Source: Candidatus Binatia bacterium
GTDB lineage: Bacteria > Desulfobacterota > Binatia > HRBIN30
Length of the DNA: 64,000 nucleotides
Reading direction: 5' to 3'
Assembly (NCBI GenBank): GCA_023150935.1
Contig: JAKLJW010000008.1
Span: 1,721-65,720, forward strand
Shown: positions 1 through 64,000 of the stretch, in pieces
Layout of the letters: each line of letters begins with the position of its first letter
How positions within the stretch are numbered: position 1 is the first letter of the stretch
The notes under the pieces: generated by a model
What the model saw: only the letters and a program-made list of their open reading frames with translations
What the model was told of the DNA's origin: nothing
Databases searched by the model: none
Program-made: the position numbers and the translations under genes

Positions 1-1
1 C

Positions 2-1534
2 GACATGGCGGCATACACGATCAACGTCGCCTCGCTCATCGGCCTCGGGGTCGCTATCGACTACTCCCTGTTCATCGTCAGCCGCTACCGGGACGAACTC
101 GCCGCGGGGGCGGACTACGAGCGGGCGCTCGGCCGGGCGGTGGCGAAGACGGGTCGGGCGGTGGTCTTTTCCGGCGTTGCGGTGGGCGTGGGACTGTCCG
201 GGCTGGTGTTCTTCCGCGGCTCGTTTCTCGCCTCCATGGGCATCGCGGCGGCCATTGTCGTAACGCTGGCGGTCATCTTCGCCCTGACCTTTCTGCCCGC
301 GTTGCTCGCGGTACTCGGCCCGGCAATCGACACCGGCCGGGTAAGCATACCCGGGGCGGGCCGATACGCGGGCCTCTGGCGACGCATCGCGCACTGGGTG
401 ATGAAGCGCCCCGTGCTGGTGCTGTTACCGACCCTGGCGTTCGTGACCATGCTGGGGTTGCCGTTTTGGGATCTGCGTCTGGCGGGCGCCGACGTCACCA
501 CGCTGCCCGCCTCGGTCGAGGCGCGCGAGGGGTTCGAGCTGCTGAAGCGGAGTTTCCCGGACCAGCTCGGCAATCGCATCCTGGTGCTCGTGCGTTTCCC
601 TTCCGCCCCGGTCCTGACGGTACCGAGGGCGCGGGCGCTCTACGATCTCGGCCAGCGCATTCGAGCCCTGCCCGGCGTCCACGACGTCGAGAGCATCGTC
701 GAACTCGGGCCCGAACTGGCGGCCACCCTGGCCACCACGCCGCCCATGTTCCTGCCGCCCGAGGCGCGGCTCGCGCTGAAGGGCACCGTCGGCCGCGACT
801 TCGCGCTGCTGCAGGTATCGAGCGATCTGCCGCCCGCCGGCAAGGAGGCAGCGGCGCTCATCGAAGCCATCCGCGAGCACCGGCAGGTGGCCGACGGCAC
901 CTTACTGGTCGGCGGCAACGCGGCGTTGGATCTCGACACGACCAACTTCATCCTCGAACGGGCGCCGGCGGCGATCGCGTTCGTCGTCGTGGTCACCATG
1001 ATCGTGCTGTTCCTGTCGTTGCGATCGGTGGTGCTCCCGATCAAGGCGGTGGTCATGAACTTCCTGTCGATCACCGCGTCGTTCGGCGCCCTGGTGTGGA
1101 TCTTTCAGGAAGGACACCTGCAGTGGCTGCTGCATTTCCAGGCCGGACCGATCGATCCGACGCTGCCGGTGCTGCTGTTCTGTTCGGTCTTCGGGCTCTC
1201 GATGGACTACGAAGTCCTGATGCTGACCCGGATGCGCGAGGAGTACGACCGCACCGGCGACAACACGCAGGCGGTGGCCGACGGCCTCGAACGAACCGGC
1301 AAGGTGGTCACCAGCGCCGCGGCGATCATGGTCGTCGTCTTCGGCGCATTCGGCCTGTCCCGGGTCGTCGTCGTAAAGGCGATGGGCGTGACGCTGGCAC
1401 TTGCCATCGCCCTCGACGCCACTCTGGTGCGCGTGCTCATCGTACCGGCGACGATGCGTTTATTCGGCGATCTCAACTGGTGGGCCCCGGCCCCCCTGCT
1501 ACGGGTGCTCGATCGGTTGCGCGACGAGGCGTGA
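2..1534 (+). CDS. MMPL / RND-superfamily membrane transporter, C-terminal part (5' end outside window)
   Basis: The frame of ORF 5..1534 is open to the window edge. The profile is polytopic and hydrophobic. The tail ...RLFGDLNWWAPAPLL is characteristic of MMPL exporters. Stop TGA at 1532-1534. Confidence 0.8.
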   Translation, partial: DMAAYTINVASLIGLGVAIDYSLFIVSRYRDELAAGADYERALGRAVAKTGRAVVFSGVAVGVGLSGLVFFRGSFLASMGIAAAIVVTLAVIFALTFLPALLAVLGPAIDTGRVSIPGAGRYAGLWRRIAHWVMKRPVLVLLPTLAFVTMLGLPFWDLRLAGADVTTLPASVEAREGFELLKRSFPDQLGNRILVLVRFPSAPVLTVPRARALYDLGQRIRALPGVHDVESIVELGPELAATLATTPPMFLPPEARLALKGTVGRDFALLQVSSDLPPAGKEAAALIEAIREHRQVADGTLLVGGNAALDLDTTNFILERAPAAIAFVVVVTMIVLFLSLRSVVLPIKAVVMNFLSITASFGALVWIFQEGHLQWLLHFQAGPIDPTLPVLLFCSVFGLSMDYEVLMLTRMREEYDRTGDNTQAVADGLERTGKVVTSAAAIMVVVFGAFGLSRVVVVKAMGVTLALAIALDATLVRVLIVPATMRLFGDLNWWAPAPLLRVLDRLRDEA

Positions 1535-2706
1535 TGCGCATTGCATTCGTCATCGATTCGCTCGACGGACTCGGCGGGGGCGTGGCCACGGCGCGGCGCT
1601 TCGTCGCCGCGCTGCGGCAGCGGCACGACGTCACGCTGGTAACCACGGGTCCCGCCGGCGCGGGCCGGGTGACTGTCCCTGGATTCGAGCTGCCGCTGCA
1701 TGCGATGCGCGCGCAGCAGTTCGCTTTCGGCTGGCCCGTCCGAGCGACGCTGGAACGGGTGTTGGCTGCCGTCGATGTTGTCCACCTGCAGTTCCCGTTC
1801 TTGCTCAGCTTCGCGGCGCTGCGCATCGCGCGCAGGCGGGGCCTGCCGGTGGTCGCTTCCTTCAATGTCCAGCCCGAGAACCTACTGCACGGCCTCGGCA
1901 TCCGTGCGCCGTGGCTCAACCGGTTTGCCTATCGCCTGTGGACCCGCGCCTTCTACGAACGCGCCGACCTGGTTTTGTGTCCGACCGCGTTCGCGGAAGA
2001 GCTGCTGCGCGAGCACGGCCTTCGCAAACCGGTGGCGATCGTGTCGAACGGCGCACCGCCGGGGTGGGGGCGTGCGACCCCCCGGCAGCCGCCGGCACCG
2101 GATGCTCCTGTGCACGTTCTCTCCGTCGGGCGCTTCGCGCGCGAGAAGCGCCACGACGTCATTCTCGAAGCCGTCGCGCGCTCGCGGCACCGGGCCCGGT
2201 TACGGTTGGCGTTCGCGGGCGCCGGGCCTCTCGACCGGGAGATCCGCGCTCATGCGGCGCGCCTGGGCCTACCACTGGATATCGAGTACGCGTCGCCCGA
2301 GCGTCTGCGCGCCCTGTACGAGGAGGCCACCGTGTTCGTCCACGCCAGCGAGGTCGAGCTGGAGGGCATGGCCGTGGTCGAGGCGCTGGTCATGGGGCTG
2401 CCGCTGCTGCTCGCCGACGCGCCCGCCAACGCCTCGGCGCGCTATGCGCCCGGCCCCGACTTCCTGTTCCGGAGCGGCGATCCGGCGGCACTTGCGGCGC
2501 GCCTCGACGCGCTCCTCGACGACCCCGAGGCGTACGCGGCCGCGAGCGCGTTCTGCGTCAAGCTCGCTCCGCAGTTCGACTTCGCCACCTGCGTGCGCCA
2601 GCTCGAACGCGCCTACGCCCGCGTCGTCGAGCAGGCCGCCGCCGCCGAAGCGGCGCCGGTCAAAGGCGACCGCCCCGACGTTCCGCCGCGGCTCGCGGCG
2701 GAGTGA
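1534..2706 (+). CDS. Glycosyltransferase, GT-B fold (GT4-like)
   Basis: In-frame ATG at 1534 inside track ORF 466..2706, overlapping the MMPL stop as TGATG. N-terminus MRIAFVIDSLDGLGGG. C-terminal EVELEGMAVVEALVMGLPLL matches the E-x7-E motif of retaining GT4/GT1 enzymes. Confidence 0.8.
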   Translation: MRIAFVIDSLDGLGGGVATARRFVAALRQRHDVTLVTTGPAGAGRVTVPGFELPLHAMRAQQFAFGWPVRATLERVLAAVDVVHLQFPFLLSFAALRIARRRGLPVVASFNVQPENLLHGLGIRAPWLNRFAYRLWTRAFYERADLVLCPTAFAEELLREHGLRKPVAIVSNGAPPGWGRATPRQPPAPDAPVHVLSVGRFAREKRHDVILEAVARSRHRARLRLAFAGAGPLDREIRAHAARLGLPLDIEYASPERLRALYEEATVFVHASEVELEGMAVVEALVMGLPLLLADAPANASARYAPGPDFLFRSGDPAALAARLDALLDDPEAYAAASAFCVKLAPQFDFATCVRQLERAYARVVEQAAAAEAAPVKGDRPDVPPRLAAE

Positions 2707-2718
2707 ACACGGCCCCGG

Positions 2719-3333
2719 TCAGTCGCCGCGAACGATACCCTGCTGCATCATTTTCTTGACGACGAGATCCGCCAGCTCGGTCTTCTCCGAGCGCGGATCG
2801 CGGAACGCCTTGGTTTCCGTTGTCGCCGACCAGACACGTTGCGCCGTGCGGCTATCGAAGACGATGCTCTCGAGCGTGACCAGCGCGTATTCGGCCGGCG
2901 GGGGCGCCATCGCGGCTCGGTAGTAACCGAAAAAGTCCCCCGCGTTCGAGCGGTCGCCATAGCGAGCCGTCGGAGCATTGGCGCCGGCACTGCGCCTGTC
3001 GACGTCACGGATGCGCACGGCCAGCACGGCATCGAGATGGGCATCCGCGACGATCCGTTCGACGGTCGGCCGATCGATCGGGGCGCCGGCGGGAATCACT
3101 TCGTAGTCGGGCACGGCCGTCACGCCGCGTGCGCGCAACGCCTGCACGAATGCACCCTCGATGGTCCGCCGCAAATCCTGGTTAGCGGTGACCGCTACGA
3201 CCAGCACCGAGGCGTAGGCCGGCTTCGGGCGATCCGGGTCCTGCCACACCTCGACCATCCGACTGCGCGAACACGCCGCCGCCGCCGCAACCGCCAACAC
3301 GGTCAGTGCCAGATAGATCCGCCGAATCGCCAT
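2719..3333 (-). CDS. Putative lipoprotein, function unknown
   Basis: N-terminus MAIRRIYLALTVLAVAAAAAC reads as a signal peptide plus lipobox-like Cys. It lies 14 bp downstream of the ACAD gene on the same strand. No catalytic motif recognised. Confidence 0.55.
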   Translation of the reverse strand: MAIRRIYLALTVLAVAAAAACSRSRMVEVWQDPDRPKPAYASVLVVAVTANQDLRRTIEGAFVQALRARGVTAVPDYEVIPAGAPIDRPTVERIVADAHLDAVLAVRIRDVDRRSAGANAPTARYGDRSNAGDFFGYYRAAMAPPPAEYALVTLESIVFDSRTAQRVWSATTETKAFRDPRSEKTELADLVVKKMMQQGIVRGD

Positions 3334-3346
3334 GCCGCTCGTCCTC

Positions 3347-4507
3347 TCACAGCCCCAACTGCCGCGAGGCCAGTTCTTTCATGATCTCCTCCGCGCCGCC
3401 GCCGATGGCATTGACCTTGACCTCGCGGTAGATGCGCTCGACCCGGGTGCCGCGCATGTAGCCCATACCGCCGTGGATCTGCACCGCCTCCGACGCGCAG
3501 AAGGCCATGGTTTGCGTCGCCTGGTTCTTCAGCATGGCGATGTCTGCAACCGGCGAGTCACCGTTCTGTATCCGCCACGCCAGCATTTCGAGGTACGCCT
3601 GGGTGGCGTTGATGCGCATCGCCATGTCGACCAGCTTGTGGCGGATAACCTGCTGGTGCATGAGCGGCTTACCGAAGACCATCCGTTGCCGCGCCCAGGC
3701 GATGGCTTCCTCGAGGCAGACGCGCGAGAACGCGTTGGCGCTGGCGGCCATGCCGATCCGTTCGCCGTTGAAATTGAGCATGATGCCGAGGAAGCCCATG
3801 TTTTCTTCGCCGATCAGATTGGTGACGGGCACGCGCACGTCGTCGAAGATCAACGTCGCGGTGTCGGAAGCCCACCAGCCCATTTTCTTCAGCGGCGTCC
3901 GCGTGAAGCCGGGCATGTCCTTTTCCAGCAGCAGGAGAGAGATGCCGCCCATGCCGGGCCCGCCGGTGCGCACCGCAACGGTGACGAAGTCGGCGCGCAT
4001 GCCGGAGGTAATGAAGGTCTTGCTGCCGTTGACGACGTAGTGGTCGCCGTCGCGGCGTGCGCTGGTGCGCAAGCTGGCGACGTCGGAGCCGGCGTCCGGT
4101 TCGGTAATCGCGAGGGCGCTGATCTTGTCGCCGGCGAGAACGGGCGGGAGCACGCGGCGTTTCATTTCCTCGCTGCCGAGGCGGGCGATCGGCGGACAAC
4201 CGATGCCGTGGCTCATAAGACTGGCGGAAATGCCACCGGACCCCGCGCGGGCGAGTTCCTGCGCGGCGACAATGGCGAAGAAGAGATCGGCGGGCGTTCC
4301 TCCGTACTCCTCGGGAAAGCCCGCGCCGATCAGGCCGACGGCGGCAGCTTTCTTGTAGAGTTCGCGGGGAAACCCTTCGGCCTCGTCCCACTCGTCGACG
4401 TGGGGGGTGATTTCCTGCTCGACGAAGCGGCGGATGGTGGCGCGGAATTCCTCGTGGCTGGGGGTATAAAACGGGCTCATCGGGGGGTCCCACAAACTCA
4501 TGTGCAT
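3347..4507 (-). CDS. Acyl-CoA dehydrogenase
   Basis: 386-aa ORF with an ACAD family pattern throughout: ...ALAITEPDAGSDVASL..., YVVNGSKTFITSG, QIHGGMGYMRGTRVERIYREVKVNAIGGGAEEIM. Confidence 0.9.
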   Translation of the reverse strand: MHMSLWDPPMSPFYTPSHEEFRATIRRFVEQEITPHVDEWDEAEGFPRELYKKAAAVGLIGAGFPEEYGGTPADLFFAIVAAQELARAGSGGISASLMSHGIGCPPIARLGSEEMKRRVLPPVLAGDKISALAITEPDAGSDVASLRTSARRDGDHYVVNGSKTFITSGMRADFVTVAVRTGGPGMGGISLLLLEKDMPGFTRTPLKKMGWWASDTATLIFDDVRVPVTNLIGEENMGFLGIMLNFNGERIGMAASANAFSRVCLEEAIAWARQRMVFGKPLMHQQVIRHKLVDMAMRINATQAYLEMLAWRIQNGDSPVADIAMLKNQATQTMAFCASEAVQIHGGMGYMRGTRVERIYREVKVNAIGGGAEEIMKELASRQLGL

Positions 4508-4855
4508 CCTCTTTCGACCGGCTCACCGCCGCTACGCGGCCACAGGCGTTCGCTGGTTTGCCGACGAGACGCACGACGCGCCGTCCCATCGGCGTTCCGT
4601 CTTGACGGAAGTTCGCCGCCGGCGCAAGCCACCCGTACCGCACCGATCGTCCCAGGCAGCGCCGTCATCTCGGCGCGGGGCAGCGCCCGCAGCCCAAAGC
4701 GAACAACCAGCCCGTTCGCCCCTGCCGAGCCTGTCCCTCGATACGCCGCCTGAGAAGACGGCTGCTACTCGGGACGAACGGCAGGACACAGCCCTTACAT
4801 GGCCTGAAGATTTCTTCGCGCAGTGCGCGCAAACGCGGAATTCGTAAATCGGATC

Positions 4856-5575
4856 CTATCGCCGCGCGACGCGCCGGTCGCAGCGGAGGAACGCCGAGTC
4901 GGCCAGCCACTGGCGGTCGGGGTAGTACGCGAACACGGCCGTGCCGTCCTTGATACGGTCGATCACCGCGTCGTGCACTCCGAGAGGTAGCGCCGGGCAG
5001 CCCCAACTGCGCCCGAGCCGGCCGTGTTCCGCCAGATACGCCTCGCTGACGTACGGCGCCCCGTGCACCACGATCGCCCGATCCTCGGCGCGATCGTTAA
5101 CCCCCCACTCGAGCCCCGACAGGCGCAACGACTGTCCGTGCCGGCCCCAGTACGTCTGCTCGGTTCGAAACAGACCCAGACTCGATTGCCGCGAGCCCGG
5201 CGTGTTCGAGAAGGCCACCGCGTACGCTTCGCCGCTGCCCTCGCCGTGCGCCACCAGCTCGTTGAACAGCACCGTTCCGCGGTCGACGTCGATCACCCAG
5301 AGCCGGCGCGCCGCCGACGGCAGAGAGTAATCGATGACCGTCAACAAACTCCCCTGGAAATGCCCCGCGGAACGACCGCACTCGAAGGCTCTGAGCGCCA
5401 GGTCGAGCACTTCGGCGCGCGGACCCGAGGCTTCCATAGCGGACGGTACCGGGCGCCACGGCTCCTTCGTCCACCGCTTCGACGTCGACTGGTATCGGGG
5501 TGTCGCGCAGGCCGCAAGCGCCGTCGCCGCCGCCACCGCAACCACCACCACCTGGAGGACGCTTTTGCCCTTCAC
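4856..5575 (-). CDS. L,D-transpeptidase-like catalytic-domain protein (YkuD_2 type), probable lipoprotein
   Basis: GTG at 5575 is preceded by AGGAGG at 6-nt spacing. Signal/lipobox ...AAATALAAC. C-terminal VVHGAPYVSEAYLAEHGRLGRSWGCPAL matches the His/Cys active-site context of murein L,D-transpeptidase catalytic-domain family proteins. The track ORF start (5686) is probably an over-extension. Confidence 0.7.
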   Translation of the reverse strand: MKGKSVLQVVVVAVAAATALAACATPRYQSTSKRWTKEPWRPVPSAMEASGPRAEVLDLALRAFECGRSAGHFQGSLLTVIDYSLPSAARRLWVIDVDRGTVLFNELVAHGEGSGEAYAVAFSNTPGSRQSSLGLFRTEQTYWGRHGQSLRLSGLEWGVNDRAEDRAIVVHGAPYVSEAYLAEHGRLGRSWGCPALPLGVHDAVIDRIKDGTAVFAYYPDRQWLADSAFLRCDRRVARR

Positions 5576-5760
5576 TCCCGCCTCCTGAGCGTTGCGCGCC
5601 ACGCTTCTTATGCGGATCCGGAAACCGCTGCAAGGTATTTTTTCGAGTCGAAAGCCGAGACCAGCAACCGAAAGGGTGTTGCTCAATGTACCCGACTCCG
5701 GTTATCTGGGAGACGGATGCAGCGGAGATGAACCGACCTGGGCGGGGGAGGAAGTACGTA

Positions 5761-7533
5761 ATGGCGGTACAAGGGCAGCGCGATCGCCCACCGACTCGGG
5801 CGATGCGGGCGAGCCCGGCATCGTGCGCCCCGTCGGAAACGAGATCATTCGGTCTTGCAGTCGCCGCGGTGTTCTTGAGTATCGTCTGCGCGACACCGCT
5901 GCGCGCCGCACTCGACCCGGGAGCCGTCGCGCCGGCAGTCACGACGATGCTCGGGCGGCCGACGCCGCTGCTCGTCGACGGCACCGTGCTCGACGCCGAG
6001 ACTTTGCGGTTCGCTTACGAAGCGCGCGCCGGAGCGCCACTCTGGGTGGCTCGCGGCAAGGACGACGAGCAGCGGGTTCGCGCCGTGGCCGACGTGTTGG
6101 CCGCGGCGAACGGTGAAGGCCTCGACCCGCGCGCCTATCACGTCGGCCTCATCCAGCGCCGGCTCGGCACCGAAGAGCCTACCGGGCTCGTCGAGCTCGA
6201 GTTGCTGCTCTCCGACGGCGTCTTGCGATACGCCGCCCATCAGACCCGCGGCGTCAACCCGCCGCGGTATGGCAACGGAGAGCTAGGCTTCGAACGCGAA
6301 GCGCTCGACGCCCGGGGAACCCTGCTCGGCATCGCGGAAGCGCCGGACCCGGCGCGGGCTCTGCGCGACCTGGCGCCGCAACACGCCGGATATGCGCGCC
6401 TGCGCGACACGCTGCGCAACTACCGCGAGATCCAGAAAGCCGGCGGCTGGCCCACCCTACCCGACGGACCGAAGCTGGAAGTGGGCATGAGTGACGCGGC
6501 CGTCCCGGCCCTGCGCCAACGCCTGGCGGCGACCGCGGAATACGACGGCGCTCCGTCCGACTCCAGAATCCTCGACGCGGCGCTCGTCGACGCGCTGAAA
6601 CGGTTCCAAACGCGCAACGGATTGCTCGCCGACGGAATCCTCGGCAAAGGAAGCCGGGCGGCGTTGAACGTTTCTGTCGATCGGCACATCGACCAGATCG
6701 TCGTCAACATGGAGCGCTGGCGATGGCTTGGTCCCACGCTCGGCGACCGTCACGTCAAGGTCAACGTCCCGGCCTTCGCGCTCGAACTCGTCGAGAACAG
6801 CAAGGCCGTGATGGCGATGCCCGTCGTGGTCGGCAAGCAGAACCAGCGCACTCCGAATTTCAGCAGCGAGATCCGCCAGCTCGTGTTCAACCCCTCCTGG
6901 TTCATCCCGCCGAGCATCGCTCGCGCCGAGATCATGCCCAAAGCGCGCGTCGACTCGACGTACCTGAGCCGCAACGGTTACGTCGTGCGTTACGCCGCCG
7001 CGCCGACTCCGGCGACCGCGACCGACGCTGCCGCAGGGCCGCCACCCCCTTCGCCGGCGCCGCGGGTGATCGGCCTCAAGCAGCCGCCGGGTCCGAAGAA
7101 TCCGCTCGGACGCGTGAAGTTCGACCTACCGAACGCCTTCGGCGTGTATCTGCACGACACGCCGTCGCGTGCCAGCATTCAGCAGAGCGGCCGCGCCGCC
7201 AGTCACGGCTGCATCCGGCTCAGCAACGCCCTCGGCCTTGCCGATGCGCTCCTTACCGACAGCGGCGGCCTGTCCGACGCGCGGCGCAAGAAACTGCTGT
7301 CGACCTGGCAGACAAAGACCGTCACGCTGTCGCAGCCGGTCCCCGTGCACATCGTGTACGAAACCGTCTGGGTCGACGACAGCGGCGTCGTACACACACG
7401 TCCGGACGTCTACGGGCGCGACGACAAGCTGAAGAAGCAACTCACCGAGGCGCGGTCGGCACGGCCGACGGTCTACGCCCGCCGGCAGCCCGAGCCCCCG
7501 ATCGACGCCGAAAAGACCGTCGCCGCACCGTAA
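5761..7533 (+). CDS. L,D-transpeptidase with peptidoglycan-binding domain (YcbB/LdtD-like)
   Basis: ATG at 5761 is preceded by GGGGGAGGAAG. PG_binding_1-like segment LRQRLAATAEY...LKRFQTRNGLLADGILG. YkuD catalytic motif ...VYLHDTPSRASIQQSGRAASHGCIRLSNA. An alternative start exists at 5803. Confidence 0.85.
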   Translation: MAVQGQRDRPPTRAMRASPASCAPSETRSFGLAVAAVFLSIVCATPLRAALDPGAVAPAVTTMLGRPTPLLVDGTVLDAETLRFAYEARAGAPLWVARGKDDEQRVRAVADVLAAANGEGLDPRAYHVGLIQRRLGTEEPTGLVELELLLSDGVLRYAAHQTRGVNPPRYGNGELGFEREALDARGTLLGIAEAPDPARALRDLAPQHAGYARLRDTLRNYREIQKAGGWPTLPDGPKLEVGMSDAAVPALRQRLAATAEYDGAPSDSRILDAALVDALKRFQTRNGLLADGILGKGSRAALNVSVDRHIDQIVVNMERWRWLGPTLGDRHVKVNVPAFALELVENSKAVMAMPVVVGKQNQRTPNFSSEIRQLVFNPSWFIPPSIARAEIMPKARVDSTYLSRNGYVVRYAAAPTPATATDAAAGPPPPSPAPRVIGLKQPPGPKNPLGRVKFDLPNAFGVYLHDTPSRASIQQSGRAASHGCIRLSNALGLADALLTDSGGLSDARRKKLLSTWQTKTVTLSQPVPVHIVYETVWVDDSGVVHTRPDVYGRDDKLKKQLTEARSARPTVYARRQPEPPIDAEKTVAAP

Positions 7534-7541
7534 GTCCGCGC

Positions 7542-7571
7542 CCTTGCGAGCCCGGAACCACGCTCGCAAGG
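7542..7571 (+). terminator. Perfect 10-bp stem hairpin 9 bp after the ldt stop
   Basis: ccttgcgagc (7542-7551) pairs with gctcgcaagg (7562-7571) around a 10-nt loop. There is no U-tract, so the intrinsic-terminator call is tentative. Confidence 0.4.
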
Positions 7572-7743
7572 TGCGAGGCCAGCCGAGGCTCAGTCGGCGC
7601 ATCGGCAGCGGTCATCCTTCCCCAATCGGGATTCTGGAAAACTCGGCGTCGTCTTTCGAGCCAGCGGAACCGGCTTGCGAGCCCCCCGCATGAGCCTCGA
7701 TTGCAGTAATGCGTCCGTGCTAATGAGGAGACGGAGAAAGGCA

Positions 7744-7986
7744 ATGCGGTACTCGGTGTTTCTGGAACCGGTCGAAGAAGCAGGCTTTGACGGGTTTTAC
7801 TACGCGCATATTCCGGTCCTGGACCTCACGACCCACGGTCCCGGAGTCGAAGGTGCGCTCGCTGCTGCGCGCGACCTGGCTCGAGCGTGGGTTGCCGAAA
7901 AGCGCTGTCATGGAGACCCGCTGCCCGTCGAAACCACGGCTTTGATCGGTCACATCGACCTTCCCGATACCGTACTCGCCCCGTGA
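7744..7986 (+). CDS. hicB: HicB-family antitoxin (UPF0150)
   Basis: ATG at 7744 is preceded by [56 protein letters not shown] matches the HicB N-terminal fold pattern (MRY..v.e....gy.a.vPdlpgc.t.G.t.eEA). Confidence 0.8.
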
Positions 7987-8173
7987 GGTCCTGACGCGGC
8001 TTCTCCGTGCGGGCTTTGTCGAGGTTCACCAGACAGGTAGCCACAAGGTGCTTCGCCATCCCGACGGTCGCCAGACGTACGTGGCGATGCACACCGCGAC
8101 GCTTCCCACCGGAACCTTCCGCAAGATTCTGAAGCAGGCAGGTCTGACCGAGGAGGAGTTCCGAGATCTGTAG
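7967..8173 (+). pseudogene. hicA: HicA-family mRNA-interferase toxin ORF lacking a canonical start codon
   Basis: The frame is open only over 7946-8173. It translates ...[63 protein letters not shown], with the HicA GSH and ILKQAGL signatures. There is no ATG/GTG/TTG before GTG 8048, which would delete the GSH motif. ATA at 7967 is one transition away from ATG. Not in the ORF track. Confidence 0.6.
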
Positions 8174-8200
8174 GTTTCCGATTCCGTCCCGACCCTGCTC

Positions 8201-8340
8201 GGTTCCCTCTCCCTCAACTTCTGCTTCGAAAATCCGGGAGGGCAAGCGCAATGGCGGGTAGCCATCGGGGTCGGCATCGGTATCGGAATCGGTATCGATT
8301 CGAATGCCTCGATCCCGATAGCGATTCCGACCCCGACCCC
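8201..8340. repeat. Composite repeat, left copy: palindromic hexamer-repeat element (core 8241-8340)
   Basis: The core ggcaagcgcaatggcgggtagccatcggggtcggcatcggtatcggaatcggtatcgat...cgatagcgattccgaccccgacccc is about 90 percent identical to 20032-20125, apart from a 6-nt indel. It consists of tandem ATCGGN hexamers on one arm and their complement on the other. Confidence 0.85.
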
Positions 8341-8403
8341 GCAGAGGGCACCACATTTTCATCCTCTTCAGACGACCGCCAGGTCATGGGCGGCATGTGC
8401 GGC

Positions 8404-8435
8404 AACGCGCGCGGAGCGCGCGTTCCACCCGGGCG
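8404..8435. repeat. GC hairpin repeat, left copy (aacgcgcgc-gga-gcgcgcgtt + ccacccgggcg)
   Basis: A 9-bp perfect stem with a 3-nt loop. The same sequence occurs at 20534-20566 (two substitutions in the tail). Both copies lie just 3' of a minus-strand gene end (8552 and 20575), so it may act as a terminator. No U-tract. Confidence 0.7.
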
Positions 8436-8551
8436 ACTCGACTCCCCGCTTGCACCACCTGCCGCACGGGGATCCCGGCGTGCCACTGGCGCCCTGCCGG
8501 CCAGGGAAGTCGAAATCGTCGCGCCGGGCACACATCCGCGGGAATCGCAAC

Positions 8552-9502
8552 TCAACAGCCCGTCGCACGATCGAGGAGCGGCACCGCCGCGTTCGCTACC
8601 AGAACCGCCAACGCCGCACCGTCGGGGTAAGGAGTGTAGTAGCGCACCGCCATCGTATAGACCGCCGCGAGCACCGCGAAGATCACCCGCCCCCGGGCCG
8701 AGAACGGCGCGGTCACCGGATCGGTGAGCATGAAGAAGGCCGCCAGCAAAGCGCCGCCGGATAGCAACTGCGCCAACGCATCCCCCGCCAGCCACGGGGC
8801 GTGCCCTGCCATTCTCGCGCCCGGCGGAAGAACCAATGCCAGCAACGCCACCCCGGCCAGATACGTCAACGGCACACGCCAATCGACGGTCCGCATCAGG
8901 ATCAAGCATAACCCGCCGCCGAGCACCGCCAGCGGCGCCGCCTCGGCAAGCGCGCCCGGGTGAAGCCCGAACAACAACTCCCTCACCCCCGGTGCCACCG
9001 CACCGATCTCCTTCGCCAACGGCGTCGCCGCACTCACCCCGTCGACACCCGACCACGCCGGCGCAAGGAGCCGCGCCGGAACGATGCCCATGAGAACCAC
9101 CCGCCCCACCGCCGCCGGGTTGAACACGTTGTTGCCGAGACCGCCGAACAGGTGCTTGCCGACGAGAATCGCCGCCGCCGCACCCACCGGCCCAAGCCAG
9201 ATCGGCCCACTTGCCGGCATCGACAGCGCCGTAACAATCCCCGCAACCACGGCACTGCCGTCGAACGCTCGCCGCGCATCGCACGCCAGGTCGAATACCC
9301 ACGCCACCACCACGGCCAGACCGAGCGGCACGGCCGCCGCCGTTCCGTATCGCCAGATCGCCACCACACAAATCGGCAATAGCGCCAGCACCACTTCGAA
9401 CATCAGCCGCCGCAGAGTCCGCCCGCTATGGAGGAACGGACCCGTCACCTCGCCGGCCGCGGCGGTCGGTTTCATCCATGCCGGCGGTCGCGCATCGGTC
9501 AT
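8552..9502 (-). CDS. rnfD: RnfD/NqrB-family membrane subunit
   Basis: ATG at 9502 overlaps the upstream stop (ATGA). ...GKHLFGGLGNNVFNPAAVGRVVL..., flavinylation-type motif VDGVSAATPLAKE, and FFMLTDPVTAP are typical of the NQR2_RnfD_RnfE family. Confidence 0.85.
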   Translation of the reverse strand: MTDARPPAWMKPTAAAGEVTGPFLHSGRTLRRLMFEVVLALLPICVVAIWRYGTAAAVPLGLAVVVAWVFDLACDARRAFDGSAVVAGIVTALSMPASGPIWLGPVGAAAAILVGKHLFGGLGNNVFNPAAVGRVVLMGIVPARLLAPAWSGVDGVSAATPLAKEIGAVAPGVRELLFGLHPGALAEAAPLAVLGGGLCLILMRTVDWRVPLTYLAGVALLALVLPPGARMAGHAPWLAGDALAQLLSGGALLAAFFMLTDPVTAPFSARGRVIFAVLAAVYTMAVRYYTPYPDGAALAVLVANAAVPLLDRATGC

Positions 9503-9906
9503 CGGAACACGTACGCCAGCGGCTGAAGCGCAAAGTACACGATCGCACACGCCGCCAGACCCATCGGCACGCCCTGTAACCGCACCGCCACTTCGTCACC
9601 GAACTGCAACCGCTCGACAATCGCATCGACCAGAGCCGTCGCCGCCACCCACAGCGCCATGGCTCGCAGCACTTCCCCGACACCTTCGTACTCCGGCACG
9701 GCAAGCACCAGAGCCACGGGCGCAACCCGGGGCGCCGCCAGCACGATCAGGCCCGCCGCCAGCGGGAATCCCAACCCGGCCGGCCACGGCCCAATGGCAC
9801 CCGCCCAGGCAATCGCCGGCGCCAGCACCGCCACCCAGCGACCCGGCCCCGGCCCGATCGACACGGCAACCGCGACGGCCAGGAAGACCAGGTCATACGC
9901 GGTCAC
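9499..9906 (-). CDS. Small polytopic membrane protein, unassigned (occupies an RnfE/A position)
   Basis: GTG at 9906 is preceded by GGGAGA. About 135 aa, Ala/Gly/Val/Leu-rich with about 4 hydrophobic spans. No RnfA/E signature seen. The stop overlaps the rnfD ATG. Confidence 0.5.
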   Translation of the reverse strand: MTAYDLVFLAVAVAVSIGPGPGRWVAVLAPAIAWAGAIGPWPAGLGFPLAAGLIVLAAPRVAPVALVLAVPEYEGVGEVLRAMALWVAATALVDAIVERLQFGDEVAVRLQGVPMGLAACAIVYFALQPLAYVFR

Positions 9907-10315
9907 GAGGTCTCCCGAGCGCAACGATCGCCACCGCGCACCCCAGCAGCAGCACGCCCGCCGTGCGGAATTGCAGCGGCACAAACAGCGCGACTGGCGG
10001 CCCGGCGACGGCCGCTACCAGTAGATTAGGCCACCGTCCCGCCAGTAGACCCGCCGCAACGATCGCCATCGCATTCACCCCCGGAACCACCGCCGCAGAC
10101 GCCCACGCCACGGCAATCCAGCGCAGAGGCGAGGCGTTCGCAACCGCTGCGCCAACGACCAGCGCCGCCGACCAGGCCAGCGCTCCCGACCACGACAGAT
10201 CGGCCACCGCCGGCAACAACGCAGCGACGACCCCGGCGCCTATCCACGCCTCCGACACCGGCACCGCCAACGCGCCAGCCGACTCGCCCGAGTTCACGGA
10301 GTCACCGCCTTCCAT
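9893..10315 (-). CDS. Small polytopic membrane protein, unassigned (occupies an RnfE/A position)
   Basis: ATG at 10315 overlaps the end of the upstream gene by 22 nt. 140 aa, Ala/Gly/Val-rich with about 4 hydrophobic spans. No motif recognised. Coding status rests on operon context and frame continuity. Confidence 0.45.
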   Translation of the reverse strand: MEGGDSVNSGESAGALAVPVSEAWIGAGVVAALLPAVADLSWSGALAWSAALVVGAAVANASPLRWIAVAWASAAVVPGVNAMAIVAAGLLAGRWPNLLVAAVAGPPVALFVPLQFRTAGVLLLGCAVAIVALGRPRDRV

Positions 10316-10776
10316 GCCTGCAGCCGTTCGTTGACGGCATCCACGACGCGCTGAGAGGACACCGTCGCACCGGTCACCGTGTGTACCACGAGAGGCGGCG
10401 TTGCCGCCCGGCCGCGGAACCGCTCGAGGAAGTCGCTCCGAAGCAGCGCGGTCCGATCGACTCCTTCGTGCCCGCGCACGAGCAGGACTTGCTCGATACC
10501 CCCTTCATCGACGACCACCGCGCCGCGCACGGGACCCTGCACACCGACGACATCGAAGAACAGCACCGCCGCCGAGCCGGCCCGGAACGCCGGCGGCCCG
10601 GACACGGCGACCGGCTCGACCGGACCGATCAGCGACTCCGCCAGTCGACGCGCAGCGTCGGGTCGCGGCAACGCCACGTTGAGTCCCAGTGCGCACGCCA
10701 GGAGCACGGCCCCCAGCCGATCCGCTCGCCCCACACCGGCCATGACCGCGGTCCGGACGCGGCTCGCCACAGTCAT
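10294..10776 (-). CDS. FMN_bind-domain protein (RnfG/NqrC-like), membrane-anchored
   Basis: ATG at 10776 overlaps the rnfC stop (ATGA). N-terminal anchor LGAVLLACALGL. C-terminal ...VVHTVTGATVSSQRVVDAVNERL carries the [ST]GAT[IV][ST] covalent-FMN motif of RnfG/NqrC. Confidence 0.75.
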   Translation of the reverse strand: MTVASRVRTAVMAGVGRADRLGAVLLACALGLNVALPRPDAARRLAESLIGPVEPVAVSGPPAFRAGSAAVLFFDVVGVQGPVRGAVVVDEGGIEQVLLVRGHEGVDRTALLRSDFLERFRGRAATPPLVVHTVTGATVSSQRVVDAVNERLQAWKAVTP

Positions 10777-11900
10777 GCACAACCCCCGGCCACGCGCGCG
10801 ACGAAATCGCGCTTCAGCACCCGCATGCGCGCCACCAGACGCCGCTCGGAAGGACAGACGAATTCGCACAGACCGCACTCGACACAATCGAGCACGGCCG
10901 CGGTCGGCCGCCGGATCAACCGGCTAACCGGCAGCTCGAACGGACAAGCCGCAAGGCACCGCCCGCACCTCACGCAACGCTCGTCCCGCCGTCCACTCAC
11001 CTCGTCGTGCGTCAGCGCCAGCACGGCAATCGTGCCGGCGGCGATCGGCGTCTCCGGCGCCGCGGCGTATCCCATCATCGGCCCACCGCAGATAACCGCC
11101 GCGACCCGCTCCATGTCGACCTCACAGCTCGCCAGTACGTGTCCGACCTCGGTGCCGATCGGAACGACGTAGTTGCCCGGCCGGCCGACGGCGCCCCCGT
11201 CCACGGTGATCACACGATCGACCAGGGGACGGCGTTCGTTGACCGCACGGTGGATCGCCCGGATCGTCTGCACGTTCAGCACCACGGCCCCGACCGCAGG
11301 CGGACGACCGCCCCGCGGCACCTCGCGCGCAAGCGTTCGACGAACGAGCATGCGCTCGTCGCCTCCCGGGTAGCCGCGATCGTCATCCACCACCAGCGCG
11401 CGCGCGGCGCCGACCGCCGCAACCGCCAACCCGGCCCCCGCCTCGATCTCCGCGCCATGCTCGGCAAGCACCCGGCTGTCGCAGGTCACGTACGGTTCGC
11501 TTTGCAGCGCGTTGACGACCACCGTATCGAGGCCCGGCCGCGAGGCGACGCGCGAGAGCTTGAGGTAAGTGGGAAACATCGCCCCGCCCATGCCCACCAC
11601 TCCGGCATCGCGCACGGCGTCGACGACATCCGCACCACGGGCAAGCGGCCGCACGACGTCCGGCTCGCCCGCAACCGCGATCTCGCCGCCGACGCCGACC
11701 ACGGTCCCGGATAGCGGCGAATGGACGCGCAACTGCCATGCGGCGCCTTGCGCCGATCGCGCCAGCAGGTCGCCGGCGCGGACGCGGTCGCCCGACTGCA
11801 CGACGCAGTGCAGGTCTCGCACCGGCAGGCGAACCAGCGGCGGCGCCACCAGCGGCGCGATGCGCGAGTCCGCCGTGCGCTTGCGAGCAGGTATTCTCAC
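10773..11900 (-). CDS. rnfC: RnfC-like subunit (NAD(H)/FMN-binding fold plus 2x[4Fe-4S])
   Basis: GTG at 11900 overlaps the cytochrome stop (GTGA). VVGMGGAMFPTYLKL, SEPYVTCD, and two ferredoxin motifs (CVRCGRCLAACP and CVECGLCEFVCP). The track start (12215) is an over-extension into the upstream gene. Confidence 0.85.
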   Translation of the reverse strand: MRIPARKRTADSRIAPLVAPPLVRLPVRDLHCVVQSGDRVRAGDLLARSAQGAAWQLRVHSPLSGTVVGVGGEIAVAGEPDVVRPLARGADVVDAVRDAGVVGMGGAMFPTYLKLSRVASRPGLDTVVVNALQSEPYVTCDSRVLAEHGAEIEAGAGLAVAAVGAARALVVDDDRGYPGGDERMLVRRTLAREVPRGGRPPAVGAVVLNVQTIRAIHRAVNERRPLVDRVITVDGGAVGRPGNYVVPIGTEVGHVLASCEVDMERVAAVICGGPMMGYAAAPETPIAAGTIAVLALTHDEVSGRRDERCVRCGRCLAACPFELPVSRLIRRPTAAVLDCVECGLCEFVCPSERRLVARMRVLKRDFVARVAGGCA

Positions 11901-12469
11901 GGTGCCCACTCCTCGATGCGATGGCACTCGGCACATTGCGCGGCGAAGTATTCCGCGTGGCATTCGAGGCACCCCGCGCCCCGTTCGAGCCCGGCGCTCG
12001 CATGTTCCTGTCGCGCACGCCGGTCCCGTCCCGGATCGCGTACCGATTCGGTATGCCACGGCGGCACCTGCCTGACGTGGCAGTCGCGGCACTGCTCGGT
12101 CCGATGGCAGCCAAGGCACTGAGGGCGATCGGCTACCGCCGCGGCGCCGTGGGTCAGCGTCACGAACGCCGCGTCGTGCGTGGCCTGCACGCGGCCCCGG
12201 TGGCACTCGGCGCAACCCTGCGACGCCTCGCCACCGCGCGGGACGGGATCGCGACGAACTGCATTGACGCCCGCCCAGGCAAACGCCGCGACCAGCACAA
12301 CGCCGGCCAGTCCCGTCGCCGCCACGGGTCCGAGCATGCCCCTACCGGCTCGCCCGAGAACGGCGGCCGAGCCCGGAGCAGGAAGCCTCGCGCGGAGACG
12401 ACGCGCGTTCGTTTCGAAGTCCGTGCCCATGCCCGGGTACCGTGTTCCCCGATCGGAGCGGTTTTTCAA
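11897..12469 (-). CDS. Membrane-anchored multihaem c-type cytochrome (5 x CXXCH)
   Basis: Hydrophobic anchor GPVAATGLAGVVLVAAFAWAG, followed by CAECH, CLGCH, CRDCH, CLECH and CAECH within about 110 aa. The size and anchor resemble the NrfH/NapC class, but with five sites. The start is uncertain (12469, or an internal ATG). Confidence 0.8.
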   Translation of the reverse strand: MKNRSDRGTRYPGMGTDFETNARRLRARLPAPGSAAVLGRAGRGMLGPVAATGLAGVVLVAAFAWAGVNAVRRDPVPRGGEASQGCAECHRGRVQATHDAAFVTLTHGAAAVADRPQCLGCHRTEQCRDCHVRQVPPWHTESVRDPGRDRRARQEHASAGLERGAGCLECHAEYFAAQCAECHRIEEWAP

Positions 12470-12559
12470 CCCGCCCGCAGCCCGAAGCGATCCGCGCCGT
12501 CGCCCCCGCGGGTCCGCCGAGCGACTCCTCGCCGGGCGGCATATCGACGCCCGCGGCGG

Positions 12560-15500
12560 CTAGCGCGGAACGCCGAGATCGATCCAGCGTACAACGGCCG
12601 CCAGCTCCTGCTCCGAAAGAGGATGCGCCGACGGATGCGGCCGGTCCCCTGCGATCGCGCCCGGTGCGTGCAACTCCCGACCCAGCAACTTCTCCGTCAG
12701 AGCGCTCTCGATCGCCAGTCCCTCGCCCGCCGTGTATCGGCGCAACGCCTCGTACGCCTCCGTGCCGGTCAGGTTCACCCCCGCCGCAGGGTCTTTGCCC
12801 GCGTGGCAGCTCGCACAACGCGCCTCGACGATCGGCCGCACATCGGTGTCGAAACTCGCCTCGCGCAACTCCACGGGTCCGTCGCCCGACCAGTTCGCAG
12901 GCATACGGCCCGTACCGCTTTCCTGGCTCCAGTTCGCCAGCGTCCGCGACGCCGAAGTCATCGCGTCGGGCCGGCGCAGGGTATCGGCCGGCCTCCCCGT
13001 CAGTCCGCCGTGACAGCCCCCACAGGTCTGCGCGAAGAGACGCCGCGGAATCGACAGGGTGTGCAGCTCGCCCGGCTGCGCGTACAGCCAGCGGTTCGGC
13101 GAACGCAACGCCATGCCCCGGCCGTTCAGCGACTGGAGGTCGAAAGCGAGCCCCGACGGCACCGCGGCGTAGAACGAACCGTCGGGTTCGAGCGGCAGCT
13201 CCGCGATAGTGACGCGCCTGTCGTCGCGCCATCCCACCAGTCTGACCCCCTGCACCTGATCGACGTCGGGCGTTTCCGTACCGCAGATCGGGCAGCTCGC
13301 CGTCGCGATGTGACGAGGCCCCACCGGCACGATCTGCTCGAAGAACGCATCGAGCAGCGGCAGGTCGGCCACGTGCAAGACGGCCGGCGTTCCTTCCGGA
13401 TAGCCGGCAAAGCCGCGCACGACCGCCGGCGCCCCGAACAGTCTCTCCTGCCGCAGCAACGACTTGCCCACCGGCTCCTTAAGACGGGCAACGACCGGGC
13501 GCGGCCACAGCTCGGAGTCGGGACCCCCGATCGTCGGCTCGCGCCGGAAAGCGCCGGGGGCGAACCCGTCCGGGGTCTGCCACGCCGGCGCCGGTACAAG
13601 TCGAAAGATGTCGAAGTCGGGATCGGCCCCCGCATCGGTCAGATCCAATGGCCCCTGCGCCCATGCAACAACGACGCTCCCGTCGGGCATCGGGAAAGGA
13701 TCGCGGTACGCACCGCCGGCCGACACACCGCGGGCCGCAGCCGTTGCATCGAGCGCCAACCACCCCGGCACGAAGCGCGGCAGCGACGTCACCGGCGTGC
13801 CGGTCGCATACGGATGATCGAGATTGTCGGTGGGGTTGTCGGCCTCGATCGTCGGGCCGAACTGGTGATCGGAAAGAATCAGACTGCCGCCCCACCACGA
13901 ATCGGCGTCACGGCCGATGCGGACCTCGAGGCCGTTCGGCAACTCGCGGTCGTCGGCGAAGATCGGCACTCCCGAACGGTTGCCGTTGTGGGTGTGGAAG
14001 TTCGAGCCGTCGACGTGGGTGCGGAACAACGCGCCGTTGAAGAACGGCCGGCCGTCCTGTTCTCCGGTACGCAGCGACGTGAACACGATCTCGCCCGACG
14101 ATCTCATCGTCGGACGCCTGACCTGACTCGGCGAGTAGGTCATACGCCGCAGCGTCGACCGCAACGTCTCCCGTTCCTGCCCCGGCGCCGCCAGTCGCAT
14201 ACGATAAGCGTCGAAACACGGCGCCAAGCGCGGCGTGCCTTCGATCACGTAGTGCGTCGTCGAGTCGATCGCGCGCGGCAGGGGCGCGTCGAGCAGCAGC
14301 TTCCCGGTTTCGTGACGCCGGACACGCCGCAGCGCTCCGGCGTTGCTGCCGCGAACGAAACGCACGGTACGACCGTCGTAGGCGCCCGCTCGCTCGGTGA
14401 GCTGGTCGTCGAGCAGCGCCGTCGAGCTGCCACCCTCGGCCTCGCCGAGGCGGCCGGCCGGACTCGACCGGCAAGCGCCCGCGTCGAGATTGGAGACGAA
14501 CACCAGCGCCGCGCGCGACAGGTCGTCGCCGTCACGGTCGTCCGGGTCCGGCACGTACAACGGATCGAGGAAGTGTACCGCCGGATCGGTCGAGAACGTC
14601 AATTGCCGCGCGGCACCGGTCGCGAGTTCGATCTCCCACAAGTCGAACGGTTCCTCCGCCGACCGGCGCATCGCAAAGACCACGCGGCGGGCGTCATAGC
14701 TCACCGCGGGCGCGCGCACGTCGGCCGCGGTGCCCTTGTGCAGGCCGGCCGTGAGGTTGACCTCCTCGCCGTCGCTGCGCCGCCAGTAGAGATCGCCCCC
14801 CGGCAGAAAGGTCAGGTCCTCGAAGAACCGTTCGGGGGAGTGACGTGGCCGGCGCACGAACACGAAGCCCCGCACCTCGCCGAGGGCGGCCGCCGTCCGC
14901 CGGCGGGCATCCTCGGCTTCGAGCCGCAGCCATTCGACCAGTAACCGGTAATCGGGATCGTCCTTGCGGAAAAAGTCGTTCCCGCCCTTGTGCACGATGC
15001 CGCCCTGCTCGACCGGGATGTTCTTGAGCAGTTGCTTCGACTGCTCGACGTCGCCGTCGAGCGCGACGAGCCGGGTGACCTTGCCGAGCATCGCCTGCCG
15101 GTTCGCACGGTGCATCGCGCCGGAAAACCGCGCCGGCAGGGCCGGCATACCGGCATCCAGCTTGAGGTCGTTGAAGGCCAGCTCGCCGTGGCAGTTGGCG
15201 CCCAGGCAGGTCTTGCGCACGAGGATCGGCGCGACCCGGCCGGCGAAGAACTCCTCGGTGGCACTCGGCGGGGACGGTGCGGACTGACGGGTGCGCGCCT
15301 CGACCTCGAGCCAGGCAACCAGTTCCGCGTAATCCGGGTCGTCGGGCGAGGCGAACACCTCCGGATGCCGCCAGTACCCGGAGTAGGCGGTCGCCAGCGG
15401 GGCGCGGGCAAGGAGACTTGCGGCCGGCGTTCCCGGATCGATCGGGCGCAGCGTGCGCGTCTGAGTCTCCCGGATCCGGGTACACCGATCGTAAGCGGCA

Positions 15501-15808
15501 CGCCGCTGGTCGGCCGAACCGATCCGACCTCGGTCGTCGGTGGGCCATTGCAGCAGCGCCGGCGCAGCGGCCTCCTCCTCCATCGCCCGGTAGCGCGCTT
15601 CGCGGACACCGTGACAGCCGCCGCAGCGCCGATCGAGGACGGGCACGACGCGCTCGCCGAACCGCGCCTCGGAATCCTCTTCAGCGACCGGCGGGGCATA
15701 GACCCACGGCAACCAGACCGAGCCTCCGGCGGCCGCGATCACAGCGCCGATTCCCAGTAAGGCGAGGGCCACGCCGCGCCGGCGTCTATGCGGTCGGGGC
15801 TCGATCAT
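12560..15808 (-). CDS. Large (about 1083 aa) exported haem-motif / PD40-like beta-propeller protein
   Basis: ATG at 15808 overlaps the apbE stop (ATGA). N-terminal anchor GVALALLGIGAVIAAAG. CGGCHG, CGGCHGG and CASCHAG lie in F..V.P[IV]L...C..CH contexts typical of Planctomycete-type cytochrome c domains. There is one CLGANCH (CX4CH). The segment DLYWRRSDGEEVNLT...VVFAMRR...DLWEIELATG looks PD40/TolB-like. Track residues 1-229 overlap apbE and were rejected. Confidence 0.75.
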   Translation of the reverse strand: MIEPRPHRRRRGVALALLGIGAVIAAAGGSVWLPWVYAPPVAEEDSEARFGERVVPVLDRRCGGCHGVREARYRAMEEEAAAPALLQWPTDDRGRIGSADQRRAAYDRCTRIRETQTRTLRPIDPGTPAASLLARAPLATAYSGYWRHPEVFASPDDPDYAELVAWLEVEARTRQSAPSPPSATEEFFAGRVAPILVRKTCLGANCHGELAFNDLKLDAGMPALPARFSGAMHRANRQAMLGKVTRLVALDGDVEQSKQLLKNIPVEQGGIVHKGGNDFFRKDDPDYRLLVEWLRLEAEDARRRTAAALGEVRGFVFVRRPRHSPERFFEDLTFLPGGDLYWRRSDGEEVNLTAGLHKGTAADVRAPAVSYDARRVVFAMRRSAEEPFDLWEIELATGAARQLTFSTDPAVHFLDPLYVPDPDDRDGDDLSRAALVFVSNLDAGACRSSPAGRLGEAEGGSSTALLDDQLTERAGAYDGRTVRFVRGSNAGALRRVRRHETGKLLLDAPLPRAIDSTTHYVIEGTPRLAPCFDAYRMRLAAPGQERETLRSTLRRMTYSPSQVRRPTMRSSGEIVFTSLRTGEQDGRPFFNGALFRTHVDGSNFHTHNGNRSGVPIFADDRELPNGLEVRIGRDADSWWGGSLILSDHQFGPTIEADNPTDNLDHPYATGTPVTSLPRFVPGWLALDATAAARGVSAGGAYRDPFPMPDGSVVVAWAQGPLDLTDAGADPDFDIFRLVPAPAWQTPDGFAPGAFRREPTIGGPDSELWPRPVVARLKEPVGKSLLRQERLFGAPAVVRGFAGYPEGTPAVLHVADLPLLDAFFEQIVPVGPRHIATASCPICGTETPDVDQVQGVRLVGWRDDRRVTIAELPLEPDGSFYAAVPSGLAFDLQSLNGRGMALRSPNRWLYAQPGELHTLSIPRRLFAQTCGGCHGGLTGRPADTLRRPDAMTSASRTLANWSQESGTGRMPANWSGDGPVELREASFDTDVRPIVEARCASCHAGKDPAAGVNLTGTEAYEALRRYTAGEGLAIESALTEKLLGRELHAPGAIAGDRPHPSAHPLSEQELAAVVRWIDLGVPR

Positions 15809-16851
15809 CGCAGCCATTGCAAGCGGTCGCCTTCGAGACGCAGGCCCCGCGACAGATGTACTCGGCCATCGCGATCGACGGCGAGAGCCTCGACGTCCGG
15901 CAGTGCGTCGGCCAGCGCAATCCCCCGTTCCCAGCCGAGCACGGCGATCGCGGTAGCCAGCGCGTCGGCGGCGGTGCCGTTGCCGGCGATCGCGGTCGCA
16001 CCGGTCACTTCGCGTGCCGGCCAGCCGGTGCGCAGGTCGACGATATGCTGATAGCGCGTGCCATCGACGGCGAAGAACCGTTCGTAGTCGCCGGAAGTGG
16101 CGATCGCGCAGTCGGTGGCCGGGAGCGTTGCGAGCAGGGTGTCGCGGCGCGGATCGCGCACCCCGACGATCCACGGGGCACCGTCCCGAGAGCCGCCGAC
16201 GACGACGTCGCCACCCGCATCGACGATGAAATTCGGGAAGCCGATCTGCCGCAGCCGCGCGGCCATGCGGTCGGCGGCGAAGCCCTTGCCGATGGCGCCG
16301 AAGCCGAGCTTCATGCCCGCACGGGCAAGGCCGATGCGGGCGCCTTCCTGCCGAATGCCCCGGTAGCCGACCAGTGCCTGGCGTGCGGCGATTTCCGCGC
16401 CGGCCGGCAGCCTTCGGGTCAGCCGCGCCCGCTCCCACAACTCGAAGAGCGGTCCCCCGGTGACGTCGAAGGCGCCGTCGCTGCGGCGCGCCCATTCAAT
16501 CGATCGCTCTACCAGCTCCTGCAGTTCGGGTCCGACGGCCACCGTCGCGGCCCCGGCCGCGGCATTGATCGCCGACGTCTCGCTGCCCGGCTGCCACTCG
16601 CTGATGCGCGCCTCGATCGCGGCGGCCAGGTCGAGCGCCTCGTTGGCGGCCGCGGCCGCGCGCGGCTGAGCGCCCGCTTCCGCCCACACCGACACCTCCA
16701 CCAGCGTACCCATCATGGGCCGCGCCACCCGGACGATCGCTCCGGCCGAACCGGGCCGGCCGCGCCGCTCGGCAACGCCGAGCGCGACCAGCACGGCAAC
16801 GCCCACCGCGACCGCCGCTATTCGATAGATAGGACGTACCGTGTCAGGCAT
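15805..16851 (-). CDS. apbE: FAD:protein FMN transferase (ApbE family)
   Basis: ATG at 16851. MMGTLVEV..., SEWQPGSETSAINAAAG, FDVTGGPLFELW, KLGFGAIGKGFAADRMA, IATSGDYERFF and HIVDLRTGWP form the ApbE pattern. Confidence 0.9.
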   Translation of the reverse strand: MPDTVRPIYRIAAVAVGVAVLVALGVAERRGRPGSAGAIVRVARPMMGTLVEVSVWAEAGAQPRAAAAANEALDLAAAIEARISEWQPGSETSAINAAAGAATVAVGPELQELVERSIEWARRSDGAFDVTGGPLFELWERARLTRRLPAGAEIAARQALVGYRGIRQEGARIGLARAGMKLGFGAIGKGFAADRMAARLRQIGFPNFIVDAGGDVVVGGSRDGAPWIVGVRDPRRDTLLATLPATDCAIATSGDYERFFAVDGTRYQHIVDLRTGWPAREVTGATAIAGNGTAADALATAIAVLGWERGIALADALPDVEALAVDRDGRVHLSRGLRLEGDRLQWLR

Positions 16852-19800
16852 TCGATATCCCAGACGGTCAGGTGCGACGTGACGCCGTGTGTGTCCGGCA
16901 ACCCGTCCCGCTCGTTGAGTCCCCGCTCGCGTTGGTCGGGCCGGTCGGCGTCGGGCCGCGGAGCCGGCAGGCGGCCCAGCGCGGGATGGTCGGGAGTGCA
17001 GAGCACCTCGCGCAAGCTGACCGCGTGTCCGTGGTGCAGAAACCGCGGCGGCCGCGCCCACAGGCCGCGCAGCGACGGCGCCACGAAGAACCCTTCGCGC
17101 TCCTCGACGCGCCCGCCATCGTCCGGATCCCAGGGGCGAACGTAGCCGTTGATCGCGTCGATCCGGTCAGCGCTGACGAGGGTGTGCGCGTCGTCTCGGG
17201 CGGCCGGTGTGACGAGCGGCGGGAAGGCCCGGTTCTGATTGTACGCGTGTTGTTTGTCGGTAAAGGCCGGCGCCGGATGACAGCCGGCGCAGCCGACCCG
17301 CGGGCTTTCGAACAGCGCCCGTCCGTGCCGCACCATCGGGTCGCCGGGATCGACCGGGTTGGGCAGCAGGCGCGGCTCGCCGCGCTGGTAGTCGCCGATG
17401 AACTTCTGCAGCTCGCGGAACGAGTAGGCGCGGCCGAGGTATCTTGCCGAGATCCGTGCAAAGTGCCGGTCGCGCCGCTTGAGCAGGTCGGCCAGCGTCA
17501 CGCCTTCCCGGTTCCACGCCCGGCCGGTGGCAACCACGATCGTGTCGGCCGAGGTCGCGTAACGGGCGGCGTCCTCGGCGGTGACACGGATGCCGTCGAA
17601 ATCGCCCGCCGGCGTGTGCCCCTGGAAGTCGACCAGCGGGTTGTGCTCCATCATCATGGTCAAGGGCTCGTCGATCGACAGTGTGCCTTCGACGAAGAAG
17701 GGGACCTTCTGAACCAGCGCCCGGAGGTCGGGAACCTCACGGCTGCCTCCCGTACGCTCGTCGCCGTGGCGGCTCTGGCCCATAACCTGGCTGACGCTCC
17801 ACTGCTTCCCGTCGGAGGTATCGCGGTAATGGCAATGAACGCAGCTCTGATCCTGGTCGACCGAGAACACGCTGGTCTGCACGAAGAACTCGCCGCGTTC
17901 GAAGTCAGTGGCCGGGAACGCTTGGGGTAGCCGCGATACCGAGCGGGTGACGGTTGTACCGTCGCGCATATCGACGAACGTGACGCTCTCGTCGAGGTGG
18001 TTGGCGACCACCAGCGTCGACCCGGCGACCGCCAGACCCGTAGGTTTGAGGCCGGTGGCGAAGACGCGACCGGGGCGCAGTCGCCCGGACGGCGGCGCAT
18101 CGACCGAAACGTGCCATTCCTGCACTTCGAAGGTGCCCGACATGGAGACGAACAGGCGGTCGCCGTCCGCGGCGATCTGTTCCGGGAAGGCGCCGGCGAC
18201 GCGCAGAAGATCCGGCGGCAGATCGCCTTTGACGTCGCCGGGAAGGGCTTCGAACGAATCGGACGTGTAGCGAGTGAAGGTCTCCGAAGCCGTGTACACA
18301 TCGACGCGCTCAGCGCCCGGATCGAGGATGACGATGTCGTTGCCGATGTCGCGGAACTTCTCCTGCGCGGTGCCGTCGACGGCATCGAACCGACCGAGCG
18401 GCCGTTGCCTGTCGAGCGGCAGCGGCCGGGCCGTGGCGGGATCGCGCCACAGCGTGAAATCGGCGTTCGGCTCGCGGGAATCGAGGCTCTCGCGACCGGC
18501 GTCGTGGTCGCCAGGGTGTCCCGAACCGACGTTGAGCGTGGCGAACACGAGTCGGCCTCGCGCCCAGGCGATGTCGTTGACCGGCGAACGGGTGAAGATG
18601 CGCCGCGTCTCGCGCCGCGAGCCGAGATCGACCACCGACACGTCGAGCGACCCGGTGTTGGCGACGTACAGCGTGCTGCCGTCCGGCGCGATGGCCATGT
18701 CGCGCGGTTTGTCGCCGACGGAGATGCCAGGCCCCTCGGTGCCGTCGGCGATCCAACGGCGCAGCGCTGCGAAGTCGGGATCGCGGTCCGGTTCCGGAAA
18801 CACGACGCCGCCGGGGTGATGCTTGCCGTCGATGCTGTCGGCACGGCCACCGTGACGCGTTGCGGTCACCGCAAGGAGAAGCGGACTGAGTTCCGGCGCT
18901 CCGGCGCGCGCGTGGACGACCGTGCTCCGAAAGATCTGCCGGTCGTCGCGACCGGCATAGAACCCGCCGGCCGCATAGAGGTGGCAGCTCGCCGTGCCGC
19001 AGCGGGCGCGCAGGACGCCTTTGATGCCGTCGGGACCGCCCGTTTGCGGGGGCGGGGCGATTTCCTCGAGCGGGGCGAAGCCGCAGCGCACGCACCGGGT
19101 CGCCGCCGGGTTGGCATCGCGCCATCCACACATGGGACACTTGCGCCACCCGGTCGGGTGGCGCCGTGGCGTACCGAAAAACCGGCGGCGGTCGAAACCC
19201 AGCTCGCGCAGCCGACCGGAGAGCCGGTCGTCGTCCCACGTCAGGTCGACCACGAGCACCTGGTTCGTCCAGAAGTTCGAGACGTAGACCGTGCGCCCAT
19301 CCGGCGCGAAGATCAGATCCTCGGCGTAGAACGGCACGGGGATGCTGGAGACGACGCGGTCGGTGGCGACGTCGATCACGGATAGGTAGTTGGAGAATCG
19401 ATTGGTGACGACGACCCAGCGACCCGTGGGGTGCAGAGCGATTCCGTACGGGTGGGACCCGACGGCGACGCGGCCGATCTCGCGCCGGCGGGGCACGTCG
19501 AAGACAACGACCTCCGACCCCGGAGCGATCTCCTTGCCGGCGAGCGTCACGTAGGCCCTGGCACCGTCGAGGGTGGCCGCGACGCGGTAAGGCCGGGTGC
19601 GAAGCGGCTGGCGGGGCAGCGACGGATCGGGGTTGGCGACGGGCAACAGGTTCCGGGGCGCCTCCGGGGCCGAGCTATCGTCGGGCGTGCCTGCAAGGTC
19701 AACCGGCGGTGCCACCGGCACCGCCCGCCCGGCATCGTGGTTGCCGGCAGAATTACGGTACAGCGAAACCCCGATGCCGGTAACGAGCGCGGCGCACGCC

Positions 19801-19892
19801 AGGACGGCGAGCCAGAGATCTCCCCTGTCTTGGCGGTCGATCGGCCGCCGTCGAGGGCGAGGGATTCGACTTGATCCCGGAAGCTCGAACAT
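16818..19892 (-). CDS. Large (about 1024 aa) anchored YVTN-type beta-propeller protein with a C-terminal di-haem peroxidase/MauG-like region
   Basis: ATG at 19892. Anchor LWLAVLACAALVTGIGV. YVTN-like blades (GSHPYGIALHPTGRWVVVTNRFSNYLSVIDVATDRVV..., YVSNFWTNQVLVVD, LYVANTGSLDVSVVD). Zinc-ribbon-like CPMCGW...CVRCGF. One CGTASCH (CX4CH). CVHCHYRD and CAGCHPAPAFTD sit in a CCP/MauG-like tail. Confidence 0.75.
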   Translation of the reverse strand: MFELPGSSRIPRPRRRPIDRQDRGDLWLAVLACAALVTGIGVSLYRNSAGNHDAGRAVPVAPPVDLAGTPDDSSAPEAPRNLLPVANPDPSLPRQPLRTRPYRVAATLDGARAYVTLAGKEIAPGSEVVVFDVPRRREIGRVAVGSHPYGIALHPTGRWVVVTNRFSNYLSVIDVATDRVVSSIPVPFYAEDLIFAPDGRTVYVSNFWTNQVLVVDLTWDDDRLSGRLRELGFDRRRFFGTPRRHPTGWRKCPMCGWRDANPAATRCVRCGFAPLEEIAPPPQTGGPDGIKGVLRARCGTASCHLYAAGGFYAGRDDRQIFRSTVVHARAGAPELSPLLLAVTATRHGGRADSIDGKHHPGGVVFPEPDRDPDFAALRRWIADGTEGPGISVGDKPRDMAIAPDGSTLYVANTGSLDVSVVDLGSRRETRRIFTRSPVNDIAWARGRLVFATLNVGSGHPGDHDAGRESLDSREPNADFTLWRDPATARPLPLDRQRPLGRFDAVDGTAQEKFRDIGNDIVILDPGAERVDVYTASETFTRYTSDSFEALPGDVKGDLPPDLLRVAGAFPEQIAADGDRLFVSMSGTFEVQEWHVSVDAPPSGRLRPGRVFATGLKPTGLAVAGSTLVVANHLDESVTFVDMRDGTTVTRSVSRLPQAFPATDFERGEFFVQTSVFSVDQDQSCVHCHYRDTSDGKQWSVSQVMGQSRHGDERTGGSREVPDLRALVQKVPFFVEGTLSIDEPLTMMMEHNPLVDFQGHTPAGDFDGIRVTAEDAARYATSADTIVVATGRAWNREGVTLADLLKRRDRHFARISARYLGRAYSFRELQKFIGDYQRGEPRLLPNPVDPGDPMVRHGRALFESPRVGCAGCHPAPAFTDKQHAYNQNRAFPPLVTPAARDDAHTLVSADRIDAINGYVRPWDPDDGGRVEEREGFFVAPSLRGLWARPPRFLHHGHAVSLREVLCTPDHPALGRLPAPRPDADRPDQRERGLNERDGLPDTHGVTSHLTVWDIECLTRYVLSIE

Positions 19893-19987
19893 CCCCCAAC
19901 CGCCGTAGTCCCGTGAGGAGTTGAAGACAGCCAGCATATGCGACGCGAACGAAGGGGCGGTCAAGTACCTCATCCCGCTGCGCAGTC

Positions 19988-20125
19988 AGGTCCCTCTCCT
20001 TCGAACATTGGGATGGGTGGGACCGGGGATGGGCAAGTGCAATGGCGGGCAGCCATCGGGGTCGGCATCGGCATCGGTATCGATCCGATTCCCTCGATCC
20101 CGATAGCGGTTCCGACCCCGACCCC
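19988..20125. repeat. Composite repeat, right copy: palindromic hexamer-repeat element (core 20032-20125)
   Basis: Homologous to 8201-8340 and in the same orientation. The core is ggcaagtgcaatggcgggcagccatcggggtcggcatcggcatcggtatcgat...cgatagcggttccgaccccgacccc. Confidence 0.85.
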
Positions 20126-20130
20126 ACGGC

Positions 20131-20190
20131 AACAGCACCCCACCGCGGAGTCAGGTCCCTCTCCCAGCGGGAGAGGTCAGGTGAGGGGAT
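20131..20190. repeat. 60-bp inverted repeat, left arm, flanking the DUF559 fragment
   Basis: aacagcaccccaccgcggagtcaggtccctctcccagcgggagaggtcaggtgaggggat. The reverse complement of 20453-20512 matches at 56/60 positions. Contains an internal 8-bp hairpin cctctccc/gggagagg. Confidence 0.9.
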
Positions 20191-20207
20191 CCACATCCTC
20201 CCGCAGT

Positions 20208-20444
20208 TCAGTCCCGTGTCACGATCGCCACGCCCCGCACCGCTTCCCCAATTCTCGCCAGCACACCCTCGATGTTTTCAATCACGTCGTTGTTCCAGAA
20301 CCGCACAACCCGGCACCCCGAGAGTTTCAGAAACCGGGCACGCTCTTGGTCGTATTCCCGTTGCTCCAAGTGCTGACCGCCATCTACTTCCACCACCAGC
20401 CTCGATTCCACGCAACAGAAGTCGACGTGACGCTCGTGCCTCAT
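20208..20444 (-). pseudogene. DUF559 (Vsr-like endonuclease domain) fragment, N-terminally truncated
   Basis: 78 aa: ...VDFCCVESRLVVEVDGGQHLEQREYDQERARFLKLSGCRVVRFWNNDVIENIEGVL. This is the C-terminal two-thirds of a DUF559 domain. An in-frame TAA lies just upstream of the ATG. Confidence 0.75.
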
Positions 20445-20452
20445 TCGATCTT

Positions 20453-20512
20453 ATCCCCTCACCTGTCCTCTCCCGCCGGGAGAGGAACCTGACTCCGCGG
20501 CGGGGTGCTGTT
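20453..20512. repeat. 60-bp inverted repeat, right arm
   Basis: atcccctcacctgtcctctcccgccgggagaggaacctgactccgcggcggggtgctgtt. Pairs with 20131-20190. Confidence 0.9.
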
Positions 20513-20533
20513 ACCGTGCTGTGGCGGGCATCG

Positions 20534-20566
20534 AACGCGCGCGGAGCGCGCGTTTCACCTGGGCGG
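20534..20566. repeat. GC hairpin repeat, right copy
   Basis: aacgcgcgcggagcgcgcgtt + tcacctgggcgg. Homologous to 8404-8435. Lies 9 bp beyond the stop of the minus-strand gene that ends at 20575. Confidence 0.7.
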
Positions 20567-20574
20567 GCCGGTGG

Positions 20575-23127
20575 TTACTGCGGTACCGCCCGCCAACTCC
20601 GGTGCGCCGGCACGCCGATCTCCGGCGCATGGCCGAGCACCGCGTACGGATATGCGAAGGCCAGGGCATCGCGCTGCACGTCGAGCGGCGGGGCGTCGCC
20701 CAGGTACGGCGCGATCAGCAACCGGAAATGCTGCCGCTGTCCGTTGTAGGAAGGCGCATGCGGATCGGTAGTGTCCGCCAGCTTCTCCGCCAGGAACTTG
20801 CCGAGACCCGTGACCCCCGTGGCGTAAGAGAGTTGCCGGCCGTAGTAGCTGCCGAAGGGATTGAGAAAGATGAGCGTCTCGTTGCCGTCGCGGCGCGTGC
20901 GCATCGGGCAGAACGCGAAACACGCCATCGCATCGGCCGTCTGCGCAACCAGCAACCCGCGTTCGCCGTCGCTGACGGCGACCCAGCCGTGGGTGACGTG
21001 GTTGTTGAACGCGTCGAGTTCGCGGTTAGCCGAGAAGGCGCCGTACTCGGGCTCGTAGCTGCTGACGTGCCCGAAGTAATTGTGCTTCCACACCCGCAGC
21101 GGGCGTCCCGGTCGACCGCGCAACGCCGGCACGATCTCGCACGGCATCACCTCGTGCCAGTGGCCGTCGTAAACCTGTTCGAGGCGCCGTGCCCGCTCGC
21201 GCTTGAAGTTGCGCGAGTGCGTGTGCGGATAGCGGACGCGCGTATCCACGAACAGGTACGGCAGGCCGGTCGCCAACAGGTACTCGCGCTCGAACTCCAC
21301 GTCGGCGGCAGGCTCGCTGTAGATGGTCGCTTTCCCGCGCACACCCACGATCCCGATATTGCCATCGCCGAGTGCGGCTACGGTCGTGGGTTCCCATTGC
21401 GTCACCCGGGTTACGGCCCCGCGGTAGGTCACGGCGCTGCGCATGACTTCTCCCGCGCTCCATTGCTGTCCGAGCGCGGTCAGGCCCACTGGCCGGCCCG
21501 CGGCGTCGAAGGCGAGGGTCAGATGCTCGTTAAGCAGCACACCGTCGCGCGCGATGACGGTCCCCGACGACGGCGCGATCGCGGGTGCTCCCAGTTCGAG
21601 GCGGTACGGGCGCCGCTCGCCCGCCTCCAGCGTCGCCACGAAGAGCAGTTCGCCGTCGGCGTTGCCGGGAGCGCCGGAAAGGCCACGCACCGCCGCGGTC
21701 TGCCTCCGGCCGTCGCCGGTGACGACCGCGGCGCCAGCCGGCGGCGCGGCAGCGAGGCGCAGCGGCAGTCGCACCAGCGCCCGCGACGGGGCGGCGGCGT
21801 AGGTTACGGCGTCGGTGGAGACGCCGCGCACGTAGTCCACGAGCGAGAACGAAAAGCCCTGCGGATCTTCGGCCGTGGCGCCGGCGGCCAGATCGAAGGC
21901 CCGGGCGGCCTCGGCGACCGCTTCGTCGACCAGGGCGGTGACCGTGTGCAGCCGGGTCTTGTTGACGATCGGGGAGGCCAGACCGAAGTGAGTGGTCGAA
22001 AGCGCGAGGAGGCGCGCCTGCGCCGCGGCCTCGAGCCGCGCCGCGATGACGTCGCGGTCGCCGCCGGAGAGGGAATCGTCGCACAGGCGGCGCGCCTGCA
22101 GGTCGAGGATGCGGGCCCGTTCGATGCCCGTCCAGATGTGATGGTTCGACCATTTCTCCGCCCAGCTCGAGTAACCGTCGAAACTGCCGTCGGCCGTGTC
22201 CTGCGCAATGACGATATCGGCCAGAGGGGGGTGGGTTTCCAGGTACGCGCCGGGGGTCGTGAAGGCGACGAAGTCGAGCCCGCGGGCAATATCGATCAAA
22301 CCGTCGAGGCCGCGAAGCTCCGGCATGAGACGATCGATCAGCGGCACGGAGACCCCGGCCCAGAAAGGGTCGTCGGCGTCGGCATCGAGCAGGAGCAGGA
22401 AGTCGATCGGCTCCGCCATGGCGAGTTGATAGCGCCGCAAGCGCCGCAGCCAGCGCGCGAACGAGACGTGCTCGGCGAGGTCGCCGTGGTTGTGCGCCGG
22501 CAGGAGGACCATGGAGCGCTCGATACCCGAGTAGGTCAGGCGCAGCGGATTGCAGCGCCGTTCGAGGGGCAACGGCGGCACGAAGTTGCTGAAGGCGTTG
22601 AACGGCACGCCGCTGTAATAGAGGCTGATGCAGTCGATGCCGTGGCGCGGGTACAGAGCCAGGTGCAGCGGCGTGTACATCATCTCCTGCGGGCGTACGA
22701 TCGGCGCGAAAGTGCCGAAGAGGTCGCGTACGCCCGACCCGGCTGCGTTGGTCAGGGCGCGAGAGATAGCGGCGTCGAATTCGCTGGCCGTGTGCGCGGC
22801 AATCAAACCGTTGTTGTACGACATCGCCTCGACTTCGTCCTGCCCGGCGGCGACGCGGCGCCGGATAGCGGCGATCAGGTCGGGGCAGTGCGCGGGCATG
22901 ATACGTTCGAGCGAGAAGTAGTTCTCGATATCCCAGGTGCCGCGCACCGGCACGCCGCGCGCATTCCAGGTGTCGAGGACCTCGACGATCCGGCGGATGA
23001 TGCGGATGTCCTTGCCGAAGCCGTCCTCGTCGACCGTGTCGCCGCGGTAGGAATGGTAGAAGTTCGCGTGAAAGCGAAACGCGAGATGGATCCGCGGCGC
23101 AGAGGCGGCTGCCGGCGTGCCTGCCAT
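20575..23127 (-). CDS. Large cytoplasmic protein, possibly a GH57/GH38-clan glycoside hydrolase or polysaccharide-processing enzyme
   Basis: ATG at 23127 is preceded by AAGGAG at 7-nt spacing. N-terminus RIHLAFRFHANFYHSYRGD...WDIENYFSLE...RPQEMMYTPLHLALY resembles the (beta/alpha)7 N-domain of GH57-like enzymes. The family assignment is weak. Confidence 0.4.
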   Translation of the reverse strand: MAGTPAAASAPRIHLAFRFHANFYHSYRGDTVDEDGFGKDIRIIRRIVEVLDTWNARGVPVRGTWDIENYFSLERIMPAHCPDLIAAIRRRVAAGQDEVEAMSYNNGLIAAHTASEFDAAISRALTNAAGSGVRDLFGTFAPIVRPQEMMYTPLHLALYPRHGIDCISLYYSGVPFNAFSNFVPPLPLERRCNPLRLTYSGIERSMVLLPAHNHGDLAEHVSFARWLRRLRRYQLAMAEPIDFLLLLDADADDPFWAGVSVPLIDRLMPELRGLDGLIDIARGLDFVAFTTPGAYLETHPPLADIVIAQDTADGSFDGYSSWAEKWSNHHIWTGIERARILDLQARRLCDDSLSGGDRDVIAARLEAAAQARLLALSTTHFGLASPIVNKTRLHTVTALVDEAVAEAARAFDLAAGATAEDPQGFSFSLVDYVRGVSTDAVTYAAAPSRALVRLPLRLAAAPPAGAAVVTGDGRRQTAAVRGLSGAPGNADGELLFVATLEAGERRPYRLELGAPAIAPSSGTVIARDGVLLNEHLTLAFDAAGRPVGLTALGQQWSAGEVMRSAVTYRGAVTRVTQWEPTTVAALGDGNIGIVGVRGKATIYSEPAADVEFEREYLLATGLPYLFVDTRVRYPHTHSRNFKRERARRLEQVYDGHWHEVMPCEIVPALRGRPGRPLRVWKHNYFGHVSSYEPEYGAFSANRELDAFNNHVTHGWVAVSDGERGLLVAQTADAMACFAFCPMRTRRDGNETLIFLNPFGSYYGRQLSYATGVTGLGKFLAEKLADTTDPHAPSYNGQRQHFRLLIAPYLGDAPPLDVQRDALAFAYPYAVLGHAPEIGVPAHRSWRAVPQ

Positions 23128-23171
23128 GATGTCGCTCCTTTCCTCGTCCGCCGGTGCGCCCGGTCTGGGAA

Positions 23172-26100
23172 CTAAGTGGTGTGGCCGCGGTCGATTGCCG
23201 GCGTTGCCGCCGGCGGTAGACCGGGGGCCGCCGAAGGCACACGATCGGCTCGGCGTCCGCTGATTCGCGCCAGGAAGCGGCCGATATCCTCGAGAACCAG
23301 GTACCCGCACGGAACCACGAGCAGCGTGATAAGCGTTGCGAACAGCACCCCATAACCGAGCGAGATGGCCATCGGGATTAGAAACTGCGCCTGGACGCTT
23401 TGCTCCGTCATCAGAGGCAACAATCCGACGAAGGTCGTCAGTGAAGTCAGCACGATGGGCCGAAACCGGGCCACGCCCGCTTCGGTAATCGCGTCGTGGA
23501 CGGTCACGCCTTCGCTGCGGGCCTCGTTGACGAAGTGCACCAACACCAGACTCGCGTTCACCACCACACCGGAAAGGGCGACGATACCGATCACCGACAT
23601 CATGCTCAGATGTCGACCCATCAAGAGGTGCCCGCCGATCGCACCGACGATGCCGAACGGAATCACGCTCATGATGATGAACGGCTGGGTATACGAACCC
23701 AGCGGGATCGCCAGCAACGCGTACACCGCGAACAGCGCCAGAACGTACGCGCCCAGCAAACCCGACAGCGCGCGGGTCTGCTCGCGTTGCTCCCCTTCGA
23801 GATCGTAAGACACCGACGGGTAGTCGGCGAGGATGCGCGGCAGCTTCTCGCCGGTCATATCCTCCAGCACTTCGTTTGCCGTCGTCACCGCGCGGTCGAC
23901 GTCGGCCGTAACGTTGACGACGCGCTTGCGGTCGGTGCGCCGGATCGTCGAATAGCCGCGGCCGAGATCGACCGTGGCCACCGTCGAAAAGGGCACCTCG
24001 GTGCCGTCCGGGGCGCGCACGCGGAGATTTTCGAGATCGCCGATCGAAGTTCGATCGCGCTCCGGGTACCGGACCATGACCCGGATGTCGTCGCGCCCGC
24101 GCTGGATGCGTTGCGCCTCCTGTCCGTAGAAAGCCTGCCGCACCTGACGCGCGAGGTCCTGCAGGGTCAACCCCAGCAATTCGGCCGACGGTCGGATGCC
24201 GAGCTTGATCTCGCGCTTGCCGGCACGAAAGGAGTCGGCGATGTCGACGACGCCGGGATAACGCGCGAGTTCGTCCTTTACGCGCCGTGCCGCCTGCGCC
24301 AGTTCATCGATGTCGGTGCCGGCCAACTCGATATCGATGGCGTTGCCGGCCGAAAACAGGTCGGAGGCATACCCGAGCTCGGTCGCTCCCGGCACGGCGC
24401 CGACGAGATCGCGCCAGCGCTGGCCGATCTCCCCGGTGCTGATGTCGCGCTCCTCGGAAGGCACGAGCCCGATCACCACCTCGGCGACATTGCCGCGCAC
24501 TTCGCCGATCCCCTGCACCGCCGCGGGGTTATTGTCCTGCCGGTCCTTCAACGGCTGCGCCCCGACCGCCGTGAGCACGTTCTTGAATAGACTGGCGCCG
24601 GGCCGCGCGTGCGCCGCGTCGATCTCCTGCCGCAACGGCCCCACGGCCGCCGCGATACGGTCGACCGCCGCCTGCGTGACTTCGGCGGTCGTGCCCGGCG
24701 GCATCGTCAGACGGGCTGACAGGTAATCCGCCTCGATGGGCGGAAAGAAGGAGAAGTGCATGCGGCCGCTGGCAACCACCGTGAACGCCAGCAGCAACAG
24801 TACCATCGCAATGGCAATGGTCGTGTAGCGCCATTCCTGCGCCAGCACCAACACCGGGCGGTAGACCTTGTGCGCGAAAGCTATCAACCCATCGCTGCAG
24901 CGGTCTTGCAGCCCCACCCATGCGCGCCCGACTCGGGTACGAGGTCCGCGGTGCGGATGGGCGTGACCGAGATGAGCGGGCAGCACGAATTGCGACTCGA
25001 TCAGCGAACACACCAGGCACGCGATCGACACGATGCCGGCGACGGCGAACACCTGGCCCATCGGGCCCGGCAGCACCACCATCGGCACGAACGTCGCCAC
25101 GGTCGTCAGGACGCCGAAGACCACCGGTACCGTCACCTGTTGCGTGCCGATCACCGCGCCTTCGAGGTTGTTGCCGAGCTTCTCCTGCCAGGTGTGAACG
25201 CTCTCGCCGACCACCGTGGCGTCGTCGACGAGGATGCCGAGCACGACGATGAACGCGAACAGCGAAATGACGTTGATCGAGATGCCGAGCGGATTGAACA
25301 GCGCGAGAGCGCCGAGGAAGGAAATCGGGACGCCGAGGGTTACCCACGCCGCCAGTCGCGTGTGCAGGAACAGCGTGAGCACGATAAACACGAGAATGAA
25401 CCCGCTTCTCGCGTTGCTCAGCAGCGTTTCGAGCCGGCCGCGCAACGGCACCGAATCGTCTTGCCAGACGGTCAGCGAGACGCCCTCGGGCAGCCGCGGT
25501 TGGGCCGTGGCGACGTATTCTTTGACCGCCTCCGCGATCTCGATAACGTCCTGCTGCCCGACCCGAAACACCTGGATCAGCAGCGCGGGTTTTCCGTCGA
25601 AACGTCCCGAGACGCTGGTATCCGCGAAGCCGTCGACGACCGTGGCGACGTCGCCGAGCGTTACCCGGGTGCCGTCGGCGCGCGTGAGGACGATGATGTC
25701 CTCGAAGTCCGGCCCGCGGTACGCCTGCCCTTTCGCGCGCAGCAGGATTTCTCCGCCGGCCGTCTCGATGGTGCCTCCGGGCAGATCGAGCGAAGAGCGG
25801 CGGACGGCGGCGGCGACATGATCGAACGTGATGCCGTGGCGGCGCAGCGCCTCCTCGGAAATCTCGATCGAGATCTCGAACGGCCGCGCCAGTACCACGT
25901 CGACCTGAGTGATCGCCGGATGGGCGGCAAGCTCGTCGCGGATCCGTTCGGCAATGGCGCGCAGGCTGCGCTCGTCGGCGGGCCCGTAGAGGGCGATGTC
26001 GCTCACCGGGCGCCGAATCGTAACGCGCGCCACGATCGGCTTCTCCGTCTCCGTGGGAAACGTGTTGATGGCATCGACGCGGTTCTTGATGTCGGTGAAC

Positions 26101-26414
26101 ACGCGATCGACGTCGGAGCCGGCGAGCACCTCCGCAATAACCGCACATGCTCCCTCGGCGGCCGTCGAACGAATGCGGTCGATGCCGTCGATACCGTCGA
26201 TCTGCTCTTCGATGCGAACGCAGACGCCCTCTTCGACTTCCTCGGGCGCGGCGCCCAGGTACTCGACGGCGACGCTCACCATGTCGATATCGATGTCCGG
26301 GAAGGTCTTTTGCGGAATCGACGGCAGGGCCATCAGGCCGCCGACGACGAGAACCATCATCAGCAGGTTGGCCGCGACGTTGTTGCGCGCGAACCAGGCT
26401 ACCGCCGTCTTCAT
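23172..26414 (-). CDS. RND efflux permease (AcrB/HAE-type)
   Basis: ATG at 26414, 4 nt after the adaptor-gene stop. About 1080 aa. MKTAVAWFARNNVAANLLMMVLVVGG...PDIDIDMVSVAVEYLGAAPEEVEEGV is the typical AcrB N-terminus. Two 6-TM bundles and large periplasmic loops. Confidence 0.9.
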   Translation of the reverse strand: MKTAVAWFARNNVAANLLMMVLVVGGLMALPSIPQKTFPDIDIDMVSVAVEYLGAAPEEVEEGVCVRIEEQIDGIDGIDRIRSTAAEGACAVIAEVLAGSDVDRVFTDIKNRVDAINTFPTETEKPIVARVTIRRPVSDIALYGPADERSLRAIAERIRDELAAHPAITQVDVVLARPFEISIEISEEALRRHGITFDHVAAAVRRSSLDLPGGTIETAGGEILLRAKGQAYRGPDFEDIIVLTRADGTRVTLGDVATVVDGFADTSVSGRFDGKPALLIQVFRVGQQDVIEIAEAVKEYVATAQPRLPEGVSLTVWQDDSVPLRGRLETLLSNARSGFILVFIVLTLFLHTRLAAWVTLGVPISFLGALALFNPLGISINVISLFAFIVVLGILVDDATVVGESVHTWQEKLGNNLEGAVIGTQQVTVPVVFGVLTTVATFVPMVVLPGPMGQVFAVAGIVSIACLVCSLIESQFVLPAHLGHAHPHRGPRTRVGRAWVGLQDRCSDGLIAFAHKVYRPVLVLAQEWRYTTIAIAMVLLLLAFTVVASGRMHFSFFPPIEADYLSARLTMPPGTTAEVTQAAVDRIAAAVGPLRQEIDAAHARPGASLFKNVLTAVGAQPLKDRQDNNPAAVQGIGEVRGNVAEVVIGLVPSEERDISTGEIGQRWRDLVGAVPGATELGYASDLFSAGNAIDIELAGTDIDELAQAARRVKDELARYPGVVDIADSFRAGKREIKLGIRPSAELLGLTLQDLARQVRQAFYGQEAQRIQRGRDDIRVMVRYPERDRTSIGDLENLRVRAPDGTEVPFSTVATVDLGRGYSTIRRTDRKRVVNVTADVDRAVTTANEVLEDMTGEKLPRILADYPSVSYDLEGEQREQTRALSGLLGAYVLALFAVYALLAIPLGSYTQPFIIMSVIPFGIVGAIGGHLLMGRHLSMMSVIGIVALSGVVVNASLVLVHFVNEARSEGVTVHDAITEAGVARFRPIVLTSLTTFVGLLPLMTEQSVQAQFLIPMAISLGYGVLFATLITLLVVPCGYLVLEDIGRFLARISGRRADRVPSAAPGLPPAATPAIDRGHTT

Positions 26415-26418
26415 CCGC

Positions 26419-27681
26419 TCAGTGCGCCCCGGCGGCGGCCGTCGCCACCGCCGCGTTGTTCCGCATGGCCGGGCGGACGCGCATGCCGTCGACGGCGGTC
26501 TCGATCGCCGAGGTGACGATGCGATCTCCGCGTGCGAAGGTCTTCGCGGCCAGCACAACGTCGCGGCGCTCCCGGCGGATCACATCGGCGCGGCGCATTC
26601 GCAGTCGGTCGTCCGCATCCACCACCAGGACGTGATCTCGATCGCGCATCGCCGCCCGGGGCACCACGACGACCTCGTCGACGGTCCGGCCCAGGATCTC
26701 GGCCTCGACGAACAGACCGACCGCCAGGGGCGGCGCCCCGTCGTTGTCGCCGTAAGGATCGTCGACCGCGGCAACCAGGTTCACCAGGCGACTGCGCGTG
26801 TCGATCTCGCCCTCGGTGCGCACGACATGTCCGCGCCACTCCTGTTCGCGACCGGCAAACTCGGCGCGCAGGACGACTTCCGGGTTTTCGGCCGGCGGCA
26901 GACCGCTACGGCTCAGGAGCGGCACATCGATAAAAGCCAGTTCCGCATCGGCGATCGGCAGGCGGACTTCGGCGCGGTCGATGGCGTACAGGTGAGCCAC
27001 AGGAGCGCCGCGGCTAACGAACTGGCCGACGTCGACGGTCTCGCGGCGCACTCGTCCCGTAAACGGCGCGCGCAGCCTGGTCCGATCGAGATCGCGCTCG
27101 GCCTGTTCGAGTGCGGCCCGAGCCTCCCGCAACGTCGCCGCGGTTACGCGTTCGGCACGCTCGACGTCGTCGAGTTGAGCCTGGCTGGCGACGCCCGTCT
27201 TGATCAGGCCGCGCAGCCGCTCGAGTTCCTTGTCGGCGCGGACGTGCTCGCTTTCGGCGCGGGCCAGCGCCGCCCGCGCCCGCTCGCGCGCCACTTCGTA
27301 GTCGGCGGGTTCGATCTCGATCAGGACCTCCCCCTCCTCGAAGAACCCGCCCGAAACCAGTCGCGGCGATACCCAGACCGCCTTGCCCGAGACCTGCGGC
27401 ACCAGATCGCTCTCGGTCCGGGCCGAGACGGTACCCTGGGTACGCACCCGCATCCGGTGACGGGTGACGTTAACCGGGGCCACTTCGACCGCCGGCGCGA
27501 CCGCCTCCGGGACCCGTTCCGTTACATCCGGCGCGGTTGCGAACAACAGCGCCACGGCACCCAGGCCGGCCGCGAACACGGCAACCGGTAGCACGATCTT
27601 GAGGGTTCGCTTCACGATCGCGACTATAGGAGGTCGCCTGCCCCAATCAAGGTAGAGCCTCGACGGGGCGGCTCGAGGCAT
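26419..27681 (-). CDS. RND efflux periplasmic adaptor (membrane fusion protein, HlyD family)
   Basis: Anchor LKIVLPVAVFAAGLGAVALLF. Lipoyl/hairpin pattern VSGKAVWVSP...GEVLIEIEPADYEVARERARAALARAE...LRAPFTGRV. The start is ATG 27681 or GTG 27615. Confidence 0.85.
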   Translation of the reverse strand: MPRAAPSRLYLDWGRRPPIVAIVKRTLKIVLPVAVFAAGLGAVALLFATAPDVTERVPEAVAPAVEVAPVNVTRHRMRVRTQGTVSARTESDLVPQVSGKAVWVSPRLVSGGFFEEGEVLIEIEPADYEVARERARAALARAESEHVRADKELERLRGLIKTGVASQAQLDDVERAERVTAATLREARAALEQAERDLDRTRLRAPFTGRVRRETVDVGQFVSRGAPVAHLYAIDRAEVRLPIADAELAFIDVPLLSRSGLPPAENPEVVLRAEFAGREQEWRGHVVRTEGEIDTRSRLVNLVAAVDDPYGDNDGAPPLAVGLFVEAEILGRTVDEVVVVPRAAMRDRDHVLVVDADDRLRMRRADVIRRERRDVVLAAKTFARGDRIVTSAIETAVDGMRVRPAMRNNAAVATAAAGAH

Positions 27682-27719
27682 CGCCGGACCCCGGCGGGCG
27701 CTCGGCCGCGGTTGGCGAC

Positions 27720-30389
<2,670 letters not shown>

Positions 30390-30636
30390 GGCGACTGCTA
30401 CCCGGCGAGAGCGTCGAACGGCACCGGCTCGGCACGATCCGCATGCCCCGCCCCCGTGCAGGGACGCTCCGGCGTCGTCCGGGTCGGGACTCTCGGCCAC
30501 GATCGACGGCTAACGGGGCATCGCAGTCGAACCCACCGCGGGCCCGCACAAGCGATCTGTTCATCCGCGGCCGTCATTCACGCAGCTTGTACTTGACGCA
30601 AGCTGCCCCGTCGAGACGGCCGGGTTCCAGCGGGGG

Positions 30637-30670
30637 CCCGTCGTGTGCGGGTCCCCGTCGTGTGCGGGTC
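30637..30670. repeat. Perfect 17-bp tandem duplication (cccgtcgtgtgcgggtc x2)
   Basis: Read directly: 30637-30653 equals 30654-30670. Each unit holds a short cccg...cggg inverted repeat. It lies about 250 bp upstream of the ATPase start codon. Confidence 0.9.
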
Positions 30671-31127
30671 GGACCACTTCAACCTGCGGTAATCGCTGGA
30701 TCTACGTAACGAAATCAGGCGCATTTTGCGGCTATGGCGTCGTTTTCGACGCCAGAACCGCCAGGATACGCCGCCGCTTCCTCACGCAGGACATGGGGCG
30801 CCGCCCTCACCCACCCGATTCCGAGGCAAAAAACGACCGCATAGACCCGTCTTTGAAGCCAGAATAAGCGACTTGTCAAATAAATGCGCGTACATCCGGA
30901 GGTCCGACCCACGCGACTCCGCAGGGTGCGAATTCCCACCGTTTCTCGCTGCGGGCTATGGCGTCCTTCCCGCCCCGTCCCGGCTTGTCCCGGACCGTTC
31001 GTTTGCAGAATGTTTGCGCCTCGTCGGTTCCGGATCTCGGTGGGATGTTGCATCACTCCGAGGGCGACATGGCGACCGTTCGGGCAGGCGCCGGCATCGG
31101 TGGGTGACGGTGCCCGAGTGGCCGCGA

Positions 31128-31400
31128 TCAGTACCTATCGATGTTCTCTCTCAGGATCAGCTTCAGCATTGTCTGATAAGGCAAGCCGCGTTTCTTCCCC
31201 TTCTGGGTCAGACGCGCGATAAGATCCGCCTCCAATTTGATGGAGGTTGGCCGGAGGGGCCGAACCACGACCGCCGAACCGGCCGCCTGTGCTGCGTCCG
31301 CCCAGTCCCCGCCCACCGTATCATTGCGGGTATTCCTCACTACGCCGATTCGCTTTCCCGCCGCCGCCGGTTTCCTCTTCCCGGCCGATGAGGCTCTCAT
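31128..31400 (-). CDS. brnA: BrnA-family antitoxin
   Basis: The C-terminus TSIKLEADLIARLTQKGKKRGLPYQTMLKLILRENIDRY is the BrnA RHH-like pattern. It sits directly downstream of brnT. The start is uncertain because the track start overlaps brnT by 80 nt. Confidence 0.75.
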   Translation of the reverse strand: MRASSAGKRKPAAAGKRIGVVRNTRNDTVGGDWADAAQAAGSAVVVRPLRPTSIKLEADLIARLTQKGKKRGLPYQTMLKLILRENIDRY

Positions 31401-31710
31401 AGAATTTCCTTTCCTTACGCCCCATGGGGCGACAACTGATTACACGTACCTTCGCGCCGCGGCGGGTGAAGACCATCGTGAGCCGTTTGCCGGTGTCTGT
31501 CTCTCCGAAGAGCACCCAGCGGGGTTCCGCATAGACCGGACTCACGACGCGGCCGGCGAGCACGAACACGCGTTCGATCAGGGACTCCGCCTCGTCGCAG
31601 GTCACGCCGTGCTTGGTCGTGCTCTTCAGGCTGTTGCCCTGGTCCCATACAAACGGGGGACGCCGCGCAAGCCACGCCGCCGTCTCCTCATCCGCAACGA
31701 GCCGCCTCAT
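31321..31710 (-). CDS. brnT: BrnT-family toxin (DUF497 ribonuclease)
   Basis: FVWDQGNSLKSTTKHGVTCDEAESL...RWVLFGETDTGKRLTMVFTRRGAKVRVISCRPMGRKERKFY matches the DUF497 consensus (F.WD..K...N..KHGV.F.EA...R.ISAR.....E...Y). Confidence 0.85.
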   Translation of the reverse strand: MRRLVADEETAAWLARRPPFVWDQGNSLKSTTKHGVTCDEAESLIERVFVLAGRVVSPVYAEPRWVLFGETDTGKRLTMVFTRRGAKVRVISCRPMGRKERKFYESLIGREEETGGGGKANRRSEEYPQ

Positions 31711-31724
31711 TGCCCACCAGCAAC

Positions 31725-31743
31725 GTAGCTACCGCGTAGCTAC
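31725..31743. promoter_or_regulatory. Twin 8-bp palindromes GTAGCTAC-cgc-GTAGCTAC: putative BrnTA operator
   Basis: GTAGCTAC at 31725-31732 and 31736-31743, with an 11-bp centre-to-centre spacing. They begin 15 bp upstream of the brnT ATG (31710). Confidence 0.5.
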
Positions 31744-31826
31744 CCGTCAATCATCGTACGGAGCCGCGCCCGCGATGCTTTGCGTTGCCGGCGTTGCTCC
31801 GCTCCTTGATCCCGTTGGGCGGAACC

Positions 31827-31862
31827 GACGAGACACCCACGTGCGAACCCGACCCGCCACCG
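31827..31862. repeat. 36-bp direct repeat, copy A (CACGTG core)
   Basis: gacgagacacccacgtgcgaacccgacccgccaccg. 33/36 identical to 32070-32105. Confidence 0.85.
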
Positions 31863-32069
31863 ATGAGCGCAGGGTGAGCGGGGGAAACCCAATCAAATTC
31901 CACCACCGCTCAGGCTGAGCCTGTCGAAGCCGGGTTTGGCCGCTTATCGACAGTCTCTTTCGCGGGAATGACGAAGGTCCCGCCGAGGCTTTGCAGGACG
32001 GCCACCCACGCGGTTTTCGCTGACCCTTGCCACAGGCTGCCGAGCATCCGTTAGTGTAACTGACGAACT

Positions 32070-32105
32070 GACGACACACCCACGTGCAAACCCCACCCGC
32101 CACCG
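32070..32105. repeat. 36-bp direct repeat, copy B (CACGTG core)
   Basis: gacgacacacccacgtgcaaaccccacccgccaccg. Lies 207 bp from the 3' end of tRNA-Sec. Confidence 0.85.
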
Positions 32106-32261
32106 TTCGTGCCGAGTAGCGCCGCTTCCTCAGGCGCGTATCGAGGCACGTCCGCTGTCACCCCTCGATACGGCCCCTGAACAAACGGGTCCTACTCGGG
32201 GCGAACGGGGAGTTGCGGGCATTGGGTTGCGGGGGGTAGCCCGCGCGATGTTCCAGGAGGA

Positions 32262-32311
32262 GGAGGACAAGTCCTCCGTAGCCCCCGCGTCAGATGAAGC
32301 GTGCGCGGGGG
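32262..32311 (-). terminator. Two GC hairpins immediately 3' of tRNA-Sec
   Basis: On the minus strand, CCCCCGCG-14 nt-CGCGGGGG (32311-32282) abuts the tRNA 3' end. It is followed by GGAGGA-cttg-TCCTCC (32277-32262). No U-tract. Confidence 0.35.
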
Positions 32312-32403
32312 CGGAGGAGGAAGGGAGTCGAACCCTCCGTCCGACTTGCGCCGGACCACGCGGTTTTGAAGACCGGGGAGGCCACCGGGCCCCATCCTCC
32401 TCC
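32312..32403 (-). tRNA. selC: tRNA-Sec (anticodon UCA)
   Basis: Minus-strand 92-nt sequence: GGAGGAGG-AT-GGGGCC-CGGT-GGCCTC-..CGGT-CTTCAAA-ACCG..-GTCCG-GCGCAAGT-CGGAC-G-GAGGG-TTCGACT-CCCTT-CCTCCTCC-G. It has an 8-bp acceptor, a 6-bp D-stem with a 4-nt loop, a UCA anticodon in a CTTCAAA loop, a long variable arm, a 5-bp T-stem with GGTTCGACTCC, and discriminator G. This is the bacterial 8/5 tRNA-Sec architecture (compare E. coli selC). CCA is not encoded. Confidence 0.9.
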
Positions 32404-32415
32404 GTACCGTCCGCA

Positions 32416-32443
32416 AGACTATTCGATTTGAGAACATGGGCAA
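32416..32443 (-). promoter_or_regulatory. Candidate sigma70-type promoter for selC
   Basis: Minus strand: TTGCCC (32443-32438), 16-nt spacer, TAGTCT (32421-32416), ending 12 nt upstream of the tRNA 5' end. Weak consensus match. Confidence 0.3.
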
Positions 32444-32580
32444 GGCGGGGATGAAGGGCCTGGGGGATCCACCACCTCACGTCCCCACGCCCTCATGCCC
32501 CCATGCCCTCACGCCCCAAGCCCCCAGCCATTGTCCCCGCCCTCCGTTTGCGTATTCTCTGGGCCCGGAGGACCGTACTC

Positions 32581-33786
32581 ATGCCTGCAGAACACGGCGC
32601 GCCCCCGTGGCGTAGCTTCGATCTCTTCGCCCCCACCGACGAACACCGCATGCTCGCCGACACTCTGCACACTTTCGTCCGCGACGAGGTGGAACCGCAA
32701 GCCGCCGCTTACAACCGCGACGAGCGCTTCAACCTTGCCCTGTTCCGCCGCGCCGGCGAACTCGGCCTGCTCGGGCTCACCATCCCCGAAAGCGAAGGCG
32801 GCGCCGGACTCGATGCCACCGCCGCGGTCATGACCCACGAGGCCCTCTCGTATGCCGACCCCGCCTTCTGCCTCTCGTACCTGGCGCACGCCGTGCTCTT
32901 CGCCCACAACTTCGCCCACAACGCCACCCCCGCCCAGCTTGCCCGCGTCCTGCCCAAAGCCATCAGCGGCGAGTGGATCGGCGGCATGTGCATGACCGAA
33001 CCGGACGCCGGCACCGACGTCCTCGGCATGCGCTCCACCGCCGTCCGCCAGGGCGATCACTACGTCCTCAACGGCCGCAAAATGTTCATCACCAACGGCG
33101 CTGTCGACGACCACACCCTCGGCGACGTCTTCCTCGTCTACGCCAAGACCGACGGCAAGATCAGCACCTTCCTGATCGAGAAGGGATTTCCCGGATTCGC
33201 CCTCGGCCAGCGCCTGCACGACAAGCTCGGCATGCGCGCCTCGATGACCGCCGAGCTGGTCTTCGATAACTGCATCGTGCCCGCCGGCAACCTCATCGGC
33301 CACGAAGGCGAGAGCATGAAACACATGATGCGGAACCTCGAGATGGAACGTCTGACCCTCGCCGCCATGTCGCTCGGCATCGCCATGCGCGCGGTCGAGG
33401 TCATGTTCCGCTACGCCAACGAGCGGAAGGCGTTCGGCACCGCCATCCGTGACTTCGGTCAGGTTCAGGCCCACCTCGCCAACTCGTACGCCGAGTTCAA
33501 AGCCGCCCGCGCCCTGGTCTACGATGTCGCGCGCCGGCTCGACCCCAGCACCTTCGGCAACCGCGCCGACGCCGACGCCGCTAAACTGTTCGCCGCCCGC
33601 ATCGCCAAAGACATCGCCGACCGCGCCATTCAGGTCCTCGGCGGCTACGGCTACATCGGCGAGTACGTCGTCGAACGCCTGTGGCGCGATGCCAAGTTGC
33701 TGGAGATCGGCGGCGGCACCAACGAGGCGCACCAGAAGAACATCACCAAAGACGTCTCCCGCACCCCGGAGATGATCCGCCGGTGA
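32581..33786 (+). CDS. Acyl-CoA dehydrogenase, isovaleryl-CoA dehydrogenase-like
   Basis: ATG at 32581. ...FNLALFRRAGELGLLGLTIPESEGGAGLD..., LSYLAHAVLFAHNF, GGMCMTEPDAGTDVLGM, YVLNGRKMFITNG and QVLGGYGYIGEYVVERLWRDAKLLEIGGGTNEAH align in order with IVD/LiuA-type ACADs. Confidence 0.85.
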   Translation: MPAEHGAPPWRSFDLFAPTDEHRMLADTLHTFVRDEVEPQAAAYNRDERFNLALFRRAGELGLLGLTIPESEGGAGLDATAAVMTHEALSYADPAFCLSYLAHAVLFAHNFAHNATPAQLARVLPKAISGEWIGGMCMTEPDAGTDVLGMRSTAVRQGDHYVLNGRKMFITNGAVDDHTLGDVFLVYAKTDGKISTFLIEKGFPGFALGQRLHDKLGMRASMTAELVFDNCIVPAGNLIGHEGESMKHMMRNLEMERLTLAAMSLGIAMRAVEVMFRYANERKAFGTAIRDFGQVQAHLANSYAEFKAARALVYDVARRLDPSTFGNRADADAAKLFAARIAKDIADRAIQVLGGYGYIGEYVVERLWRDAKLLEIGGGTNEAHQKNITKDVSRTPEMIRR

Positions 33787-34745
33787 ACCGCCCCATTCTC
33801 GCCGCAATGGTCACGCTCGCGGTCGCCGCCGGCACCGCATGCGCCCACCCCCCGCACGCCTCCACGTCCCCACGCCCCCACGCCCTCACGCCCCCACGCC
33901 CCCCCCGCTTCTTCGTCCACGGCGACGGCCGTTTACGGCTCCGCCACGCCCACTTCAACAGCGTCCTCGACGTTCGCTATCGCCGCCCCGACGGCACTTA
34001 CGATCCGGCGGCGCTGGCCGAGATCCGGCACTTCTTCCGTTCCCGCGGCGACGGACGCGAAGGCCGCATATCGCTGCGACTGATCGAGCTGCTCGGCTAC
34101 GTACAAACCCACTACCGGCCACGGACGATGACCCTCGTCTCCGGATATCGCAGTCCGGACTACAACGAAGGAATCCGCTCGGCCGGGGCGCTGGCGGCGC
34201 AAACCTCGCTGCACACCCAGGGCCTTGCCGCGGACGTGGCAATGACCGGCGTCAACTTGAAGCGGCTCTGGACCGACCTGCGCGCCGAACAAGTCGGCGG
34301 CGCCGGGTACTACCGTAGCGGCAACTTCCTGCACCTCGACACCGGGCCGCCGCGCTTCTGGGAGGAAACGACCTCGCGGGTGAAAGACAACCTCTCCGCC
34401 GACAACGCGCGCGTCTTCGTTCGCACGGACTTCGACTACTACGACCGGCTCGACGGCGCCCGGGTGGAGCTGCACAGCGTCACGGCGTTTCCCCTCGCGA
34501 TCCGCCGGGAAGCGTCCGTGGGGGGAACGCAGGTTGTGCTCGAAGCGGCGGACAACACGCCGGCGACGCGGCGCGGCGATTGCCTCGTCATCGACGCCCC
34601 GGCCGACGCCTACGTCTTCAACGTACGCTCCGCCGACGGGCACGGTTCCGCCGGCAAGGCGCCGCTGGTGCTCACCACCTGCGCGCCGCGCACCGGCAAG
34701 ACGAAGGCCGAACTGGTCTCGAATCCGATCGAGGCGGAGCGGTAG
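33783..34745 (+). CDS. DUF882 / peptidase M15A-family protein (YcbK/MepK-like murein endopeptidase)
   Basis: GTG at 33783 overlaps the ACAD stop (GTGA). Signal-like ILAAMVTLAVAAGTACA. SGYRSPDYNEGI, the zinc-ligand pattern SLHTQGLAADV (H-x6-D) and NFLHLDTG. Confidence 0.75.
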   Translation: MNRPILAAMVTLAVAAGTACAHPPHASTSPRPHALTPPRPPRFFVHGDGRLRLRHAHFNSVLDVRYRRPDGTYDPAALAEIRHFFRSRGDGREGRISLRLIELLGYVQTHYRPRTMTLVSGYRSPDYNEGIRSAGALAAQTSLHTQGLAADVAMTGVNLKRLWTDLRAEQVGGAGYYRSGNFLHLDTGPPRFWEETTSRVKDNLSADNARVFVRTDFDYYDRLDGARVELHSVTAFPLAIRREASVGGTQVVLEAADNTPATRRGDCLVIDAPADAYVFNVRSADGHGSAGKAPLVLTTCAPRTGKTKAELVSNPIEAER

Positions 34746-34828
34746 CGGCACTTCGTACGCGCGGCGCACCGAACCCGGGCAAGTGCGGGGCGGCAGCCGG
34801 CGCCGCTCTGCGGCGGGTTGGGTCCTGC

Positions 34829-35644
34829 CTATTCGGGCTTTTCGAGGGCGTCGAGCTGGGGCGGCTCGATCTTCTTGAAGCCGGCGGGGACGGCGAACAC
34901 GTCGGCCGGCGGGGTTTCCGACTTTACCTCGATGGCCTCGGTCGTCGTCGAGGTCCGCTCCCCTCCGGCGCCCCAATCGATGGTCGTGCGCAGCGGAACG
35001 CCCTGCACGCTGGCCAGCGTTTCCATCACGCGAGCCATGTCCCAGCCTTCGCCGAGGTCTTTCGTCGCCGCCACGGCCTTCTCGGCGTAACCCGGCGGCA
35101 GGCGCAACGACTCGGCCACCCACGCCTCGATCGACGAGTCGCCGCTGCGGGCGGCGTATTCTTTGGTCTCGTAACCGGCGATCCGTTCCGTCTTGCCCGT
35201 GGGTTTCAATTCCGCGGCCGGGGAGTTGGCCATGCCGCCCTCGCCCCCGCCCATCTTACCCAGGTATTGTTGGGCACGGGCGCGGGCTTCCGGGGGCATT
35301 TCCGCCATCTGCTGTTCGAGCTGACGGCGCATCTTGTCCATGTGCACCCGCACCCCGCGCACGCGTTCCCGCATGGCCACGAAGCTCTCGCTGTAATAGG
35401 TCTTGTCTTCCTTGTTCACGAAGGTCAGGCGATCGGTGTCAAGGTCCAGTATGAGCCGCATCGCCCTGGTATCGACGGCCATCTTGCCGCCCGACCAGTA
35501 CTGGGTCGACTCCTCCGGCGGCGTGCCCATGCCGGCGTTGGTGACACGCTGGCGAACGATCAAATCGAGCGCCGACGCCGGCGACGCCAGCGTCGCTACA
35601 ATCGTCACGATCCACAATCCCTTCACGCGCTTTACGCTTCTCAC
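34829..35644 (-). CDS. Secreted DUF4412-like protein
   Basis: GTG at 35644 is preceded by AGGAGG at 8-nt spacing (the track ATG 35665 has no RBS). Signal peptide KGLWIVTIVATLASPASA. The body is rich in Met and charged residues. The family call is from memory of DUF4412 architecture and is only moderately certain. Confidence 0.55.
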   Translation of the reverse strand: MRSVKRVKGLWIVTIVATLASPASALDLIVRQRVTNAGMGTPPEESTQYWSGGKMAVDTRAMRLILDLDTDRLTFVNKEDKTYYSESFVAMRERVRGVRVHMDKMRRQLEQQMAEMPPEARARAQQYLGKMGGGEGGMANSPAAELKPTGKTERIAGYETKEYAARSGDSSIEAWVAESLRLPPGYAEKAVAATKDLGEGWDMARVMETLASVQGVPLRTTIDWGAGGERTSTTTEAIEVKSETPPADVFAVPAGFKKIEPPQLDALEKPE

Positions 35645-35808
35645 GGCCGGTCCTCCTGGCTGCATTGCGACGCCACCGGCACTCAGGACCGGGGAGTGGC
35701 GCCCCGTGCTTACGGCGACCGGCGCCCGCCGTCAACGGCGCGGGGTCCATTATACGATCGTGAACCCGCGCCCCTTGCCTCTTGGGGTCGATGCGGTATC
35801 GTCCGCGC

Positions 35809-37065
35809 ATGCACGTCGAGGAAACGGTGGTGGCGCTGTGCCGCGAGGCGCGGCAGGCGGCGCGGCGGCTGGCTACCGCCGGTACGGAGACGAAGAACCG
35901 CTGCCTGCGCGACGCCGCGGGGCGGTTGCGCCGGGCCGGAGCCCGACTGCTGGAGGCCAATCGAGACGACGTGGCAAGAGGGCGAGAGGCCGGCATGTCG
36001 GCGGCATTCGTCGACCGGCTGACCCTCAACGAGGCGCGGATCGAGGCGATGGCCGCGGGGGTCGAGCAGGTGGCCGCCCTGCCCGATCCGGTCGGTGAAA
36101 CGATCGCGCAATGGAAGCGGCCGAACGGTCTCGAGATCGGTCAGGTGCGCATCCCGCTCGGCGTCGTCGGCGTGATCTACGAATCCCGCCCCAACGTAAC
36201 CGCCGACGCGGCGGCCCTGTGCCTGAAGGCGGGCAACGCCACGATCCTGCGGGGCGGGTCCGAGGCGATCATCACCAACCGGGCCATCGCCGGCGAGCTC
36301 GCGGCCGCGGCCGCCGCCGTGGGCCTCCCGGCCGCGGCCATCCAACTGGTGCCGACGACCGACCGCGAGGCGGTCCAGGTGTTGCTGCGGCAGAGCACCT
36401 ACATCGACGTCATTATTCCGCGCGGCGGCGAAAGCCTGATCCGCGCCATCACCGAGTCGTCGAAGATCCCGGTGGTACAGCACTATGCCGGGGTCTGCCA
36501 TACCTACGTCGACGCGCACGCCGACCTGGCCATGGCGGAACGGATCTGTTTCAACGCCAAGGTGCAGCGGCCCGGGGTCTGCAACGCCATGGAGACCATG
36601 CTGGTCCACGCCGCCGTGGCCGAGCGCTTCCTCCCCGCGATGCTGCGGGCGTTCGCCGACGCCGGAGTAAGGTTGCGCGGTTGCGATCGGACCAGAGCGA
36701 TCGTGCCGGCGGTCGATGCGGCGACCGAAGACGACTGGCGGACCGAGTACCTCGACCTCATCCTGGCGGTGAAGGTAGTCGACTCGCTCGACGAGGCGAT
36801 CGACTTCATTGCCGTTTACGGCACCGGTCACTCGGACGCGATCGTCACCGAGCATTACGGTAACGCGCGGCGGTTCCTCGCCGAGGTCGACTCGGCCGCC
36901 GTCTACGTCAACGCCTCGACGCGTTTCACCGACGGCTACGAATTCGGCTTCGGCGCCGAAGTGGGGATTTCGACCAATCGCCTGCACGCACGCGGTCCGA
37001 TGGGACTGCGTGAGCTGACCACATACAAGTACACGGTGCTCGGCAGCGGCCAGATTCGGCAATGA
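35809..37065 (+). CDS. proA: Glutamate-5-semialdehyde dehydrogenase (gamma-glutamyl phosphate reductase)
   Basis: MHVEETVVALCREARQAARRLATAGTETKNRCL aligns with the ProA N-terminus. ...VIYESRPNVTADAAALCLKAGNATILRGGSEA..., PGVCNAMETMLVH, HSDAIVTE and ASTRFTDGYEFGFGAEVGIST. Confidence 0.92.
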   Translation: MHVEETVVALCREARQAARRLATAGTETKNRCLRDAAGRLRRAGARLLEANRDDVARGREAGMSAAFVDRLTLNEARIEAMAAGVEQVAALPDPVGETIAQWKRPNGLEIGQVRIPLGVVGVIYESRPNVTADAAALCLKAGNATILRGGSEAIITNRAIAGELAAAAAAVGLPAAAIQLVPTTDREAVQVLLRQSTYIDVIIPRGGESLIRAITESSKIPVVQHYAGVCHTYVDAHADLAMAERICFNAKVQRPGVCNAMETMLVHAAVAERFLPAMLRAFADAGVRLRGCDRTRAIVPAVDAATEDDWRTEYLDLILAVKVVDSLDEAIDFIAVYGTGHSDAIVTEHYGNARRFLAEVDSAAVYVNASTRFTDGYEFGFGAEVGISTNRLHARGPMGLRELTTYKYTVLGSGQIRQ

Positions 37066-37075
37066 AGTCCCGGGC

Positions 37076-37783
37076 GTGAACAGCGCGGCGCATCGACGCC
37101 GCCGAGCGCCCCGCCGGCGGGCGGTGAGGATCGGCATACTCGGCGGCACCTTCAATCCCATTCACCTCGCGCACCTGCGCTGTGCGGAGGAGGTGGGTCA
37201 GGCGCAGGCGCTCGACCGGGTTCTGTTCGTGCCGAGCGCGACGCCGCCGCACAAGGGCGCCGACAACCTGGCCCCGGCGGCCGCTCGGCTGGCCATGGTG
37301 CGGCTCGCCATTGCCGGCAACCCGCGCTTCCGCGTCTCCACGCTGGAGATCGACCGTGGCGGCCGTTCGTACTCGGTCGACACGTTACTGGCCTTGCGCG
37401 CGGCCATGCCGGAGGCGCACCTCACCTTCATCTTGGGCATGGACGCCTTCCGCGAGATCGAAACGTGGAAGCGTTACGCCCAACTGTTCGAGCTCTGCGA
37501 CCTGGTGGTAACTTCCCGGCCACCGTTGCCCGACCCGCCGGCACGCCTCATCTTGCCCGTTGCCGTGCGACGGCAGTTCTGGTATCAGCCCGAACAGGGA
37601 ATCTTGGAGCATCACAGGGGTACGAAAGTCATTTTCCAACCGATCACCGCCCTCGACATCTCCGCCTCGGCCATCCGGCAGCGTCTCGCCACCGGGGCGT
37701 CGGTTCGCTACCTCGTCCCCGACTCTGTCCTCCGATACATTCGACGGCACGGGCTGTACGCGCCGGAAGCGGTGTCGCATTGA
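37076..37783 (+). CDS. nadD: Nicotinate-nucleotide adenylyltransferase
   Basis: GTG start. IGILGGTFNPIHLAHL ((T/H)xGH motif), ...PPHK..., and ISASAIRQRL (ISSTxxR-type motif). Conserved proA-nadD-rsfS order. Confidence 0.9.
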   Translation: MNSAAHRRRRAPRRRAVRIGILGGTFNPIHLAHLRCAEEVGQAQALDRVLFVPSATPPHKGADNLAPAAARLAMVRLAIAGNPRFRVSTLEIDRGGRSYSVDTLLALRAAMPEAHLTFILGMDAFREIETWKRYAQLFELCDLVVTSRPPLPDPPARLILPVAVRRQFWYQPEQGILEHHRGTKVIFQPITALDISASAIRQRLATGASVRYLVPDSVLRYIRRHGLYAPEAVSH

Positions 37784-38181
37784 CGTCCAACAGCTCGCTG
37801 GAAAAGGCCCTCCAGTGCGTCCGTTTCGCGCTCGAGAAGAAGGCGTACGACCTGGTGCTGATGGACGTCGAGGCTTTGACTTCGCTCGCCAGCTATTTCC
37901 TGATCTGCACGGGCCGTTCCGACACACAGGTCCAGGCGATCGCCCAGGCGATCGAGGGAAACCTGAGTCTGGTGGGGTTCAAGCCCCTATCGATCGAGGG
38001 ATACACCGCCGGTCAGTGGGTGATCCTCGACTTCGGCGACGTGCTCGTCCACGTCTTCTACGAGCCGGTGCGCGAGTTCTACGATCTCGAGCGGCTGTGG
38101 GCGCGGGCCCCCCGCGTCGCGCTCCCCGAGCCCTACCGCAGTCAGGCCAACGATCTGCGCCTGGCCGGTCACGGGCGCTGA
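37780..38181 (+). CDS. rsfS: Ribosome silencing factor RsfS (iojap family)
   Basis: TTG at 37780 overlaps the nadD stop (TTGA). ...ALEKKAYDLVLMDVEALTSLASYFLICTGRSDTQVQAIA...WVILDFGDVLVHVFYEPVREFYDLERLW is the RsfS pattern. Confidence 0.85.
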   Translation: MTSNSSLEKALQCVRFALEKKAYDLVLMDVEALTSLASYFLICTGRSDTQVQAIAQAIEGNLSLVGFKPLSIEGYTAGQWVILDFGDVLVHVFYEPVREFYDLERLWARAPRVALPEPYRSQANDLRLAGHGR

Positions 38182-38205
38182 ATCTTCGCGCCCGGGTGAC
38201 GAGAT

Positions 38206-39501
38206 ATGCGCCGGCTGTTCGCCATCGTCGTCGGCCTGCTCGTGGTGCTCGGGGTGGTCTACCTGGCCTCGGTCAATCCGACCCACGTGGACTTCCATTA
38301 CGGACCGGTCCACCGTCTCGAACAGGTGCACGTCGTCACGTTGCTGGTAGCGGCGTTCACGGGCGGAGTAATTCTGGTGGTCCTCGTGCTCCTGCTGCAG
38401 GCGGGCTGGAGGACCGTTGCCGGCTGGGGGCCGAGCCGACGCGAGCGACGCAGCGATCGAGTCATGGAATGGACCGCCGCCGGACAAGATCTGGTGTGGC
38501 GCGGCGATGCGCAACGGGGACGCAGCCTGCTGCAGAGAGCCTGGCGATCCCGGCCGGACGACCCGTCCCCGCTGGTGGCCCTGGCGGCCTCGTACCGGGA
38601 GGCCGGCGAGGTCGGGCGGGCGCGGGCCCTGCTCATGGAAAAGGCGCGCGATCACCATACCGACCCCGACGTGCTTCTGGCTCTGGCGGAGGCACAGCAG
38701 GCCGACGGCGACCGCGGTGCGGCCATAGAAACTCTTGAACGGCTGCGGGCCTTGCACCCGCGCGCCGCACGCGGCCTGCGCGCACTGCGGGACGCGTACA
38801 TCGACGCCGGGCGCTGGCAGGACGCCGCCTCCGTACACGAGGCGTGGATCGCGACGTTGAGCGATCCGAGACAGATGGCTCGCGAGCGGGACCATCTGGT
38901 CGTCCTGCGTTACGCCGCGGCGGTGGATCTAAAGGATGCACCGGCACGGGTTGCGGCGTTCGAGGCGCTCGCAGAGGGCCGGGTGGTTAGTGTCCCGGTG
39001 CTGGTCGGTCTCGGCGACGCGCTGCTCGGGGCGGGGCGCAGCGACGAGGCTTCAGTGTTGTGGGAACGAGCGTTGCGGGCAGCGCCGCGGACCGTGTTCG
39101 TCGAGCGGCTGACGGCGATGGCAAACGAGCCTGCGCATCGGGAGCGAATACGCAACCTGCTCCGCAAGTTGCGCGCGGATCACGTACAGCCGGACAGCGT
39201 GCTCTTGCTGCTTGCGCAGTTGAGCCTTCTGGACGGTGAGCCGGAGGAGGCGGCGCGGGCGTTGGAGGGCTTGCAGTCGCCGCCCCGCCACGCCGCGCTG
39301 CTCCACCACCTCTGGGGAGAAGTGCACCGGCGCCGGGGCGCGCTGGAACGGGCGGTGGCTGCCTACGCCCTGGTCAACGATGCGCCGTGGGCGTACCGCT
39401 GCCGCAACTGCAGCCGCCAGAGTCAGGCCTGGGTGGCGTACTGCCCGCAATGCCGGGGCTGGGACTCGTACCGCTCGGTGGCTGAAATCGGCCGTGACTG
39501 A
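38206..39501 (+). CDS. lapB: LapA-like membrane domain fused to LapB (YciM) TPR/rubredoxin-like LPS-assembly regulator
   Basis: N-terminal two-TM segment MRRLFAIVVGLLVVLGVVYLASVNPTHVDFHY...VVTLLVAAFTGGVILVV (LapA/DUF1049-like). TPR-type repeats follow. C-terminus YRCRNCSRQSQAWVAYCPQCRGWDSY matches the LapB CxxC...CxxC metal site. Confidence 0.75.
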   Translation: MRRLFAIVVGLLVVLGVVYLASVNPTHVDFHYGPVHRLEQVHVVTLLVAAFTGGVILVVLVLLLQAGWRTVAGWGPSRRERRSDRVMEWTAAGQDLVWRGDAQRGRSLLQRAWRSRPDDPSPLVALAASYREAGEVGRARALLMEKARDHHTDPDVLLALAEAQQADGDRGAAIETLERLRALHPRAARGLRALRDAYIDAGRWQDAASVHEAWIATLSDPRQMARERDHLVVLRYAAAVDLKDAPARVAAFEALAEGRVVSVPVLVGLGDALLGAGRSDEASVLWERALRAAPRTVFVERLTAMANEPAHRERIRNLLRKLRADHVQPDSVLLLLAQLSLLDGEPEEAARALEGLQSPPRHAALLHHLWGEVHRRRGALERAVAAYALVNDAPWAYRCRNCSRQSQAWVAYCPQCRGWDSYRSVAEIGRD

Positions 39502-39507
39502 GCGCCG

Positions 39508-40125
39508 TCACTCGGCGCGCGGGATGTAGCCGTTGGCCTCGAGGTAAGACAGAATGACAGCGAGGCTTTCTTCCTGCGTCTGGCGGTGGGTTTGCACCGT
39601 GATTTCGGGCCGCTCGGGGGCCTCGTACGGAGCCGAGATGCCGGTGAACTCCGGGATTTCCCCCGCGCGAGCTTTCTTGTAGTGGCCCTTGGGGTCTCTG
39701 CGCTCGCACTCGTCGACACTGCACTCGACGTAGGTTTCGACGAACTCGCCGGGTTCCATGATGGCGCGGACACGGTCGCGATCGCTGCGGTACGGCGAAA
39801 TGAAGGCGGTGACATTGATGACCCCGGCGGTAGTAAACAGCTTGGCAACCTCGCCGATGCGACGGATGTTCTCGTTGCGGTCCTCGGGCGAAAACCCGAG
39901 GTCCTTGTTGAGTCCGTGCCGCACGTTGTCGCCATCGAGCACGAAGGAGTGTACGCCGCGCTCCCAGAGCGCCTTCTCGAGCGCGACGGCCAGCGTCGAC
40001 TTGCCGGAGGCCGGGAGTCCGGTCATCCACAGGGTACACGACTTGTGTCCGGTGATCGCCTCGCGATCGGCCTTGGTGACCATGCCCGGGTGCCACACGA
40101 CATGCTTCGACTTGAGATTTGCCAT
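39508..40125 (-). CDS. cysC: Adenylyl-sulfate (APS) kinase
   Basis: ATG at 40125. [15 protein letters not shown] (P-loop), [36 protein letters not shown], and [13 protein letters not shown]. Confidence 0.92.
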
Positions 40126-40211
40126 GAAACGCTTGTCCTTTGCCGCGAAAGTGGAGAGGCTTCTAGCCAACGCCCGCCGCCGCCTCAAGGCCGGCAGGAA
40201 GGACGTGCACA

Positions 40212-42044
40212 ATGACTCGAACGAATGACTCGCCGGCCGCGGGCGTCACCTGGGACCTCGGCGATCTTTACGCCGGCCCCGCCGACCCGCGCCTCGCCGC
40301 CGATCTCGACGCGGCCATGGCCGCCGCACAGCAGTTCGCCGGCGACTTCCGGGGCCGCATCGGAACGACACCCGGGCCGGCACCCGCCGTGGTCCTCGAA
40401 GCCGTAACCCGCCTCGAAGCGATCCTGGAGCAGGTCGGCCGGGCGGTCGTCTTTGCCGATCTGTTGCACGCGGCCGACGCCACCGTCGCGGAGCACGGCG
40501 CCCTGGTTGCCCACACCCAGGACCTGGCGTCGGCGATCAGGCGGGAGCTGATCTTCTTCGAGCTCGAGTGGATCGCCCTCGAAGATGACGCGGCCAGGCG
40601 AATAATCGAGGCCCCCGAGTGCGCGCGCTACCGCCATTTCCTGGCGAGCCTGCGCCGCTACCGGCCGCACGTGCTGTCCGAACCGGAGGAGCGGGTCCTC
40701 GAACTCAAGGCCAACACGGGGGCACGGGCGTTCGCCCGGCTTTTCGACGAGCTGGTCGCCGAGCTGTCGTTCGAGGTAACCGTCGACGGCGAGTCGAAGG
40801 CGCTCAACGAGAGCGAGACGCTCGCCCTGCTTTACGACGAGCGCCGGGAGGTGCGGCGAGCGGCAGCGGCGGCCCTGACCGCGGGACTGCAAGACAACCA
40901 GCTCGTCATCGGATTCGTCTTCAACACGCTGGTGCACGACCACGCCGGTGACGATCGCTTGCGGCGTTTTACGACGCCGATGTCCGCCCGTCACCTCGCG
41001 AACGAGATCGACGCCGGGACGGTGGAGGCGTTGATGAACGCCTGCGAAGCGCGGCACGACATTGTCCACCGGTACTACGCCCTCAAGCGCCGCCTGCTCG
41101 GGCTCGACGAGCTTCTGGACTACGATCGCTACGCGCCGGTGGCGGCGGATAACGCGGCGGTACCGTGGCAACGCTGCCGCGAGATCGTGCTCGACGCCTA
41201 CGGCGGCTTCGCGCCGCGTATGCGCGAGCTGGCGACGTGGTTCTTCGAGCGCCGCTGGATAGATGCCGAGGTCAGGAACGGCAAACGCGGCGGCGCCTTC
41301 AGTGCCTCCACCGTAACCAGCGCGCATCCCTACGTGCTGGTCAACTACACCGGCACGCGCCACGACGTGCTCACGGTGGCGCACGAGCTGGGTCACGGCG
41401 TCCACCAGTATCTTTCGCAACCGCGCGGCTACCTGCAGGCCGATACTCCCCTGACGCTCGCCGAGACCGCCAGTGTCTTCGGCGAAATGCTGGTCTTCGA
41501 GCACCTCCTCGGCGGCGAAACGGACCGGGCCGCGCAACTCGGCCTGCTCTGCGGCAAGATCGAGGACGCGATCGCGACCGTCTTCCGGCAGGTCGCGCTG
41601 ACCCGCTTCGAGGAACGGCTGCACGCCGCGCGGCGGGCCGAGGGCGAGCTTGCGCGCAACCGCATCTGTACGCTCTGGCAGGACACCAACGCCGCGCTCT
41701 ACGGCACGTCGGTGCGGCTGACCGAGGATTACCGCTGGTGGTGGGCTTACATCTCGCACTTCGTTCACACGCCCTTCTATTGTTACGCGTACGGGTTCGG
41801 CGAGCTTCTGGTCCTCGCACTGTACGAGTTGTACCGCCGCGAGGGCTCGTCGTTCGTGCCGCGGTATCTCGACTTGCTGGCGGCCGGCGGTTCGGCGCCA
41901 CCGGACGCCCTCCTGCGGCCGTTCGGACTGGACATCCGCGATCCGGGTTTCTGGAACATGGGGCTGGAACCGCTGGCGGCCATGGTGACCCGCGTCGAGG
42001 AACTGATCGACGCCTCGGGAGCCGCATTGGTGACCTCGCCTTGA
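40212..42044 (+). CDS. pepF: Oligoendopeptidase F family (M3B) metallopeptidase
   Basis: 610 aa. HELGHGVH zinc motif followed by ...[11 protein letters not shown]... and the PepF-type C-terminal helical domain pattern. Confidence 0.85.
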
Positions 42045-42094
42045 CCCCGTTGGGGCACGGTGTTAGCGGAGCGACCGCGCCGAGAATCACGCGC

Positions 42095-42766
42095 ATGCGT
42101 CTTCCCCAACCTTTTACTTCCGTGCTGCCCGTTCTGGTCGCTTCGACCATGGCCGGGTGCAGCCTTGTCGGTTGGAGGCATCCCGAGGCCCTACCGACGG
42201 TAACCCTCCGGGCGTCGACTGTGACGGCTCTGAGCGAGGGCGAGATCGCGGCCACCATCGTGCTGACGGTGCGCAACCCCGATTCGAACCCTGTACGGGT
42301 CGGGCGCGTTCGTTACCGGCTCACCTTCCCCGGAGGCGCCGAGGCCGGGGGCGCGGTAATCGTGAACGCGACCGTACCCGGCGGCGACGGCCATCTCGAT
42401 ATCGAGCTTCCGGTGCGTATAGCGAAGCGCCGTCTCCTGCCGGGGGCGGCGCCGATGCTGCTTTTGGGCGAGTTGCCGTACGACCTCGACGTCGGCGTGA
42501 GCATCGGAGCGCCGCTATTCGGCCACACCATCGACGTGCAGACATCCAGCGCGCTGCGGCTCGATCTGCCTCTGGAGCTGGTGCGACCCGGTCCCGGGCG
42601 GGACCCGGCCGGGGCCACGGCAAAGTCGTTCACCGAGGGGCGAACGGTTTTCAGGCATTACGGAACCCGGAATCCGTTCGGGCCGAGTAGCCGCCTTCTT
42701 CTGGCGGCGTATCGAGGCTCCGTCCCCGACTATGCCGTGGCCCTGGGGACTCGGCCCCCGGTTTGA
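42095..42766 (+). CDS. LEA_2 / WHy-domain lipoprotein
   Basis: ATG at 42095. Lipobox LVASTMAGC. VTLRASTVTALSEGEIAATIVLTVRNPDSNPVRVGRVRYRLTF...LDIELPVRI is the LEA14-like beta-sandwich pattern. The reality of the C-terminal tail is uncertain. Confidence 0.6.
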   Translation: MRLPQPFTSVLPVLVASTMAGCSLVGWRHPEALPTVTLRASTVTALSEGEIAATIVLTVRNPDSNPVRVGRVRYRLTFPGGAEAGGAVIVNATVPGGDGHLDIELPVRIAKRRLLPGAAPMLLLGELPYDLDVGVSIGAPLFGHTIDVQTSSALRLDLPLELVRPGPGRDPAGATAKSFTEGRTVFRHYGTRNPFGPSSRLLLAAYRGSVPDYAVALGTRPPV

Positions 42767-42872
42767 ATTCGCCTCCGGCGGCTGGCAAACGAGGTAGAGG
42801 TTGCCGGTGCCGCGGCACCGGATGCCGGCCGCTGCCGATACGATCATCCCCGCAAAGGAGACACCGAACACC

Positions 42873-44522
42873 ATGGCCTTTACGCTTGCCGACATCAACG
42901 AAGCACTGGCCGGAGCCTTTCCGGAACGCGAATGTCTCGTCTTCGGTAAGCGCCGCGACTCGTGGCGGGAACTGAACTTGCGCACGCGGCGGCTCGCCAA
43001 CTTCCTCGTCAGTCAGGGGCTCGGCTGCCATCGCGAACGCGACCAATTGCAGAACTACGAGTCCGGCCAGGACCACCTCGGCATCTACCTGTACAACGGC
43101 AACGAGTATCTCGAATCCATGATCGGCGCGTTCAAGGCTCGCGTCGCCCCCTTCAACGTCAACTACCGCTACGTCGCCGACGAACTGATCTATTTGCTCA
43201 ACGACGCCGACTGCCGAGCGCTGGTCTACCACGCACGGTTCGCGCCGGTTCTGGAACAAATCCGGGCCGAGTTGCCGCATCTCCGATCGCTCATCCAGGT
43301 GGAAGACGAGTCGGGCAATCCTCTCCTCCCGGGCGCGGTCGATTACGAGGCCGCCCTGCGGCAGTCATCGGACGCGCGGCCGGCCCTGCTATGGTCCCCC
43401 GACGATCTCTACATCCTGTACACCGGCGGGACGACGGGCATGCCCAAGGGCGTGCTGTGGCGGCAGGAGGACATCTTCTTCGGCGCACTCGGCGGGCATC
43501 CACCGGGGGCTCCAAAGCACGAAACGATGGACACCGTGCTGGCCGCCGCGGGCAGCGGTTCGCTGCGCGCGCTCCCGGCCCCCCCGTTCATGCACGGCGC
43601 CTCGCACTGGATGGCCTTCAATTGCCTGCATCAGGGCGGGACCGTGATCATCCAGGACAAGCCGGGCCACCTTGACGCCCACGACATATGGGCGACCATC
43701 GAACGCGAGAAGGTGACGTTTCTGACCATCGTCGGGGACGCCTTCGGTCGCCCTCTCATCGATCAACTGGCCAAGCACGACTACGACCTGTCGTCGCTGG
43801 CGGTAATCCTGTCCGGCGGCGCGATTCTCACCCCCGCCCTCAAACAGGCGTTCCTCGAACGCATCCCGCAGATAATGATCATCGACGGCTTCGGCGCCTC
43901 CGAGACCGGCGGACACGGCACCCAGATCACCATGGCCGGAATGAAGCCGACTACCGGGTCGTTCCAGATGAACGAACAAACCACCGTACTCACGCACGAC
44001 CTGAGCGGGCGCCTGACCTCGGGCAGCGAAGAGTCGGGGTGGCTCGCGCGAAGCGGCCACGTCCCCCTCGGATATTTCAAGGACGCCGAGAAGACCGCCA
44101 GGACGTTCCCGGTGATCGGCGCCACGCGATACGCCGTTCCCGGCGACCACGCCACCATCGCCGCCGACGGCACCATCGTCGTGCTGGGGCGCGGTTCGGT
44201 GAGCATCAATTCCGGCGGCGAGAAGATCTATCCCGAGGAGGTCGAAAAGGCCCTCAAGCATCACCCGTCGGTGTACGACGCCGTGGTCGTCGGCACCCCT
44301 AACGAGCGCTTCGGCCAACAGGTAACCGCCGTCGTTCAGGCCCGTGCCGGGGAAGAACCTACCGAGCAAGAGTTGGTGGACTTCTGCGGCCGACACCTGG
44401 CGCGCTACAAGCTGCCGCGGGCGGTGGTCTTCGTCGACGAAATGGTGCGGAGTCCGTCGGGGAAAGCCGACTACCGCTGGGCGAAGGCGACGGCCCTGAA
44501 GCACCTCGGCATCGAAACCTGA
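42873..44522 (+). CDS. Acyl-CoA synthetase / AMP-dependent ligase (FadD-like)
   Basis: ATG at 42873 with an upstream AAGGAG. ILYTGGTTGMPKGVLW (AMP-binding core), DGFGASETG, ATIAADGTIVVLGRGSVSINSGGEKIYPEEVE and PSGKADY. Confidence 0.88.
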   Translation: MAFTLADINEALAGAFPERECLVFGKRRDSWRELNLRTRRLANFLVSQGLGCHRERDQLQNYESGQDHLGIYLYNGNEYLESMIGAFKARVAPFNVNYRYVADELIYLLNDADCRALVYHARFAPVLEQIRAELPHLRSLIQVEDESGNPLLPGAVDYEAALRQSSDARPALLWSPDDLYILYTGGTTGMPKGVLWRQEDIFFGALGGHPPGAPKHETMDTVLAAAGSGSLRALPAPPFMHGASHWMAFNCLHQGGTVIIQDKPGHLDAHDIWATIEREKVTFLTIVGDAFGRPLIDQLAKHDYDLSSLAVILSGGAILTPALKQAFLERIPQIMIIDGFGASETGGHGTQITMAGMKPTTGSFQMNEQTTVLTHDLSGRLTSGSEESGWLARSGHVPLGYFKDAEKTARTFPVIGATRYAVPGDHATIAADGTIVVLGRGSVSINSGGEKIYPEEVEKALKHHPSVYDAVVVGTPNERFGQQVTAVVQARAGEEPTEQELVDFCGRHLARYKLPRAVVFVDEMVRSPSGKADYRWAKATALKHLGIET

Positions 44523-44529
44523 CGGCCGG

Positions 44530-44550
44530 GCCCCCCGGCGGGGGGTTTGT
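44530..44550 (+). terminator. Intrinsic-terminator-like hairpin after the acyl-CoA synthetase gene
   Basis: cccccc-ggc-gggggg (44531-44545) is followed by tttgtgctt. It begins 8 bp after the stop codon. Confidence 0.5.
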
Positions 44551-44667
44551 GCTTGCCGAGAAAAAGCTTTCCAACCGGCTTGAGTTGGCCCACGCGGTGT
44601 GCTGTAACCGCCGCGCAGCAGCGGCACGACAGTGAGGGGCACAGCGATCTCAGGAGGTACGTGATCG

Positions 44668-45054
44668 ATGTCGAGGCTCGTTGAAGAAAAGGAAACGGCG
44701 TGGCCCGGACTCACCGCCCTGCGCACACTCACTCCGGTCTGTGGTGGCGAAACGCGCGTCGGGCAACCCACGGGGGTCAAGGCCCTGATGTTGGCCGTCC
44801 TGGAAGACGGCATCCGCAGCGTCTTGAGCCACGTGCCGCAAATTCGTGCCGAAGCCGAATACTGGGTGATGAGCAAACAGCGCCGTTCCCCGTTCTCCTT
44901 TGCGATCGTCTGCGAATCGCTTGGCCTCGACCCGAGCGCCGCGCGGCGGGCGATCCTCGATATGCGCGCCGAAGCCCGAGCGGGTAGTCAACCCGTTCGT
45001 CGCAGTCGCCCGAACGTCCACCGCCGCGGCCGCCTCAGCCCTTCGAAGAACTAG
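44668..45054 (+). CDS. Hypothetical protein (128 aa)
   Basis: ATG is preceded by AGGAGG at about 10-nt spacing. Non-repetitive, protein-like composition (..ALMLAVLEDGIRSVLSH...EAEYWVMSKQRRSPFSFAIVCESLGLDPSAARRAIL..). No family recognised. Confidence 0.45.
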   Translation: MSRLVEEKETAWPGLTALRTLTPVCGGETRVGQPTGVKALMLAVLEDGIRSVLSHVPQIRAEAEYWVMSKQRRSPFSFAIVCESLGLDPSAARRAILDMRAEARAGSQPVRRSRPNVHRRGRLSPSKN

Positions 45055-45296
45055 CGCGGCCTCGGAGAATCCGCTGCGCCCGGTGCGGGCACCGCGGCGA
45101 GATTCGGCCGGCTTCGGACGCGAGGCAGATCGCCGCCGAGATCGGTTCTAACCCCGTTCGGGCTCACAAGGCCTGCCGACTCGAACCCCGATCGGTTCCC
45201 CGGCGAAGCGCCCGCGCCACCGTTTATCGAAAGTCGCCTCCGCGCAGCCGGCGGACAACCTCGCCGTCCCGCGCAACGATCTCCGCCCACCGCGGT

Positions 45297-47357
45297 TCAG
45301 AGGCCGAGCAGTTCCCGCACCGAGCGAGCCGCGCCGGCCGCCGTAACGCCGTACTTCTCGAAGATCAGGTCGCCCGGCGCCGAACTGCCGAACCGATCCA
45401 CGCCGATGGCGCGGCCATGAGCGCCAATCCAGCGCTCCCAGCCGAGCGTGACCCCGGCCTCGATCGACACCCGGGCGGCCACGTTGCGCGGCAGGACGGT
45501 CTCCCGATACTCGGCACTCTGCGCCGCAAACAGCTCCCACGACGGCATCGACACGACGCGCACGCGGAGGCCGTCGCGCGCCAGCGCCGCGCGCGCCGCC
45601 AACGCCACCTCGACTTCGGAACCGGTGGCGATCAGGATCGCCTGCGGGGCGCCGCCTGCTGACTCGGCAATGACGTACGCACCGCGATCTAATCCACCGC
45701 CCGGGAGCGCCTCGCGACGATCGAGAACCGGCACCTTCTGCCTGGTCAATATAAGGGCCACGGGTCCATCGCGGTATGCCATCGTCCACCGCCATGCCGC
45801 CGCGGTTTCGAAGGCATCCGCCGGGCGGATGACCGTAAGGCCGGGAATTACCCGCAACGACATGAGCTGCTCAACGGGCTGGTGAGTGGGTCCGTCCTCG
45901 CCGACACCGATCGAGTCGTGTGTCCACACGTAGATGACCGGCAGCGCGTTCAACGCCGCCAGCCGCACCGGCGGGCGCATGTAATCCGAGAAGCAGAAAA
46001 ACGTCGCCGCAAACGCGCGCAGGCCGCCGTGATAGGCGATACCGTTGATCGCCGCTCCCATGACGTGTTCGCGCACGCCGAAGTGCAGGTTGCGACCCGC
46101 ACCGGTCTGCCCGTCGAACGAACCGCCATCGGCGATCGCGGTCATCGTCGAGCTGGACAGATCGGCATCGCCGCCCACCAGCCACGGCACCCGCGCGGCA
46201 ACGGCGTTCATCGCCTTGCCGGCCGCAACCCGCGTCGCCACGGCGTCGCCTACCTTCCATACCGGCAACTGGCCGTCCCAGCCGTCCGGGAGTTCTCCGC
46301 GCCCGGCGCACCGCCACTCCCGCGCAAGGTCGGGGTACGCCGCCGCCCAGCTATCGAAACGTTTCTGCCACTCCGCCTGCAACCGGGCACCGCGATCGAC
46401 CGCGCCGCGGAAGTGTGCCAGCGCCGCCTCGGGAACCAGAAACTTCTCCTCCGGATCGAAGCCGAGGTTAGTCTTGGTCAGCGCGACTTCCTCGACGCCG
46501 AGCGGGCTACCGTGCGCCTCGGACTTGCCCTGCTTGTGTGGCGCGCCGTAGCCGATCGTCGTTTCGACGATAATCAAACTCGGCCGTTCGGCGTCGGCCT
46601 CCGCGGCGGTCAGCGCGTTGTCGATCGCCGCGGTGTCGGTGTTGCCGTCGGCGACGCGCAGCACCTGCCATCCGTAGGCGGCGTAGCGCGCGGCGACGTC
46701 TTCGCGGGAAAAGGCCAGGGTGGTCGGCCCGTCGAGGGACACGTGGTTGCTGTCGTAGACGACGATCAACTTGCCCAGCCGCAGGTGGCCGGCGAGCGAG
46801 GCGGCTTCGGCGGAGACGCCTTCCATCAGGTCGCCATCGGAGGCCAGCACGTAGGTCCGATGGTCGACGATCCGATGCCCCGGTCGGTTGAAGCGATGCG
46901 CGAGCATGCGCTCGGCTATCGCCATGCCGAGGGCATTCCCGGTCCCCTGCCCCAGCGGCCCGGTCGTGGCCTCGACTCCCGGGGTCAAGAGCATCTCCGG
47001 ATGCCCGGGCGTGCGACTCTCCCACTGCCGGAAGGCGAGCAGGTCGTCCATCGACACGGCGTAGCCCGTGAGGTGAAGCAGCGCGTAGAGGAGCATCGAC
47101 CCGTGCCCGGCCGACAACACGAAACGGTCGCGGTCCGGCCACGACGGATCGGCGGGGTTATGACGCAGATGTCGCTGCCAGAGCACGTAGGCGGCGGGCG
47201 CCGCTCCGAGAGGAAGCCCGGGATGCCCCGAGCCGGCCTTCTGGATGGCGTCGATCGCCAGGGTCCGGATTGTATTGATGCACAGACGCTCGGTTTCTCT
47301 ATCGTCCCCTGCCACTTGCCCCGGCTCCGTCGTCGCGAGATGCGGGTCTCCTAGCAA
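45297..47357 (-). CDS. tkt: Transketolase
   Basis: 686 aa. [85 protein letters not shown]. Confidence 0.95.
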
Positions 47358-47400
47358 ACGGGCGGAGAGAACTGCAAATGGGGGCGCGGCTGCCTGGGGG

Positions 47401-48369
47401 TCAGCGGTCTCCTCCGGCGGGGATGGCGGTGGCTGTCTCCGACGCGTCTCGCTTCTGCGTGGCTTTGGCCACGGTCATTGCCGTACCGATCATCGAGGCA
47501 ACGTCAGCCACGTTGGCGGGCAGGATGAGGGTGTTGGTCGTCCTTGCCAGTTCGCCGAAGCGGGAGATGTACTGTTCGGCCACGCGCAACTGCACGGCCT
47601 CGAATCCGCCGGGTAGTCGGATCACGTCGGCCACAGCGCGGATGCCATCGGCCGTCGCCGTCGCCACGGCGCGGATCGCCGCCGCCGCCCCTTCGGCCTC
47701 GTTGATTTGCTGTTGCTTCTTCGCCTCCGACGCCTTGATGACCTGCTGCTTATCGCCTTCGGCGACGTTGATCGCCGCGTCGCGTTCCCCCTCTGAGGTC
47801 AGGATGGTGGCCCGCTTTTCGCGCTCGGCCCGCATCTGCTTCTCCATCGCCGCCAGCACGTCCCGCGGGGGCGTGATGTTCTTGATCTCGTAGCGCAACA
47901 CCTTGATGCCCCACGGCTCGGATGCCTTGTCGAGTTCGTTGACCACCTGGGTATTGATGTGGGAGCGCTCTTCGAACGTGCGGTCGAGCTCGATGCGGCC
48001 GACCTCGCTACGCAGCGTCGTCTGCGCAAGCTGGGAAATGGCGAACAGGTAGTCGGCCACGCCGTAAGAAGCGCGTTCGGGGTTCAGGACCTGCAAATAC
48101 AGCACACCGTCGACGTGCACCTGCACGTTGTCGCGCGTAATGCAGACCTGTTCGGGAATATCGACGGCAGTTTCCTTGAGCCCGTGGCGATAGCGAATCA
48201 CATCCACGAACGGCACCAGGATGTGGAAGCCGGCGCCCAGCGTCTTCTGGTACCTGCCGAGACGCTCGACCACGAAGGCGCTTTGCTGCGGTACTACGAC
48301 GGCGGTCTTCGCCAGCACGACGATCACCAGCACCGCCAGGAAAACCGCGACGAACAGTGCTCCGGTCAT
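47401..48369 (-). CDS. SPFH/band-7 (stomatin-like, slipin) protein
   Basis: N-terminal TM followed by [32 protein letters not shown]...[17 protein letters not shown]...[17 protein letters not shown]...[15 protein letters not shown]. Confidence 0.9.
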
Positions 48370-48412
48370 CCCTTGCTCCCTCCTCTCGCGTTACGCCCGC
48401 CGACAGCGCATC

Positions 48413-48847
48413 TCATTCGGCACCGACCCACAGCATCAAACCATCGACGCGCCGCACCCGGCAGCGTTGCCCGCGGTGTAGCGGCCCGGTGCCGGCATTG
48501 CGCACGGTCCACGTGGTACCGCGCAGCTCGGCTTTGCCCACCGCACCCGGATCGAGGTCGTCGGCCAGCACCGCGACCTCGCCGACGAGGGTTTCCACGC
48601 CCACCCCGTGGCCCTGCGCTCCCTGCAGTAACTGCCGCAAGCGGCTCCGTAAGAACACCAGAGAAGAAACCGACAGTGCGGAGAACCACAGGCACTGCGC
48701 CCAGAGCGGCCCGCCCGCGCCGAGGGCCACCAGCACCCCGACCGCAACGGCACCGACACCGAAGAACACCACGAAGAAGCCGCCGGGGGTGAGCAGCTCG
48801 AGGCCCATCAGAACCAGCCCGGCCAGTATCCAGATCCACCAATCCAT
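48413..48847 (-). CDS. NfeD-family membrane protein (stomatin operon partner)
   Basis: MDWWIWILAGLVLMGLELLTPGGFFVVFFG... with three TM spans, followed by a C-terminal OB-like GEVAVLADDL...GKAELRGTTWTVRN. Classic NfeD-SPFH pairing. Confidence 0.85.
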   Translation of the reverse strand: MDWWIWILAGLVLMGLELLTPGGFFVVFFGVGAVAVGVLVALGAGGPLWAQCLWFSALSVSSLVFLRSRLRQLLQGAQGHGVGVETLVGEVAVLADDLDPGAVGKAELRGTTWTVRNAGTGPLHRGQRCRVRRVDGLMLWVGAE

Positions 48848-48980
48848 GGGTGAGCAGGCGTCTACACCCTGCCCTGCGGCAGGTCAACGCGACCCGCCGC
48901 GCAAGCCGTCATCCGCTGCACGACGAAGGCCGCAATCGCGCCTTCGTCGGCTGTGGGGAAGGAGGCTCGGGAATCGTCGA

Positions 48981-50666
48981 TCAACGCGGCATGCGTACGG
49001 CCACTTCGCCCTCGACGTGTAACGTGCCCACGTCGACCGCGAGCCGTCCCGGTTCGTCGCGCAACGCCCACAGGTCGGCCGCCGTCGCGGTCAACCAGAA
49101 ACGCAACCGCCCCCCGCCCAGTGTCGTCCAGCGCAGGCGCACCCGGCGGCCGTCGTCGTCCTCGTAGATCGCCCGCCGCGAACCGTCGACAACCGGCGTT
49201 GCGGTGACGTGCACGACACACCCGCCCACACCCCGCAGGTCGAGGGTCAACGAGTCCCGCCGTGGATCGAGATCGGTCCCCACCGGTAATGAGATCTCGC
49301 CAACCACCGTCAGCCGGCCGATACCGGAGACGTCCGGACGCCCGACGGCGCGCGCGTCGGCCAGCCGTACCGCGACCGGCACCACCTCGAAGGCCCCCCG
49401 GTCCACGCCCCCGCCCAGCGGCCGCGCCACGCCACGCACATCGGCGGGCGGCGATCCCCTGGAGTCGGCACTGTCGATCGCCGCGCTGCCGGCGCCCGGC
49501 ACACCCGTCGTCGCCTCCAGCAACGGATCGATGGCGAAGGTGCCATCCCCCTGACCGGTCTCCTGCTGCCACCGGCCGTCGTTCACGTCGTTCCCCGAAT
49601 ACAACGCCGACCCGCCAACGCGGGTGAGCTCGATGAGTCGCTCCCTGGCCAGGGGCCTGTGGAAGATGTTGTGACTCTCGATCAGACGCACGCTGGCGTC
49701 GGCGACCAACGCCTTTGCGGGTCCGGTGACCACCGAGTTGCGCACCGTCAGCGTGTACGCCCCGCCGGTGGCGCGAATGCCGGTGTCGTTGTCGACCAGC
49801 GTACCGTTCAGAATGGTCGCCGCGGCGCCGGCACCGCCGATATTGATTCCCGTGCGCTGCCTTTCGACCACCAGGTTCTCGACCACGCCTCCGGCGGCGA
49901 GCTTCACTCCCGAGCACCCGTTGTCGCGTGCCCGGCTCGCGAGCAGCGTCACCGACGCGGTCTGCAGGTCGAAGCCGTCTTCGGAATTCCCGACTGCCTC
50001 GCAGCGTTCGAACAGGACGTCGGCCGTCGACTCGTCGGCACTGAAGCCGTCGGCATCTCCGGAGCAGCCGCCGCCGTCGTCGTTGCCGGCAGAGCGCGTG
50101 TCGGCCACGCGCACCCGCTGCGCTCCGGCGAAGATGCGCACGCCCGTGCGCGCCAGGCGCTCGATCACGCAGTCGCGCACCGTAACGTCGGTGGCGCCGG
50201 CAACCCAGATGCCGGCGTGATTGTCGTACAGGTGGAGCCCGGCCAGTTCGATCTCGCGGGCCCCGGGGCGCACGAACACCGTCTCGGCGAAGCCGGCGCG
50301 CAGCGTAAATCCCTCGATGCGCACGTGGGCCGCACCGGGAAGGACATCGAACGCCGACAGACTCGCCCCCGGGTTCGGACTTTCCAGCACGGCGCCGGGA
50401 AGGCCTCGGATGACGATCGGCACCCCCGGCGCGCCCGCCACGGCAACCGCGACCGCTTCGCGATAGACGCCGGGCAGCACAACGACATCGTCGCCCGGCA
50501 GGGCCGCGCGCACGCCCGCAGCTACGGTGCGAAACGGCGCGCGCTCACTGCCGACGTTGCCGTCGTCGCCCGTCGTCGCCACCACTCGCAGGACCGCTTG
50601 TGCCGCGGGCGGAAAGCTGGCGCCGAGCCAGACCACCGCGAGGACCATGAGCACGCGCGCCGTCAT
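48981..50666 (-). CDS. Secreted right-handed parallel beta-helix repeat protein
   Basis: ATG at 50666. Signal peptide MTARVLMVLAVVWLGASFPPAAQA. PFRTVAAGVRAALPGDDVVVLPGVYRE (DUF1565-like start) is followed by repeated ..N.I....G(I/V)....-type beta-helix turns. Confidence 0.7.
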   Translation of the reverse strand: MTARVLMVLAVVWLGASFPPAAQAVLRVVATTGDDGNVGSERAPFRTVAAGVRAALPGDDVVVLPGVYREAVAVAVAGAPGVPIVIRGLPGAVLESPNPGASLSAFDVLPGAAHVRIEGFTLRAGFAETVFVRPGAREIELAGLHLYDNHAGIWVAGATDVTVRDCVIERLARTGVRIFAGAQRVRVADTRSAGNDDGGGCSGDADGFSADESTADVLFERCEAVGNSEDGFDLQTASVTLLASRARDNGCSGVKLAAGGVVENLVVERQRTGINIGGAGAAATILNGTLVDNDTGIRATGGAYTLTVRNSVVTGPAKALVADASVRLIESHNIFHRPLARERLIELTRVGGSALYSGNDVNDGRWQQETGQGDGTFAIDPLLEATTGVPGAGSAAIDSADSRGSPPADVRGVARPLGGGVDRGAFEVVPVAVRLADARAVGRPDVSGIGRLTVVGEISLPVGTDLDPRRDSLTLDLRGVGGCVVHVTATPVVDGSRRAIYEDDDGRRVRLRWTTLGGGRLRFWLTATAADLWALRDEPGRLAVDVGTLHVEGEVAVRMPR

Positions 50667-50933
50667 CAGCGCGGGCAAGGAGCAACCGACATGCCTGTGC
50701 CGGGGACCAAGCCGACGGCTCCTCGTCCGCTTCCCGGCCCCCGCCCGCCGCACCGTCCCCGCCGATTCCGCCGCAACCGTCAAATTCGCGGCTAACTCCC
50801 GCGATTTGCGCTATGCACCCTGCCGCGGCGCCGGCTGCGACACCGCGCATGGCGAACGCGCGGCGCGAGAAAATCCTTGGGTCTCGCCGGCGGTGTTGGT
50901 AGGGTGCCGGCATCCCTACCGGAGGTACTCTCG

Positions 50934-52496
50934 ATGCGTCGTCCGGCACTCGCCCTCGTCCTGGTTGCTCTCGGCATTGCCTTGCCCGTACTCCCCGCCG
51001 GGGCCGCCGAAACCTGCGAACGGGCGGGCGCGTCGTTTCTGGTGTCGATCATCGGCGCCGCCCGGACCTGCCTGACCAAGGACGTGCCGGCGGGGCGTTC
51101 CTGCACAAGGCGCAACCGCGGCATGGAGCGGCGCGCCGAACTGGTAACGTCCCTGTGCGCTTCCGGCACGGTCGAACGGCTGACCTGCACCGCCCGCCAG
51201 GCGATTCTCGCCGCGGGCCTGCCCTATGCCGCAATGACCGGGACGGGCTTCGGCTACCTGTGCACGACGACGTCGTGCGGCAACGGCGTCACCGAACCGC
51301 CCGAGCAGTGTGACGACGCCAATGTGATCGGCGGCGACGGCTGCTCCGCAATCTGCCAACTCGAGGGCGGGGCCTGTACGGACGTCTGCGCCGGCATCGT
51401 ACCGGTAACCGGCACGTCCATCCGTGCGGAACGGGTTGCCACCGGACTGTCCCAACCGGTGTTCGTGGTCGCGCCGCCGCGCGACACGACGCGAGTGTTC
51501 ATCGTCGAGAAGACCGGCCGAATACGCATCCTCAAGTTCGGTACGTTGCTCCCGACCGCGTTTCTCGATCTCGCCGCCCTGATTTCCGGAGGCGGCGAGC
51601 AAGGCCTACTGGGACTGGCTTTCCACCCGAGCTACGCCGACAACGGACGCTTCTTCGTCAATTACACGGACACCGATGGCGACACCGTCGTGGCCGAGTA
51701 CCGCGTCTCGGCCAACCCCGACATTGCCGACGCCGGCAGTCAGGAAATCCTGCTGCAGATCGATCAGCCCTTCGACAACCACAACGGCGGTCAGGTGTCG
51801 TTCGGTCCGGACGGGTTTCTGTACATCGGCACCGGCGACGGCGGCAGCGGCGGCGATCCAATGGACAACGCCGAGAACATCGACTCGCATCTCGGGAAGC
51901 TGCTGCGCATCGACGTCGACAACGGCACCACCTACGTCAGCCCACCGACCAACCCCTTCTTCGGCGCCGTGCCCGGACTGGACGAGATCTGGGCGTACGG
52001 GCTGCGCAACCCATGGCGGTTCAGCTTCGATCGCCTCAACGGCGACCTGTATATCGGCGACGTCGGTCAGGGGAGCTGGGAAGAGATCGACTGGCGCCCG
52101 GGGAGCAGCACGGGCGGCGAAAACTACGGATGGGACGTGATGGAAGGTTTGCACTGCTTCGAGCCGCCGAGCGCGTGCACGCAGACCGGTCTGACCATGC
52201 CCGTTCTCGAGTACGATCACGGGCAAGGATGTTCGGTGACCGGTGGCTACGTCTACCGCGGATGTAAGATGCCCGACCTCGCCGGAACCTACTTCTACGC
52301 CGACTACTGCACCGAGTTTGTGCGCACGTTGACCATGTCCGGCGGCGTCGCCACCAACTTGCAGGACCGAACGGCGGAGCTGGAGTCCGGGGGCGTGAGC
52401 ATCGACGCCATCACCTCATTCGGCGAGGACGCGCGCGGCGAGATCTACATCACCGACCAGGGCGGCGAGGTGTTCAAGATCGTTCCGGGACCGTGA
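50934..52496 (+). CDS. PQQ-dependent sugar dehydrogenase (sorbosone/soluble glucose dehydrogenase family) with an N-terminal Cys-rich repeat
   Basis: ATG at 50934. Signal peptide MRRPALALVLVALGIALPVLPAGA. CGNGVTEPPEQCDDANVIGGDGCSAICQLE (myxococcal-type Cys-rich repeat). GLLGLAFHPSYADNGRFFVNYTD, NHNGGQVSFGPDGFLYIGTGDGG, GLRNPWRFSFD. Confidence 0.85.
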   Translation: MRRPALALVLVALGIALPVLPAGAAETCERAGASFLVSIIGAARTCLTKDVPAGRSCTRRNRGMERRAELVTSLCASGTVERLTCTARQAILAAGLPYAAMTGTGFGYLCTTTSCGNGVTEPPEQCDDANVIGGDGCSAICQLEGGACTDVCAGIVPVTGTSIRAERVATGLSQPVFVVAPPRDTTRVFIVEKTGRIRILKFGTLLPTAFLDLAALISGGGEQGLLGLAFHPSYADNGRFFVNYTDTDGDTVVAEYRVSANPDIADAGSQEILLQIDQPFDNHNGGQVSFGPDGFLYIGTGDGGSGGDPMDNAENIDSHLGKLLRIDVDNGTTYVSPPTNPFFGAVPGLDEIWAYGLRNPWRFSFDRLNGDLYIGDVGQGSWEEIDWRPGSSTGGENYGWDVMEGLHCFEPPSACTQTGLTMPVLEYDHGQGCSVTGGYVYRGCKMPDLAGTYFYADYCTEFVRTLTMSGGVATNLQDRTAELESGGVSIDAITSFGEDARGEIYITDQGGEVFKIVPGP

Positions 52497-52514
52497 CCGG
52501 GCGGCCGGCGGTTC

Positions 52515-53894
52515 TCACGCTTCCTCGCGCTTGCCGCGTTGGCGCTCTTTCCGGAGCAGCAGCTCGGCGCTCACGTCTTTACGGATCGCGCCCTGGCGCC
52601 GGAAGAGCACGCCGCTCATGCACTGCAGCGATACCGTGTCGTCGGCGCTGAGGGTGGTGCAGTTGGTGTTGAGCACCACGGGAAGCAAGGCGGCCGGGTA
52701 GCGGTCGATCTTGATGGCAAAGAAGGTGGCGGCCGCCAGCTTCAGCAGCGGGGGCAGCAGCCCGATCGAGCGCGGCCGCAGCGATACCGCGCAGGCGGCC
52801 ATGAAAGTGAACGCGCGAACCGCAAACGGCGAGCGCGCGAAGCGCTCCCAGACGCGCAACGCCGCGCCGAAGCGCCGCATGTTCAGGTAGTGGGTAATCG
52901 GCGCCAGGCTGCCGCGGCGGCGCACGAAGATCATGATCTGCGTGTACAGGCAAAGTCGCACGCCCATAAGGTTGAGCGCTGCCAGCATCATCTTTTGCAG
53001 CTCGAACCAGTCCCCGCGGTCGCCCGACCCGTAGCGCCGGTGCAGTACGTCCATCATCTCGTCGGGCATGATCATCATCGACGAGTCCATCCCCCGCCCC
53101 TCGCCGACCCACGCGAAGCCGTTGACCGATAGCTCCCTTACGAACGGCTTGTCCCGGGCGAACTCGATCGCCTCGACCAGCAGGTCCTCGTTGACGCCGC
53201 GAAAAATCGTCGGCGAAAGGACGGTGGCGATTCCCAGTTCGCCGAGATTCTGCAAGGCTTTCAACTTCAACGAATAGAACGCGTCGTCGTATGCGCCCAG
53301 CGTCGAGTCGGAGCCAAGCGACTCGATCGACACCCGGACCTCGTTCAACTTCGCCGCCGCCATGCGATCGCAATAGTCGCGGCGGGCGAACTGTATGCCG
53401 TTGGTTGCCAACTGCGTTGTCAGACCGAGCGCGTGGGCCTCGCGGAAGAAGTCCTCGGCGTTGGGATGCAGGGTGGCCTCCCCGCCCGACAGGGTCAGCT
53501 TGTCCTTCCCGAAGCGCCGCAGAATGCCGCGCAAATCGTCGAGCGACATGGTCTCGAACCATGGCGACTCGACTTCGGTCTGACAGAACGCGCAGTTCAT
53601 CTGGCAGCGCGGCGTCGACAACACCCAGTAGTTCGTGATCCGCCCGCTCGGCGCCCGGCCGTTGCCGAGCACCTCGAAGAAGAAGCGCTCCAGATCGCGG
53701 TACAGGGGGCCGTTGGCCGAAAGCAGGAAATCCCGCGGACCGTGTTCCGGACAGGTCCGGCACAGCAACGCCTTGCCGTCCACTTCCCGTATCGTTCCGT
53801 CGAGCGGGCGAACGCAGACCGGACAGACCGTCCGCGTCTGCCGCGGGGCGGCGCCGGCGCCGGCCGGTGCGTTGGAAACGAAGCTCGATGCCAC
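52515..53894 (-). CDS. Radical SAM enzyme with N-terminal zinc-ribbon (HMPTM/Tes-like architecture)
   Basis: CQMNCAFC is a CxxxCxxC radical-SAM cluster motif. It is preceded by CPVCVRPLDGTIREVDGKALLCRTCPEHG (CxxC...CxxH ribbon). ...LTLSGGEATLHP... No SPASM Cys cluster. GTG at 53894 is the only start that does not collide with the divergent gene at 54015, so the start is uncertain. Confidence 0.75.
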   Translation of the reverse strand: MASSFVSNAPAGAGAAPRQTRTVCPVCVRPLDGTIREVDGKALLCRTCPEHGPRDFLLSANGPLYRDLERFFFEVLGNGRAPSGRITNYWVLSTPRCQMNCAFCQTEVESPWFETMSLDDLRGILRRFGKDKLTLSGGEATLHPNAEDFFREAHALGLTTQLATNGIQFARRDYCDRMAAAKLNEVRVSIESLGSDSTLGAYDDAFYSLKLKALQNLGELGIATVLSPTIFRGVNEDLLVEAIEFARDKPFVRELSVNGFAWVGEGRGMDSSMMIMPDEMMDVLHRRYGSGDRGDWFELQKMMLAALNLMGVRLCLYTQIMIFVRRRGSLAPITHYLNMRRFGAALRVWERFARSPFAVRAFTFMAACAVSLRPRSIGLLPPLLKLAAATFFAIKIDRYPAALLPVVLNTNCTTLSADDTVSLQCMSGVLFRRQGAIRKDVSAELLLRKERQRGKREEA

Positions 53895-54014
53895 GATGAG
53901 GCGATGCTGGCACTTTCTCGGGCGGGGAACAAACTCTTCCGGCGAGGTGTCGATTCGGAGTACGCTGGGGATCGTGGATCTCTGGCAACCTCGCCGCTGG
54001 TGGCGCGTGCGACC

Positions 54015-55046
54015 ATGAACATATCTGTCGCCCTTGTCGACGGGACGGCCTTGGACGAGGTCCTGAACCGGCTCTTGCCCGCGGAAACGGAGCTGCCTTA
54101 CGCCAACTTCGCTCCGATCGCGGCGCGCCCGGGCGCCATCGTCGAACTGCATCGCGGGCGTTGGCTTGCCGCCGGCGAGCGCATCGAGGTGCTGGCCGCC
54201 TATGCAGGCGACCGCCCTCTCGGGGCGGTGCGCATCGAACATCGGCCCTTCGAGTCGGATCACTTCGGCTTACGCATGGCGCGCATCGACCAACCCATCG
54301 CCGTCAATGACTGCGTTGCACGCCGGACCGTGCTGCGCGAGCTGTACGCCGCGGCATTCGACAGCTTGCGTGGGCGCGGGTACCGGCACGTCAGCTCCAG
54401 AGCCTCGGCGAACGACAGCGCCGCGTCATGGGTCCTGCAGGAGCTGGGGGCGTTTCACGTCGACACGCAGGTGTCGTGGATGAGTTCTCTCGACGGTCCC
54501 GCGCCGGCGGACAATCTGGCTCCGGGCCTGACGGTCGAAATCCTGGACAAGCCCGCCCTGCGACGGCTCGACCGGGAATCCTGGCGTCAGGTGGTGGAGT
54601 GGACCGCGCAGGCCTTCGAGCGCGGCCCGTTGGTGTTCGACCACACGCTGCCGCGCGACCGCGCCGCCGGCGTGTACGGGGTCTGGGCCGAGCGCGCCAT
54701 GTGCGGCGATTGGGCCGACGCGGTTTGTGTGGTGCGCGACGGGAGCAAGATCGTGGCGTTCGGCTCCATGCTGCTTTTGGCAGACGTTTCCGCGCACGGA
54801 GGGGTTCGCGTGTGCGGTCGCGGTCTCGCCGCGACGCTGCCGAAGTATCGCGGCCTGTTCACCGCCATTCATCGCGAACTCATCGTGCGCAAGCCGCTCG
54901 GCGCCCAGTTCGCCGAGACCGACACCCAGGTGACCAATCTGGGTAGCGTCAACGTCTGCGTCAAACTCGGGTTCCGGTGCTTACGAGTCACCTCGACGTT
55001 CAGTCGCCGGCTCGACCAGGCCGCCGCCGGCACGGAGACTGGTTAA
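54015..55046 (+). CDS. Two-domain GNAT-like acetyltransferase (WecD-like)
   Basis: ATG at 54015 inside track ORF 53433..55046. RIEHRPFESDHFGLRMARID resembles the WecD N-domain start. The C-terminal VAFGSML...GRGLAATLPKYRGLF...VKLGF resembles a GNAT motif A/B region. The assignment is moderate. Confidence 0.5.
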   Translation: MNISVALVDGTALDEVLNRLLPAETELPYANFAPIAARPGAIVELHRGRWLAAGERIEVLAAYAGDRPLGAVRIEHRPFESDHFGLRMARIDQPIAVNDCVARRTVLRELYAAAFDSLRGRGYRHVSSRASANDSAASWVLQELGAFHVDTQVSWMSSLDGPAPADNLAPGLTVEILDKPALRRLDRESWRQVVEWTAQAFERGPLVFDHTLPRDRAAGVYGVWAERAMCGDWADAVCVVRDGSKIVAFGSMLLLADVSAHGGVRVCGRGLAATLPKYRGLFTAIHRELIVRKPLGAQFAETDTQVTNLGSVNVCVKLGFRCLRVTSTFSRRLDQAAAGTETG

Positions 55047-56011
55047 GAGTCTCGGGGTGACTCGCCGGCCCGGGCCCGGGTGCTGCCGTTTCGCGGTCCC
55101 TGCCGCACGACGTACGCGGGTTCGGCGCCGGCGACGAGGCGATACACGCGACCCAGGTACAGGCCCAGCATGCCGCCCGCGAAGAACACGGCACCGGTCA
55201 GCACCAGCGTGAGGGCGGCGGCGGGGATGACCCAGCCCGCGCCATCCAGGATGGCCCACAGGATCAGCATCGCCACGCCGGCCACAGTGCAGAGGGCCCC
55301 CGCCGCGCCCATGAGAGCGAGGGGCAGGGTGGTGAACGCGGTGATGAGGTCGAAGTTGATGCGCAGCAGCTTGAGCAGCGAGTACTTCGACGTGCCGAAG
55401 CGGCGGGGTTCGTGCCGGACAGTCACCTCGGTTACCGAGTGCCCCAGCCAGAGCGCCAGCGGGAAAAAGGGCTTACCGGGCGCCCAGGCGCGCCGCGTCG
55501 TCTCCAGCGCATCGCGACGGTAGGCTTTGAAGTTACCGCCGTAGTCCTCGATCTCGACTCCCGTCAGTCGGCACGCGAGCCAATGGATCGCCCGCGAACC
55601 GAGCCAGCGGAGGAGGCCCTCGTACCGACTGCCGCGCCGCGCGGTGGCAACGGCCGCGCCCGCCTCGATGGCGTCGAGCAGGCGCGGGATCTCTTCGGGT
55701 GGATTCTGCAGATCGCCGTCGAGGGTCACTGTCACCGCCCCGATCGCGGCAAAGAGCCCGCAGGCTAGAGCGGCGGCCTGCCCGAAGTTGCGGGTGAGCT
55801 CGAAGACGCGCACCCGCGCGTCTTGCGCCTCGATGGCGCGCAACAGCGCGACCGTTCCGTCACGGCTGCCGTCGTCGACGAAGATCAGCTCGAAAGTCTC
55901 GCCGCGCGCCGCTAACGCCGCGCTCGTGCGGTCAGCCAACTCCTTGACCGTATGGACGTCGTCGTAAACCGCGACGACGACCGAGATGGCAGGGGTTGTC
56001 TCAAGAGTCAT
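55043..56011 (-). CDS. GT2 polyprenyl-phosphate glycosyltransferase (ArnC/DPM1-like)
   Basis: ATG at 56011. ISVVVAVYDDVHTVKEL...FELIFVDDGSRDGT...TRNFGQAAALACG...TLDGDLQNPPEEIPRLL, plus two C-terminal TM helices. Confidence 0.85.
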   Translation of the reverse strand: MTLETTPAISVVVAVYDDVHTVKELADRTSAALAARGETFELIFVDDGSRDGTVALLRAIEAQDARVRVFELTRNFGQAAALACGLFAAIGAVTVTLDGDLQNPPEEIPRLLDAIEAGAAVATARRGSRYEGLLRWLGSRAIHWLACRLTGVEIEDYGGNFKAYRRDALETTRRAWAPGKPFFPLALWLGHSVTEVTVRHEPRRFGTSKYSLLKLLRINFDLITAFTTLPLALMGAAGALCTVAGVAMLILWAILDGAGWVIPAAALTLVLTGAVFFAGGMLGLYLGRVYRLVAGAEPAYVVRQGPRNGSTRARAGESPRDS

Positions 56012-58523
56012 CGCGTGCCGATTCCGCTGCGGCCAGATAGCGCGCGGCGGTTTCACCCAGTACCTCGGCGAGCGCCGCATCTCCCCGCGCAAGTGCGGCT
56101 GCCTTGCCGCGCTGCGCAGCCTCGGCCGCGGCGCTCCAGCGACGGTCCGCCGCGTACGCCGCCGCCAGAGTGGCGAGTGTGCCCGGATCCGCGAACCGGG
56201 TGGTCTGGCAGGCCCGCTCCGCCCAGTGCACCGCCTCCTCGGTCAGTCCCGGCGCCCGGCCGTCGAGCAGGGCTCGCGCCGTTGCCTCGAAGAGCGCCGT
56301 TTGCGCGAAGTTCCGCCGCACCGCCGTGCGCAACTCCTTCCGGGCTGCGTCGGGCTCCCCGCGCGTTTCGAGCTCTCGCGCCTCGGCCAGCACTGCCCCC
56401 GCCCAGGTCGCTTCCGTCTCGAGCCGCGCGCGGCATCCCACCTCGACCCATTCCCGATCGGGCAGCGCCGGAACCCACCCGGGACCGGTGGGACGCGCCA
56501 CGAACGCGCGTGAGAACCCCGCCCGGTCCGTGAGCACGTACACTGCGGCCGCCGGCCACTCGCGACATATCGCTTGCCGGACGAGCGCGTCTTCTTCGAG
56601 GGCCGGGTTCCAGACAATCAGTTCGGCCTCGCCCCCATTCGCTCCCGCCTGCCGCGGCGGACTTCCGTCGAACGGCCGCACCGACACCGGGTGCCGCACG
56701 AGGTCCGCGGCAAACTCGTTCAGGTACCAGTACGGAAAGCCGCGCGGATTCGGATGGTCGAGGAAGAGCACGCCACCCGGTACGGCGGCCGCCCCCAATG
56801 CCCGTAGAGAAACACTCACCCACGACGCCGGTAAGGTGTGGGGGACGACGCGGTCGAAAACGAAGCTCCCGCCAGCCGCGACTCCCAGGGCGGCGAGGGC
56901 GGCGGCGACCGTCGCGGTCCACCCCTGAAGACGGAGCCAGCGTTGCAACGTCGTCCATCCGACCCCCGCCAGCAACGCCATCGGCACGGTCATCGCCACC
57001 AGTCGTATCACGGAGATCCGATCCTGACTCGACAGAACCGCGGGCCCGGCGCCCAGAACCAACGTGCCCAGGAGCAGGCGTGCCGGCCACCCGCGGGTGA
57101 GAGCGCCGAGGGCCATGACGGCACCGACCACGGCGAGGGCCGTGCCGACGGGATCGAAAAGCGCGTCGCCGATCTTCCGCAGCGGGGTGCGAGCCACCGC
57201 TACGGGGGACAGCGCGGCGGCAAGTACGATGTCCCACGGTCGGGGGCTGGCGGCTTCCACCACGTACTCGGACCGTCGCGGCGAGATCTGGCCGAAGGCC
57301 GCCGTTTCGTGCCCGGCCCACTGGGCCCGGCCTTGCGAGTACGTGGCAGCTACCGACCGCAGGTTGCCGAAGTCGGTGCGGCCCGTGACTGCGCCGGCAA
57401 AGAACAGGAGTATCGCGGTGAGCACGACCTGGAGCCGCTGCGGGCGCGGCCACGCACGGCAACACATCAGCCCGGCAACCATCACTGCGAGCGCAACCAG
57501 GTTTGCCGTGTGCAGGGTCACCCCGATGCCGGCGAGCCCGCCAAGGCCGACCAAAGCCGCTGCGGACTGCCGCAGGCGGACCGCCGCGAAGAGGCCGATC
57601 AGCCCGGCGACGACCAGCGGGAAGAAGAAGAAGGGCAGCGGCGTCAGGACCAGAGCCAGCACGTAAGGCGAGAACAACAATGCCGCGGCCGCGACGGCGG
57701 CGGCGCCGAGGCCGAAAAGACGGCCCGCGATCCATCCGACGAGCAACCCGCACACCGGGAACCAGATCAGGTGGGCCGCCTGAGCGACGCGGCCGGCGAG
57801 ATCGATCCCCACCGTGCGTAACAGCGGCGCCCCTTGCAAGATGAAGTGATACGCCCCGGCGCCCGTCATTACTCGATCGGTGAGGAGGTTGTAATCGGGC
57901 TGCGTTACCTGAGAGAGGAACCGGATCCCCACCCAGGTGTCGGCGAGGTCGGCGGCGTCCGGCGACCGCCACATCGACGGCCCGCGCACGGCGAGCCAAC
58001 CGACAGCCACCAACGCGGCGACGGCCACACTGCCGGCCGTCCGCAGGCGGCGCGGCCGCGGCCGGGTGACCAGCACGAGGGGTGGCACCGCAAGACCCGC
58101 CACGTAAAGGAGCTGTCCCGCACGGCCGAACCTGTCCGCCCACAGACCCGCGACTGCCAGCAGGCCGGCGACCGCGAGGGCCACCCGTACGCGCCAGGTC
58201 GCCGCACGATCGGCGGGCGTCACCATCCGCAGACGCTCGTCGCACAGTGGGTTTGCCGATGGCGGAACCAGCCCGAGCAGCAGCAAGCCGGCGGCCGCGA
58301 GGCAGCCGAGCCGCCCGACGACCCACCACCCGGGCACGCCCGGGAAGAGCCGGTCCAGCAGCGTCGCACCCGGGGCGATGGGAACGATCGGTTGGCCCGG
58401 CGGCGGGACGAACAACGGCAGGCAGTACGCCGCAAGCAGCGCCAGTACCAGCCAGGGGCCGGCCCGGACCGCAAGGCGTTGCGGCGGCGGGTTTCCCGTC
58501 GGCGTGTGCATCGATCGGTGCAT
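56001..58523 (-). CDS. Polytopic membrane protein (GT-C/ArnT-PMT-like) with a C-terminal soluble TPR-like domain
   Basis: ATG at 58523 shares one nt with the aminotransferase stop (TGATG). About 12 hydrophobic spans over about 600 aa, followed by a helical Ala/Arg/Glu-rich tail (..EARELETRGEPDAARKELRTAVRRNF...LATLAAAYAADRRWSAAAEAAQ..). The track ORF N-terminus (to 59282) overlaps the upstream gene and was rejected. Confidence 0.5.
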   Translation of the reverse strand: MHRSMHTPTGNPPPQRLAVRAGPWLVLALLAAYCLPLFVPPPGQPIVPIAPGATLLDRLFPGVPGWWVVGRLGCLAAAGLLLLGLVPPSANPLCDERLRMVTPADRAATWRVRVALAVAGLLAVAGLWADRFGRAGQLLYVAGLAVPPLVLVTRPRPRRLRTAGSVAVAALVAVGWLAVRGPSMWRSPDAADLADTWVGIRFLSQVTQPDYNLLTDRVMTGAGAYHFILQGAPLLRTVGIDLAGRVAQAAHLIWFPVCGLLVGWIAGRLFGLGAAAVAAAALLFSPYVLALVLTPLPFFFFPLVVAGLIGLFAAVRLRQSAAALVGLGGLAGIGVTLHTANLVALAVMVAGLMCCRAWPRPQRLQVVLTAILLFFAGAVTGRTDFGNLRSVAATYSQGRAQWAGHETAAFGQISPRRSEYVVEAASPRPWDIVLAAALSPVAVARTPLRKIGDALFDPVGTALAVVGAVMALGALTRGWPARLLLGTLVLGAGPAVLSSQDRISVIRLVAMTVPMALLAGVGWTTLQRWLRLQGWTATVAAALAALGVAAGGSFVFDRVVPHTLPASWVSVSLRALGAAAVPGGVLFLDHPNPRGFPYWYLNEFAADLVRHPVSVRPFDGSPPRQAGANGGEAELIVWNPALEEDALVRQAICREWPAAAVYVLTDRAGFSRAFVARPTGPGWVPALPDREWVEVGCRARLETEATWAGAVLAEARELETRGEPDAARKELRTAVRRNFAQTALFEATARALLDGRAPGLTEEAVHWAERACQTTRFADPGTLATLAAAYAADRRWSAAAEAAQRGKAAALARGDAALAEVLGETAARYLAAAESARDDS

Positions 58524-59719
58524 CAGGCGCTGAAGTGTTGGACCAGACGCAGAAGCGCCTCGATGACGTCGTCCTGGTCGGCGTCGGTCATGGCCGGATG
58601 CAGCGGCAACGACAGCAACCGTCGCGACGCATCGGCCGCCACGGGCACTGCCTCCGGCGGCGTACCCAGCACCGCGCGGAAATGCCGGTGCAGGGGCAGA
58701 GCACGGAAGTGCACGCCGACGCCGATATTTTCGGCCAGTAATCCGCGCAGCACTTCGTCCCGATCGATGCGCAGTCGCTCGAGATCGAGCAATACCGGGA
58801 ACAGGTGCGCGGCGGTCTCGGCGCCGCCGGGGCCGACGACCGGTCGAACGGCGGGGACCAGTGCCAGGCGTTCCCGGTATCGCGCATCGAGCGCCCGGCG
58901 GCGCGCCAGCAGTACCGGCAAACGCTCGAGCTGGGCAAGACCGATCGCCGCCTGCAAGTCCGTCAGGTTGTACTTCCAACCGAGCGAGACGGCTTCCCAG
59001 TGGGCGAAGTTCGTCCCCCGGCGTTGGCTCGCATCGAGGTCGATACCGTGCAGGCGTTCCCGCCGCAGCCGCGCGACCAGGGCGGCGCGCTCGGTGGCGA
59101 TCATGCCGCCCTCGCCGGTGGTGATGCTCTTCGTCGGATAGAAGCTGAAGACCGCGGCGTCGCCAAGCGTTCCGACGGCGCGCCCGTCGAGAGTGGCGCC
59201 AAGCGCGTGTGCCGCATCTTCGATCGCGAACGCGCCTTGCGCCCGGGCCAACGCCAGCAACGGAGGCATCGTGCACGGCCACCCGGCATAGTGCACCGCA
59301 ACTACGGCACGCGTGCGCGCTGTCCAGGCCGCCGCGACGGCAACGGGGTCGAGCGTCAGGCGGTCGGGGAGGACATCGGCAAGCACCGGCCGCGCTCCGG
59401 CGTGCAGGATTGCGTTCGCGGTTGCGGCGAAGGTCATCGGTGACGTGATGACATCGTCACCGGGTCCGAGCGCGAAAGCCCGCAGAGTCAAGTGCAACCC
59501 GGCAGTGCACGACGCCACCGCAACGGCGCGCTCGGCCCCGATGGTCGCGGCGAAGCGGTTCTCGAACTCCGCCGTGCGCGGGCCGGTTCCCAGCCAACCC
59601 GAGCGCAGTACGTCGATGACGGCGGCCTCCTCGGCCGCGCCCAGCACCGGGCGCGACAGCGGCAAGAACGTCGTGCGAACGGGCGTTCCGCCGGCGATCG
59701 CCGGTCGCTCCGCGCTCAT
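58523..59719 (-). CDS. DegT/DnrJ/EryC1/StrS-family sugar aminotransferase (ArnB/WecE-like)
   Basis: 398 aa. ...VLRSGWLGTGPRTAEFE..., DDVITSPMTFAATAN, AIEDAAHALGA, and FSFYPTKSITTGEGGMI (PLP-lysine context). Confidence 0.9.
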   Translation of the reverse strand: MSAERPAIAGGTPVRTTFLPLSRPVLGAAEEAAVIDVLRSGWLGTGPRTAEFENRFAATIGAERAVAVASCTAGLHLTLRAFALGPGDDVITSPMTFAATANAILHAGARPVLADVLPDRLTLDPVAVAAAWTARTRAVVAVHYAGWPCTMPPLLALARAQGAFAIEDAAHALGATLDGRAVGTLGDAAVFSFYPTKSITTGEGGMIATERAALVARLRRERLHGIDLDASQRRGTNFAHWEAVSLGWKYNLTDLQAAIGLAQLERLPVLLARRRALDARYRERLALVPAVRPVVGPGGAETAAHLFPVLLDLERLRIDRDEVLRGLLAENIGVGVHFRALPLHRHFRAVLGTPPEAVPVAADASRRLLSLPLHPAMTDADQDDVIEALLRLVQHFSA

Positions 59720-60034
59720 CTCGTTTCCGGTATCCGGCCGGTGCGGCGACTGCGGTCAACCACCGATGTCACACCGGCCCTGCGAATTGCGCTGTGTATG
59801 CAAACCGCTCGCGTTGCCCTCAAGAAGGCCGAACCAGGCGCCGGACAGCCGCCCGAGTCGCCGGACGTTGCACCTTCTCGATTCATTGCGCCGACGTCGC
59901 AAGTTCATTGCACCGGGACGCGGAGCATACCGAATGCGTGTCGCCGAGGGCAAGGAACCGGGGGCCGTAAGCCCGGCGGTATGCGCAGGGGCTAGTGGAA
60001 AACACCGGCCGCTGCATGCTAGCCATCGTACCCG

Positions 60035-60571
60035 ATGCGCGCGTGGGTTCGCAAAATTCTTCGCCGGCAGGTACCCGCAGAGAGCATCCCGGAGGTGCGG
60101 CAGGAGATAGCCACGACGCTCGAGGCCGCGCAGCGGTCGGCCCGCGCGGTTGCCCGGCTGGGGCTACGTTTGGACCAGGTGGAGTCGAAGCTCGAGGGCG
60201 GCTTCGCCGATCTGCGGGCCCAGCTAAGTACGTTTCGCAGCAATGGCGTGCCGGCGTCTCGCCCGCCCTTCGAGCTGCTCTTCGACGCTGCCGACCTCCT
60301 CGACGAAGCCGCACGGCTGAGTGCTTCGCCCGGTCACGCGGCGGGGCTCGCCGGCATTCGCGAGCGACTGGAGCGGTTTCTTTTCGAAGCCGGCCTGCAA
60401 CGAGTGGCGCAAGTGGACGGTCCGGTGGATCCGCTGCGCTTTCGCGTCGTGGGCCGCGAGGACGGCGGCGCGAGGCCGCGCGTGATACGTGCGGCAATCC
60501 TCGACGGCGAGCGGCTGGTTCGCGAGGGCGAGATCGTTCTGGAACGCGAGAGGGAGGAAGCCACAACATGA
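60035..60571 (+). CDS. GrpE-like protein (divergent nucleotide-exchange-factor homologue)
   Basis: 178 aa. The N-half is predicted to be long helices. The C-terminus GLQRVAQVDGPVDPLRFRVVGRE....RPRVIRAAILDGERLVREGEIVL parallels the GrpE beta-domain (G...i...G..FDP..H.Av........V......GY...gr.lR.A.V.V). Translationally coupled (ATGA) to the Hsp70 gene. Confidence 0.5.
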   Translation: MRAWVRKILRRQVPAESIPEVRQEIATTLEAAQRSARAVARLGLRLDQVESKLEGGFADLRAQLSTFRSNGVPASRPPFELLFDAADLLDEAARLSASPGHAAGLAGIRERLERFLFEAGLQRVAQVDGPVDPLRFRVVGREDGGARPRVIRAAILDGERLVREGEIVLEREREEATT

Positions 60572-62253
60572 GTGCCTTCGGTATAGATCTCGGAACGACC
60601 AATTCCTCCATCTCGCGCATCGTCGACGGCCGCCCGGTAGCGTTGTCCGTGGACGGCTATCCGCTGCTGCCTTCGGTGGTGCTGTACCGCGACGGCGGCG
60701 TGACGGTCGGGCGCGAGGCTCGCAATCTCGAGCTGCAATGGCCCGAACACACCCTGCGCTCTGTCAAGCGCAAGATGGGGACCGGACACCGCTGGACGGT
60801 GGCCGGACGCGAGGTCGGTCCCGAGGAAGCTTCCGCCGAGATCCTCGCGGCACTGAAGCGCGGCGCCGAGGCGGCCACCGGGGAAACCGTTCGCGATGTT
60901 GTCATTACCGTGCCCGCCTACTTCGATGACGCCCAGCGGCGTGCGACCCTCAAGGCGGGCGAGCTGGCGGGTTTGAACGTCCTGCGCCTCTTGAACGAGC
61001 CGACCGGCGCATCGCTGGTCTACGATCAGGTTCGGCAGACCACGGCCCAGCCGGAGATCGTCATGGTCTACGATCTCGGCGGCGGCACCTTCGATGTGTC
61101 GGTGCTGGAGGTCTTCGAGGGGGTGCGCGAGGTCCGCGCCACGGCCGGCAACACTCACCTGGGCGGTGACGACTTCGACACGGCACTGGTCCGTTTTTTT
61201 GCCGATCGTCTCAAAGCCGAGGCGCACGTAGATCCACTCGGCGACGCGCATGCTCGCGTACGGCTTGCGCGCGTGGCCGAGGCCACGAAGATCCGCCTGT
61301 CGGCCGAAACGGAGGTCGACGTTGCCGAGGAGTTCCTGCTTGCCGACGACAAGGGCAAGCCGGTCCACCTGCGCCTGCAGGTCACGCGCCGTCAGCTCGA
61401 AGAAGCCATCGCGCCGCTGTTGGGGTCCACGATCGATCTGTGCCGGCAGGCGCTTGCCGAGGCGCGGCTCACGGGCGGACAGCAGCTCGCGCGGATTCTG
61501 CTGGTGGGCGGTTCCACACGTCTTCCCATGGTGCGCCGGTTGCTCCGCGAGGCCTTTCCCGATGCGCCCGTACACGAGGAGGTCGATCCCGACCTCGCCG
61601 TAGCGCTTGGCGCGTCGGTCCAGGCCGGGTTGCTGCGCGGAATCGCCCTCGAGCGGATACTCGTCGATGTCACGGCGCATTCGCTCGGCATGTGCGTTCT
61701 GAGCGAAGCCGACGATTTCAGGGAGAAGCCCGACACGTACGCCCCCATCCTGCACCGCAACACCGTGCTTCCCGCAGTGCGCGCCGAGGAGTTCTACACC
61801 CTTTTCGACGATCAGCCCGGGGTGACGGTCGACGTTTACCAGGGCGAGGCGCCCCGGGCCTCGCAGAACAACCACATCGGGTCGTTCCGCTTCCCGCTGC
61901 AGCCGGCGCCCGCGGGCTGCCCGGTGCGGGTAGAGTTCGCATACGATCTCAATGGAGTCGTGCGCGTGAGCATTGCCCAGTCCGGTACGGACAACGCCAA
62001 GACTGTGGCTTTGTCCGTTGCCGACACCGGCGTTCCCGTCAGCTCGGTCGACGCGCTCGAACGCCGGGTGGGCGCCCTGCTCGATCGCATTGCGGGCGAG
62101 GACAAGCCGGCGCTCGAAGCGGCGCTGGCAGCATGGCGCGTGGCACAGGGCGAGAGGCGTCAGGCTGCCGAGGACGCGTTGATCGATCTCTTGCTGTTCC
62201 TCGAAGACGAGGCCGAGGCCGACGGTATCGATGAGGAGGGCGATGGCGTCTGA
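60568..62253 (+). CDS. Hsp70-family ATPase paralogue (non-canonical DnaK)
   Basis: ATG at 60568 inside track ORF 59995..62253. GIDLGTTNS, VITVPAYFDDAQRRATLKAGELAGLNVLRLLNEPT, VYDLGGGTFDVSV, LLVGGSTRLPMV. 561 aa, with a short acidic tail and no EEVD or long lid. Confidence 0.88.
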   Translation: MSAFGIDLGTTNSSISRIVDGRPVALSVDGYPLLPSVVLYRDGGVTVGREARNLELQWPEHTLRSVKRKMGTGHRWTVAGREVGPEEASAEILAALKRGAEAATGETVRDVVITVPAYFDDAQRRATLKAGELAGLNVLRLLNEPTGASLVYDQVRQTTAQPEIVMVYDLGGGTFDVSVLEVFEGVREVRATAGNTHLGGDDFDTALVRFFADRLKAEAHVDPLGDAHARVRLARVAEATKIRLSAETEVDVAEEFLLADDKGKPVHLRLQVTRRQLEEAIAPLLGSTIDLCRQALAEARLTGGQQLARILLVGGSTRLPMVRRLLREAFPDAPVHEEVDPDLAVALGASVQAGLLRGIALERILVDVTAHSLGMCVLSEADDFREKPDTYAPILHRNTVLPAVRAEEFYTLFDDQPGVTVDVYQGEAPRASQNNHIGSFRFPLQPAPAGCPVRVEFAYDLNGVVRVSIAQSGTDNAKTVALSVADTGVPVSSVDALERRVGALLDRIAGEDKPALEAALAAWRVAQGERRQAAEDALIDLLLFLEDEAEADGIDEEGDGV

Positions 62254-64000
62254 TGGGTCGGCATGAGGAAAAACGGCGCAAGCGTGCCGGCGAGGCACTG
62301 ACGCGCGCCTTGCGGCGGGGGGAGGCAGAACCGGCGCTGGCAGCGCTGCTCGATCTGCCTCCGGACGAGCGGTCTGCGCACTCGCGAGCGGTGGGAGATC
62401 TCGTGACGGCGGCGGTAGCGGCCGACTTCCGGGCGCACCGCTGGGACCGGCTCGGATTCTGGGCGGCTCGAATCGAGCGCTGCGGGGGGTGGCTCGACGA
62501 CGAGAGTGGCGAACTGCGCTGGGCATTTTTCTGGGGCAGCGCGCGCACCGGCGCATGGGCTCGGGCGACAGCGCTCGTCGACGGCCTCGCCGGTCGGTTG
62601 CCGGCGGCCCTTGTCGATGCCCTCCGGGGATATGTCGCCGCCGCCGGCACTCCGGCTCCCGAGGGCCTCGATCGATGGGTTCCTCCGGCACTTACGGTGG
62701 CTGAGGCCGCGGACCCGCGCCTGGGGTACGACCGTGGGCAGGTGCCGGTAGCGCCCGCAGGCGAGCCCGAGGCTCCCGTCACGCCCGACGAGGTCGAGGA
62801 GAGAGTGCTGGCGGCGTGGGCTAGCCTCGGCTGGAACCGTTTCACGACCATGACCGGCAGTTGGGCGGCGAGGACACCGGCTCTCGCCCGTCCGATACGG
62901 CTGCTGGCTGCGCAATTGTCGGTTCGTACGCTGCTGGTGCGGGCGCGGGCCGCCGATGCAGGCTGGGAACAGGCGGCGCGGTTCATTGCCGCCGCGTGCG
63001 AGGATCTGAATCGCCCTGAAGAGCTGCGCGAAGCGATGGCATTGGCGGTGCGGGTTTCCCTGCGCGGCGGCAACGGTACGGTCGGTGGGGCGCTGACCGC
63101 CTGCCGGATGGCTAAAGCGGCGCTGGGTTATTCCGATCTTGCCAGCCTGGCGGTAACGGCATTCTGCGACCTGCCGAAAGTGGACCTGCACCGAGAGAAC
63201 GTTGTGACCCCGGACGAGGAGCGCCTCGCGCGCGAGATGCTCGCTCTGGGGCAGCGGTTACTCGAAAGGCATCCGGACCCTCACCTGTTCTGGCACGCCA
63301 TGCGCGTATGGGAGGGAGCGGGCGACGAGCCGAAGGTTCCGGGATGGTTGGGAAATGCCGTATCGACGCTGCTCGCGGACGGGGCGGACCTCGGCGGAGG
63401 ATTGCTGCAGATGGCGCCGGAAGATTGGCCGCGGTGCCTTTTTATCGCTGTGCACGCCCTGCCGCCGCCGATCGTGGAGCAGGTGCTGGAGTGCACGTGG
63501 GAGGCGGGGGGTCCGGCCCTCCGGCCCCACCTGGCGCAAGCGGCCGGATGCCTGATCGAGCGCCTGCGGCCAAAGACGCTCGGCAAAGAGCGGCTCGCCG
63601 AGGAGGCGCGGATCCTGCGCGAGAAGACAGGAATCGCGCTCTCGTTGGACGAGGTGCGGGCCATGTTCGAAAGCGCCGGAGGCCCGCTCCTCGACCTGCT
63701 CGGGGAGCGGACGGAAGGGCCGTTATCCGGGAAGGCGCTGGCGTTCTGGAAGCGCTTCGGCGAGCGTATCCTGCCCTACGACATTCGGCACCTGGAGTAC
63801 GCACTGGAAGTCGGGCCGGATCGGGCCACCCAGGAGACAGCTCTCGACCGCTACCTGGAACGGCGAGCCGATGCGGAGGCGATGCTCGACGAGATCCGCG
63901 CGGCGGATGGCGACGCCTGTGTTCTCGCCGCGGCGGCGATCGAAAGACGACTTCTGGAGCGATACGAGCGCGATCCGGCGGCGCTGGCCGGGGCGTTCCT
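62253..64000 (+). CDS. Large hypothetical protein, 3' end outside window (at least 582 codons)
   Basis: ATG at 62253 shares one nt with the Hsp70 stop (TGATG). I translated the frame by hand to position 64000 without meeting a stop: MGRHEEKRRKRAGEALTRALRRGEAEPALAALLDLPPDERSAH...WHAMRVWEGAGDEPKVPGWLGNAVSTLL...DIRHLEYALEVGPDR... It is absent from the ORF track because it has no stop. No family recognised. Confidence 0.6.
   Translation, partial: MGRHEEKRRKRAGEALTRALRRGEAEPALAALLDLPPDERSAHSRAVGDLVTAAVAADFRAHRWDRLGFWAARIERCGGWLDDESGELRWAFFWGSARTGAWARATALVDGLAGRLPAALVDALRGYVAAAGTPAPEGLDRWVPPALTVAEAADPRLGYDRGQVPVAPAGEPEAPVTPDEVEERVLAAWASLGWNRFTTMTGSWAARTPALARPIRLLAAQLSVRTLLVRARAADAGWEQAARFIAAACEDLNRPEELREAMALAVRVSLRGGNGTVGGALTACRMAKAALGYSDLASLAVTAFCDLPKVDLHRENVVTPDEERLAREMLALGQRLLERHPDPHLFWHAMRVWEGAGDEPKVPGWLGNAVSTLLADGADLGGGLLQMAPEDWPRCLFIAVHALPPPIVEQVLECTWEAGGPALRPHLAQAAGCLIERLRPKTLGKERLAEEARILREKTGIALSLDEVRAMFESAGGPLLDLLGERTEGPLSGKALAFWKRFGERILPYDIRHLEYALEVGPDRATQETALDRYLERRADAEAMLDEIRAADGDACVLAAAAIERRLLERYERDPAALAGAF

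Follow-up and report, generated by a model that had tools for sequence, protein, structure and literature searches.

The locus and its conservation

Nine minus-strand open reading frames at positions 8552 to 19892 of a 64-kb Binatia window (the window being the whole stretch of DNA analysed) combine Rnf-type genes with an ApbE gene and large haem proteins, which raises the question of what redox system they encode. In an initial annotation they had been read as a periplasm-facing redox machine; its coordinates for all nine co-directional genes were borne out, and independent gene calls on public Logan contigs gave the same nine genes, with gene 3 starting at 15817 (1085 aa). The features are, in order of transcription:

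20031..20127, (-), upstream copy of a bracketing direct repeat, ~100 nt
16818..19892, (-), gene 1, membrane-anchored homologue of the hydrazine synthase (HZS) beta-gamma fusion; alternative start 19973 (1051 aa) in public calls
15805..16851, (-), gene 2, ApbE FAD:protein FMN transferase with an N-terminal membrane anchor
12560..15808, (-), gene 3, 1083 aa, membrane-anchored HZS alpha homologue, from profile and structure matches
11897..12337, (-), gene 4, small membrane-anchored multihaem cytochrome c, five CXXCH, 146 aa
10773..11900, (-), gene 5, RnfC, cytoplasmic NADH/FMN module with two [4Fe-4S] motifs
10294..10776, (-), gene 6, RnfG-like membrane-anchored periplasmic FMN_bind protein
9893..10315, (-), gene 7, conserved 140-aa polytopic membrane protein
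9499..9906, (-), gene 8, conserved 135-aa polytopic membrane protein
8552..9502, (-), gene 9, RnfD, last gene of the operon
8240..8342, (-), downstream copy of the bracketing direct repeat, ~100 nt

Adjacent genes overlap by 4-34 nt at seven of the eight junctions, the sole exception being that between genes 3 and 4, where there is a 222-nt gap if gene 4 begins at the ATG at 12337. This is most likely its start, given the public calls of 146 aa, the homologues of 143-149 aa and an upstream AGGGG motif; the TTG at 12469 used initially is less likely, and the accompanying statement that no gap exceeds about 90 bp holds only with that TTG, while the five CXXCH motifs and the anchor ascribed to this cytochrome stand. 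The same gene order recurs, far beyond chance, in about 30 loci of other phyla, all of them MAGs (as are the best 75 genome loci), and cluster loci come from Acidobacteriota, Planctomycetota, Verrucomicrobiota, Bacteroidota, Myxococcota and Gammaproteobacteria as well as from the Binatia window, about seven phyla. In a 76%-identical relative the cluster is kept and the flanking genes differ. Together, the overlapping junctions, the shared order and the retention of the cluster with changed flanks make it very likely that the nine genes are one conserved functional unit. The bracketing repeat has only two copies within the window, identical at 90 of 103 columns of their pairwise alignment, and there are Logan contigs that carry just the nine genes at a length of 11.72-11.76 kb, nearly the distance from one copy to the other (11.69 kb).

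Only three genes of the window contain at least two CXXCH motifs and all three (genes 1, 3 and 4) lie in the cluster, where their haem motifs total twelve. A single clear N-terminal hydrophobic helix is present in each of genes 1, 2, 3 and 4, with a weaker one in gene 6, and since c-type haem motifs need export, these helices point to a periplasmic location of the haem proteins. The large proteins thus look extracytoplasmic, as first proposed, being membrane-anchored and having conserved haem motifs. Homologues of gene 4 have 3-5 CXXCH, the last three forming the conserved core, and Pfam gave weak Cytochrome_C7 and NapC/NirT matches for it and nothing more.

A truncated Rnf module

Profile-HMM searches recovered the ApbE, RnfC, RnfD, FMN_bind and YVTN-repeat assignments made initially, and the motifs quoted for them were present (GMGGAMFPT and two CxxCxxCxxxCP in RnfC, TGATVSS in the FMN_bind protein, GVSAATPL in RnfD). 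Gene 5 scores 265 bits against TIGR01945 (cut-off 246), has RnfC_N, Complex1_51K, SLBB and Fer4 domains and is 30% identical to E. coli RsxC over 392 aa, and gene 9 scores 212.5 bits against TIGR01946 (cut-off 207) and 269 bits against PF03116, with 33% identity to E. coli RsxD. Gene 6 passes PF04205 (27.9 bits, cut-off 22) but matches rnfG models over its C-terminal 25 residues only, at 14-18 bits against cut-offs of 102-230. Neither the window nor the related loci L001-L080 gave a tblastn match to RsxA, RsxB or RsxE, in agreement with the initial view that RnfA, RnfE and RnfB are not recognisable here; the Rnf part of the operon is truncated, RnfB being absent from the window and the related loci.

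Genes 7 and 8 come after the RnfG-like gene, the position of rnfE and rnfA in canonical rnfCDGEAB, with gene 7 taking the rnfE slot. Their profiles (A2 and A3) have matches in 21 and 24 related loci respectively, low-GC Bacteroidota being among those of gene 7. In line with the initial annotation, they are not ordinary RnfA or RnfE, as neither matches a Pfam or NCBIfam family and neither has a conserved Cys for the RnfA/E [2Fe-2S] cluster. Gene 7 also had no PDB match, and hhalign comparisons of it with E. coli RsxA, RsxE and gene 8 were negative. For gene 8 the only PDB match at E<=10 was A. woodii RnfA (9eri_A) residues 79-183 (E 6.3e-4, 24.5 bits; the best of 3000 shuffles reached 11.7), a likeness to one PDB sequence only which was not reproduced with E. 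coli RsxA (just 7.5 bits), where hhalign picked out the same C-terminal motif at E 0.005. In the RnfA alignment the ‘TTNC’ ligand position reads PRxAP. Judging from this borderline likeness to the C-terminal two-thirds of RnfA, gene 8 could represent a cofactor-less RnfA/E relic; a Candidatus Binatia bacterium has the exact sequence, annotated as hypothetical protein.

Compared with Rnf (RnfABCDGE; A. woodii 9ERK, C. tetanomorphum 7ZC6), the operon shares an RnfC with an FMN site and two [4Fe-4S] motifs, an RnfD with the conserved flavinylated-Thr site, an anchored periplasmic FMN_bind subunit with a flavinylation motif, dependence on ApbE and the two small polytopic membrane genes after the G-like gene. 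It differs in being without RnfB, in having the RnfD gene last, in the size of the small membrane proteins (135-140 aa against about 190-230 aa), which have no [2Fe-2S] Cys ligands and no Rnf-Nqr model match, and in that its periplasmic FMN presumably passes electrons to c-type cytochromes and not back to the cytoplasm. Electron exchange between NAD(H) or ferredoxin and the periplasm had been proposed; the anatomy supports this for NAD(H), but with RnfB and the [2Fe-2S] ligands absent a ferredoxin link lacks support, and with no ferredoxin coupling evident the ion-pumping cycle is probably inoperative.

It could be argued that this is an ordinary ferredoxin:NAD+ Rnf with rnfA, rnfE and rnfB elsewhere in the genome and the cytochromes as accessories, like MmcA in Methanosarcina. 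Our view covers 64 kb of the genome, and Rnf operons with added cytochromes are known (PMC12174285). We nevertheless regard this as very unlikely, as in 21-24 loci of different phyla the slot after the RnfG-like gene holds two conserved membrane genes that are not of Rnf type, and RsxA-, RsxE- or RsxB-like genes lie within 10 kb in none of the related loci L001-L080. A sister clade with the same alpha/beta-gamma pair, moreover, has RnfD fused directly to a NuoF-like NADH module (Complex1_51K, SLBB, NADH_4Fe-4S; seen in about ten loci, in seven of them at full length) and also encodes a ferredoxin-like protein, but no RnfA, RnfE or RnfB, which by analogy lends independent support to RnfD as a putative NADH-fed exporter. 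M. acetivorans does similarly combine an Rnf-type complex with a multihaem c-type cytochrome moving electrons on outside the cytoplasm, but there all six Rnf subunits and ferredoxin coupling are kept, and the cytochrome is an addition and does not replace half of the complex.

The fusion of the sister clade parallels the published NQR/RNF-like two-subunit system with RnfD::NAD-binding fusions, for which one-way electron export has been proposed (Meheust et al. 2021, PMC8238504; Huang et al. 2024, PMC11334425). Like the operon, that system is a partial Rnf/Nqr that keeps a single transmembrane path, with proposed one-way export from NAD(P)H to the extracytosolic side by RnfD-like and flavinylated RnfG-like proteins. 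Its RnfD, however, is fused to a PF00175 NAD-binding domain and is without the flavinylation Thr, whereas the operon has a separate and complete RnfC, keeps the RnfD flavinylation site and adds two membrane subunits, a multihaem cytochrome and a defined terminal enzyme.

ApbE and its candidate targets

Gene 2 scores 261 bits against Pfam ApbE, covering the full profile length, and ApbE occupies this position in most clade-A loci. A loose ApbE motif occurs among the nine proteins only in RnfD, the RnfG-like protein and gene 3. The RnfD motif (D154-GVSAAT160, nt 9023-9043) aligns to DGISQAT of RsxD, its terminal T/S conserved in 17 sequences, and that of gene 6 (H132-TVTGAT138, nt 10363-10383) lies in a (S/T)GA(T/S)(V/I)SS stretch conserved in 24 sequences. 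The third site is:

12947..12967, (-), candidate third flavinylation site, gene 3, D948-A-M-T-S-A-S954 (DxxTxAS)

This site is 15-21 residues past the alpha-I-like CXXCH, in a low-pLDDT loop (residues 944-953) of the AF2 model. D948 and A953 never vary, and at least 90% of sequences have S954; the motif is found in homologues as low as 29% identity and is lost only in a subgroup with a CxxCM haem motif. Its conservation suggests that gene 3 may be a third ApbE target. In one 1444-aa protein (P0043) ApbE is fused to the alpha-like protein.

Homologues of hydrazine synthase

The two large proteins had been described as propeller and CCP-like proteins, and their propellers and haem domains were confirmed; this description missed that both are, from profile and structural matches, HZS alpha and beta-gamma homologues and not generic propeller/CCP proteins. 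Gene 3 begins with a TM helix and a roughly 300-aa extension bearing haem motifs C62xxCH and C201x4CH, followed by a TolB-like propeller, an HZS_alpha middle domain (PF18582, 29.4 bits, cut-off 26.6) and haem motifs C929xxCH and C998xxCH, which align with HZS haems alpha-I and alpha-II. The initial counts of five CXXCH in the small cytochrome and three in gene 3 were right, as was a di-haem tail in gene 1, but in each large protein an additional Cx4CH motif had been overlooked, C201-x4-CH being the fourth in gene 3, where all four are invariant among 37 homologues. Its A1 profile matched 5c2v_A over residues 82-766 in five collinear stretches (E 1.5e-21), and the AF2 model (pLDDT 88.3, pTM 0.88) had 5c2v_A as its best Foldseek match (E 2.9e-27, 923 columns; the second was TolB at 3e-10). 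All of this identifies gene 3 as a full-length HZS alpha homologue.

Gene 1 runs from an N-terminal TM helix through a 7-bladed YVTN propeller (69 bits by HMM) to a C-terminal di-haem domain (CVHCH, CAGCH), the propeller being split by an insert that holds a Zn-ribbon-like CxxC...CxxC as well as a third haem motif, C298-x4-CH, which is invariant or nearly so in homologues. Its family profile matched HZS gamma in the PDB, and there was a weak match to the Scalindua beta-gamma fusion model hydrazine_BC. The alpha-like and beta-gamma-like genes adjoin in all three clades wherever the contig reaches that far.

The C-terminal domain of gene 1 is within the CCP/MauG/MbnH superfamily, and the operon might therefore be an NADH-driven periplasmic peroxidase in which this domain reduces H2O2 like bacterial cytochrome c peroxidase, fed by the Rnf-derived wire independently of the respiratory chain. 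The CCP_MauG score of 17.8 bits, with weak MbnH and RoxA-like matches, would fit this, but it lies under the gathering score of 25.6, and the family profile search of the PDB that found HZS gamma returned neither a CCP nor a MauG chain at E<=1. CCP and MauG have a catalytically important Trp between their haem motifs, and no Trp is conserved there in gene 1 homologues. The strictly co-conserved 1083-aa alpha-like partner would also be superfluous, and an NADH-level wire is unlike the electron donors of CCP, which are high-potential cytochrome c or cupredoxins. We consider a peroxidase unlikely.

With HZS itself (Kuenenia 5C2V) the operon proteins share an alpha-like propeller, the HZS_alpha middle domain and two haems at the same positions, together with a beta-like 7-bladed propeller fused to a gamma-like di-haem domain as in the Scalindua beta-gamma fusion, the two genes always being adjacent. 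They differ in their low identity (about 16-22%; 16% for gene 3 and HZS alpha by structural alignment), in both being membrane-anchored and in their additional haem domains, of which the alpha-like protein has two and the beta-gamma-like protein one. The electron donor of HZS is the quinol-linked ETM; that of the operon would be an Rnf-derived module. None of the three HZS catalytic hallmarks checked was present: the alpha-I haem motif is a canonical CXXCH with T937 at the alpha-Tyr591 position and no Tyr four residues past the alpha-I His, the gamma-like domain has no Cys between its two haem motifs and so no equivalent of gamma-Cys165, and the window has no hydrazine dehydrogenase (HDH) or HAO gene. 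An anammox reading was rejected on these grounds, and HZS-type NO chemistry is not simply transferable.

A genuine hydrazine synthase, supporting anammox-like metabolism outside Brocadiia, is hence scarcely credible, even though the alpha and beta-gamma architecture is common to both and divergent HzsA in ten phyla from cold-seep MAGs has been so interpreted (PMC11828985). In a 1.84-billion-protein library all 150 matches listed scored at least 128 bits, compared with 79 bits for HZS alpha in the PDB search, and the same negative conclusion was reached for other HZS homologues (PMC12758564).

Pairs of HZS homologues outside anammox bacteria have been described as clades I-IV (Hagglund et al. 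2025, PMC12758564), hzs-like genes (PMC10732223) and divergent HzsA (PMC11828985). Like the operon, these have co-localised alpha-like and fused beta-gamma-like genes outside Brocadiia, with HZS catalytic residues not conserved. In clades I-III alpha is upstream of beta-gamma, with an FG-GAP/CRTAC1 gene between them in clades I-II, and clade I has eight extra haems (PMC12758564). The operon, by contrast, has the order beta-gamma, ApbE, alpha, then the cytochrome and truncated Rnf, and none of the published pairs is reported with Rnf or ApbE genes.

Neighbourhood and possible substrates

NnrS or NnrU is encoded within 10 kb of the cluster in four independent lineages, an association limited to a few loci, and a periplasmic dCache-type sensor kinase travels with it in four phyla; these are weak hints of a link to NO, and the window has no nitrogen-cycle neighbours. 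The cluster is present in MAGs labelled Maribacter, Reichenbachiella and Akkermansiaceae, which are mostly aerobic groups, so that an anaerobic nitrogen-cycle role is not obvious; such carriers would also suit the peroxidase discussed above.

With so many haem motifs the operon could instead be an extracellular or mineral electron conduit for metal reduction or oxidation, the haem proteins being wires only, and extracellular electron transfer is known to involve ApbE-flavinylated systems in some cases (PMC8238504). This appears highly improbable given that the cluster has no conserved association with an outer-membrane porin-cytochrome or a secretion component, that every haem protein is inner-membrane-anchored and that the propeller and buried-haem architecture is homologous to that of a small-molecule enzyme.

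Proposed mechanism

On balance, we favour a membrane-bound, periplasm-facing redox machine in which an Rnf-derived flavin wire serves an HZS-like acceptor, the substrate possibly being an N-oxide. RnfC would oxidise NADH in the cytoplasm via FMN and two [4Fe-4S] clusters, RnfD would carry the electrons through the membrane from riboflavin to covalent FMN, and the covalent FMN of the RnfG-like protein would take them at the periplasmic side, the in-operon ApbE attaching the covalent FMNs. Solved Rnf complexes show an unbroken route from NAD(H) to the periplasmic side by way of the RnfC Fe-S clusters, RnfD riboflavin, RnfD FMN and RnfG FMN (PMC12174285). The second half of the Rnf circuit (the RnfA/E [2Fe-2S] cluster, RnfB and ferredoxin) appears to be gone, with the two small cofactor-less membrane subunits in its place, which would make the flow one-way. 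The small anchored 3-5-haem cytochrome would then pass electrons to a complex of the two anchored HZS-like proteins, where a buried haem may transform a small molecule, by analogy with HZS. We infer the physical assembly of these proteins, as we do the direction of flow and the substrate. The likeliest reaction would be reduction of NO, hydroxylamine or a related N-oxide, and not hydrazine synthesis; an N-oxide or hydroxylamine as substrate is a tentative suggestion from this analogy, while electron flow from NADH to the periplasm is probable.

Electrons might conversely flow inward, a strongly reducing periplasmic compound such as hydrazine or hydroxylamine being oxidised at the HZS-like haems and NAD+ reduced via the RnfG-like protein, RnfD and RnfC. 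Rnf electron transfer is reversible (PMC12174285) and RnfC reduces NAD+ in canonical forward Rnf. Inward transfer to NAD+ would, however, oppose the membrane potential, so that the donor would have to lie below about -320 mV; the window has no nearby protein of the octahaem HAO/HDH type, and the homologous HZS gamma site is reductive, making this distinctly unlikely.

The initial reading of the locus is supported overall, including its view that the gene set is not a described system, as no description of the nine-gene set or of an Rnf and HZS-like combination was found in the literature. The novelty is the combination, each half having published precedents in partial NQR/RNF-like exporters and in HZS homologues outside anammox.

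Gene content and boundaries of the cluster

Translation of the nine minus-strand ORFs gave the proteins and motifs that the initial annotation had described, confirming its observation as a whole, and its interpretation (an Rnf-like core wired to large extracytoplasmic haem and propeller proteins) was supported and could then be sharpened. Profile searches identified most of the nine proteins, with the two small ORFs (genes 7 and 8) left without any family match; the flavin transferase call for gene 2 held (Pfam ApbE, 261 bits), as did the YVTN repeats of gene 1 and the cytochrome c domains of gene 3, while the PSCyt1 and PD40 domains proposed for gene 3 gave no Pfam match at E<=0.1. A motif scan also revealed two previously uncounted Cx4CH haem motifs, at C201 of gene 3 and C298 of gene 1.

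The G+C content of the window is about 68-70% and so spurious long ORFs are plentiful, but independent gene calls on public Logan contigs gave the same nine genes, differing in length for gene 1 (1051 amino acids), gene 3 (1085 amino acids) and gene 4 (146 amino acids). With gene 4 starting at the ATG at 12337 (giving 146 amino acids), seven of the eight gene junctions overlap, by 4-34 nt, and a single gap is left:

12338-12559, non-coding: 222-nt spacer between gene 3 and the probable start of gene 4

This gap shrinks to 13 nt in a relative with 76% identity, while genes 3 and 4 of other phyla either adjoin or overlap. An Rfam search of 7.5-21 kb in the window, spacer included, found no match, a promoter scan gave no promoter-like site and terminator-like sites occurred at chance frequency. 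That genes 7 and 8 are genuine was shown by family profiles built from gene 7 (A2) and gene 8 (A3), which recovered homologues in 21 and 24 related loci respectively, some of them from low-GC Bacteroidota, in which ORFs can be called without ambiguity.

Genes 3 and 1 are distant homologues of hydrazine synthase

Gene 3 carries the middle domain of the hydrazine synthase (HZS) alpha subunit (HZS_alpha, 29.4 bits against a Pfam threshold of 26.6), and HZS alpha was the sole match when its single sequence was searched against the PDB. The gene 3 family profile (A1, 37 homologues) matched 5C2V_A with an E-value of 1.5e-21, in five collinear stretches between residues 82 and 766 of 782, and both C-terminal haem motifs aligned with HZS haems alpha-I and alpha-II. 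A structure search with the AlphaFold2 model of gene 3 (pLDDT 88.3, pTM 0.88) again returned 5C2V_A as the top match (E 2.9e-27, 923 columns), followed by TolB (3e-10), which the propeller of gene 3 resembles. The propeller, middle domain and two c-haems of HZS alpha are thus all found in gene 3, and the homology is collinear and full-length.

Gene 1 combines the architectures of the HZS beta propeller and the gamma di-haem domain. Its matches to the NCBIfam models for hydrazine synthase beta, gamma and the beta-gamma fusion were weak, but its family profile (A4, 39 homologues) reached HZS beta with an E-value of 2.7e-21 and HZS gamma with one of 2.9e-10, the gamma match having three collinear stretches comprising both haem motifs and a C-terminal DxHGxTSHL motif. 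The initial annotation had read this C-terminal region as a di-haem CCP/MauG-like tail, but PF03150 scored below its cut-off (17.8 against 25.6 bits), the A4 profile matched no CCP or MauG chain in the PDB at E<=1, and the inter-haem tryptophan is not conserved, the only conserved tryptophan between the two motifs being W698, ten residues past the first. The CCP/MauG assignment was rejected.

Several features separate these proteins from HZS itself. Both are anchored by an N-terminal helix, gene 3 has an extension of about 300 amino acids carrying two extra haems, and gene 1 has an inserted segment with a haem and a Zn-ribbon-like element. The iron of HZS haem alpha-I is ligated by Tyr591, at +4 from the motif histidine, which itself binds zinc instead, and a third covalent haem link is made by gamma-Cys165 (PMC12758564). 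In gene 3 there is no tyrosine at +4 of the alpha-I-like motif (C929GGCH933 is followed by GGLTG, making +4 T937), nor is one conserved there among about 75 homologues. From C687 to C868, the stretch between its two C-terminal haem motifs, gene 1 is free of further cysteines, and the family alignment shows no conserved one there either; the gamma-Cys165 link is thus missing. The 64-kb window encodes no HDH or HAO-type octahaem partner, and two or more CXXCH motifs occur in only three genes, all of the cluster. On these residues, and on the absence of HDH and HAO from the window, the anammox reading was rejected, and with the anchors and extra haems they mark the pair as a distant HZS paralogue and not the anammox enzyme.

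The Rnf part retains RnfC, RnfD and an RnfG-like protein

RnfC (gene 5) scored 265 bits with TIGR01945 (cut-off 246) and has RnfC_N, Complex1_51K, SLBB and Fer4 domains, with the NuoF-like FMN/NADH domain and two [4Fe-4S] motifs of RnfC from Rnf complexes. RnfD (gene 9) scored 212.5 bits with TIGR01946 (cut-off 207); at sequence level it keeps the threonine for covalent FMN, its DGVSAAT aligning with DGISQAT of E. coli RsxD, and the terminal T/S of the motif is conserved in 17 sequences. Identities to E. coli RsxC and RsxD are 30% and 33% respectively, and both proteins are bona fide RnfC and RnfD. Gene 6 is more divergent, with 27.9 bits for FMN_bind (cut-off 22) and a TGAT motif but only 14-18 bits with rnfG family models (cut-offs 102-230); its family keeps (S/T)GA(T/S)(V/I)SS in 24 sequences.

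The remaining Rnf subunits were not found. Searches by tblastn with E. coli RsxA and RsxE gave no match in the window nor in the related loci from other genomes (L001-L080), and RsxB matched only the ferredoxin domain of RnfC in the window and nothing in those loci. On this evidence the Rnf part appears truncated rather than merely divergent. The canonical order is rnfCDGEAB, so the position of genes 7 and 8 after the G-like gene mirrors that of rnfE-rnfA. The Rnf-Nqr model was matched by neither gene nor by any homologue, even at E<=10, and no cysteine is conserved in either family; since the RnfA/E [2Fe-2S] site is made by four cysteines (PMC12174285), a site of that type cannot exist in these proteins.

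For gene 8 the sole PDB match of the A3 profile at E<=10 was RnfA of A. woodii (9ERI_A, residues 79-183, E 6.3e-4), with a score of 24.5 bits against a maximum of 11.7 in 3000 composition-matched shuffles. By hhalign against RsxA, the C-terminal motif RERLxxxxVPxxxxGxPI of gene 8 was aligned, the same as in the A. woodii RnfA match, and the RnfA cysteine ligand (“TTNC”) lies opposite PRxAP of gene 8. The score against E. coli RsxA was 7.5 bits, within the shuffle range, and gene 8 is therefore not called RnfA but only a possible relic; we lean towards the view that it may be an RnfA/E relic that has lost its cofactor. A search of a word-indexed database for gene 8 homologues returned only the identical protein (Candidatus Binatia bacterium, hypothetical protein) and no bridge to RnfA.

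Gene 7 was considered as RnfE and rejected, the A2 profile matching only unrelated transporters in the PDB and hhalign finding no similarity to gene 8 or to RsxA and RsxE of E. coli. In six loci of Myxococcota and Gammaproteobacteria (L022, L025, L027, L029, L033, L034) gene 7 has an N-terminal soluble extension of about 70-90 amino acids, in which “LGxxTxxxLExAL” repeats are abundant and which has no confident Pfam match; gene 7 of the window is without it.

Distribution of the cluster in three clades

About 85 full-length homologues of gene 3, at 47-76% identity, are all unnamed or “hypothetical”, and the homologues of gene 1 show the same pattern. In a library of 1.84 billion proteins the A1 profile matched 159 clusters at E<=1e-30, a number that rose to 1303 when the limit was relaxed to E<=1e-10. 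Scanning 185,579 species-representative genomes left 75 distinct loci, every one from a MAG, and tabulation of the nine proteins across them resolved three clades.

Clade A (about 30 loci, gene 3 at 48-62% identity) has the order gene 1, [ApbE], gene 3, gene 4, RnfC, FMN_bind, [gene 7], gene 8, RnfD and is found in Acidobacteriota, Planctomycetota, Verrucomicrobiota, Bacteroidota, Myxococcota and Gammaproteobacteria; loci of the Vicinamibacterales type, of which one variant (P0016) is widespread, have no ApbE or gene 7 within the cluster, and one locus (L028) is without the Rnf genes. In clade B (gene 3 at 33-40% identity) the order is gene 3, gene 1, two proteins with FGE-sulfatase domains, ApbE, a gene-4-like cytochrome, a 738-amino acid RnfD fusion and a Fer2_4/Fer4 protein. 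The fusion, also present in about nine further loci (L036, L038-L041, L046, L047, L053, L054), looks like a second, independent “half-Rnf” design. The most distant loci, with gene 3 at 29-35% identity, form clade C (L063-L078, L080), where the HZS-like pair occurs with a thioredoxin-ApbE fusion, DUF4266 and DUF3570 and with no Rnf genes.

L079 19905-22121: clade B RnfD::NuoF-like fusion, 738 amino acids (Complex1_51K, SLBB, NADH_4Fe-4S)
L080 15809-18145: clade C, HZS-like genes with a thioredoxin-ApbE fusion, DUF4266 and DUF3570

Wherever the contig reaches, the alpha-like and beta-gamma-like genes are adjacent in all three clades, as expected for subunits of one complex.

A candidate third substrate for ApbE

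RnfD and gene 6 both carry a conserved Dxx(S/T)xA(T/S) motif and so, against expectation, does gene 3. The looser flavinylation pattern [DNH]xx[ST]xA[ST] has exactly three sites across all nine proteins (3,770 residues), namely those of RnfD and gene 6 and D948AMTSAS954 of gene 3, a count that in itself proves nothing against a chance expectation of about 0.65 sites by our own estimate. In the homologue alignment the gene 3 motif is invariant or nearly so; it sits 15-21 residues past the alpha-I-like haem motif, where the model has a loop of low confidence, and is kept as DxxTxAS in each of the three clades, even by homologues of 29% identity. The only loss is in a subgroup (L055-L058, L060) whose alpha-I-like haem motif reads CxxCM rather than CxxCH, and this joint loss fits a functional tie between that haem and the motif. 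An ApbE::gene-3 fusion also exists (the homologous protein P0043).

Flavinylation of gene 3 would explain the place of ApbE between genes 1 and 3, the fusion in P0043 and the retention of ApbE in clade C without RnfD or RnfG. We hypothesise that DxxTxAS of gene 3 is a third flavinylation site, and if so it would represent a new kind of ApbE substrate in a flavo-cytochrome enzyme of a new type.

Flanking repeats and mobility

On either side of the cluster lies one copy of a direct repeat about 100 nt long (20031-20127 and 8240-8342; 90 of 103 alignment columns identical), and the window contains no third copy. The distance between the copies, 11.69 kb, is close to the length of public contigs (11.72-11.76 kb) that carry just the nine genes, and repeat and contigs together suggest the boundary of an island or cassette. 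Other features lie on either side:

20211-20450, minus strand: truncated DUF559 (Vsr-like endonuclease) ORF just upstream of the cluster (76 bits, profile positions 46-108 of 109)
19985-19999, 20150-20164 and 20479-20493, direct and inverted orientation: GGAGAGGGACCTGAC motifs around the DUF559 ORF
7946-8170, plus strand: HicA toxin gene directly past the downstream repeat
31324-31728, minus strand: BrnT toxin gene, farther off
20431-23175 (plus), 20575-23310 (minus) and 21530-23353 (minus): overlapping long ORFs on both strands of the approximately 2.7-kb region 20500-23170

The ORFs of 20500-23170 matched no Pfam family and have an atypical codon-position GC pattern. Elsewhere, the 76%-identical relative has the cluster between different flanking genes, and in a Saprospiraceae copy (L087) transposase, group II intron and toxin-antitoxin genes adjoin it. 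Taking together the direct repeat, the DUF559 and HicA flanks, the contigs of about 11.7 kb, the changed neighbours and the Saprospiraceae transposase, the nine-gene cluster looks mobile. Other neighbours in the window, including transporters, acyl-CoA dehydrogenases, an L,D-transpeptidase and a transketolase, are housekeeping genes and give no functional clue.

Proposed electron path and substrate

In solved Rnf complexes electrons pass from the RnfC FMN over two [4Fe-4S] clusters to the RnfD riboflavin, and then from the covalent FMN of RnfD on the periplasmic side to the covalent FMN on the swinging periplasmic domain of RnfG; only after RnfG do they reach the RnfA/E [2Fe-2S] cluster and RnfB (PMC12174285). 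The cluster keeps exactly the first half of this chain and has lost exactly the second, which is most simply read as a one-way wire linking cytoplasmic NAD(H) with the periplasm. Such a wire would run through RnfC, RnfD and the RnfG-like protein, with the small anchored multihaem cytochrome (gene 4, whose family has 3-5 haems) partnering the swinging FMN domain in the place of RnfA/E and passing electrons on to the HZS-like complex. This logic is independently supported by clade B, where RnfD and a NuoF-type NADH module are joined in a single protein, and by published fusions of RnfD to an NAD-binding domain, which together with an RnfG-like partner have been proposed to export electrons from NAD(P)H one way (PMC8238504, PMC11334425). 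The homologous gamma site of HZS is described as reductive (NO to hydroxylamine) and flow inward to NAD+ would be energetically costly, and on these grounds we infer that electrons would move from NADH to the periplasm. The parts may also assemble into one complex.

Gene neighbourhoods give weak hints of the substrate of the HZS-like complex. Four independent lineages have an NnrS or NnrU gene no more than 10 kb from the cluster (one NnrS being fused to ScdA_N):

L001 952-2949, L080 19052-20197, L045 1819-2865 and L086 20565-21167: NnrS or NnrU genes

Such genes are linked to the response to nitric oxide. NnrS was rejected as a consistent neighbour, being found in few lineages only, and is therefore kept as a weak hint of NO. 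A co-travelling sensor kinase with a periplasmic dCache/HK_sensor_dom_bact domain adjoins the cluster in four phyla, with none in the window:

L001 4391-6804 and L086 17563-19524; also in L022, L024, L005, L008, L031 and L041: dCache-type sensor kinases

The sensor domains are related across phyla in most loci (25-58% identity; in L031 by Pfam only), while the kinase cores vary (HisKA_3 or HisKA), and the co-travelling periplasmic sensor points to a small periplasmic ligand. NO as the substrate is weakly suggested. A fuller reading, which we offer tentatively and consider rather improbable, would make the cluster a new class of periplasmic N-oxide enzyme system, in which a ferredoxin-independent, FeS-less Rnf derivative feeds electrons of NADH to a twelve-haem complex of HZS ancestry, the alpha-like subunit of which carries an ApbE-installed covalent FMN beside its catalytic haem, catalysing a reaction outside assigned enzyme families and spread horizontally over at least seven phyla. 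An example under that N-oxide reading would be periplasmic NADH-dependent reduction of NO via hydroxylamine to ammonium. The phyla reached by horizontal transfer would include a Vicinamibacterales lineage, whose protein is also in Tara Oceans data.

Relation to known systems and significance

The NQR/RNF-like system of Meheust (2021) has an RnfD-like domain fused to a PF00175 NAD-binding domain, whereas RnfD here is 316 amino acids with PF03116 only and RnfC is separate; the clade B fusion differs as well, being RnfD::Complex1_51K/NADH_4Fe-4S. The partial NQR/RNF-like exporters (PMC8238504, PMC11334425) have a different architecture from the present cluster, and the sole cytochrome-bearing variant mentioned in a 2025 Rnf/Nqr review is the full complex with MmcA. 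HZS-like genes outside anammox have been reported (PMC10732223, PMC11828985, PMC12758564), and their function is disputed: PMC11828985 reads the homologues as anammox potential in ten phyla, whereas PMC12758564, describing four clades in which key residues are not conserved and of which I-III have FG-GAP or ABC-transporter neighbours, rejects the anammox reading on residue grounds and assigns no function. None of these papers mentions Rnf or ApbE with these HZS-like genes (PMC12758564 cites Rnf in a reference only), and no description of the nine-gene arrangement was found in the literature searched. As the parts are known and the arrangement is undescribed in that literature, we place the cluster within flavinylation-based extracytosolic electron transfer, with an unusual terminal enzyme.

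The cluster is the first concrete functional context that we have found for non-anammox HZS homologues, an enzyme seemingly hard-wired to an NADH-oxidising module, and this context argues for a reductive, non-anammox role. For the disputed function of these homologues it gives a testable handle, a direct assay with NADH and a candidate substrate, and it warns against using such HZS-like genes as anammox markers in metagenomes. It would also be a natural dissection of Rnf, a “half-Rnf” in which the NADH-RnfC-RnfD-RnfG half persists without RnfB or the [2Fe-2S] cluster, possibly with a cofactor-less RnfA relic in its old position, and as such bears on which half of Rnf/Nqr does what and on how respiratory modules recombine.

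Follow-up and report, generated by a model that had tools for sequence, protein, structure and literature searches.

The nine genes of an electron-transport operon in a Candidatus Binatia MAG overlap at seven of their eight junctions. All nine lie on the minus strand of the window, the 64,000-nucleotide stretch of DNA that was analysed, which has a GC content of 68%. It is highly likely that these overlaps are genuine junctions of one polycistronic operon, kept by selection, and that translation is coupled by reinitiation at those of four nucleotides. The arrangement is textbook translational coupling, an ordinary bacterial way to link adjacent genes, and the content of the operon is of more interest than the overlaps. 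The gene order is big1, ApbE, big2, pentahaem cytochrome, RnfC, RnfG-like protein, TM1, TM2 and RnfD. When the minus strand was read by script, all nine proposed reading frames were in frame and open, and each of the seven overlaps listed in the first-pass annotation was confirmed at its coordinates.

The first gene, big1 (16818–19973), encodes a membrane-anchored YVTN beta-propeller with a C-terminal di-haem domain. Its architecture resembles that of hydrazine synthase beta-gamma and it contains two CxxCH motifs and one CxxxxCH haem motif. The start of big1 is uncertain, with ATG 19973 called by Logan and GTG 19715 by NCBI. Its stop codon (TAG, 16820–16818) lies within the gene for ApbE, which starts at ATG 16851, giving an overlap of 34 nt (16818–16851). 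ApbE (FAD:protein FMN transferase, 348 amino acids, 15805–16851; Pfam ApbE E = 2.9e-77) transfers flavin as a catalyst and is a maturation enzyme rather than a subunit. The protein has an N-terminal signal anchor and is identical in sequence to MCK6554343. At its end, an ATGA (15805–15808) combines the ApbE stop with a start of big2 in a 4-nt overlap. The gene callers of NCBI and Logan chose another big2 start, ATG 15817, with a 13-nt overlap, while the −4 start is the single candidate in lineages L082, L084 and L090; the start of big2 is ambiguous between −4 (15808) and −13 (15817). Big2 itself (12560–15808) is homologous to hydrazine synthase alpha and anchored in the membrane. It has three CxxCH sites and one CxxxxCH haem site, including N-terminal ones that are extra relative to hydrazine synthase alpha. 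It is followed by a non-coding spacer of 222 nt (12338–12559), with flat GC content at codon positions 1–3 and a fold z-score of −0.24, which breaks the chain of overlaps that the first-pass annotation had described as running across the operon. The spacer is found in the window genome only; in its place, a 4-nt overlap is found in seven of the eight relatives and a spacer of 13 nt in L093. The gene beyond it (11897–12337) encodes a membrane-anchored pentahaem c-type cytochrome of 146 amino acids with five CxxCH motifs.

Where the cytochrome gene ends and rnfC starts, the two codons form a GTGA (11897–11900) with AGGAG located 8 nt upstream. This 4-nt overlap is kept in all nine lineages, and the RnfC_N Pfam match begins at the residue encoded by GTG 11900. 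The RnfC homologue (375 amino acids, 10773–11900; TIGR01945 265 bits, cut-off 246) contains an NADH/FMN-binding domain and two [4Fe-4S] motifs. Its stop forms an ATGA (10773–10776) with the start of the FMN_bind gene, a 4-nt overlap present in seven of nine lineages; the overlap is 10 nt long in L090 and a 12-nt spacer is found in L081. The RnfG-like FMN-binding protein encoded there (160 amino acids, 10294–10776; FMN_bind Pfam score 27.3, cut-off 22) is anchored at its N-terminus and carries the flavinylation motif TGAT (residue 135). The next overlap, of 22 nt (10294–10315), extends from the TM1 start, ATG 10315, to the FMN_bind stop, TGA. A second candidate start for TM1, GTG 10297, would form a GTGA with a 4-nt overlap; its position is conserved in relatives, where L084, L089, L090 and L093 have ATGA, and the TM1 start is ambiguous between −22 (10315) and −4 (10297). 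TM1 (140 amino acids, 9893–10315) is a small orphan membrane protein for which neither a family nor similarity to RnfE or RnfA was detected. It overlaps TM2 by 14 nt (9893–9906), a length common to the window and L093, while the six other TM1-bearing relatives have 4 nt. TM2 (135 amino acids, 9499–9906), also a small membrane protein, starts with GTG 9906 and not with ATG, at a conserved column ([MV]T.YD..FL). Its C-terminal third and the C-terminus of RnfA are homologous. Within RnfA the match covers only the last 52 residues (hhalign 87%, E = 4e-6), and conserved cysteines are absent from TM2. The TM2 stop and rnfD start form the last ATGA (9499–9502), without a Shine-Dalgarno-like sequence upstream. 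The operon ends with the RnfD homologue (316 amino acids, 8552–9502; Pfam PF03116 E = 8e-80; TIGR01946 212.5 bits, cut-off 207).

The junction pattern exceeds chance. Overlaps are present at seven of eight junctions in the operon, whereas outside it about four of 17 co-directional pairs of the window overlap (Fisher p = 0.007); the comparison rests on a crude GC3 gene map of the window. An in-frame ATGA is found at three of six TGA stops, although A makes up only 6% of third codon positions in these genes (binomial p = 0.004). Between the nine genes, terminator-like and promoter-like signals are not above chance, and we infer that the genes share one transcript. Synteny and junction geometry are kept in eight other lineages with 50–76% identity in big2 (labels L081–85, L089–91 and L093), which span at least four phyla and include MAGs labelled Vicinamibacterales, Planctomycetota and Gammaproteobacteria. 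The nine lineages contain 46 four-base junctions in total. Shine-Dalgarno-like cores precede 27 of these (59%, against a background of 12%; p = 7e-14). In L090 the run of overlaps is 34, 4, 4, 4, 10, 4, 4 and 4 nt. A start codon is located exactly at −34 in the big1/ApbE junction of all nine lineages, as ATG in seven and GTG in two. This ATG needs the minority glutamate codon GAA in the seven lineages, and multiplying the fractions of GAA usage in each gene gives about 3.5e-4.

The −4 configuration is the commonest among co-directional gene pairs, and pairs of this kind that have been tested are tightly coupled (PMC6728339, PMC10666635). The same geometry is found in the window at 15808, 11900, 10776 and 9502, with a fifth case possible at 10297, so that four to five window junctions, and the 46 across the nine lineages, have a geometry identical to that of the pairs described by Huber (2019, 2023). 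The genes are likewise co-directional and code for parts of a membrane complex, with Shine-Dalgarno-like cores within the upstream gene at many junctions, although coupling is here read from sequence, unlike in the tested pairs. By analogy with this published work on other gene pairs, translation in the operon is probably coupled, and coupling at the 4-nt junctions is plausible. At an ATGA or GTGA, a ribosome that ends the upstream gene would already sit on the next start codon and most likely reinitiate there (termination-reinitiation), aided at most junctions by a Shine-Dalgarno-like core inside the end of the upstream gene. The TM2/rnfD junction lacks such a core, so reinitiation would act alone there. 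Coupling of this type would link the output of consecutive genes. The message would also stay together with the membrane and periplasmic proteins being made from it, an arrangement well suited to building a membrane redox complex.

The Shine-Dalgarno-like cores mean that independent initiation is also possible at many junctions, and the overlaps could have arisen neutrally as genomes became compact and stop codons turned over, each gene being initiated from its own site and uncoupled. The frequency of the cores at 4-nt junctions fits such an origin, as do the drift of junction lengths between lineages (4, 10, 11, 13, 14, 22 or 35 nt, or short spacers) and the fact that the window copy works with 222 nt between big2 and the cytochrome gene. 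Neutral origin is nevertheless unlikely. The −4 geometry holds across phyla at GC contents from 50 to 71%, and the −4 start of rnfD is chosen in seven of nine lineages (L091 also has GTG there, though it is called at −10) without a Shine-Dalgarno-like core at any of the seven 4-nt TM2/rnfD junctions, which fits reinitiation better than independent initiation. Furthermore, all 14 native overlapping pairs reported as tested by Huber 2019, as cited in PMC10666635, were strictly coupled.

The longer overlaps would behave differently. Coupling drops steeply with overlap length, and one systematic study found none left at −25 nt (PMC12548453); therefore the 34-, 22- and 14-nt overlaps are doubtful couplers, and efficient reinitiation would not be expected at them. 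If they are coupled, it is more likely that the upstream ribosome opens the mRNA and that a fresh initiation follows. A known case is the coat/lysis junction of phage MS2, where an overlap of −50 nt is coupled by RNA unfolding (as reviewed in PMC12548453). As in MS2, the downstream start, here that of ApbE, is set well within the preceding gene, by 34 nt in this case, where an upstream ribosome could expose it without occluding it. Unlike in MS2, the search for an inhibitory structure conserved around the −34 start gave no convincing candidate; the sole structural feature near it is a 5-bp helix of −5.7 kcal/mol with little covariation. The 34-nt overlap has the same phase as the −4 overlaps (phase 2) and is an addition relative to the Huber pairs, kept in nine of nine lineages; long phase-2 overlaps are depleted and typically uncoupled (Huber 2023, PMC10666635).

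The first-pass annotation had gone further and read the density of coupling as fixed stoichiometric co-translation. Taken to its full extent, the whole chain would enforce 1:1 co-translation and all products would be stoichiometric subunits of a single complex. Among genes for subunits of heteromeric complexes, short overlaps do show a 4.5- to 8-fold enrichment, and it has been suggested that stoichiometry is under selection (PMC10666635). The unbroken run of overlaps in L089 (34, 4, 4, 4, 4, 4, 4 and 4 nt) and the fusion of ApbE and big2 into one protein in L091 point the same way. This extended form is, however, quite improbable: the L081 operon lacks both ApbE and TM1, the spacer interrupts the chain before the cytochrome gene in the window genome, ApbE works as a catalyst, overlaps of 14–34 nt show little or no coupling in reporter studies, and coupling efficiency depends on context (PMC12548453). 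For these reasons the layout supports coordinated synthesis and does not imply a fixed 1:1 stoichiometry. Of the co-translation claim, coupling at the 4-nt junctions stands as plausible from published pairs, while a fixed stoichiometry cannot be deduced from the sequence.

The positions of the starts are well defined in most genes. The NCBI (MCK6554336–44) and Logan calls match the starts of ApbE, RnfC, FMN_bind, TM1, TM2 and RnfD, and the gene callers thus agree on six of the seven starts chosen in the first-pass annotation, the exception being big2. The preference of that annotation for shortened starts over longer reading frames is borne out by the relatives. In L090, with a GC content of 50%, the downstream frames open only 9–42 nt before the overlap starts and usually contain one start codon each, at the overlap position. 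The homologues of TM2 in a library of 1.84 billion proteins align residue 1 to residue 1, and the homologues of big2 are 1070–1107 and not 1311 amino acids long. Given the short frame openings in L090 and the excess of Shine-Dalgarno-like cores over background, the shortened starts therefore hold. No conserved protein sequence was found in the orthologues upstream of the proposed starts; in-frame stops are present there instead, just upstream of the equivalent starts. The argument that the overlaps independently support the starts is circular, as the starts had been picked to make the overlaps. That the overlaps are annotation artefacts of a GC-rich sequence with rare stops, long frames and a first plausible start chosen in each, with the true starts downstream and the genes not overlapping, would agree with the further GTG or ATG codons that lie in frame no more than a few dozen nucleotides from every gene start in the window, the absence of Shine-Dalgarno-like motifs at several starts and the disagreement on big2, yet it is very improbable and on comparative data is largely refuted: the L090 frames leave little room for it, the same positions are start codons in nine lineages, 33 of 46 four-base junctions are ATGA in spite of the scarcity of A at third positions, N-termini coincide across the TM2 family, and a later ApbE start would cost a conserved arginine and half of the signal anchor.

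Canonical rnf operons have the order rnfCDGEAB or rnfABCDGE. RnfA and RnfE are six-helix paralogues whose conserved cysteines bind an intramembrane Fe-S cluster, and RnfB is the polyferredoxin subunit on the ferredoxin side. The present operon is similar in that its RnfC and RnfD score above the NCBIfam cut-offs and that it also contains ApbE and an RnfG-like protein. Canonical operons also contain stop/start overlaps (among 296 rnf-rnf junctions from 80 genomes, a 4-nt overlapping start is offered at 22% and a 1-nt one at 11%), although the window operon is denser, with its seven of eight. It differs further in its order, C-G-TM1-TM2-D, in having c-type cytochromes in the same operon and in having kept no more of RnfA than a C-terminal remnant, which lacks the cysteines that bind the cluster. 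No further RnfA or RnfE matches were found in the window, L081, L082, L084 or L085. At the level of the locus, the RnfB HMM matches only the ferredoxin domain of RnfC, and RnfB is absent from the gene lists of L089–L091. A class of 'NQR/RNF-like' systems has been described in which an RnfD/NqrB domain is fused to an NqrF-type NAD-binding domain, PF00175 (Meheust 2021, PMC8238504). The two have a concept in common, in which a partial Rnf/Nqr complement with ApbE and an extracytosolic FMN-binding protein would give one-way electron flow across the membrane (PMC8238504), whereas RnfD is here unfused, with its 316 residues matching PF03116 only, and a protein of its own, RnfC, provides the NADH module.

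The profile of the big2 family matches hydrazine synthase alpha (PDB entry 5c2v, chain A) with E = 4.4e-36 in four collinear stretches that cover the propeller, middle and haem domains, and big2 has the fold and domains of this subunit. The big1 profile matches chain B (1e-19), limited to generic YVTN repeats, and chain C (1e-6), only around a haem motif. As in the fused beta-gamma subunit of hydrazine synthase, a beta-propeller is combined with a di-haem C-terminus in big1, and the big1 and big2 genes are co-located. The differences are scores far under the NCBIfam equivalog cut-offs (39.5 bits for the single big2 sequence, cut-off 800), the extra N-terminal haem sites and the membrane anchors. 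In other distant homologues of hydrazine synthase, key catalytic residues are not conserved (PMC12758564). Two papers on such homologues (PMC12758564, PMC10732223) do not mention linkage to ApbE and an Rnf-like module, and no description of hydrazine-synthase-like haem proteins linked to a partial Rnf module was found in the literature. Tentatively, and with a likelihood that falls just short of even, the nine genes may form a previously undescribed, horizontally mobile respiratory module in which a 'half-Rnf' is joined to a haem enzyme. The half-Rnf would consist of RnfC, RnfD, RnfG and a degenerate RnfA remnant, without RnfB and RnfE, and would be matured by its own ApbE. Electrons would pass between cytoplasmic NAD(H) and the periplasmic pentahaem cytochrome, which would serve a putative hydrazine-synthase-like alpha/beta-gamma haem enzyme. 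The whole unit would be distributed over MAGs whose labels cover at least four phyla, and the overlap chain, including the unusual conserved overlap of 34 nt, would help such a mobile unit to keep its components co-expressed.

The nine genes of the operon lie on the minus strand of the window (68% GC), their order and identities being taken from Pfam and NCBIfam. The first, big1, encodes a YVTN beta-propeller with a carboxy-terminal di-haem domain. This is followed by ApbE, by big2, which contains c-type haem sites and a hydrazine-synthase-alpha middle domain, and by a pentahaem cytochrome in fourth position. RnfC (passing TIGR01945) is fifth and an RnfG-like FMN_bind protein sixth; TM1 and TM2, small membrane proteins without a Pfam or NCBIfam family, are seventh and eighth, and RnfD (passing TIGR01946) is ninth. 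Exact-sequence look-ups identify the operon proteins as NCBI MCK6554336-44, from a Candidatus Binatia MAG.

The junctions were read by script from the reverse complement. The nine ORFs that begin at the starts proposed in the first-pass annotation are all in frame and open, and the seven overlaps it listed were each found in place. Four-base junctions connect ApbE to big2 (ATGA, 15808-15805, minus strand like all the following), the cytochrome gene to rnfC (GTGA, 11900-11897), rnfC to the FMN_bind gene (ATGA, 10776-10773) and TM2 to rnfD (ATGA, 9502-9499). Longer overlaps are located between big1 and ApbE (34 nt, ATG at 16851 to TAG at 16818), FMN_bind and TM1 (22 nt, ATG at 10315 to TGA at 10294) and TM1 and TM2 (14 nt, GTG at 9906 to TGA at 9893). 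NCBI and Logan calls share the starts of ApbE (348 aa), RnfC (375 aa), FMN_bind (160 aa), TM1 (140 aa), TM2 (135 aa) and RnfD (316 aa); for big2 they use ATG 15817, a 13-nt overlap, rather than ATG 15808. Both call the cytochrome from ATG 12337, which leaves 222 nt between it and big2, so the chain of overlaps claimed for the whole operon is broken at this junction. The spacer (12338-12559, minus strand) is ruled out as coding by its flat GC1-3, has no notable fold (z = -0.24) and was uninformative when aligned to the operon of the closest relative, L093; as judged from sequence comparison, it is a lineage-specific insertion.

Adenine occupies 6.0% of third codon positions in the operon genes, and an in-frame ATGA is present at three of the six TGA stops (binomial p = 0.004). 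Among the 25 co-directional adjacent pairs of the window, taken from a crude, approximate GC3-based gene map, overlaps occur in 7 of 8 pairs in the operon and in about 4 of the 17 outside it (Fisher p = 0.007). Promoter and terminator scans of positions 8000-21000 gave nothing exceeding shuffled expectation. Just 3' of rnfD, at 8263-8341, there are short hexamer and 12-mer tandem repeats (CATCGG / CCGACC units), and several independent Logan contigs with the operon stop within a few hundred bases of them.

A metagenome scan with big2, together with context look-ups of big2 homologues, recovered as relatives eight independent syntenic operons (L081, L082/83, L084, L085, L089, L090, L091 and L093) with GC contents of 50-71% and big2 identities of 50-76%. 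NCBI source names assign L081 to a Vicinamibacterales MAG, L089 to a Planctomycetota MAG and L090 to a Gammaproteobacteria MAG; MAGs carrying the labels Binatia, Vicinamibacterales, Planctomycetota and Gammaproteobacteria thus share the operon as a conserved unit. That the overlaps arise as an artefact of high GC content is decisively contradicted by the L090 sequence, where the downstream frames extend no more than 9-42 nt ahead of the called starts and mostly offer a single start codon, the one at the overlap. The long ORFs of RnfC (480 aa), big2 (1311 aa) and ApbE (418 aa) are rejected as real genes because each extends upstream into the 3' end of the preceding gene, read out of frame. Homologues of big2 are mostly 1070-1107 aa long, versus the 1311 aa of its longest ORF, and most TM2 family members align residue 1-2 onto query residue 1-2. 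When the longest ORFs were used in tblastn, the apparent conservation upstream of the starts reflected the preceding gene, read in a different frame, and the orthologues therefore show no conserved protein there that would speak against the shorter starts.

The shortened starts are supported by these alignments: comparative data settle those of seven genes, and two cases remain with two candidates each, big2 (15808/15817) and TM1 (10297/10315). The comparison also calls into question the NCBI start of big1, GTG 19715 (965 aa), which drops a hydrophobic amino-terminal anchor (..DRGDLWLAVLACAALVTGIGVSLY..; 19715-19973, minus strand) that is conserved at the amino-terminus of the relatives. One of the upstream ATG codons (19892, 19937 or 19973) is the more likely start.

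In the following, negative values are nucleotides of overlap between a downstream start and the upstream stop, and positive values are spacers. The cytochrome/rnfC junction is at -4 in all nine lineages. Between ApbE and big2, -4 is the sole candidate in L082, L084 and L090, with GTG at -4 in L089; an additional ATG at -13, derived from an ApbE Trp codon, is present in the Binatia pair (the window and L093) and in L085. This distribution slightly favours 15808 over the callers' 15817 as the big2 start. In L091 (7654-11988), a single fusion protein of 1444 aa comprises ApbE and big2. The big2/cytochrome junction is at -4 in seven relatives, a 13-nt spacer with GGAG in L093 and the 222-nt spacer in the window. 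The rnfC/FMN_bind junction is at -4 in seven lineages, the exceptions being L090 (-10) and L081 (a spacer of +12). The FMN_bind/TM1 junction is variable: ATGA at -4 is found in L084, L089, L090 and L093, and the window has GTGA (10297-10294) beside the ATG at -22. Because its position is conserved in relatives, GTG 10297 may be the real TM1 start. TM2 has a conserved start column, [MV]T.YD..FL, located at -4 in the six other TM1-bearing relatives; the 14-nt overlap is derived and common to the window and L093. At the TM2/rnfD junction the rnfD start is taken at -4 in seven of nine lineages; in L085 the two genes abut (0-nt spacer), and in L091 the call is at -10, with -4 also possible.

At the junction of big1 and the next gene, a start codon is located at exactly -34 in nine of nine lineages (ATG in seven, GTG in two). 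The ATG is made by the Glu-Cys codons GAA-TGY in the conserved big1 carboxy-terminus (..W[DE][IVL]EC..SIE*). GAA is a minority Glu codon in the big1 genes with this ATG (25-49%; product about 3.5e-4), and its use suggests selection for the -34 ATG. In L081 (9923-13225), which lacks ApbE and TM1, big2 itself begins at the -34 ATG within big1 and carries an ApbE-like signal anchor, which suggests that a deletion joined the ApbE start to big2. A conserved RNA structure hiding the -34 ATG is not supported, the sole feature being a weak conserved 5-bp helix (16849-16887, minus strand, and equivalents in the eight relatives) that could pair the start, with arms AUGCC / GUGYC on the start side and GGCGU / GGCAC upstream and a compensating C in the two lineages with a GTG start. 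The helix is not convincing, since its energy is just -5.7 kcal/mol (covariation term -0.46) and its upstream arm is also protein-coding. Long overlaps of this phase are generally held to be transient. Those in the same phase as -4 form a depleted class according to Huber et al. 2023 (PMC10666635); the 34-nt overlap is a clean natural example of one that is kept across phyla.

Four-base stop/start overlaps have an established role in translational coupling. The nine lineages contain 46 such junctions (33 ATGA and 13 GTGA), and a Shine-Dalgarno-like core (GGAG, GAGG, AGGA or GGGGG, 4-17 nt upstream of the start) is present at 27 of them, against a background of 12% (p = 7e-14). These cores are spread unevenly, with seven of nine at rnfC, five of six at TM2 and none of seven at rnfD; a -4 junction without a core, as at rnfD, is the pattern expected if initiation relies on reinitiation. 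Co-directional pairs have a spacing of -4 nt far more often than any other, native pairs tested were strictly coupled, termination-reinitiation is efficient at roughly -8 to +6 nt, and such pairs are 4.5- to 8-fold enriched for heteromeric-complex subunits (PMC6728339; PMC10666635). Coupling efficiency varies with context and falls faster with growing overlap than with spacing, one systematic study detecting no coupling at -25 nt; where overlaps are long, as in MS2 coat/lysis (-50), coupling acts via RNA unfolding (reviewed in PMC12548453). Given this published spacing dependence, translational coupling is very probable at the 4-nt junctions, and coupling by reinitiation is improbable at the overlaps of 34, 22 and 14 nt. 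The fixed stoichiometric co-translation that the first-pass annotation read from the overlaps is an over-reading, because ApbE acts as an enzyme, this genome has a break in the chain, L081 is without ApbE and TM1, and L091 has the ApbE-big2 fusion.

For comparison, 80 canonical rnf loci were collected by a contig scan with RnfC, which returned canonical RnfC only (28-38% identity) and no orthologous operons. A start overlapping by 4 nt is available at 22% of their 296 rnf-rnf junctions, and one overlapping by 1 nt at 11%. Stop/start overlaps are thus a feature of canonical rnf operons too, at a lower density, and those described here add a further case to a familiar architecture. As a phenomenon they are ordinary, of practical use mainly for annotating start sites, and notable only for their density, their conservation across phyla and the conserved long overlap in the -4 phase. 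The larger interest lies in the operon that the junctions join, which deserves its own study.

The TM2 family is very small, with just 29 representative clusters in a library of 1.84 billion proteins; an exhaustive HMMER search was needed to find it, a word-index search returning the query itself only. With an RnfA HMM built from the canonical loci, TM2 orthologues are the top four six-frame matches, and hhalign aligns the family to RnfA over the carboxy-terminal 52 residues (87% probability, E = 4e-6), centred on a shared R.RL....vP...RG.P motif. TM2 is without a conserved cysteine and, from these matches, resembles a degenerate remnant of RnfA. TM1 sits where RnfE would be, has no detectable similarity to anything and gave no signal as an RnfE remnant by HMM or hhalign, nor as a paralogue of TM2.

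Against hydrazine synthase alpha (PDB entry 5c2v_A), a profile built from 26 homologues of big2 aligns in four collinear stretches (E = 4.4e-36). The propeller and di-haem architecture of big1 resembles a fused hydrazine synthase beta-gamma, the sequence evidence being weak and partly generic. The cytochrome has five conserved CxxCH sites; the [ST]GA[ST] motif of the FMN_bind protein and the two Fe-S motifs of RnfC are each present in seven of eight lineages. RnfB and RnfE were found neither in the window or relatives L081, L082, L084 and L085 nor in the gene lists for L089-L091. We infer that RnfC, RnfD and RnfG, the half of Rnf on the NAD(H) side, would exchange electrons with periplasmic cytochromes and the hydrazine synthase-like enzyme. 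Distant hydrazine synthase homologues outside anammox bacteria (PMC12758564, PMC10732223) and partial 'NQR/RNF-like' systems (PMC8238504) are on record; a description of such haem proteins linked to a partial Rnf module was not found in the searchable literature. The linkage offers a testable hypothesis for the partners of the enigmatic non-anammox homologues. Pairs of alpha-like and beta-gamma-like genes with a 4-nt overlap also occur without the Rnf module, as a second pair downstream of the L091 operon (16795-21988) and in an Elusimicrobiota MAG (L092, 9188-15921), where the pair adjoins two FGE-sulfatase genes.

What the first reader, a model, noticed from the sequence alone, without database searches (positions are those of the whole stretch)
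12560..19892. Two >1000-aa proteins share an unusual C-x4-CH site alongside CXXCH sites and beta-propellers
The 1083-aa protein has RFGERVVPVLDRRCGGCHG, FFAGRVAPILVRKTCLGANCHG, LFAQTCGGCHGG and VRPIVEARCASCHAG. The roughly 1024-aa protein has LRARCGTASCHLY plus CVHCH and CAGCH. In both, one site has four residues between the cysteines (CLGANCH, CGTASCH) in an otherwise cytochrome-like context. Non-standard CX3-4CH haem sites exist but are rare and usually need dedicated lyases. The second protein also carries a CPMCGW...CVRCGF zinc-ribbon embedded between propeller blades, which is unexpected for an exported domain.
Basis: seen in the sequence. Interest (0 to 1): 0.55.

Follow-up and report, generated by a model that had tools for sequence, protein, structure and literature searches.

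The report
Hydrazine-synthase-like haem complex with half-Rnf
The two giant proteins are distant relatives of the two halves of anammox hydrazine synthase, their odd C-x4-CH sites are almost certainly ordinary haem attachment sites with two extra residues, and they sit in a conserved nine-gene cassette that seems to feed them electrons from NADH through a cut-down Rnf complex; what the enzyme acts on is unknown.

Summary
Observation confirmed: every quoted motif is present. Chance expects about 0.004 CX4CH sites per protein.

In about 80 homologues of each protein the Cys, Cys and His are invariant or nearly so. The spacer varies (2, 3, 4 or 5 residues) at the same aligned site. Profile comparison shows the two CX4CH domains are paralogues of canonical CXXCH cytochrome domains, including the C-terminal haem domain matched by hydrazine synthase alpha. 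So CX4CH is a haem-site indel variant. No dedicated lyase travels with it.

B-(ApbE)-A-pentahaem cytochrome-RnfC-FMN_bind-two small membrane proteins-RnfD keeps the same gene order in about 30 MAG species of at least six phyla. The window itself is Ca. Binatia.

Inferred mechanism: NADH, then RnfC/D/G flavins, then cytochromes, then the HZS-like catalytic haems. The substrate is unknown.

The zinc ribbon is an optional insertion, present in 57 of 87 homologues.

The parts
16818..19892 (-). Protein B (1024 aa; alternative ATG at 19973 gives 1051 aa). It has an N-terminal membrane anchor, a seven-bladed YVTN propeller like HZS-beta, an inserted ribbon plus CX4CH cytochrome domain, and a C-terminal dihaem domain like HZS-gamma and CCP.
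18981..19001 (-). B CX4CH site, CGTASCH (residues 298-304)
   Evidence: C298 92%, C303 95% and H304 95% conserved. 84 of 89 full-length homologues surveyed have CX4CH; the variants are CGKCH, CGGAGGCH and AGTRACH.
18723..19037 (-). Small cytochrome-like domain inserted in the B propeller (residues 286-390), with a conserved downstream His359 in HHPGGVVF
   Evidence: hhalign to A_N1 98.1%, to A_N2 96.7%, to A_C 85.5%. H359 is 95% conserved. No Pfam hit when scanned alone.
19083..19139 (-). Four-Cys ribbon CPMCGW-x11-CVRCG (residues 252-270), an optional insertion
   Evidence: Each Cys is 59% conserved in alignment A2. Present in 57 of 87 full-length homologues. Model pLDDT is 67-81 here.
17829..17843 (-). 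B CVHCH (684-688), equivalent to the gamma-I haem site
   Evidence: Invariant. Aligns to SCASCHY of 5c2v_C.
17277..17291 (-). B CAGCH (868-872), equivalent to the gamma-II haem site
   Evidence: Invariant. Aligns to GCLECHP of 5c2v_C.
15805..16851 (-). ApbE-family FAD:protein FMN transferase with an N-terminal anchor. It overlaps the B stop and the A start.
   Evidence: PF02424, E 1.7e-77. Present between B and A in most related loci. Fused to A in P0043.
12560..15817 (-). Protein A (1085 aa). It has a membrane anchor, two small cytochrome domains (CXXCH, CX4CH), a propeller, an HZS_alpha middle haem domain and a C-terminal cytochrome c domain.
   Evidence: Foldseek top hit is 5c2v_A, E 8.8e-28, against TolB at 1.6e-10. 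The family profile against PDB gives 5c2v_A E 3.8e-28, with five collinear stretches over chain residues 26-767. PF18582 scores 29.4, above its cut-off of 26.6. AF2 pLDDT 89.5.
15611..15625 (-). A haem site 1, CGGCH (63-67)
   Evidence: Invariant. It is CX3CH or CX4CH in distant members.
15188..15208 (-). A haem site 2, CX4CH, CLGANCH (202-208)
   Evidence: C202, C207, H208 and G209 are invariant in 39 sequences. About a dozen orthologues have CFGCH at the same site. H274 and K263 downstream are invariant.
13010..13024 (-). A haem site 3, CGGCH (930-934), equivalent to the HZS alpha-I site
   Evidence: Invariant. Aligns to CSGCH of 5c2v_A. Tyr591 of HZS corresponds to Leu here.
12803..12817 (-). 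A haem site 4, CASCH (999-1003), equivalent to the HZS alpha-II site
   Evidence: 97% conserved. Best-scoring stretch against 5c2v_A, 53 bits.
11897..12337 (-). Membrane-anchored pentahaem cytochrome c (5 CXXCH). The ORF extends to 12469.
   Evidence: Five CXXCH sites in the window protein and in 21 of 28 orthologues. One TM segment. Weak Cytochrome_C7 hit. Conserved position in all loci.
10773..11936 (-). RnfC-like subunit with an NADH/FMN domain and two 4Fe-4S motifs. The ORF extends to 12215.
   Evidence: TIGR01945 scores 264.9, above its cut-off of 245.95. Complex1_51K E 5.5e-28.
10294..10776 (-). RnfG/NqrC-like FMN_bind protein carrying a TGAT flavinylation-type motif
   Evidence: PF04205 scores 27.3, above its cut-off of 22. 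Motif HTVTGATVSS.
9893..10315 (-). Small membrane protein sm1 with four hydrophobic segments, no known family
   Evidence: Homologues in 19 related loci at the same position. No Pfam or NCBIfam hit.
9499..9984 (-). Small membrane protein sm2 with four hydrophobic segments, no known family
   Evidence: Orthologues in 17 loci. No conserved Cys and unrelated to sm1.
8552..9550 (-). RnfD/NqrB-like membrane flavoprotein subunit
   Evidence: PF03116 E 8e-80. TIGR01946 scores 212.2, above its cut-off of 207.05. DGVSAATPL motif.

Best explanation
The two proteins are the alpha-like (A) and fused beta-gamma-like (B) subunits of a membrane-anchored, periplasm-facing enzyme related to hydrazine synthase (HZS). 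It carries seven c-type haem sites.

The two C-x4-C-H sites are real haem attachment sites. They lie in small accessory cytochrome domains that are paralogues of the C-terminal haem domain of HZS-alpha. Two extra residues are inserted between the cysteines, and a conserved downstream His probably supplies the sixth ligand, giving bis-His relay haems.

The accessory haems are inferred to wire the two catalytic-type haems (gamma-I-like CVHCH in B, alpha-I-like CGGCH in A) to an electron-input module encoded in the same operon. That module consists of a pentahaem cytochrome, the NADH-binding RnfC, the flavoproteins RnfD and an RnfG-like protein, and ApbE, which would flavinylate the last two. It amounts to the NADH-to-periplasm limb of an Rnf complex, without the ferredoxin and Na+-pumping limb (RnfA/E/B).

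The most likely direction of electron flow is cytoplasmic NADH, then flavins, then cytochromes, then reduction of a small periplasmic oxidant. A nitrogen oxide such as NO or hydroxylamine is the best guess, and peroxide is the alternative.

Shown here: motif presence and conservation, domain homology, HZS homology, and cassette synteny. Inferred: haem occupancy, complex formation, direction of electron flow, and substrate.
For: - Motif conservation with a variable spacer at homologous sites.
- hhalign probabilities of 85-99% among the four small domains, with CX4CH aligned to CXXCH by a two-residue gap.
- A helix directly precedes every motif in the AF2 models.
- HZS homology of A: only PDB sequence hit; profile E 3.8e-28 over the whole alpha chain; Foldseek E 8.8e-28; Pfam HZS_alpha above its cut-off.
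- HZS homology of B.
- The gene order B-(ApbE)-A-cytochrome-RnfC-FMN_bind-sm1-sm2-RnfD is the same in the related loci (30 MAG species from the genome scan, plus loci fetched by protein look-up), covering Planctomycetota, Acidobacteriota, Myxococcota, Gammaproteobacteria, Bacteroidota and Verrucomicrobiota. The flanking genes differ.
- Genes overlap or abut in the window.
- An A-ApbE fusion exists, P0043.
- RnfC and RnfD pass the NCBIfam subfamily cut-offs. Flavinylation-type motifs are present.
- A multihaem cytochrome attached to Rnf has a precedent, MmcA (PMC9084895).
Against: - No experiment. Haem attachment is not shown.
- Model coordinates could not be inspected, so haem-pocket geometry was not measured.
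- The direction of electron flow is inferred from thermodynamics only. In canonical Rnf this limb runs from the periplasmic flavin towards NAD+.
- Substrate clues are anecdotal: an NnrS/ScdA-type gene next to one locus and NnrU near another.
- The adjacent histidine kinases belong to different subfamilies.
- The gamma-like domain scores below the Pfam CCP_MauG cut-off.
- ApbE is missing from the cassette in the Acidobacteriota and Bacteroidota loci.
Confidence: 0.7

Rival explanations
1. The system runs oxidatively. The HZS-like enzyme oxidises a low-potential periplasmic substrate, and the electrons pass through the cytochromes, RnfG-like protein, RnfD and RnfC to reduce NAD+. This is the direction in which that limb works in canonical Rnf.
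For: In Rnf, electrons flow from the RnfG flavin through RnfD to RnfC and NAD+ (PMC11889175). The component set is the same.
Against: c-type bis-His haems usually lie well above the NAD+/NADH potential (general knowledge). The Na+-coupled limb that could drive uphill transfer (RnfA/E/B) is absent. No candidate low-potential substrate is evident.
Confidence: 0.2
2. B is essentially a cytochrome c peroxidase or MauG/MbnH-type dihaem oxidant. The cassette would then be an NADH-fed periplasmic peroxidase, or an enzyme that modifies a protein or cofactor, and would have nothing to do with nitrogen chemistry.
For: Weak hits to CCP_MauG (E 0.0055) and to the MbnH family (E 3.9e-4). Two CXXCH sites occur in the CCP order, with a PSLRGLW...FLHHG motif.
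Against: The only significant solved relative of the dihaem domain is HZS-gamma. It is always paired with an HZS-alpha homologue. All CCP-type scores are below their cut-offs.
Confidence: 0.15
3. The CX4CH cysteines do not bind haem. They form a disulfide or a metal site in a degenerate, haem-free cytochrome-like fold.
For: No Pfam cytochrome model recognises these domains when scanned alone. One B homologue (P0125) has lost the first Cys.
Against: His follows the second Cys in every case, and Cys/Cys/His are invariant or nearly so while the spacer sequence and length vary. The domains are homologous to canonical CXXCH domains. A conserved distal His is present. A single-Cys haem site is itself a known cytochrome c variant (general knowledge).
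Confidence: 0.08
4. The pair is a true hydrazine synthase, which would point to hidden anammox-type metabolism in Binatia and the other lineages.
For: Whole-chain homology to the HZS alpha, beta and gamma subunits.
Against: NCBIfam equivalog scores are far below their cut-offs: 39.5 against 800, 57.2 against 560, 18.2 against 625. The alpha-I Tyr591 ligand is replaced by Leu. No conserved third Cys lies between the two haem motifs of the gamma-like domain. Identity to the HZS chains is 13-22%. Published HZS homologues outside anammox bacteria likewise lack the key residues (PMC12758564).
Confidence: 0.04

Closest known systems
Anammox hydrazine synthase (HZS alpha-beta-gamma; PDB 5c2v; Dietl et al. 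2015)
   Same: A matches the whole alpha chain: propeller, middle haem domain and C-terminal haem domain. B matches the beta propeller plus the gamma dihaem domain. The beta-gamma fusion is also seen in Scalindua, and both haem motifs of each subunit are conserved.
   Different: - Identity is 13-22%.
- A has about 300 extra N-terminal residues carrying two more haem domains.
- B has an inserted ribbon and a haem domain.
- Tyr591 is replaced by Leu.
- No conserved counterpart of gamma-Cys165 was found.
- Both proteins are membrane-anchored.
- They are encoded with ApbE and RnfC/D/G-type genes, not with anammox genes.
Non-anammox HZS homologues, clades I-IV (Hagglund et al. 2025, PMC12758564); 'hzs-like' genes (PMC10732223)
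   Same: Genes for an alpha homologue and a fused beta-gamma homologue lie together. Key HZS catalytic residues are not conserved. Function is unknown.
   Different: - In clades I-III the alpha gene comes first, with an FG-GAP/CRTAC1 gene and ABC-transporter genes nearby.
- Clade I has c554-type haem domains on the beta-gamma protein.
- That paper does not mention ApbE, Rnf subunits or CX4CH.
- Here the order is beta-gamma, ApbE, alpha, and all members found are from MAGs.
- Whether this family equals their clade IV could not be tested.
Rnf / Na+-NQR complexes
   Same: RnfC and RnfD pass the subfamily cut-offs. There is an RnfG-like FMN_bind subunit and an ApbE flavin transferase.
   Different: RnfA, RnfE and RnfB are absent from the cassette. 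Two unrelated four-segment membrane proteins without conserved Cys take their place in the gene order. The gene order is C-G-x-x-D.
MmcA-Rnf of Methanosarcina acetivorans
   Same: A multihaem c-type cytochrome is encoded with an Rnf complex and associated with it (PMC9084895).
   Different: MmcA accompanies a complete Rnf and passes electrons to methanophenazine or to extracellular acceptors, not to an HZS-like enzyme.
Cytochrome c3 CX4CH haem sites
   Same: A haem-binding motif with four residues between the cysteines (PMC10454114; 10.1101/2024.01.05.574438).
   Different: A different fold: a tetrahaem class III cytochrome, against the monohaem HZS-alpha-II-like domain here. In this family the spacing varies among orthologues.

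Membership tests
Hydrazine synthase (NCBIfam NF052339/40/41/42 equivalogs) | Score above the curated equivalog cut-off | tested here: not met
   alpha 39.5 against 800; beta 57.2 against 560; gamma 18.2 against 625; beta-gamma fusion 39.4 against 1250
Hydrazine synthase | Alpha-subunit architecture: propeller, middle haem domain, C-terminal haem domain | tested here: met
   Profile E 3.8e-28 with five collinear stretches over chain residues 26-767. Foldseek E 8.8e-28. PF18582 scores 29.4, above 26.6.
Hydrazine synthase | Tyr591 as proximal ligand of haem alpha-I (CSGCHyGSYRG) | tested here: not met
   The family consensus CagCH.GsltG places Leu at the Tyr position; the window has CGGCHGGLTG.
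Hydrazine synthase | Third covalent haem link from gamma-Cys165 | tested here: inconclusive
   No conserved Cys lies between C687 and C868 of B, but no full residue-level alignment to the gamma chain was obtained for that stretch.
Hydrazine synthase | Co-occurrence with hydrazine dehydrogenase and other anammox genes | not tested
   Only the 64-kb window and 20-kb loci were available. None contains HAO- or HDH-like genes.
c-type cytochrome haem-binding site (CXnCH) | Conserved Cys...Cys-His in an exported protein | tested here: met
   Invariant in A and 92-95% conserved in B. N-terminal anchors are predicted.
c-type cytochrome haem-binding site (CXnCH) | Located in a cytochrome c-type domain homologous to canonical CXXCH domains | tested here: met
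   hhalign 85-99% among A_N1, A_N2, A_C and B_ins. A_C hits Pfam Cytochrom_C.
c-type cytochrome haem-binding site (CXnCH) | Covalently bound haem | not testable with these tools
   Needs haem staining or mass spectrometry.
Rnf complex | RnfC and RnfD subunits | tested here: met
   TIGR01945 scores 264.9, above 245.95. TIGR01946 scores 212.2, above 207.05.
Rnf complex | RnfA, RnfE and RnfB subunits (the ferredoxin and Na+ limb) | tested here: not met
   Absent from the cassette in all loci. sm1 and sm2 have no conserved Cys, are unrelated to each other, and gave only one marginal NqrE/RnfA hit, in one orthologue.
Bacterial dihaem cytochrome c peroxidase / MauG (PF03150) | Score above the Pfam gathering cut-off | tested here: not met
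   17.8 against 25.6.
Zinc ribbon / rubredoxin-like knuckle | Two CxxC knuckles conserved across the family | tested here: inconclusive
   Present in the window. All four Cys co-occur in 59% of the aligned homologues, and in 57 of 87 full-length proteins. The metal is unknown.

The most novel reading that the evidence does not exclude
The cassette is a self-contained, horizontally mobile respiratory or detoxifying module. In it a truncated Rnf (RnfC/D/G only) exports NADH electrons to a periplasmic enzyme related to hydrazine synthase, and that enzyme carries out nitrogen-oxide chemistry outside anammox bacteria: NO or hydroxylamine reduction, or some other N-N or N-O transformation. This would represent the kind of pre-existing haem enzyme from which hydrazine synthase evolved. 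It would also be the first case of a half-Rnf used as an electron exporter to cytochromes.
Probability: 0.2. Interest if true: 0.85.

Novelty: new variant of a known kind. Interest (0 to 1): 0.6.

Why it matters
Hydrazine synthase was long thought to have no relatives. Distant homologues were described only in 2023-2025, and their function is unknown.

This locus shows a well-defined subfamily with a fixed set of partner genes. Those partners point to where its electrons come from: NADH, via flavins and cytochromes. That turns 'HZS-like, function unknown' into an assay that can be run: an NADH-dependent cassette expressed in a host, tested with NO, hydroxylamine, nitrite or peroxide.

It would also show that one limb of Rnf can be re-used without its ion-pumping half. 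And it gives a natural series in which CX2CH, CX3CH, CX4CH and CX5CH replace each other at one haem site, which is useful for studying how tolerant cytochrome c maturation is.

Tried and rejected
- sm1 and sm2 as divergent RnfA/RnfE: rejected. There are no Pfam hits. One marginal NqrE/RnfA hit appeared, in one orthologue only. Neither has a conserved Cys for a 2Fe-2S cluster, and hhalign finds no relation between the two.
- A conserved dedicated two-component regulator: rejected. Histidine kinases adjoin the cassette in 13 loci but belong to different subfamilies: MctS/UhpB/NarX-like, CztS/CopS-like and AtoS-like.
- A dedicated haem lyase or cytochrome maturation gene: none in the window, and none among the gene families recurring around the cassette.
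- Pfam on the isolated CX4CH domains: no hit even at E 10. Homology was visible only by profile-profile comparison.
- The afdb50 fold library was not available. The genome scan with the broad A1 alignment failed for lack of a conserved stretch and was repeated with the tighter B alignment.
- The sister subfamily of A (P0078-P0082, CX4CH at sites 1 and 2) was checked for the same context. P0082 has neither the B partner nor Rnf genes next to it.
- The flanking repeats were sought in the nearest relative's locus and in all other loci: absent.
- Model coordinates are not exposed, so Cys/His geometry and haem pockets could not be measured.
- Literature searches linking Rnf subunits with hydrazine synthase, or describing RnfCDG-only modules, found nothing relevant.

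Full report
**1. What is in the sequence**

The window has about 69% G+C. Its transketolase is 100% identical to one annotated as Candidatus Binatia bacterium, so the window comes from a Binatia MAG.

On the minus strand, codon-position G+C shows one uninterrupted run of genes from about 19.97 kb down to 8.55 kb. In order they are:
- protein B (16818-19892);
- an ApbE flavin transferase (15805-16851);
- protein A (12560-15817);
- a membrane-anchored cytochrome with five CXXCH sites (11897-12337);
- RnfC (10773-11936);
- an FMN_bind protein like RnfG (10294-10776);
- two small membrane proteins, each with four hydrophobic segments (9893-10315 and 9499-9984);
- RnfD (8552-9550).

Most neighbouring genes overlap or abut.

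Shuffling each protein gives an expected 0.004 CX4CH sites.

**2. Are the CX4CH sites haem sites?**

A search of 5.8 billion proteins found 83 relatives of A and about 95 full-length relatives of B. All are unnamed or 'hypothetical'.

In 39-sequence alignments the conservation is as follows:

| Protein | Site | Conservation |
|---|---|---|
| A | C63/C66/H67 | invariant |
| A | C202/C207/H208/G209 (CX4CH) | invariant |
| A | C930/C933/H934 | invariant |
| A | C999/C1002/H1003 | 97% |
| B | C298/C303/H304 (CX4CH) | 92-95% |
| B | C684/C687/H688 | invariant |
| B | C868/C871/H872 | invariant |

The spacer is not fixed:
- At site 2 of A, 55 proteins have CX4CH (CFG[AS]NCH), but about a dozen orthologues have CFGCH. 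P0051, which sits in the same cassette, is one of them.
- Site 1 is CX3CH or CX4CH in distant members.
- Site 4 is CX4CH in two members.
- In B, 84 proteins have CX4CH, one has CGKCH, one has CGGAGGCH, and one has lost the first Cys.

Invariant Cys-Cys-His with a spacer of free length and sequence is the signature of thioether haem attachment plus a proximal His. It is not the signature of a metal or disulfide site.

Profile-profile comparison shows that the two N-terminal domains of A, the C-terminal domain of A and the domain inserted in B are homologous, at 85-99% probability. CX4CH aligns to CXXCH through a two-residue gap placed between the cysteines. The C-terminal domain of A is recognised as cytochrome c by Pfam, and it is the best-scoring stretch against the C-terminal haem domain of HZS-alpha.

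Each small domain keeps a downstream His: H149, H274 (invariant), H359 and H1059. That fits bis-His relay haems. In the AF2 models a helix ends right at each motif, as in class I cytochromes. Both proteins start with a single membrane-spanning helix, so the bulk is periplasmic, where haem attachment takes place.

CX4CH is an accepted motif of cytochrome c3. No maturation or lyase gene lies in the window or travels with the cassette.

**3. What the proteins are**

The only solved structure that A matches by sequence is hydrazine synthase alpha. With the family profile the match is E 3.8e-28, in five collinear stretches covering chain residues 26-767 of 782. The AF2 model (pLDDT 89.5) hits 5c2v_A at E 8.8e-28, while the next fold, TolB, is at 1.6e-10. 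The Pfam HZS_alpha middle domain passes its cut-off.

So A is alpha-like with about 300 extra N-terminal residues. B is a beta-gamma fusion with an insertion in the propeller.

This is not a hydrazine synthase:
- The NCBIfam equivalog scores are an order of magnitude below their cut-offs.
- The Tyr that ligates haem alpha-I in HZS aligns to Leu.
- No conserved Cys is available for the third haem link of gamma-I.

A 2025 paper describes distant, co-located alpha and beta-gamma homologues in a few cultured Planctomycetota, Desulfobacterota, Acidobacteriota and Verrucomicrobiota, and they likewise lack the key residues. That paper mentions neither ApbE, Rnf nor CX4CH. Its raw hit tables include MAG proteins from the same phyla, but this family is not analysed there.

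**4. The cassette**

A scan of one genome per species (185,579 species) found 30 loci. All are from MAGs: Planctomycetota, Acidobacteriota, Myxococcota, Gammaproteobacteria, Bacteroidota (Maribacter, Saprospiraceae, Reichenbachiella) and Akkermansiaceae.

tblastn with the window proteins shows the order B-(ApbE)-A-cytochrome-RnfC-FMN_bind-sm1-sm2-RnfD in every locus long enough to show it (gene calls).

The flanking genes differ from genome to genome, even in the closest relative at 76-79% identity. One locus sits among transposase, reverse-transcriptase and toxin-antitoxin genes. Clustering all flank ORFs recovered only the cassette genes plus heterogeneous histidine kinases.

ApbE is fused to A in one member. 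It is absent from the cassette in the Acidobacteriota and Bacteroidota loci.

The profile of A finds 241 clusters at E 1e-30 or better among 1.84 billion representatives. A sister subfamily lacks this genomic context.

**5. How it most likely works**

In Rnf structures RnfC binds NADH through FMN and two 4Fe-4S clusters. [quoted passage not shown] Na+ translocation is assigned to RnfA/E rather than RnfD.

The cassette keeps exactly that limb:
- RnfC and RnfD pass the curated cut-offs.
- The FMN_bind protein carries a TGAT motif and RnfD carries DGVSAATPL.
- ApbE is there to attach the flavins.

It lacks RnfA, RnfE and RnfB. A pentahaem cytochrome is encoded directly upstream of RnfC. This recalls the multihaem cytochrome MmcA, which is associated with the Methanosarcina Rnf.

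I therefore infer this chain: NADH, RnfC, RnfD, the FMN_bind protein, the pentahaem cytochrome, the four accessory haems (including both CX4CH haems), and finally the gamma-I-like and alpha-I-like haems.

Reduction of a periplasmic oxidant is the more natural direction on thermodynamic grounds. The reverse direction cannot be excluded.

The substrate is unknown. A nitrogen oxide is favoured only by analogy with HZS and by two anecdotal neighbours: an NnrS/ScdA-type gene and NnrU. Peroxide is the alternative, given the CCP-like domain.

**6. The zinc ribbon**

CPMCGW-x11-CVRCG is real and lies between propeller blades, just before the inserted cytochrome domain. It is present in 57 of 87 full-length homologues and is missing from whole clades. 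It is an optional decoration.

Both knuckles read CxxCG, as in zinc ribbons and in rubredoxins. The metal cannot be told from sequence, and neither can the alternative of two disulfides.

**7. Verdict**

The haem reading of CX4CH is well supported; the 'dedicated lyase' expectation is not.

The real interest lies one level up. This is an uncharacterised subfamily of hydrazine-synthase-like enzymes, spread by horizontal transfer, with extra relay haems and its own NADH-linked half-Rnf electron supply. It is a new variant of a recently recognised kind.

Noticed in passing
window 8236-8340 and 20026-20125; 8404-8435 and 20534-20565; 20125-20190 / 20453-20518: The cassette is bracketed by direct repeats found nowhere else in the window: 87% identity over 106 nt, plus a 32-nt GC-rich palindrome at 94%. 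The upstream flank also holds a 66-nt inverted repeat. These could be insertion scars or a genome-specific intergenic repeat. They are absent from the nearest relative's locus and from all other loci.
   Followed up: partly
window 20575-23310 (-): A 911-aa ORF with strong coding signal lies directly upstream of B. It has no Pfam hit and no counterpart next to the cassette in other genomes.
   Followed up: partly
window 13283-13294 (A residues 840-843): A further CPIC(G) pair in protein A lies just before the HZS_alpha middle domain. It is 54-62% conserved in the family. Its role is unknown; a metal site near the alpha-I-like haem is conceivable.
   Followed up: no
window 32310-32403 (-): A tRNA-Sec gene, anticodon TCA, so the organism uses selenocysteine.
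   Followed up: no
window 59971-63998 (+): A gene for an Hsp70-like protein (760 aa) overlaps the start of a DUF6109 gene that runs off the end of the window. This is an unusual chaperone-like pair.
   Followed up: no
window 52515-54269 (-): A radical SAM protein with an HMPTM-type N-terminal zinc ribbon.
   Followed up: no
L001 952-2949 and L036 20565-21167: Genes linked to the NO response lie near the cassette in two unrelated genomes: an ScdA_N/NnrS/DUF1858 fusion protein in a Vicinamibacterales MAG, and NnrU in a gammaproteobacterial MAG. This is suggestive but anecdotal.
   Followed up: partly
L035 381-5918: In a Saprospiraceae MAG the cassette sits next to genes for a transposase, a group II intron-type reverse transcriptase and two toxin-antitoxin pairs. 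This is consistent with mobility of the cassette.
   Followed up: no
P0078-P0082; L034: A sister subfamily of A (about 950-985 aa, 31-32% identity) has CX4CH at both N-terminal sites. In the one member whose locus was checked (P0082, L034), no B partner or Rnf genes lie nearby.
   Followed up: partly
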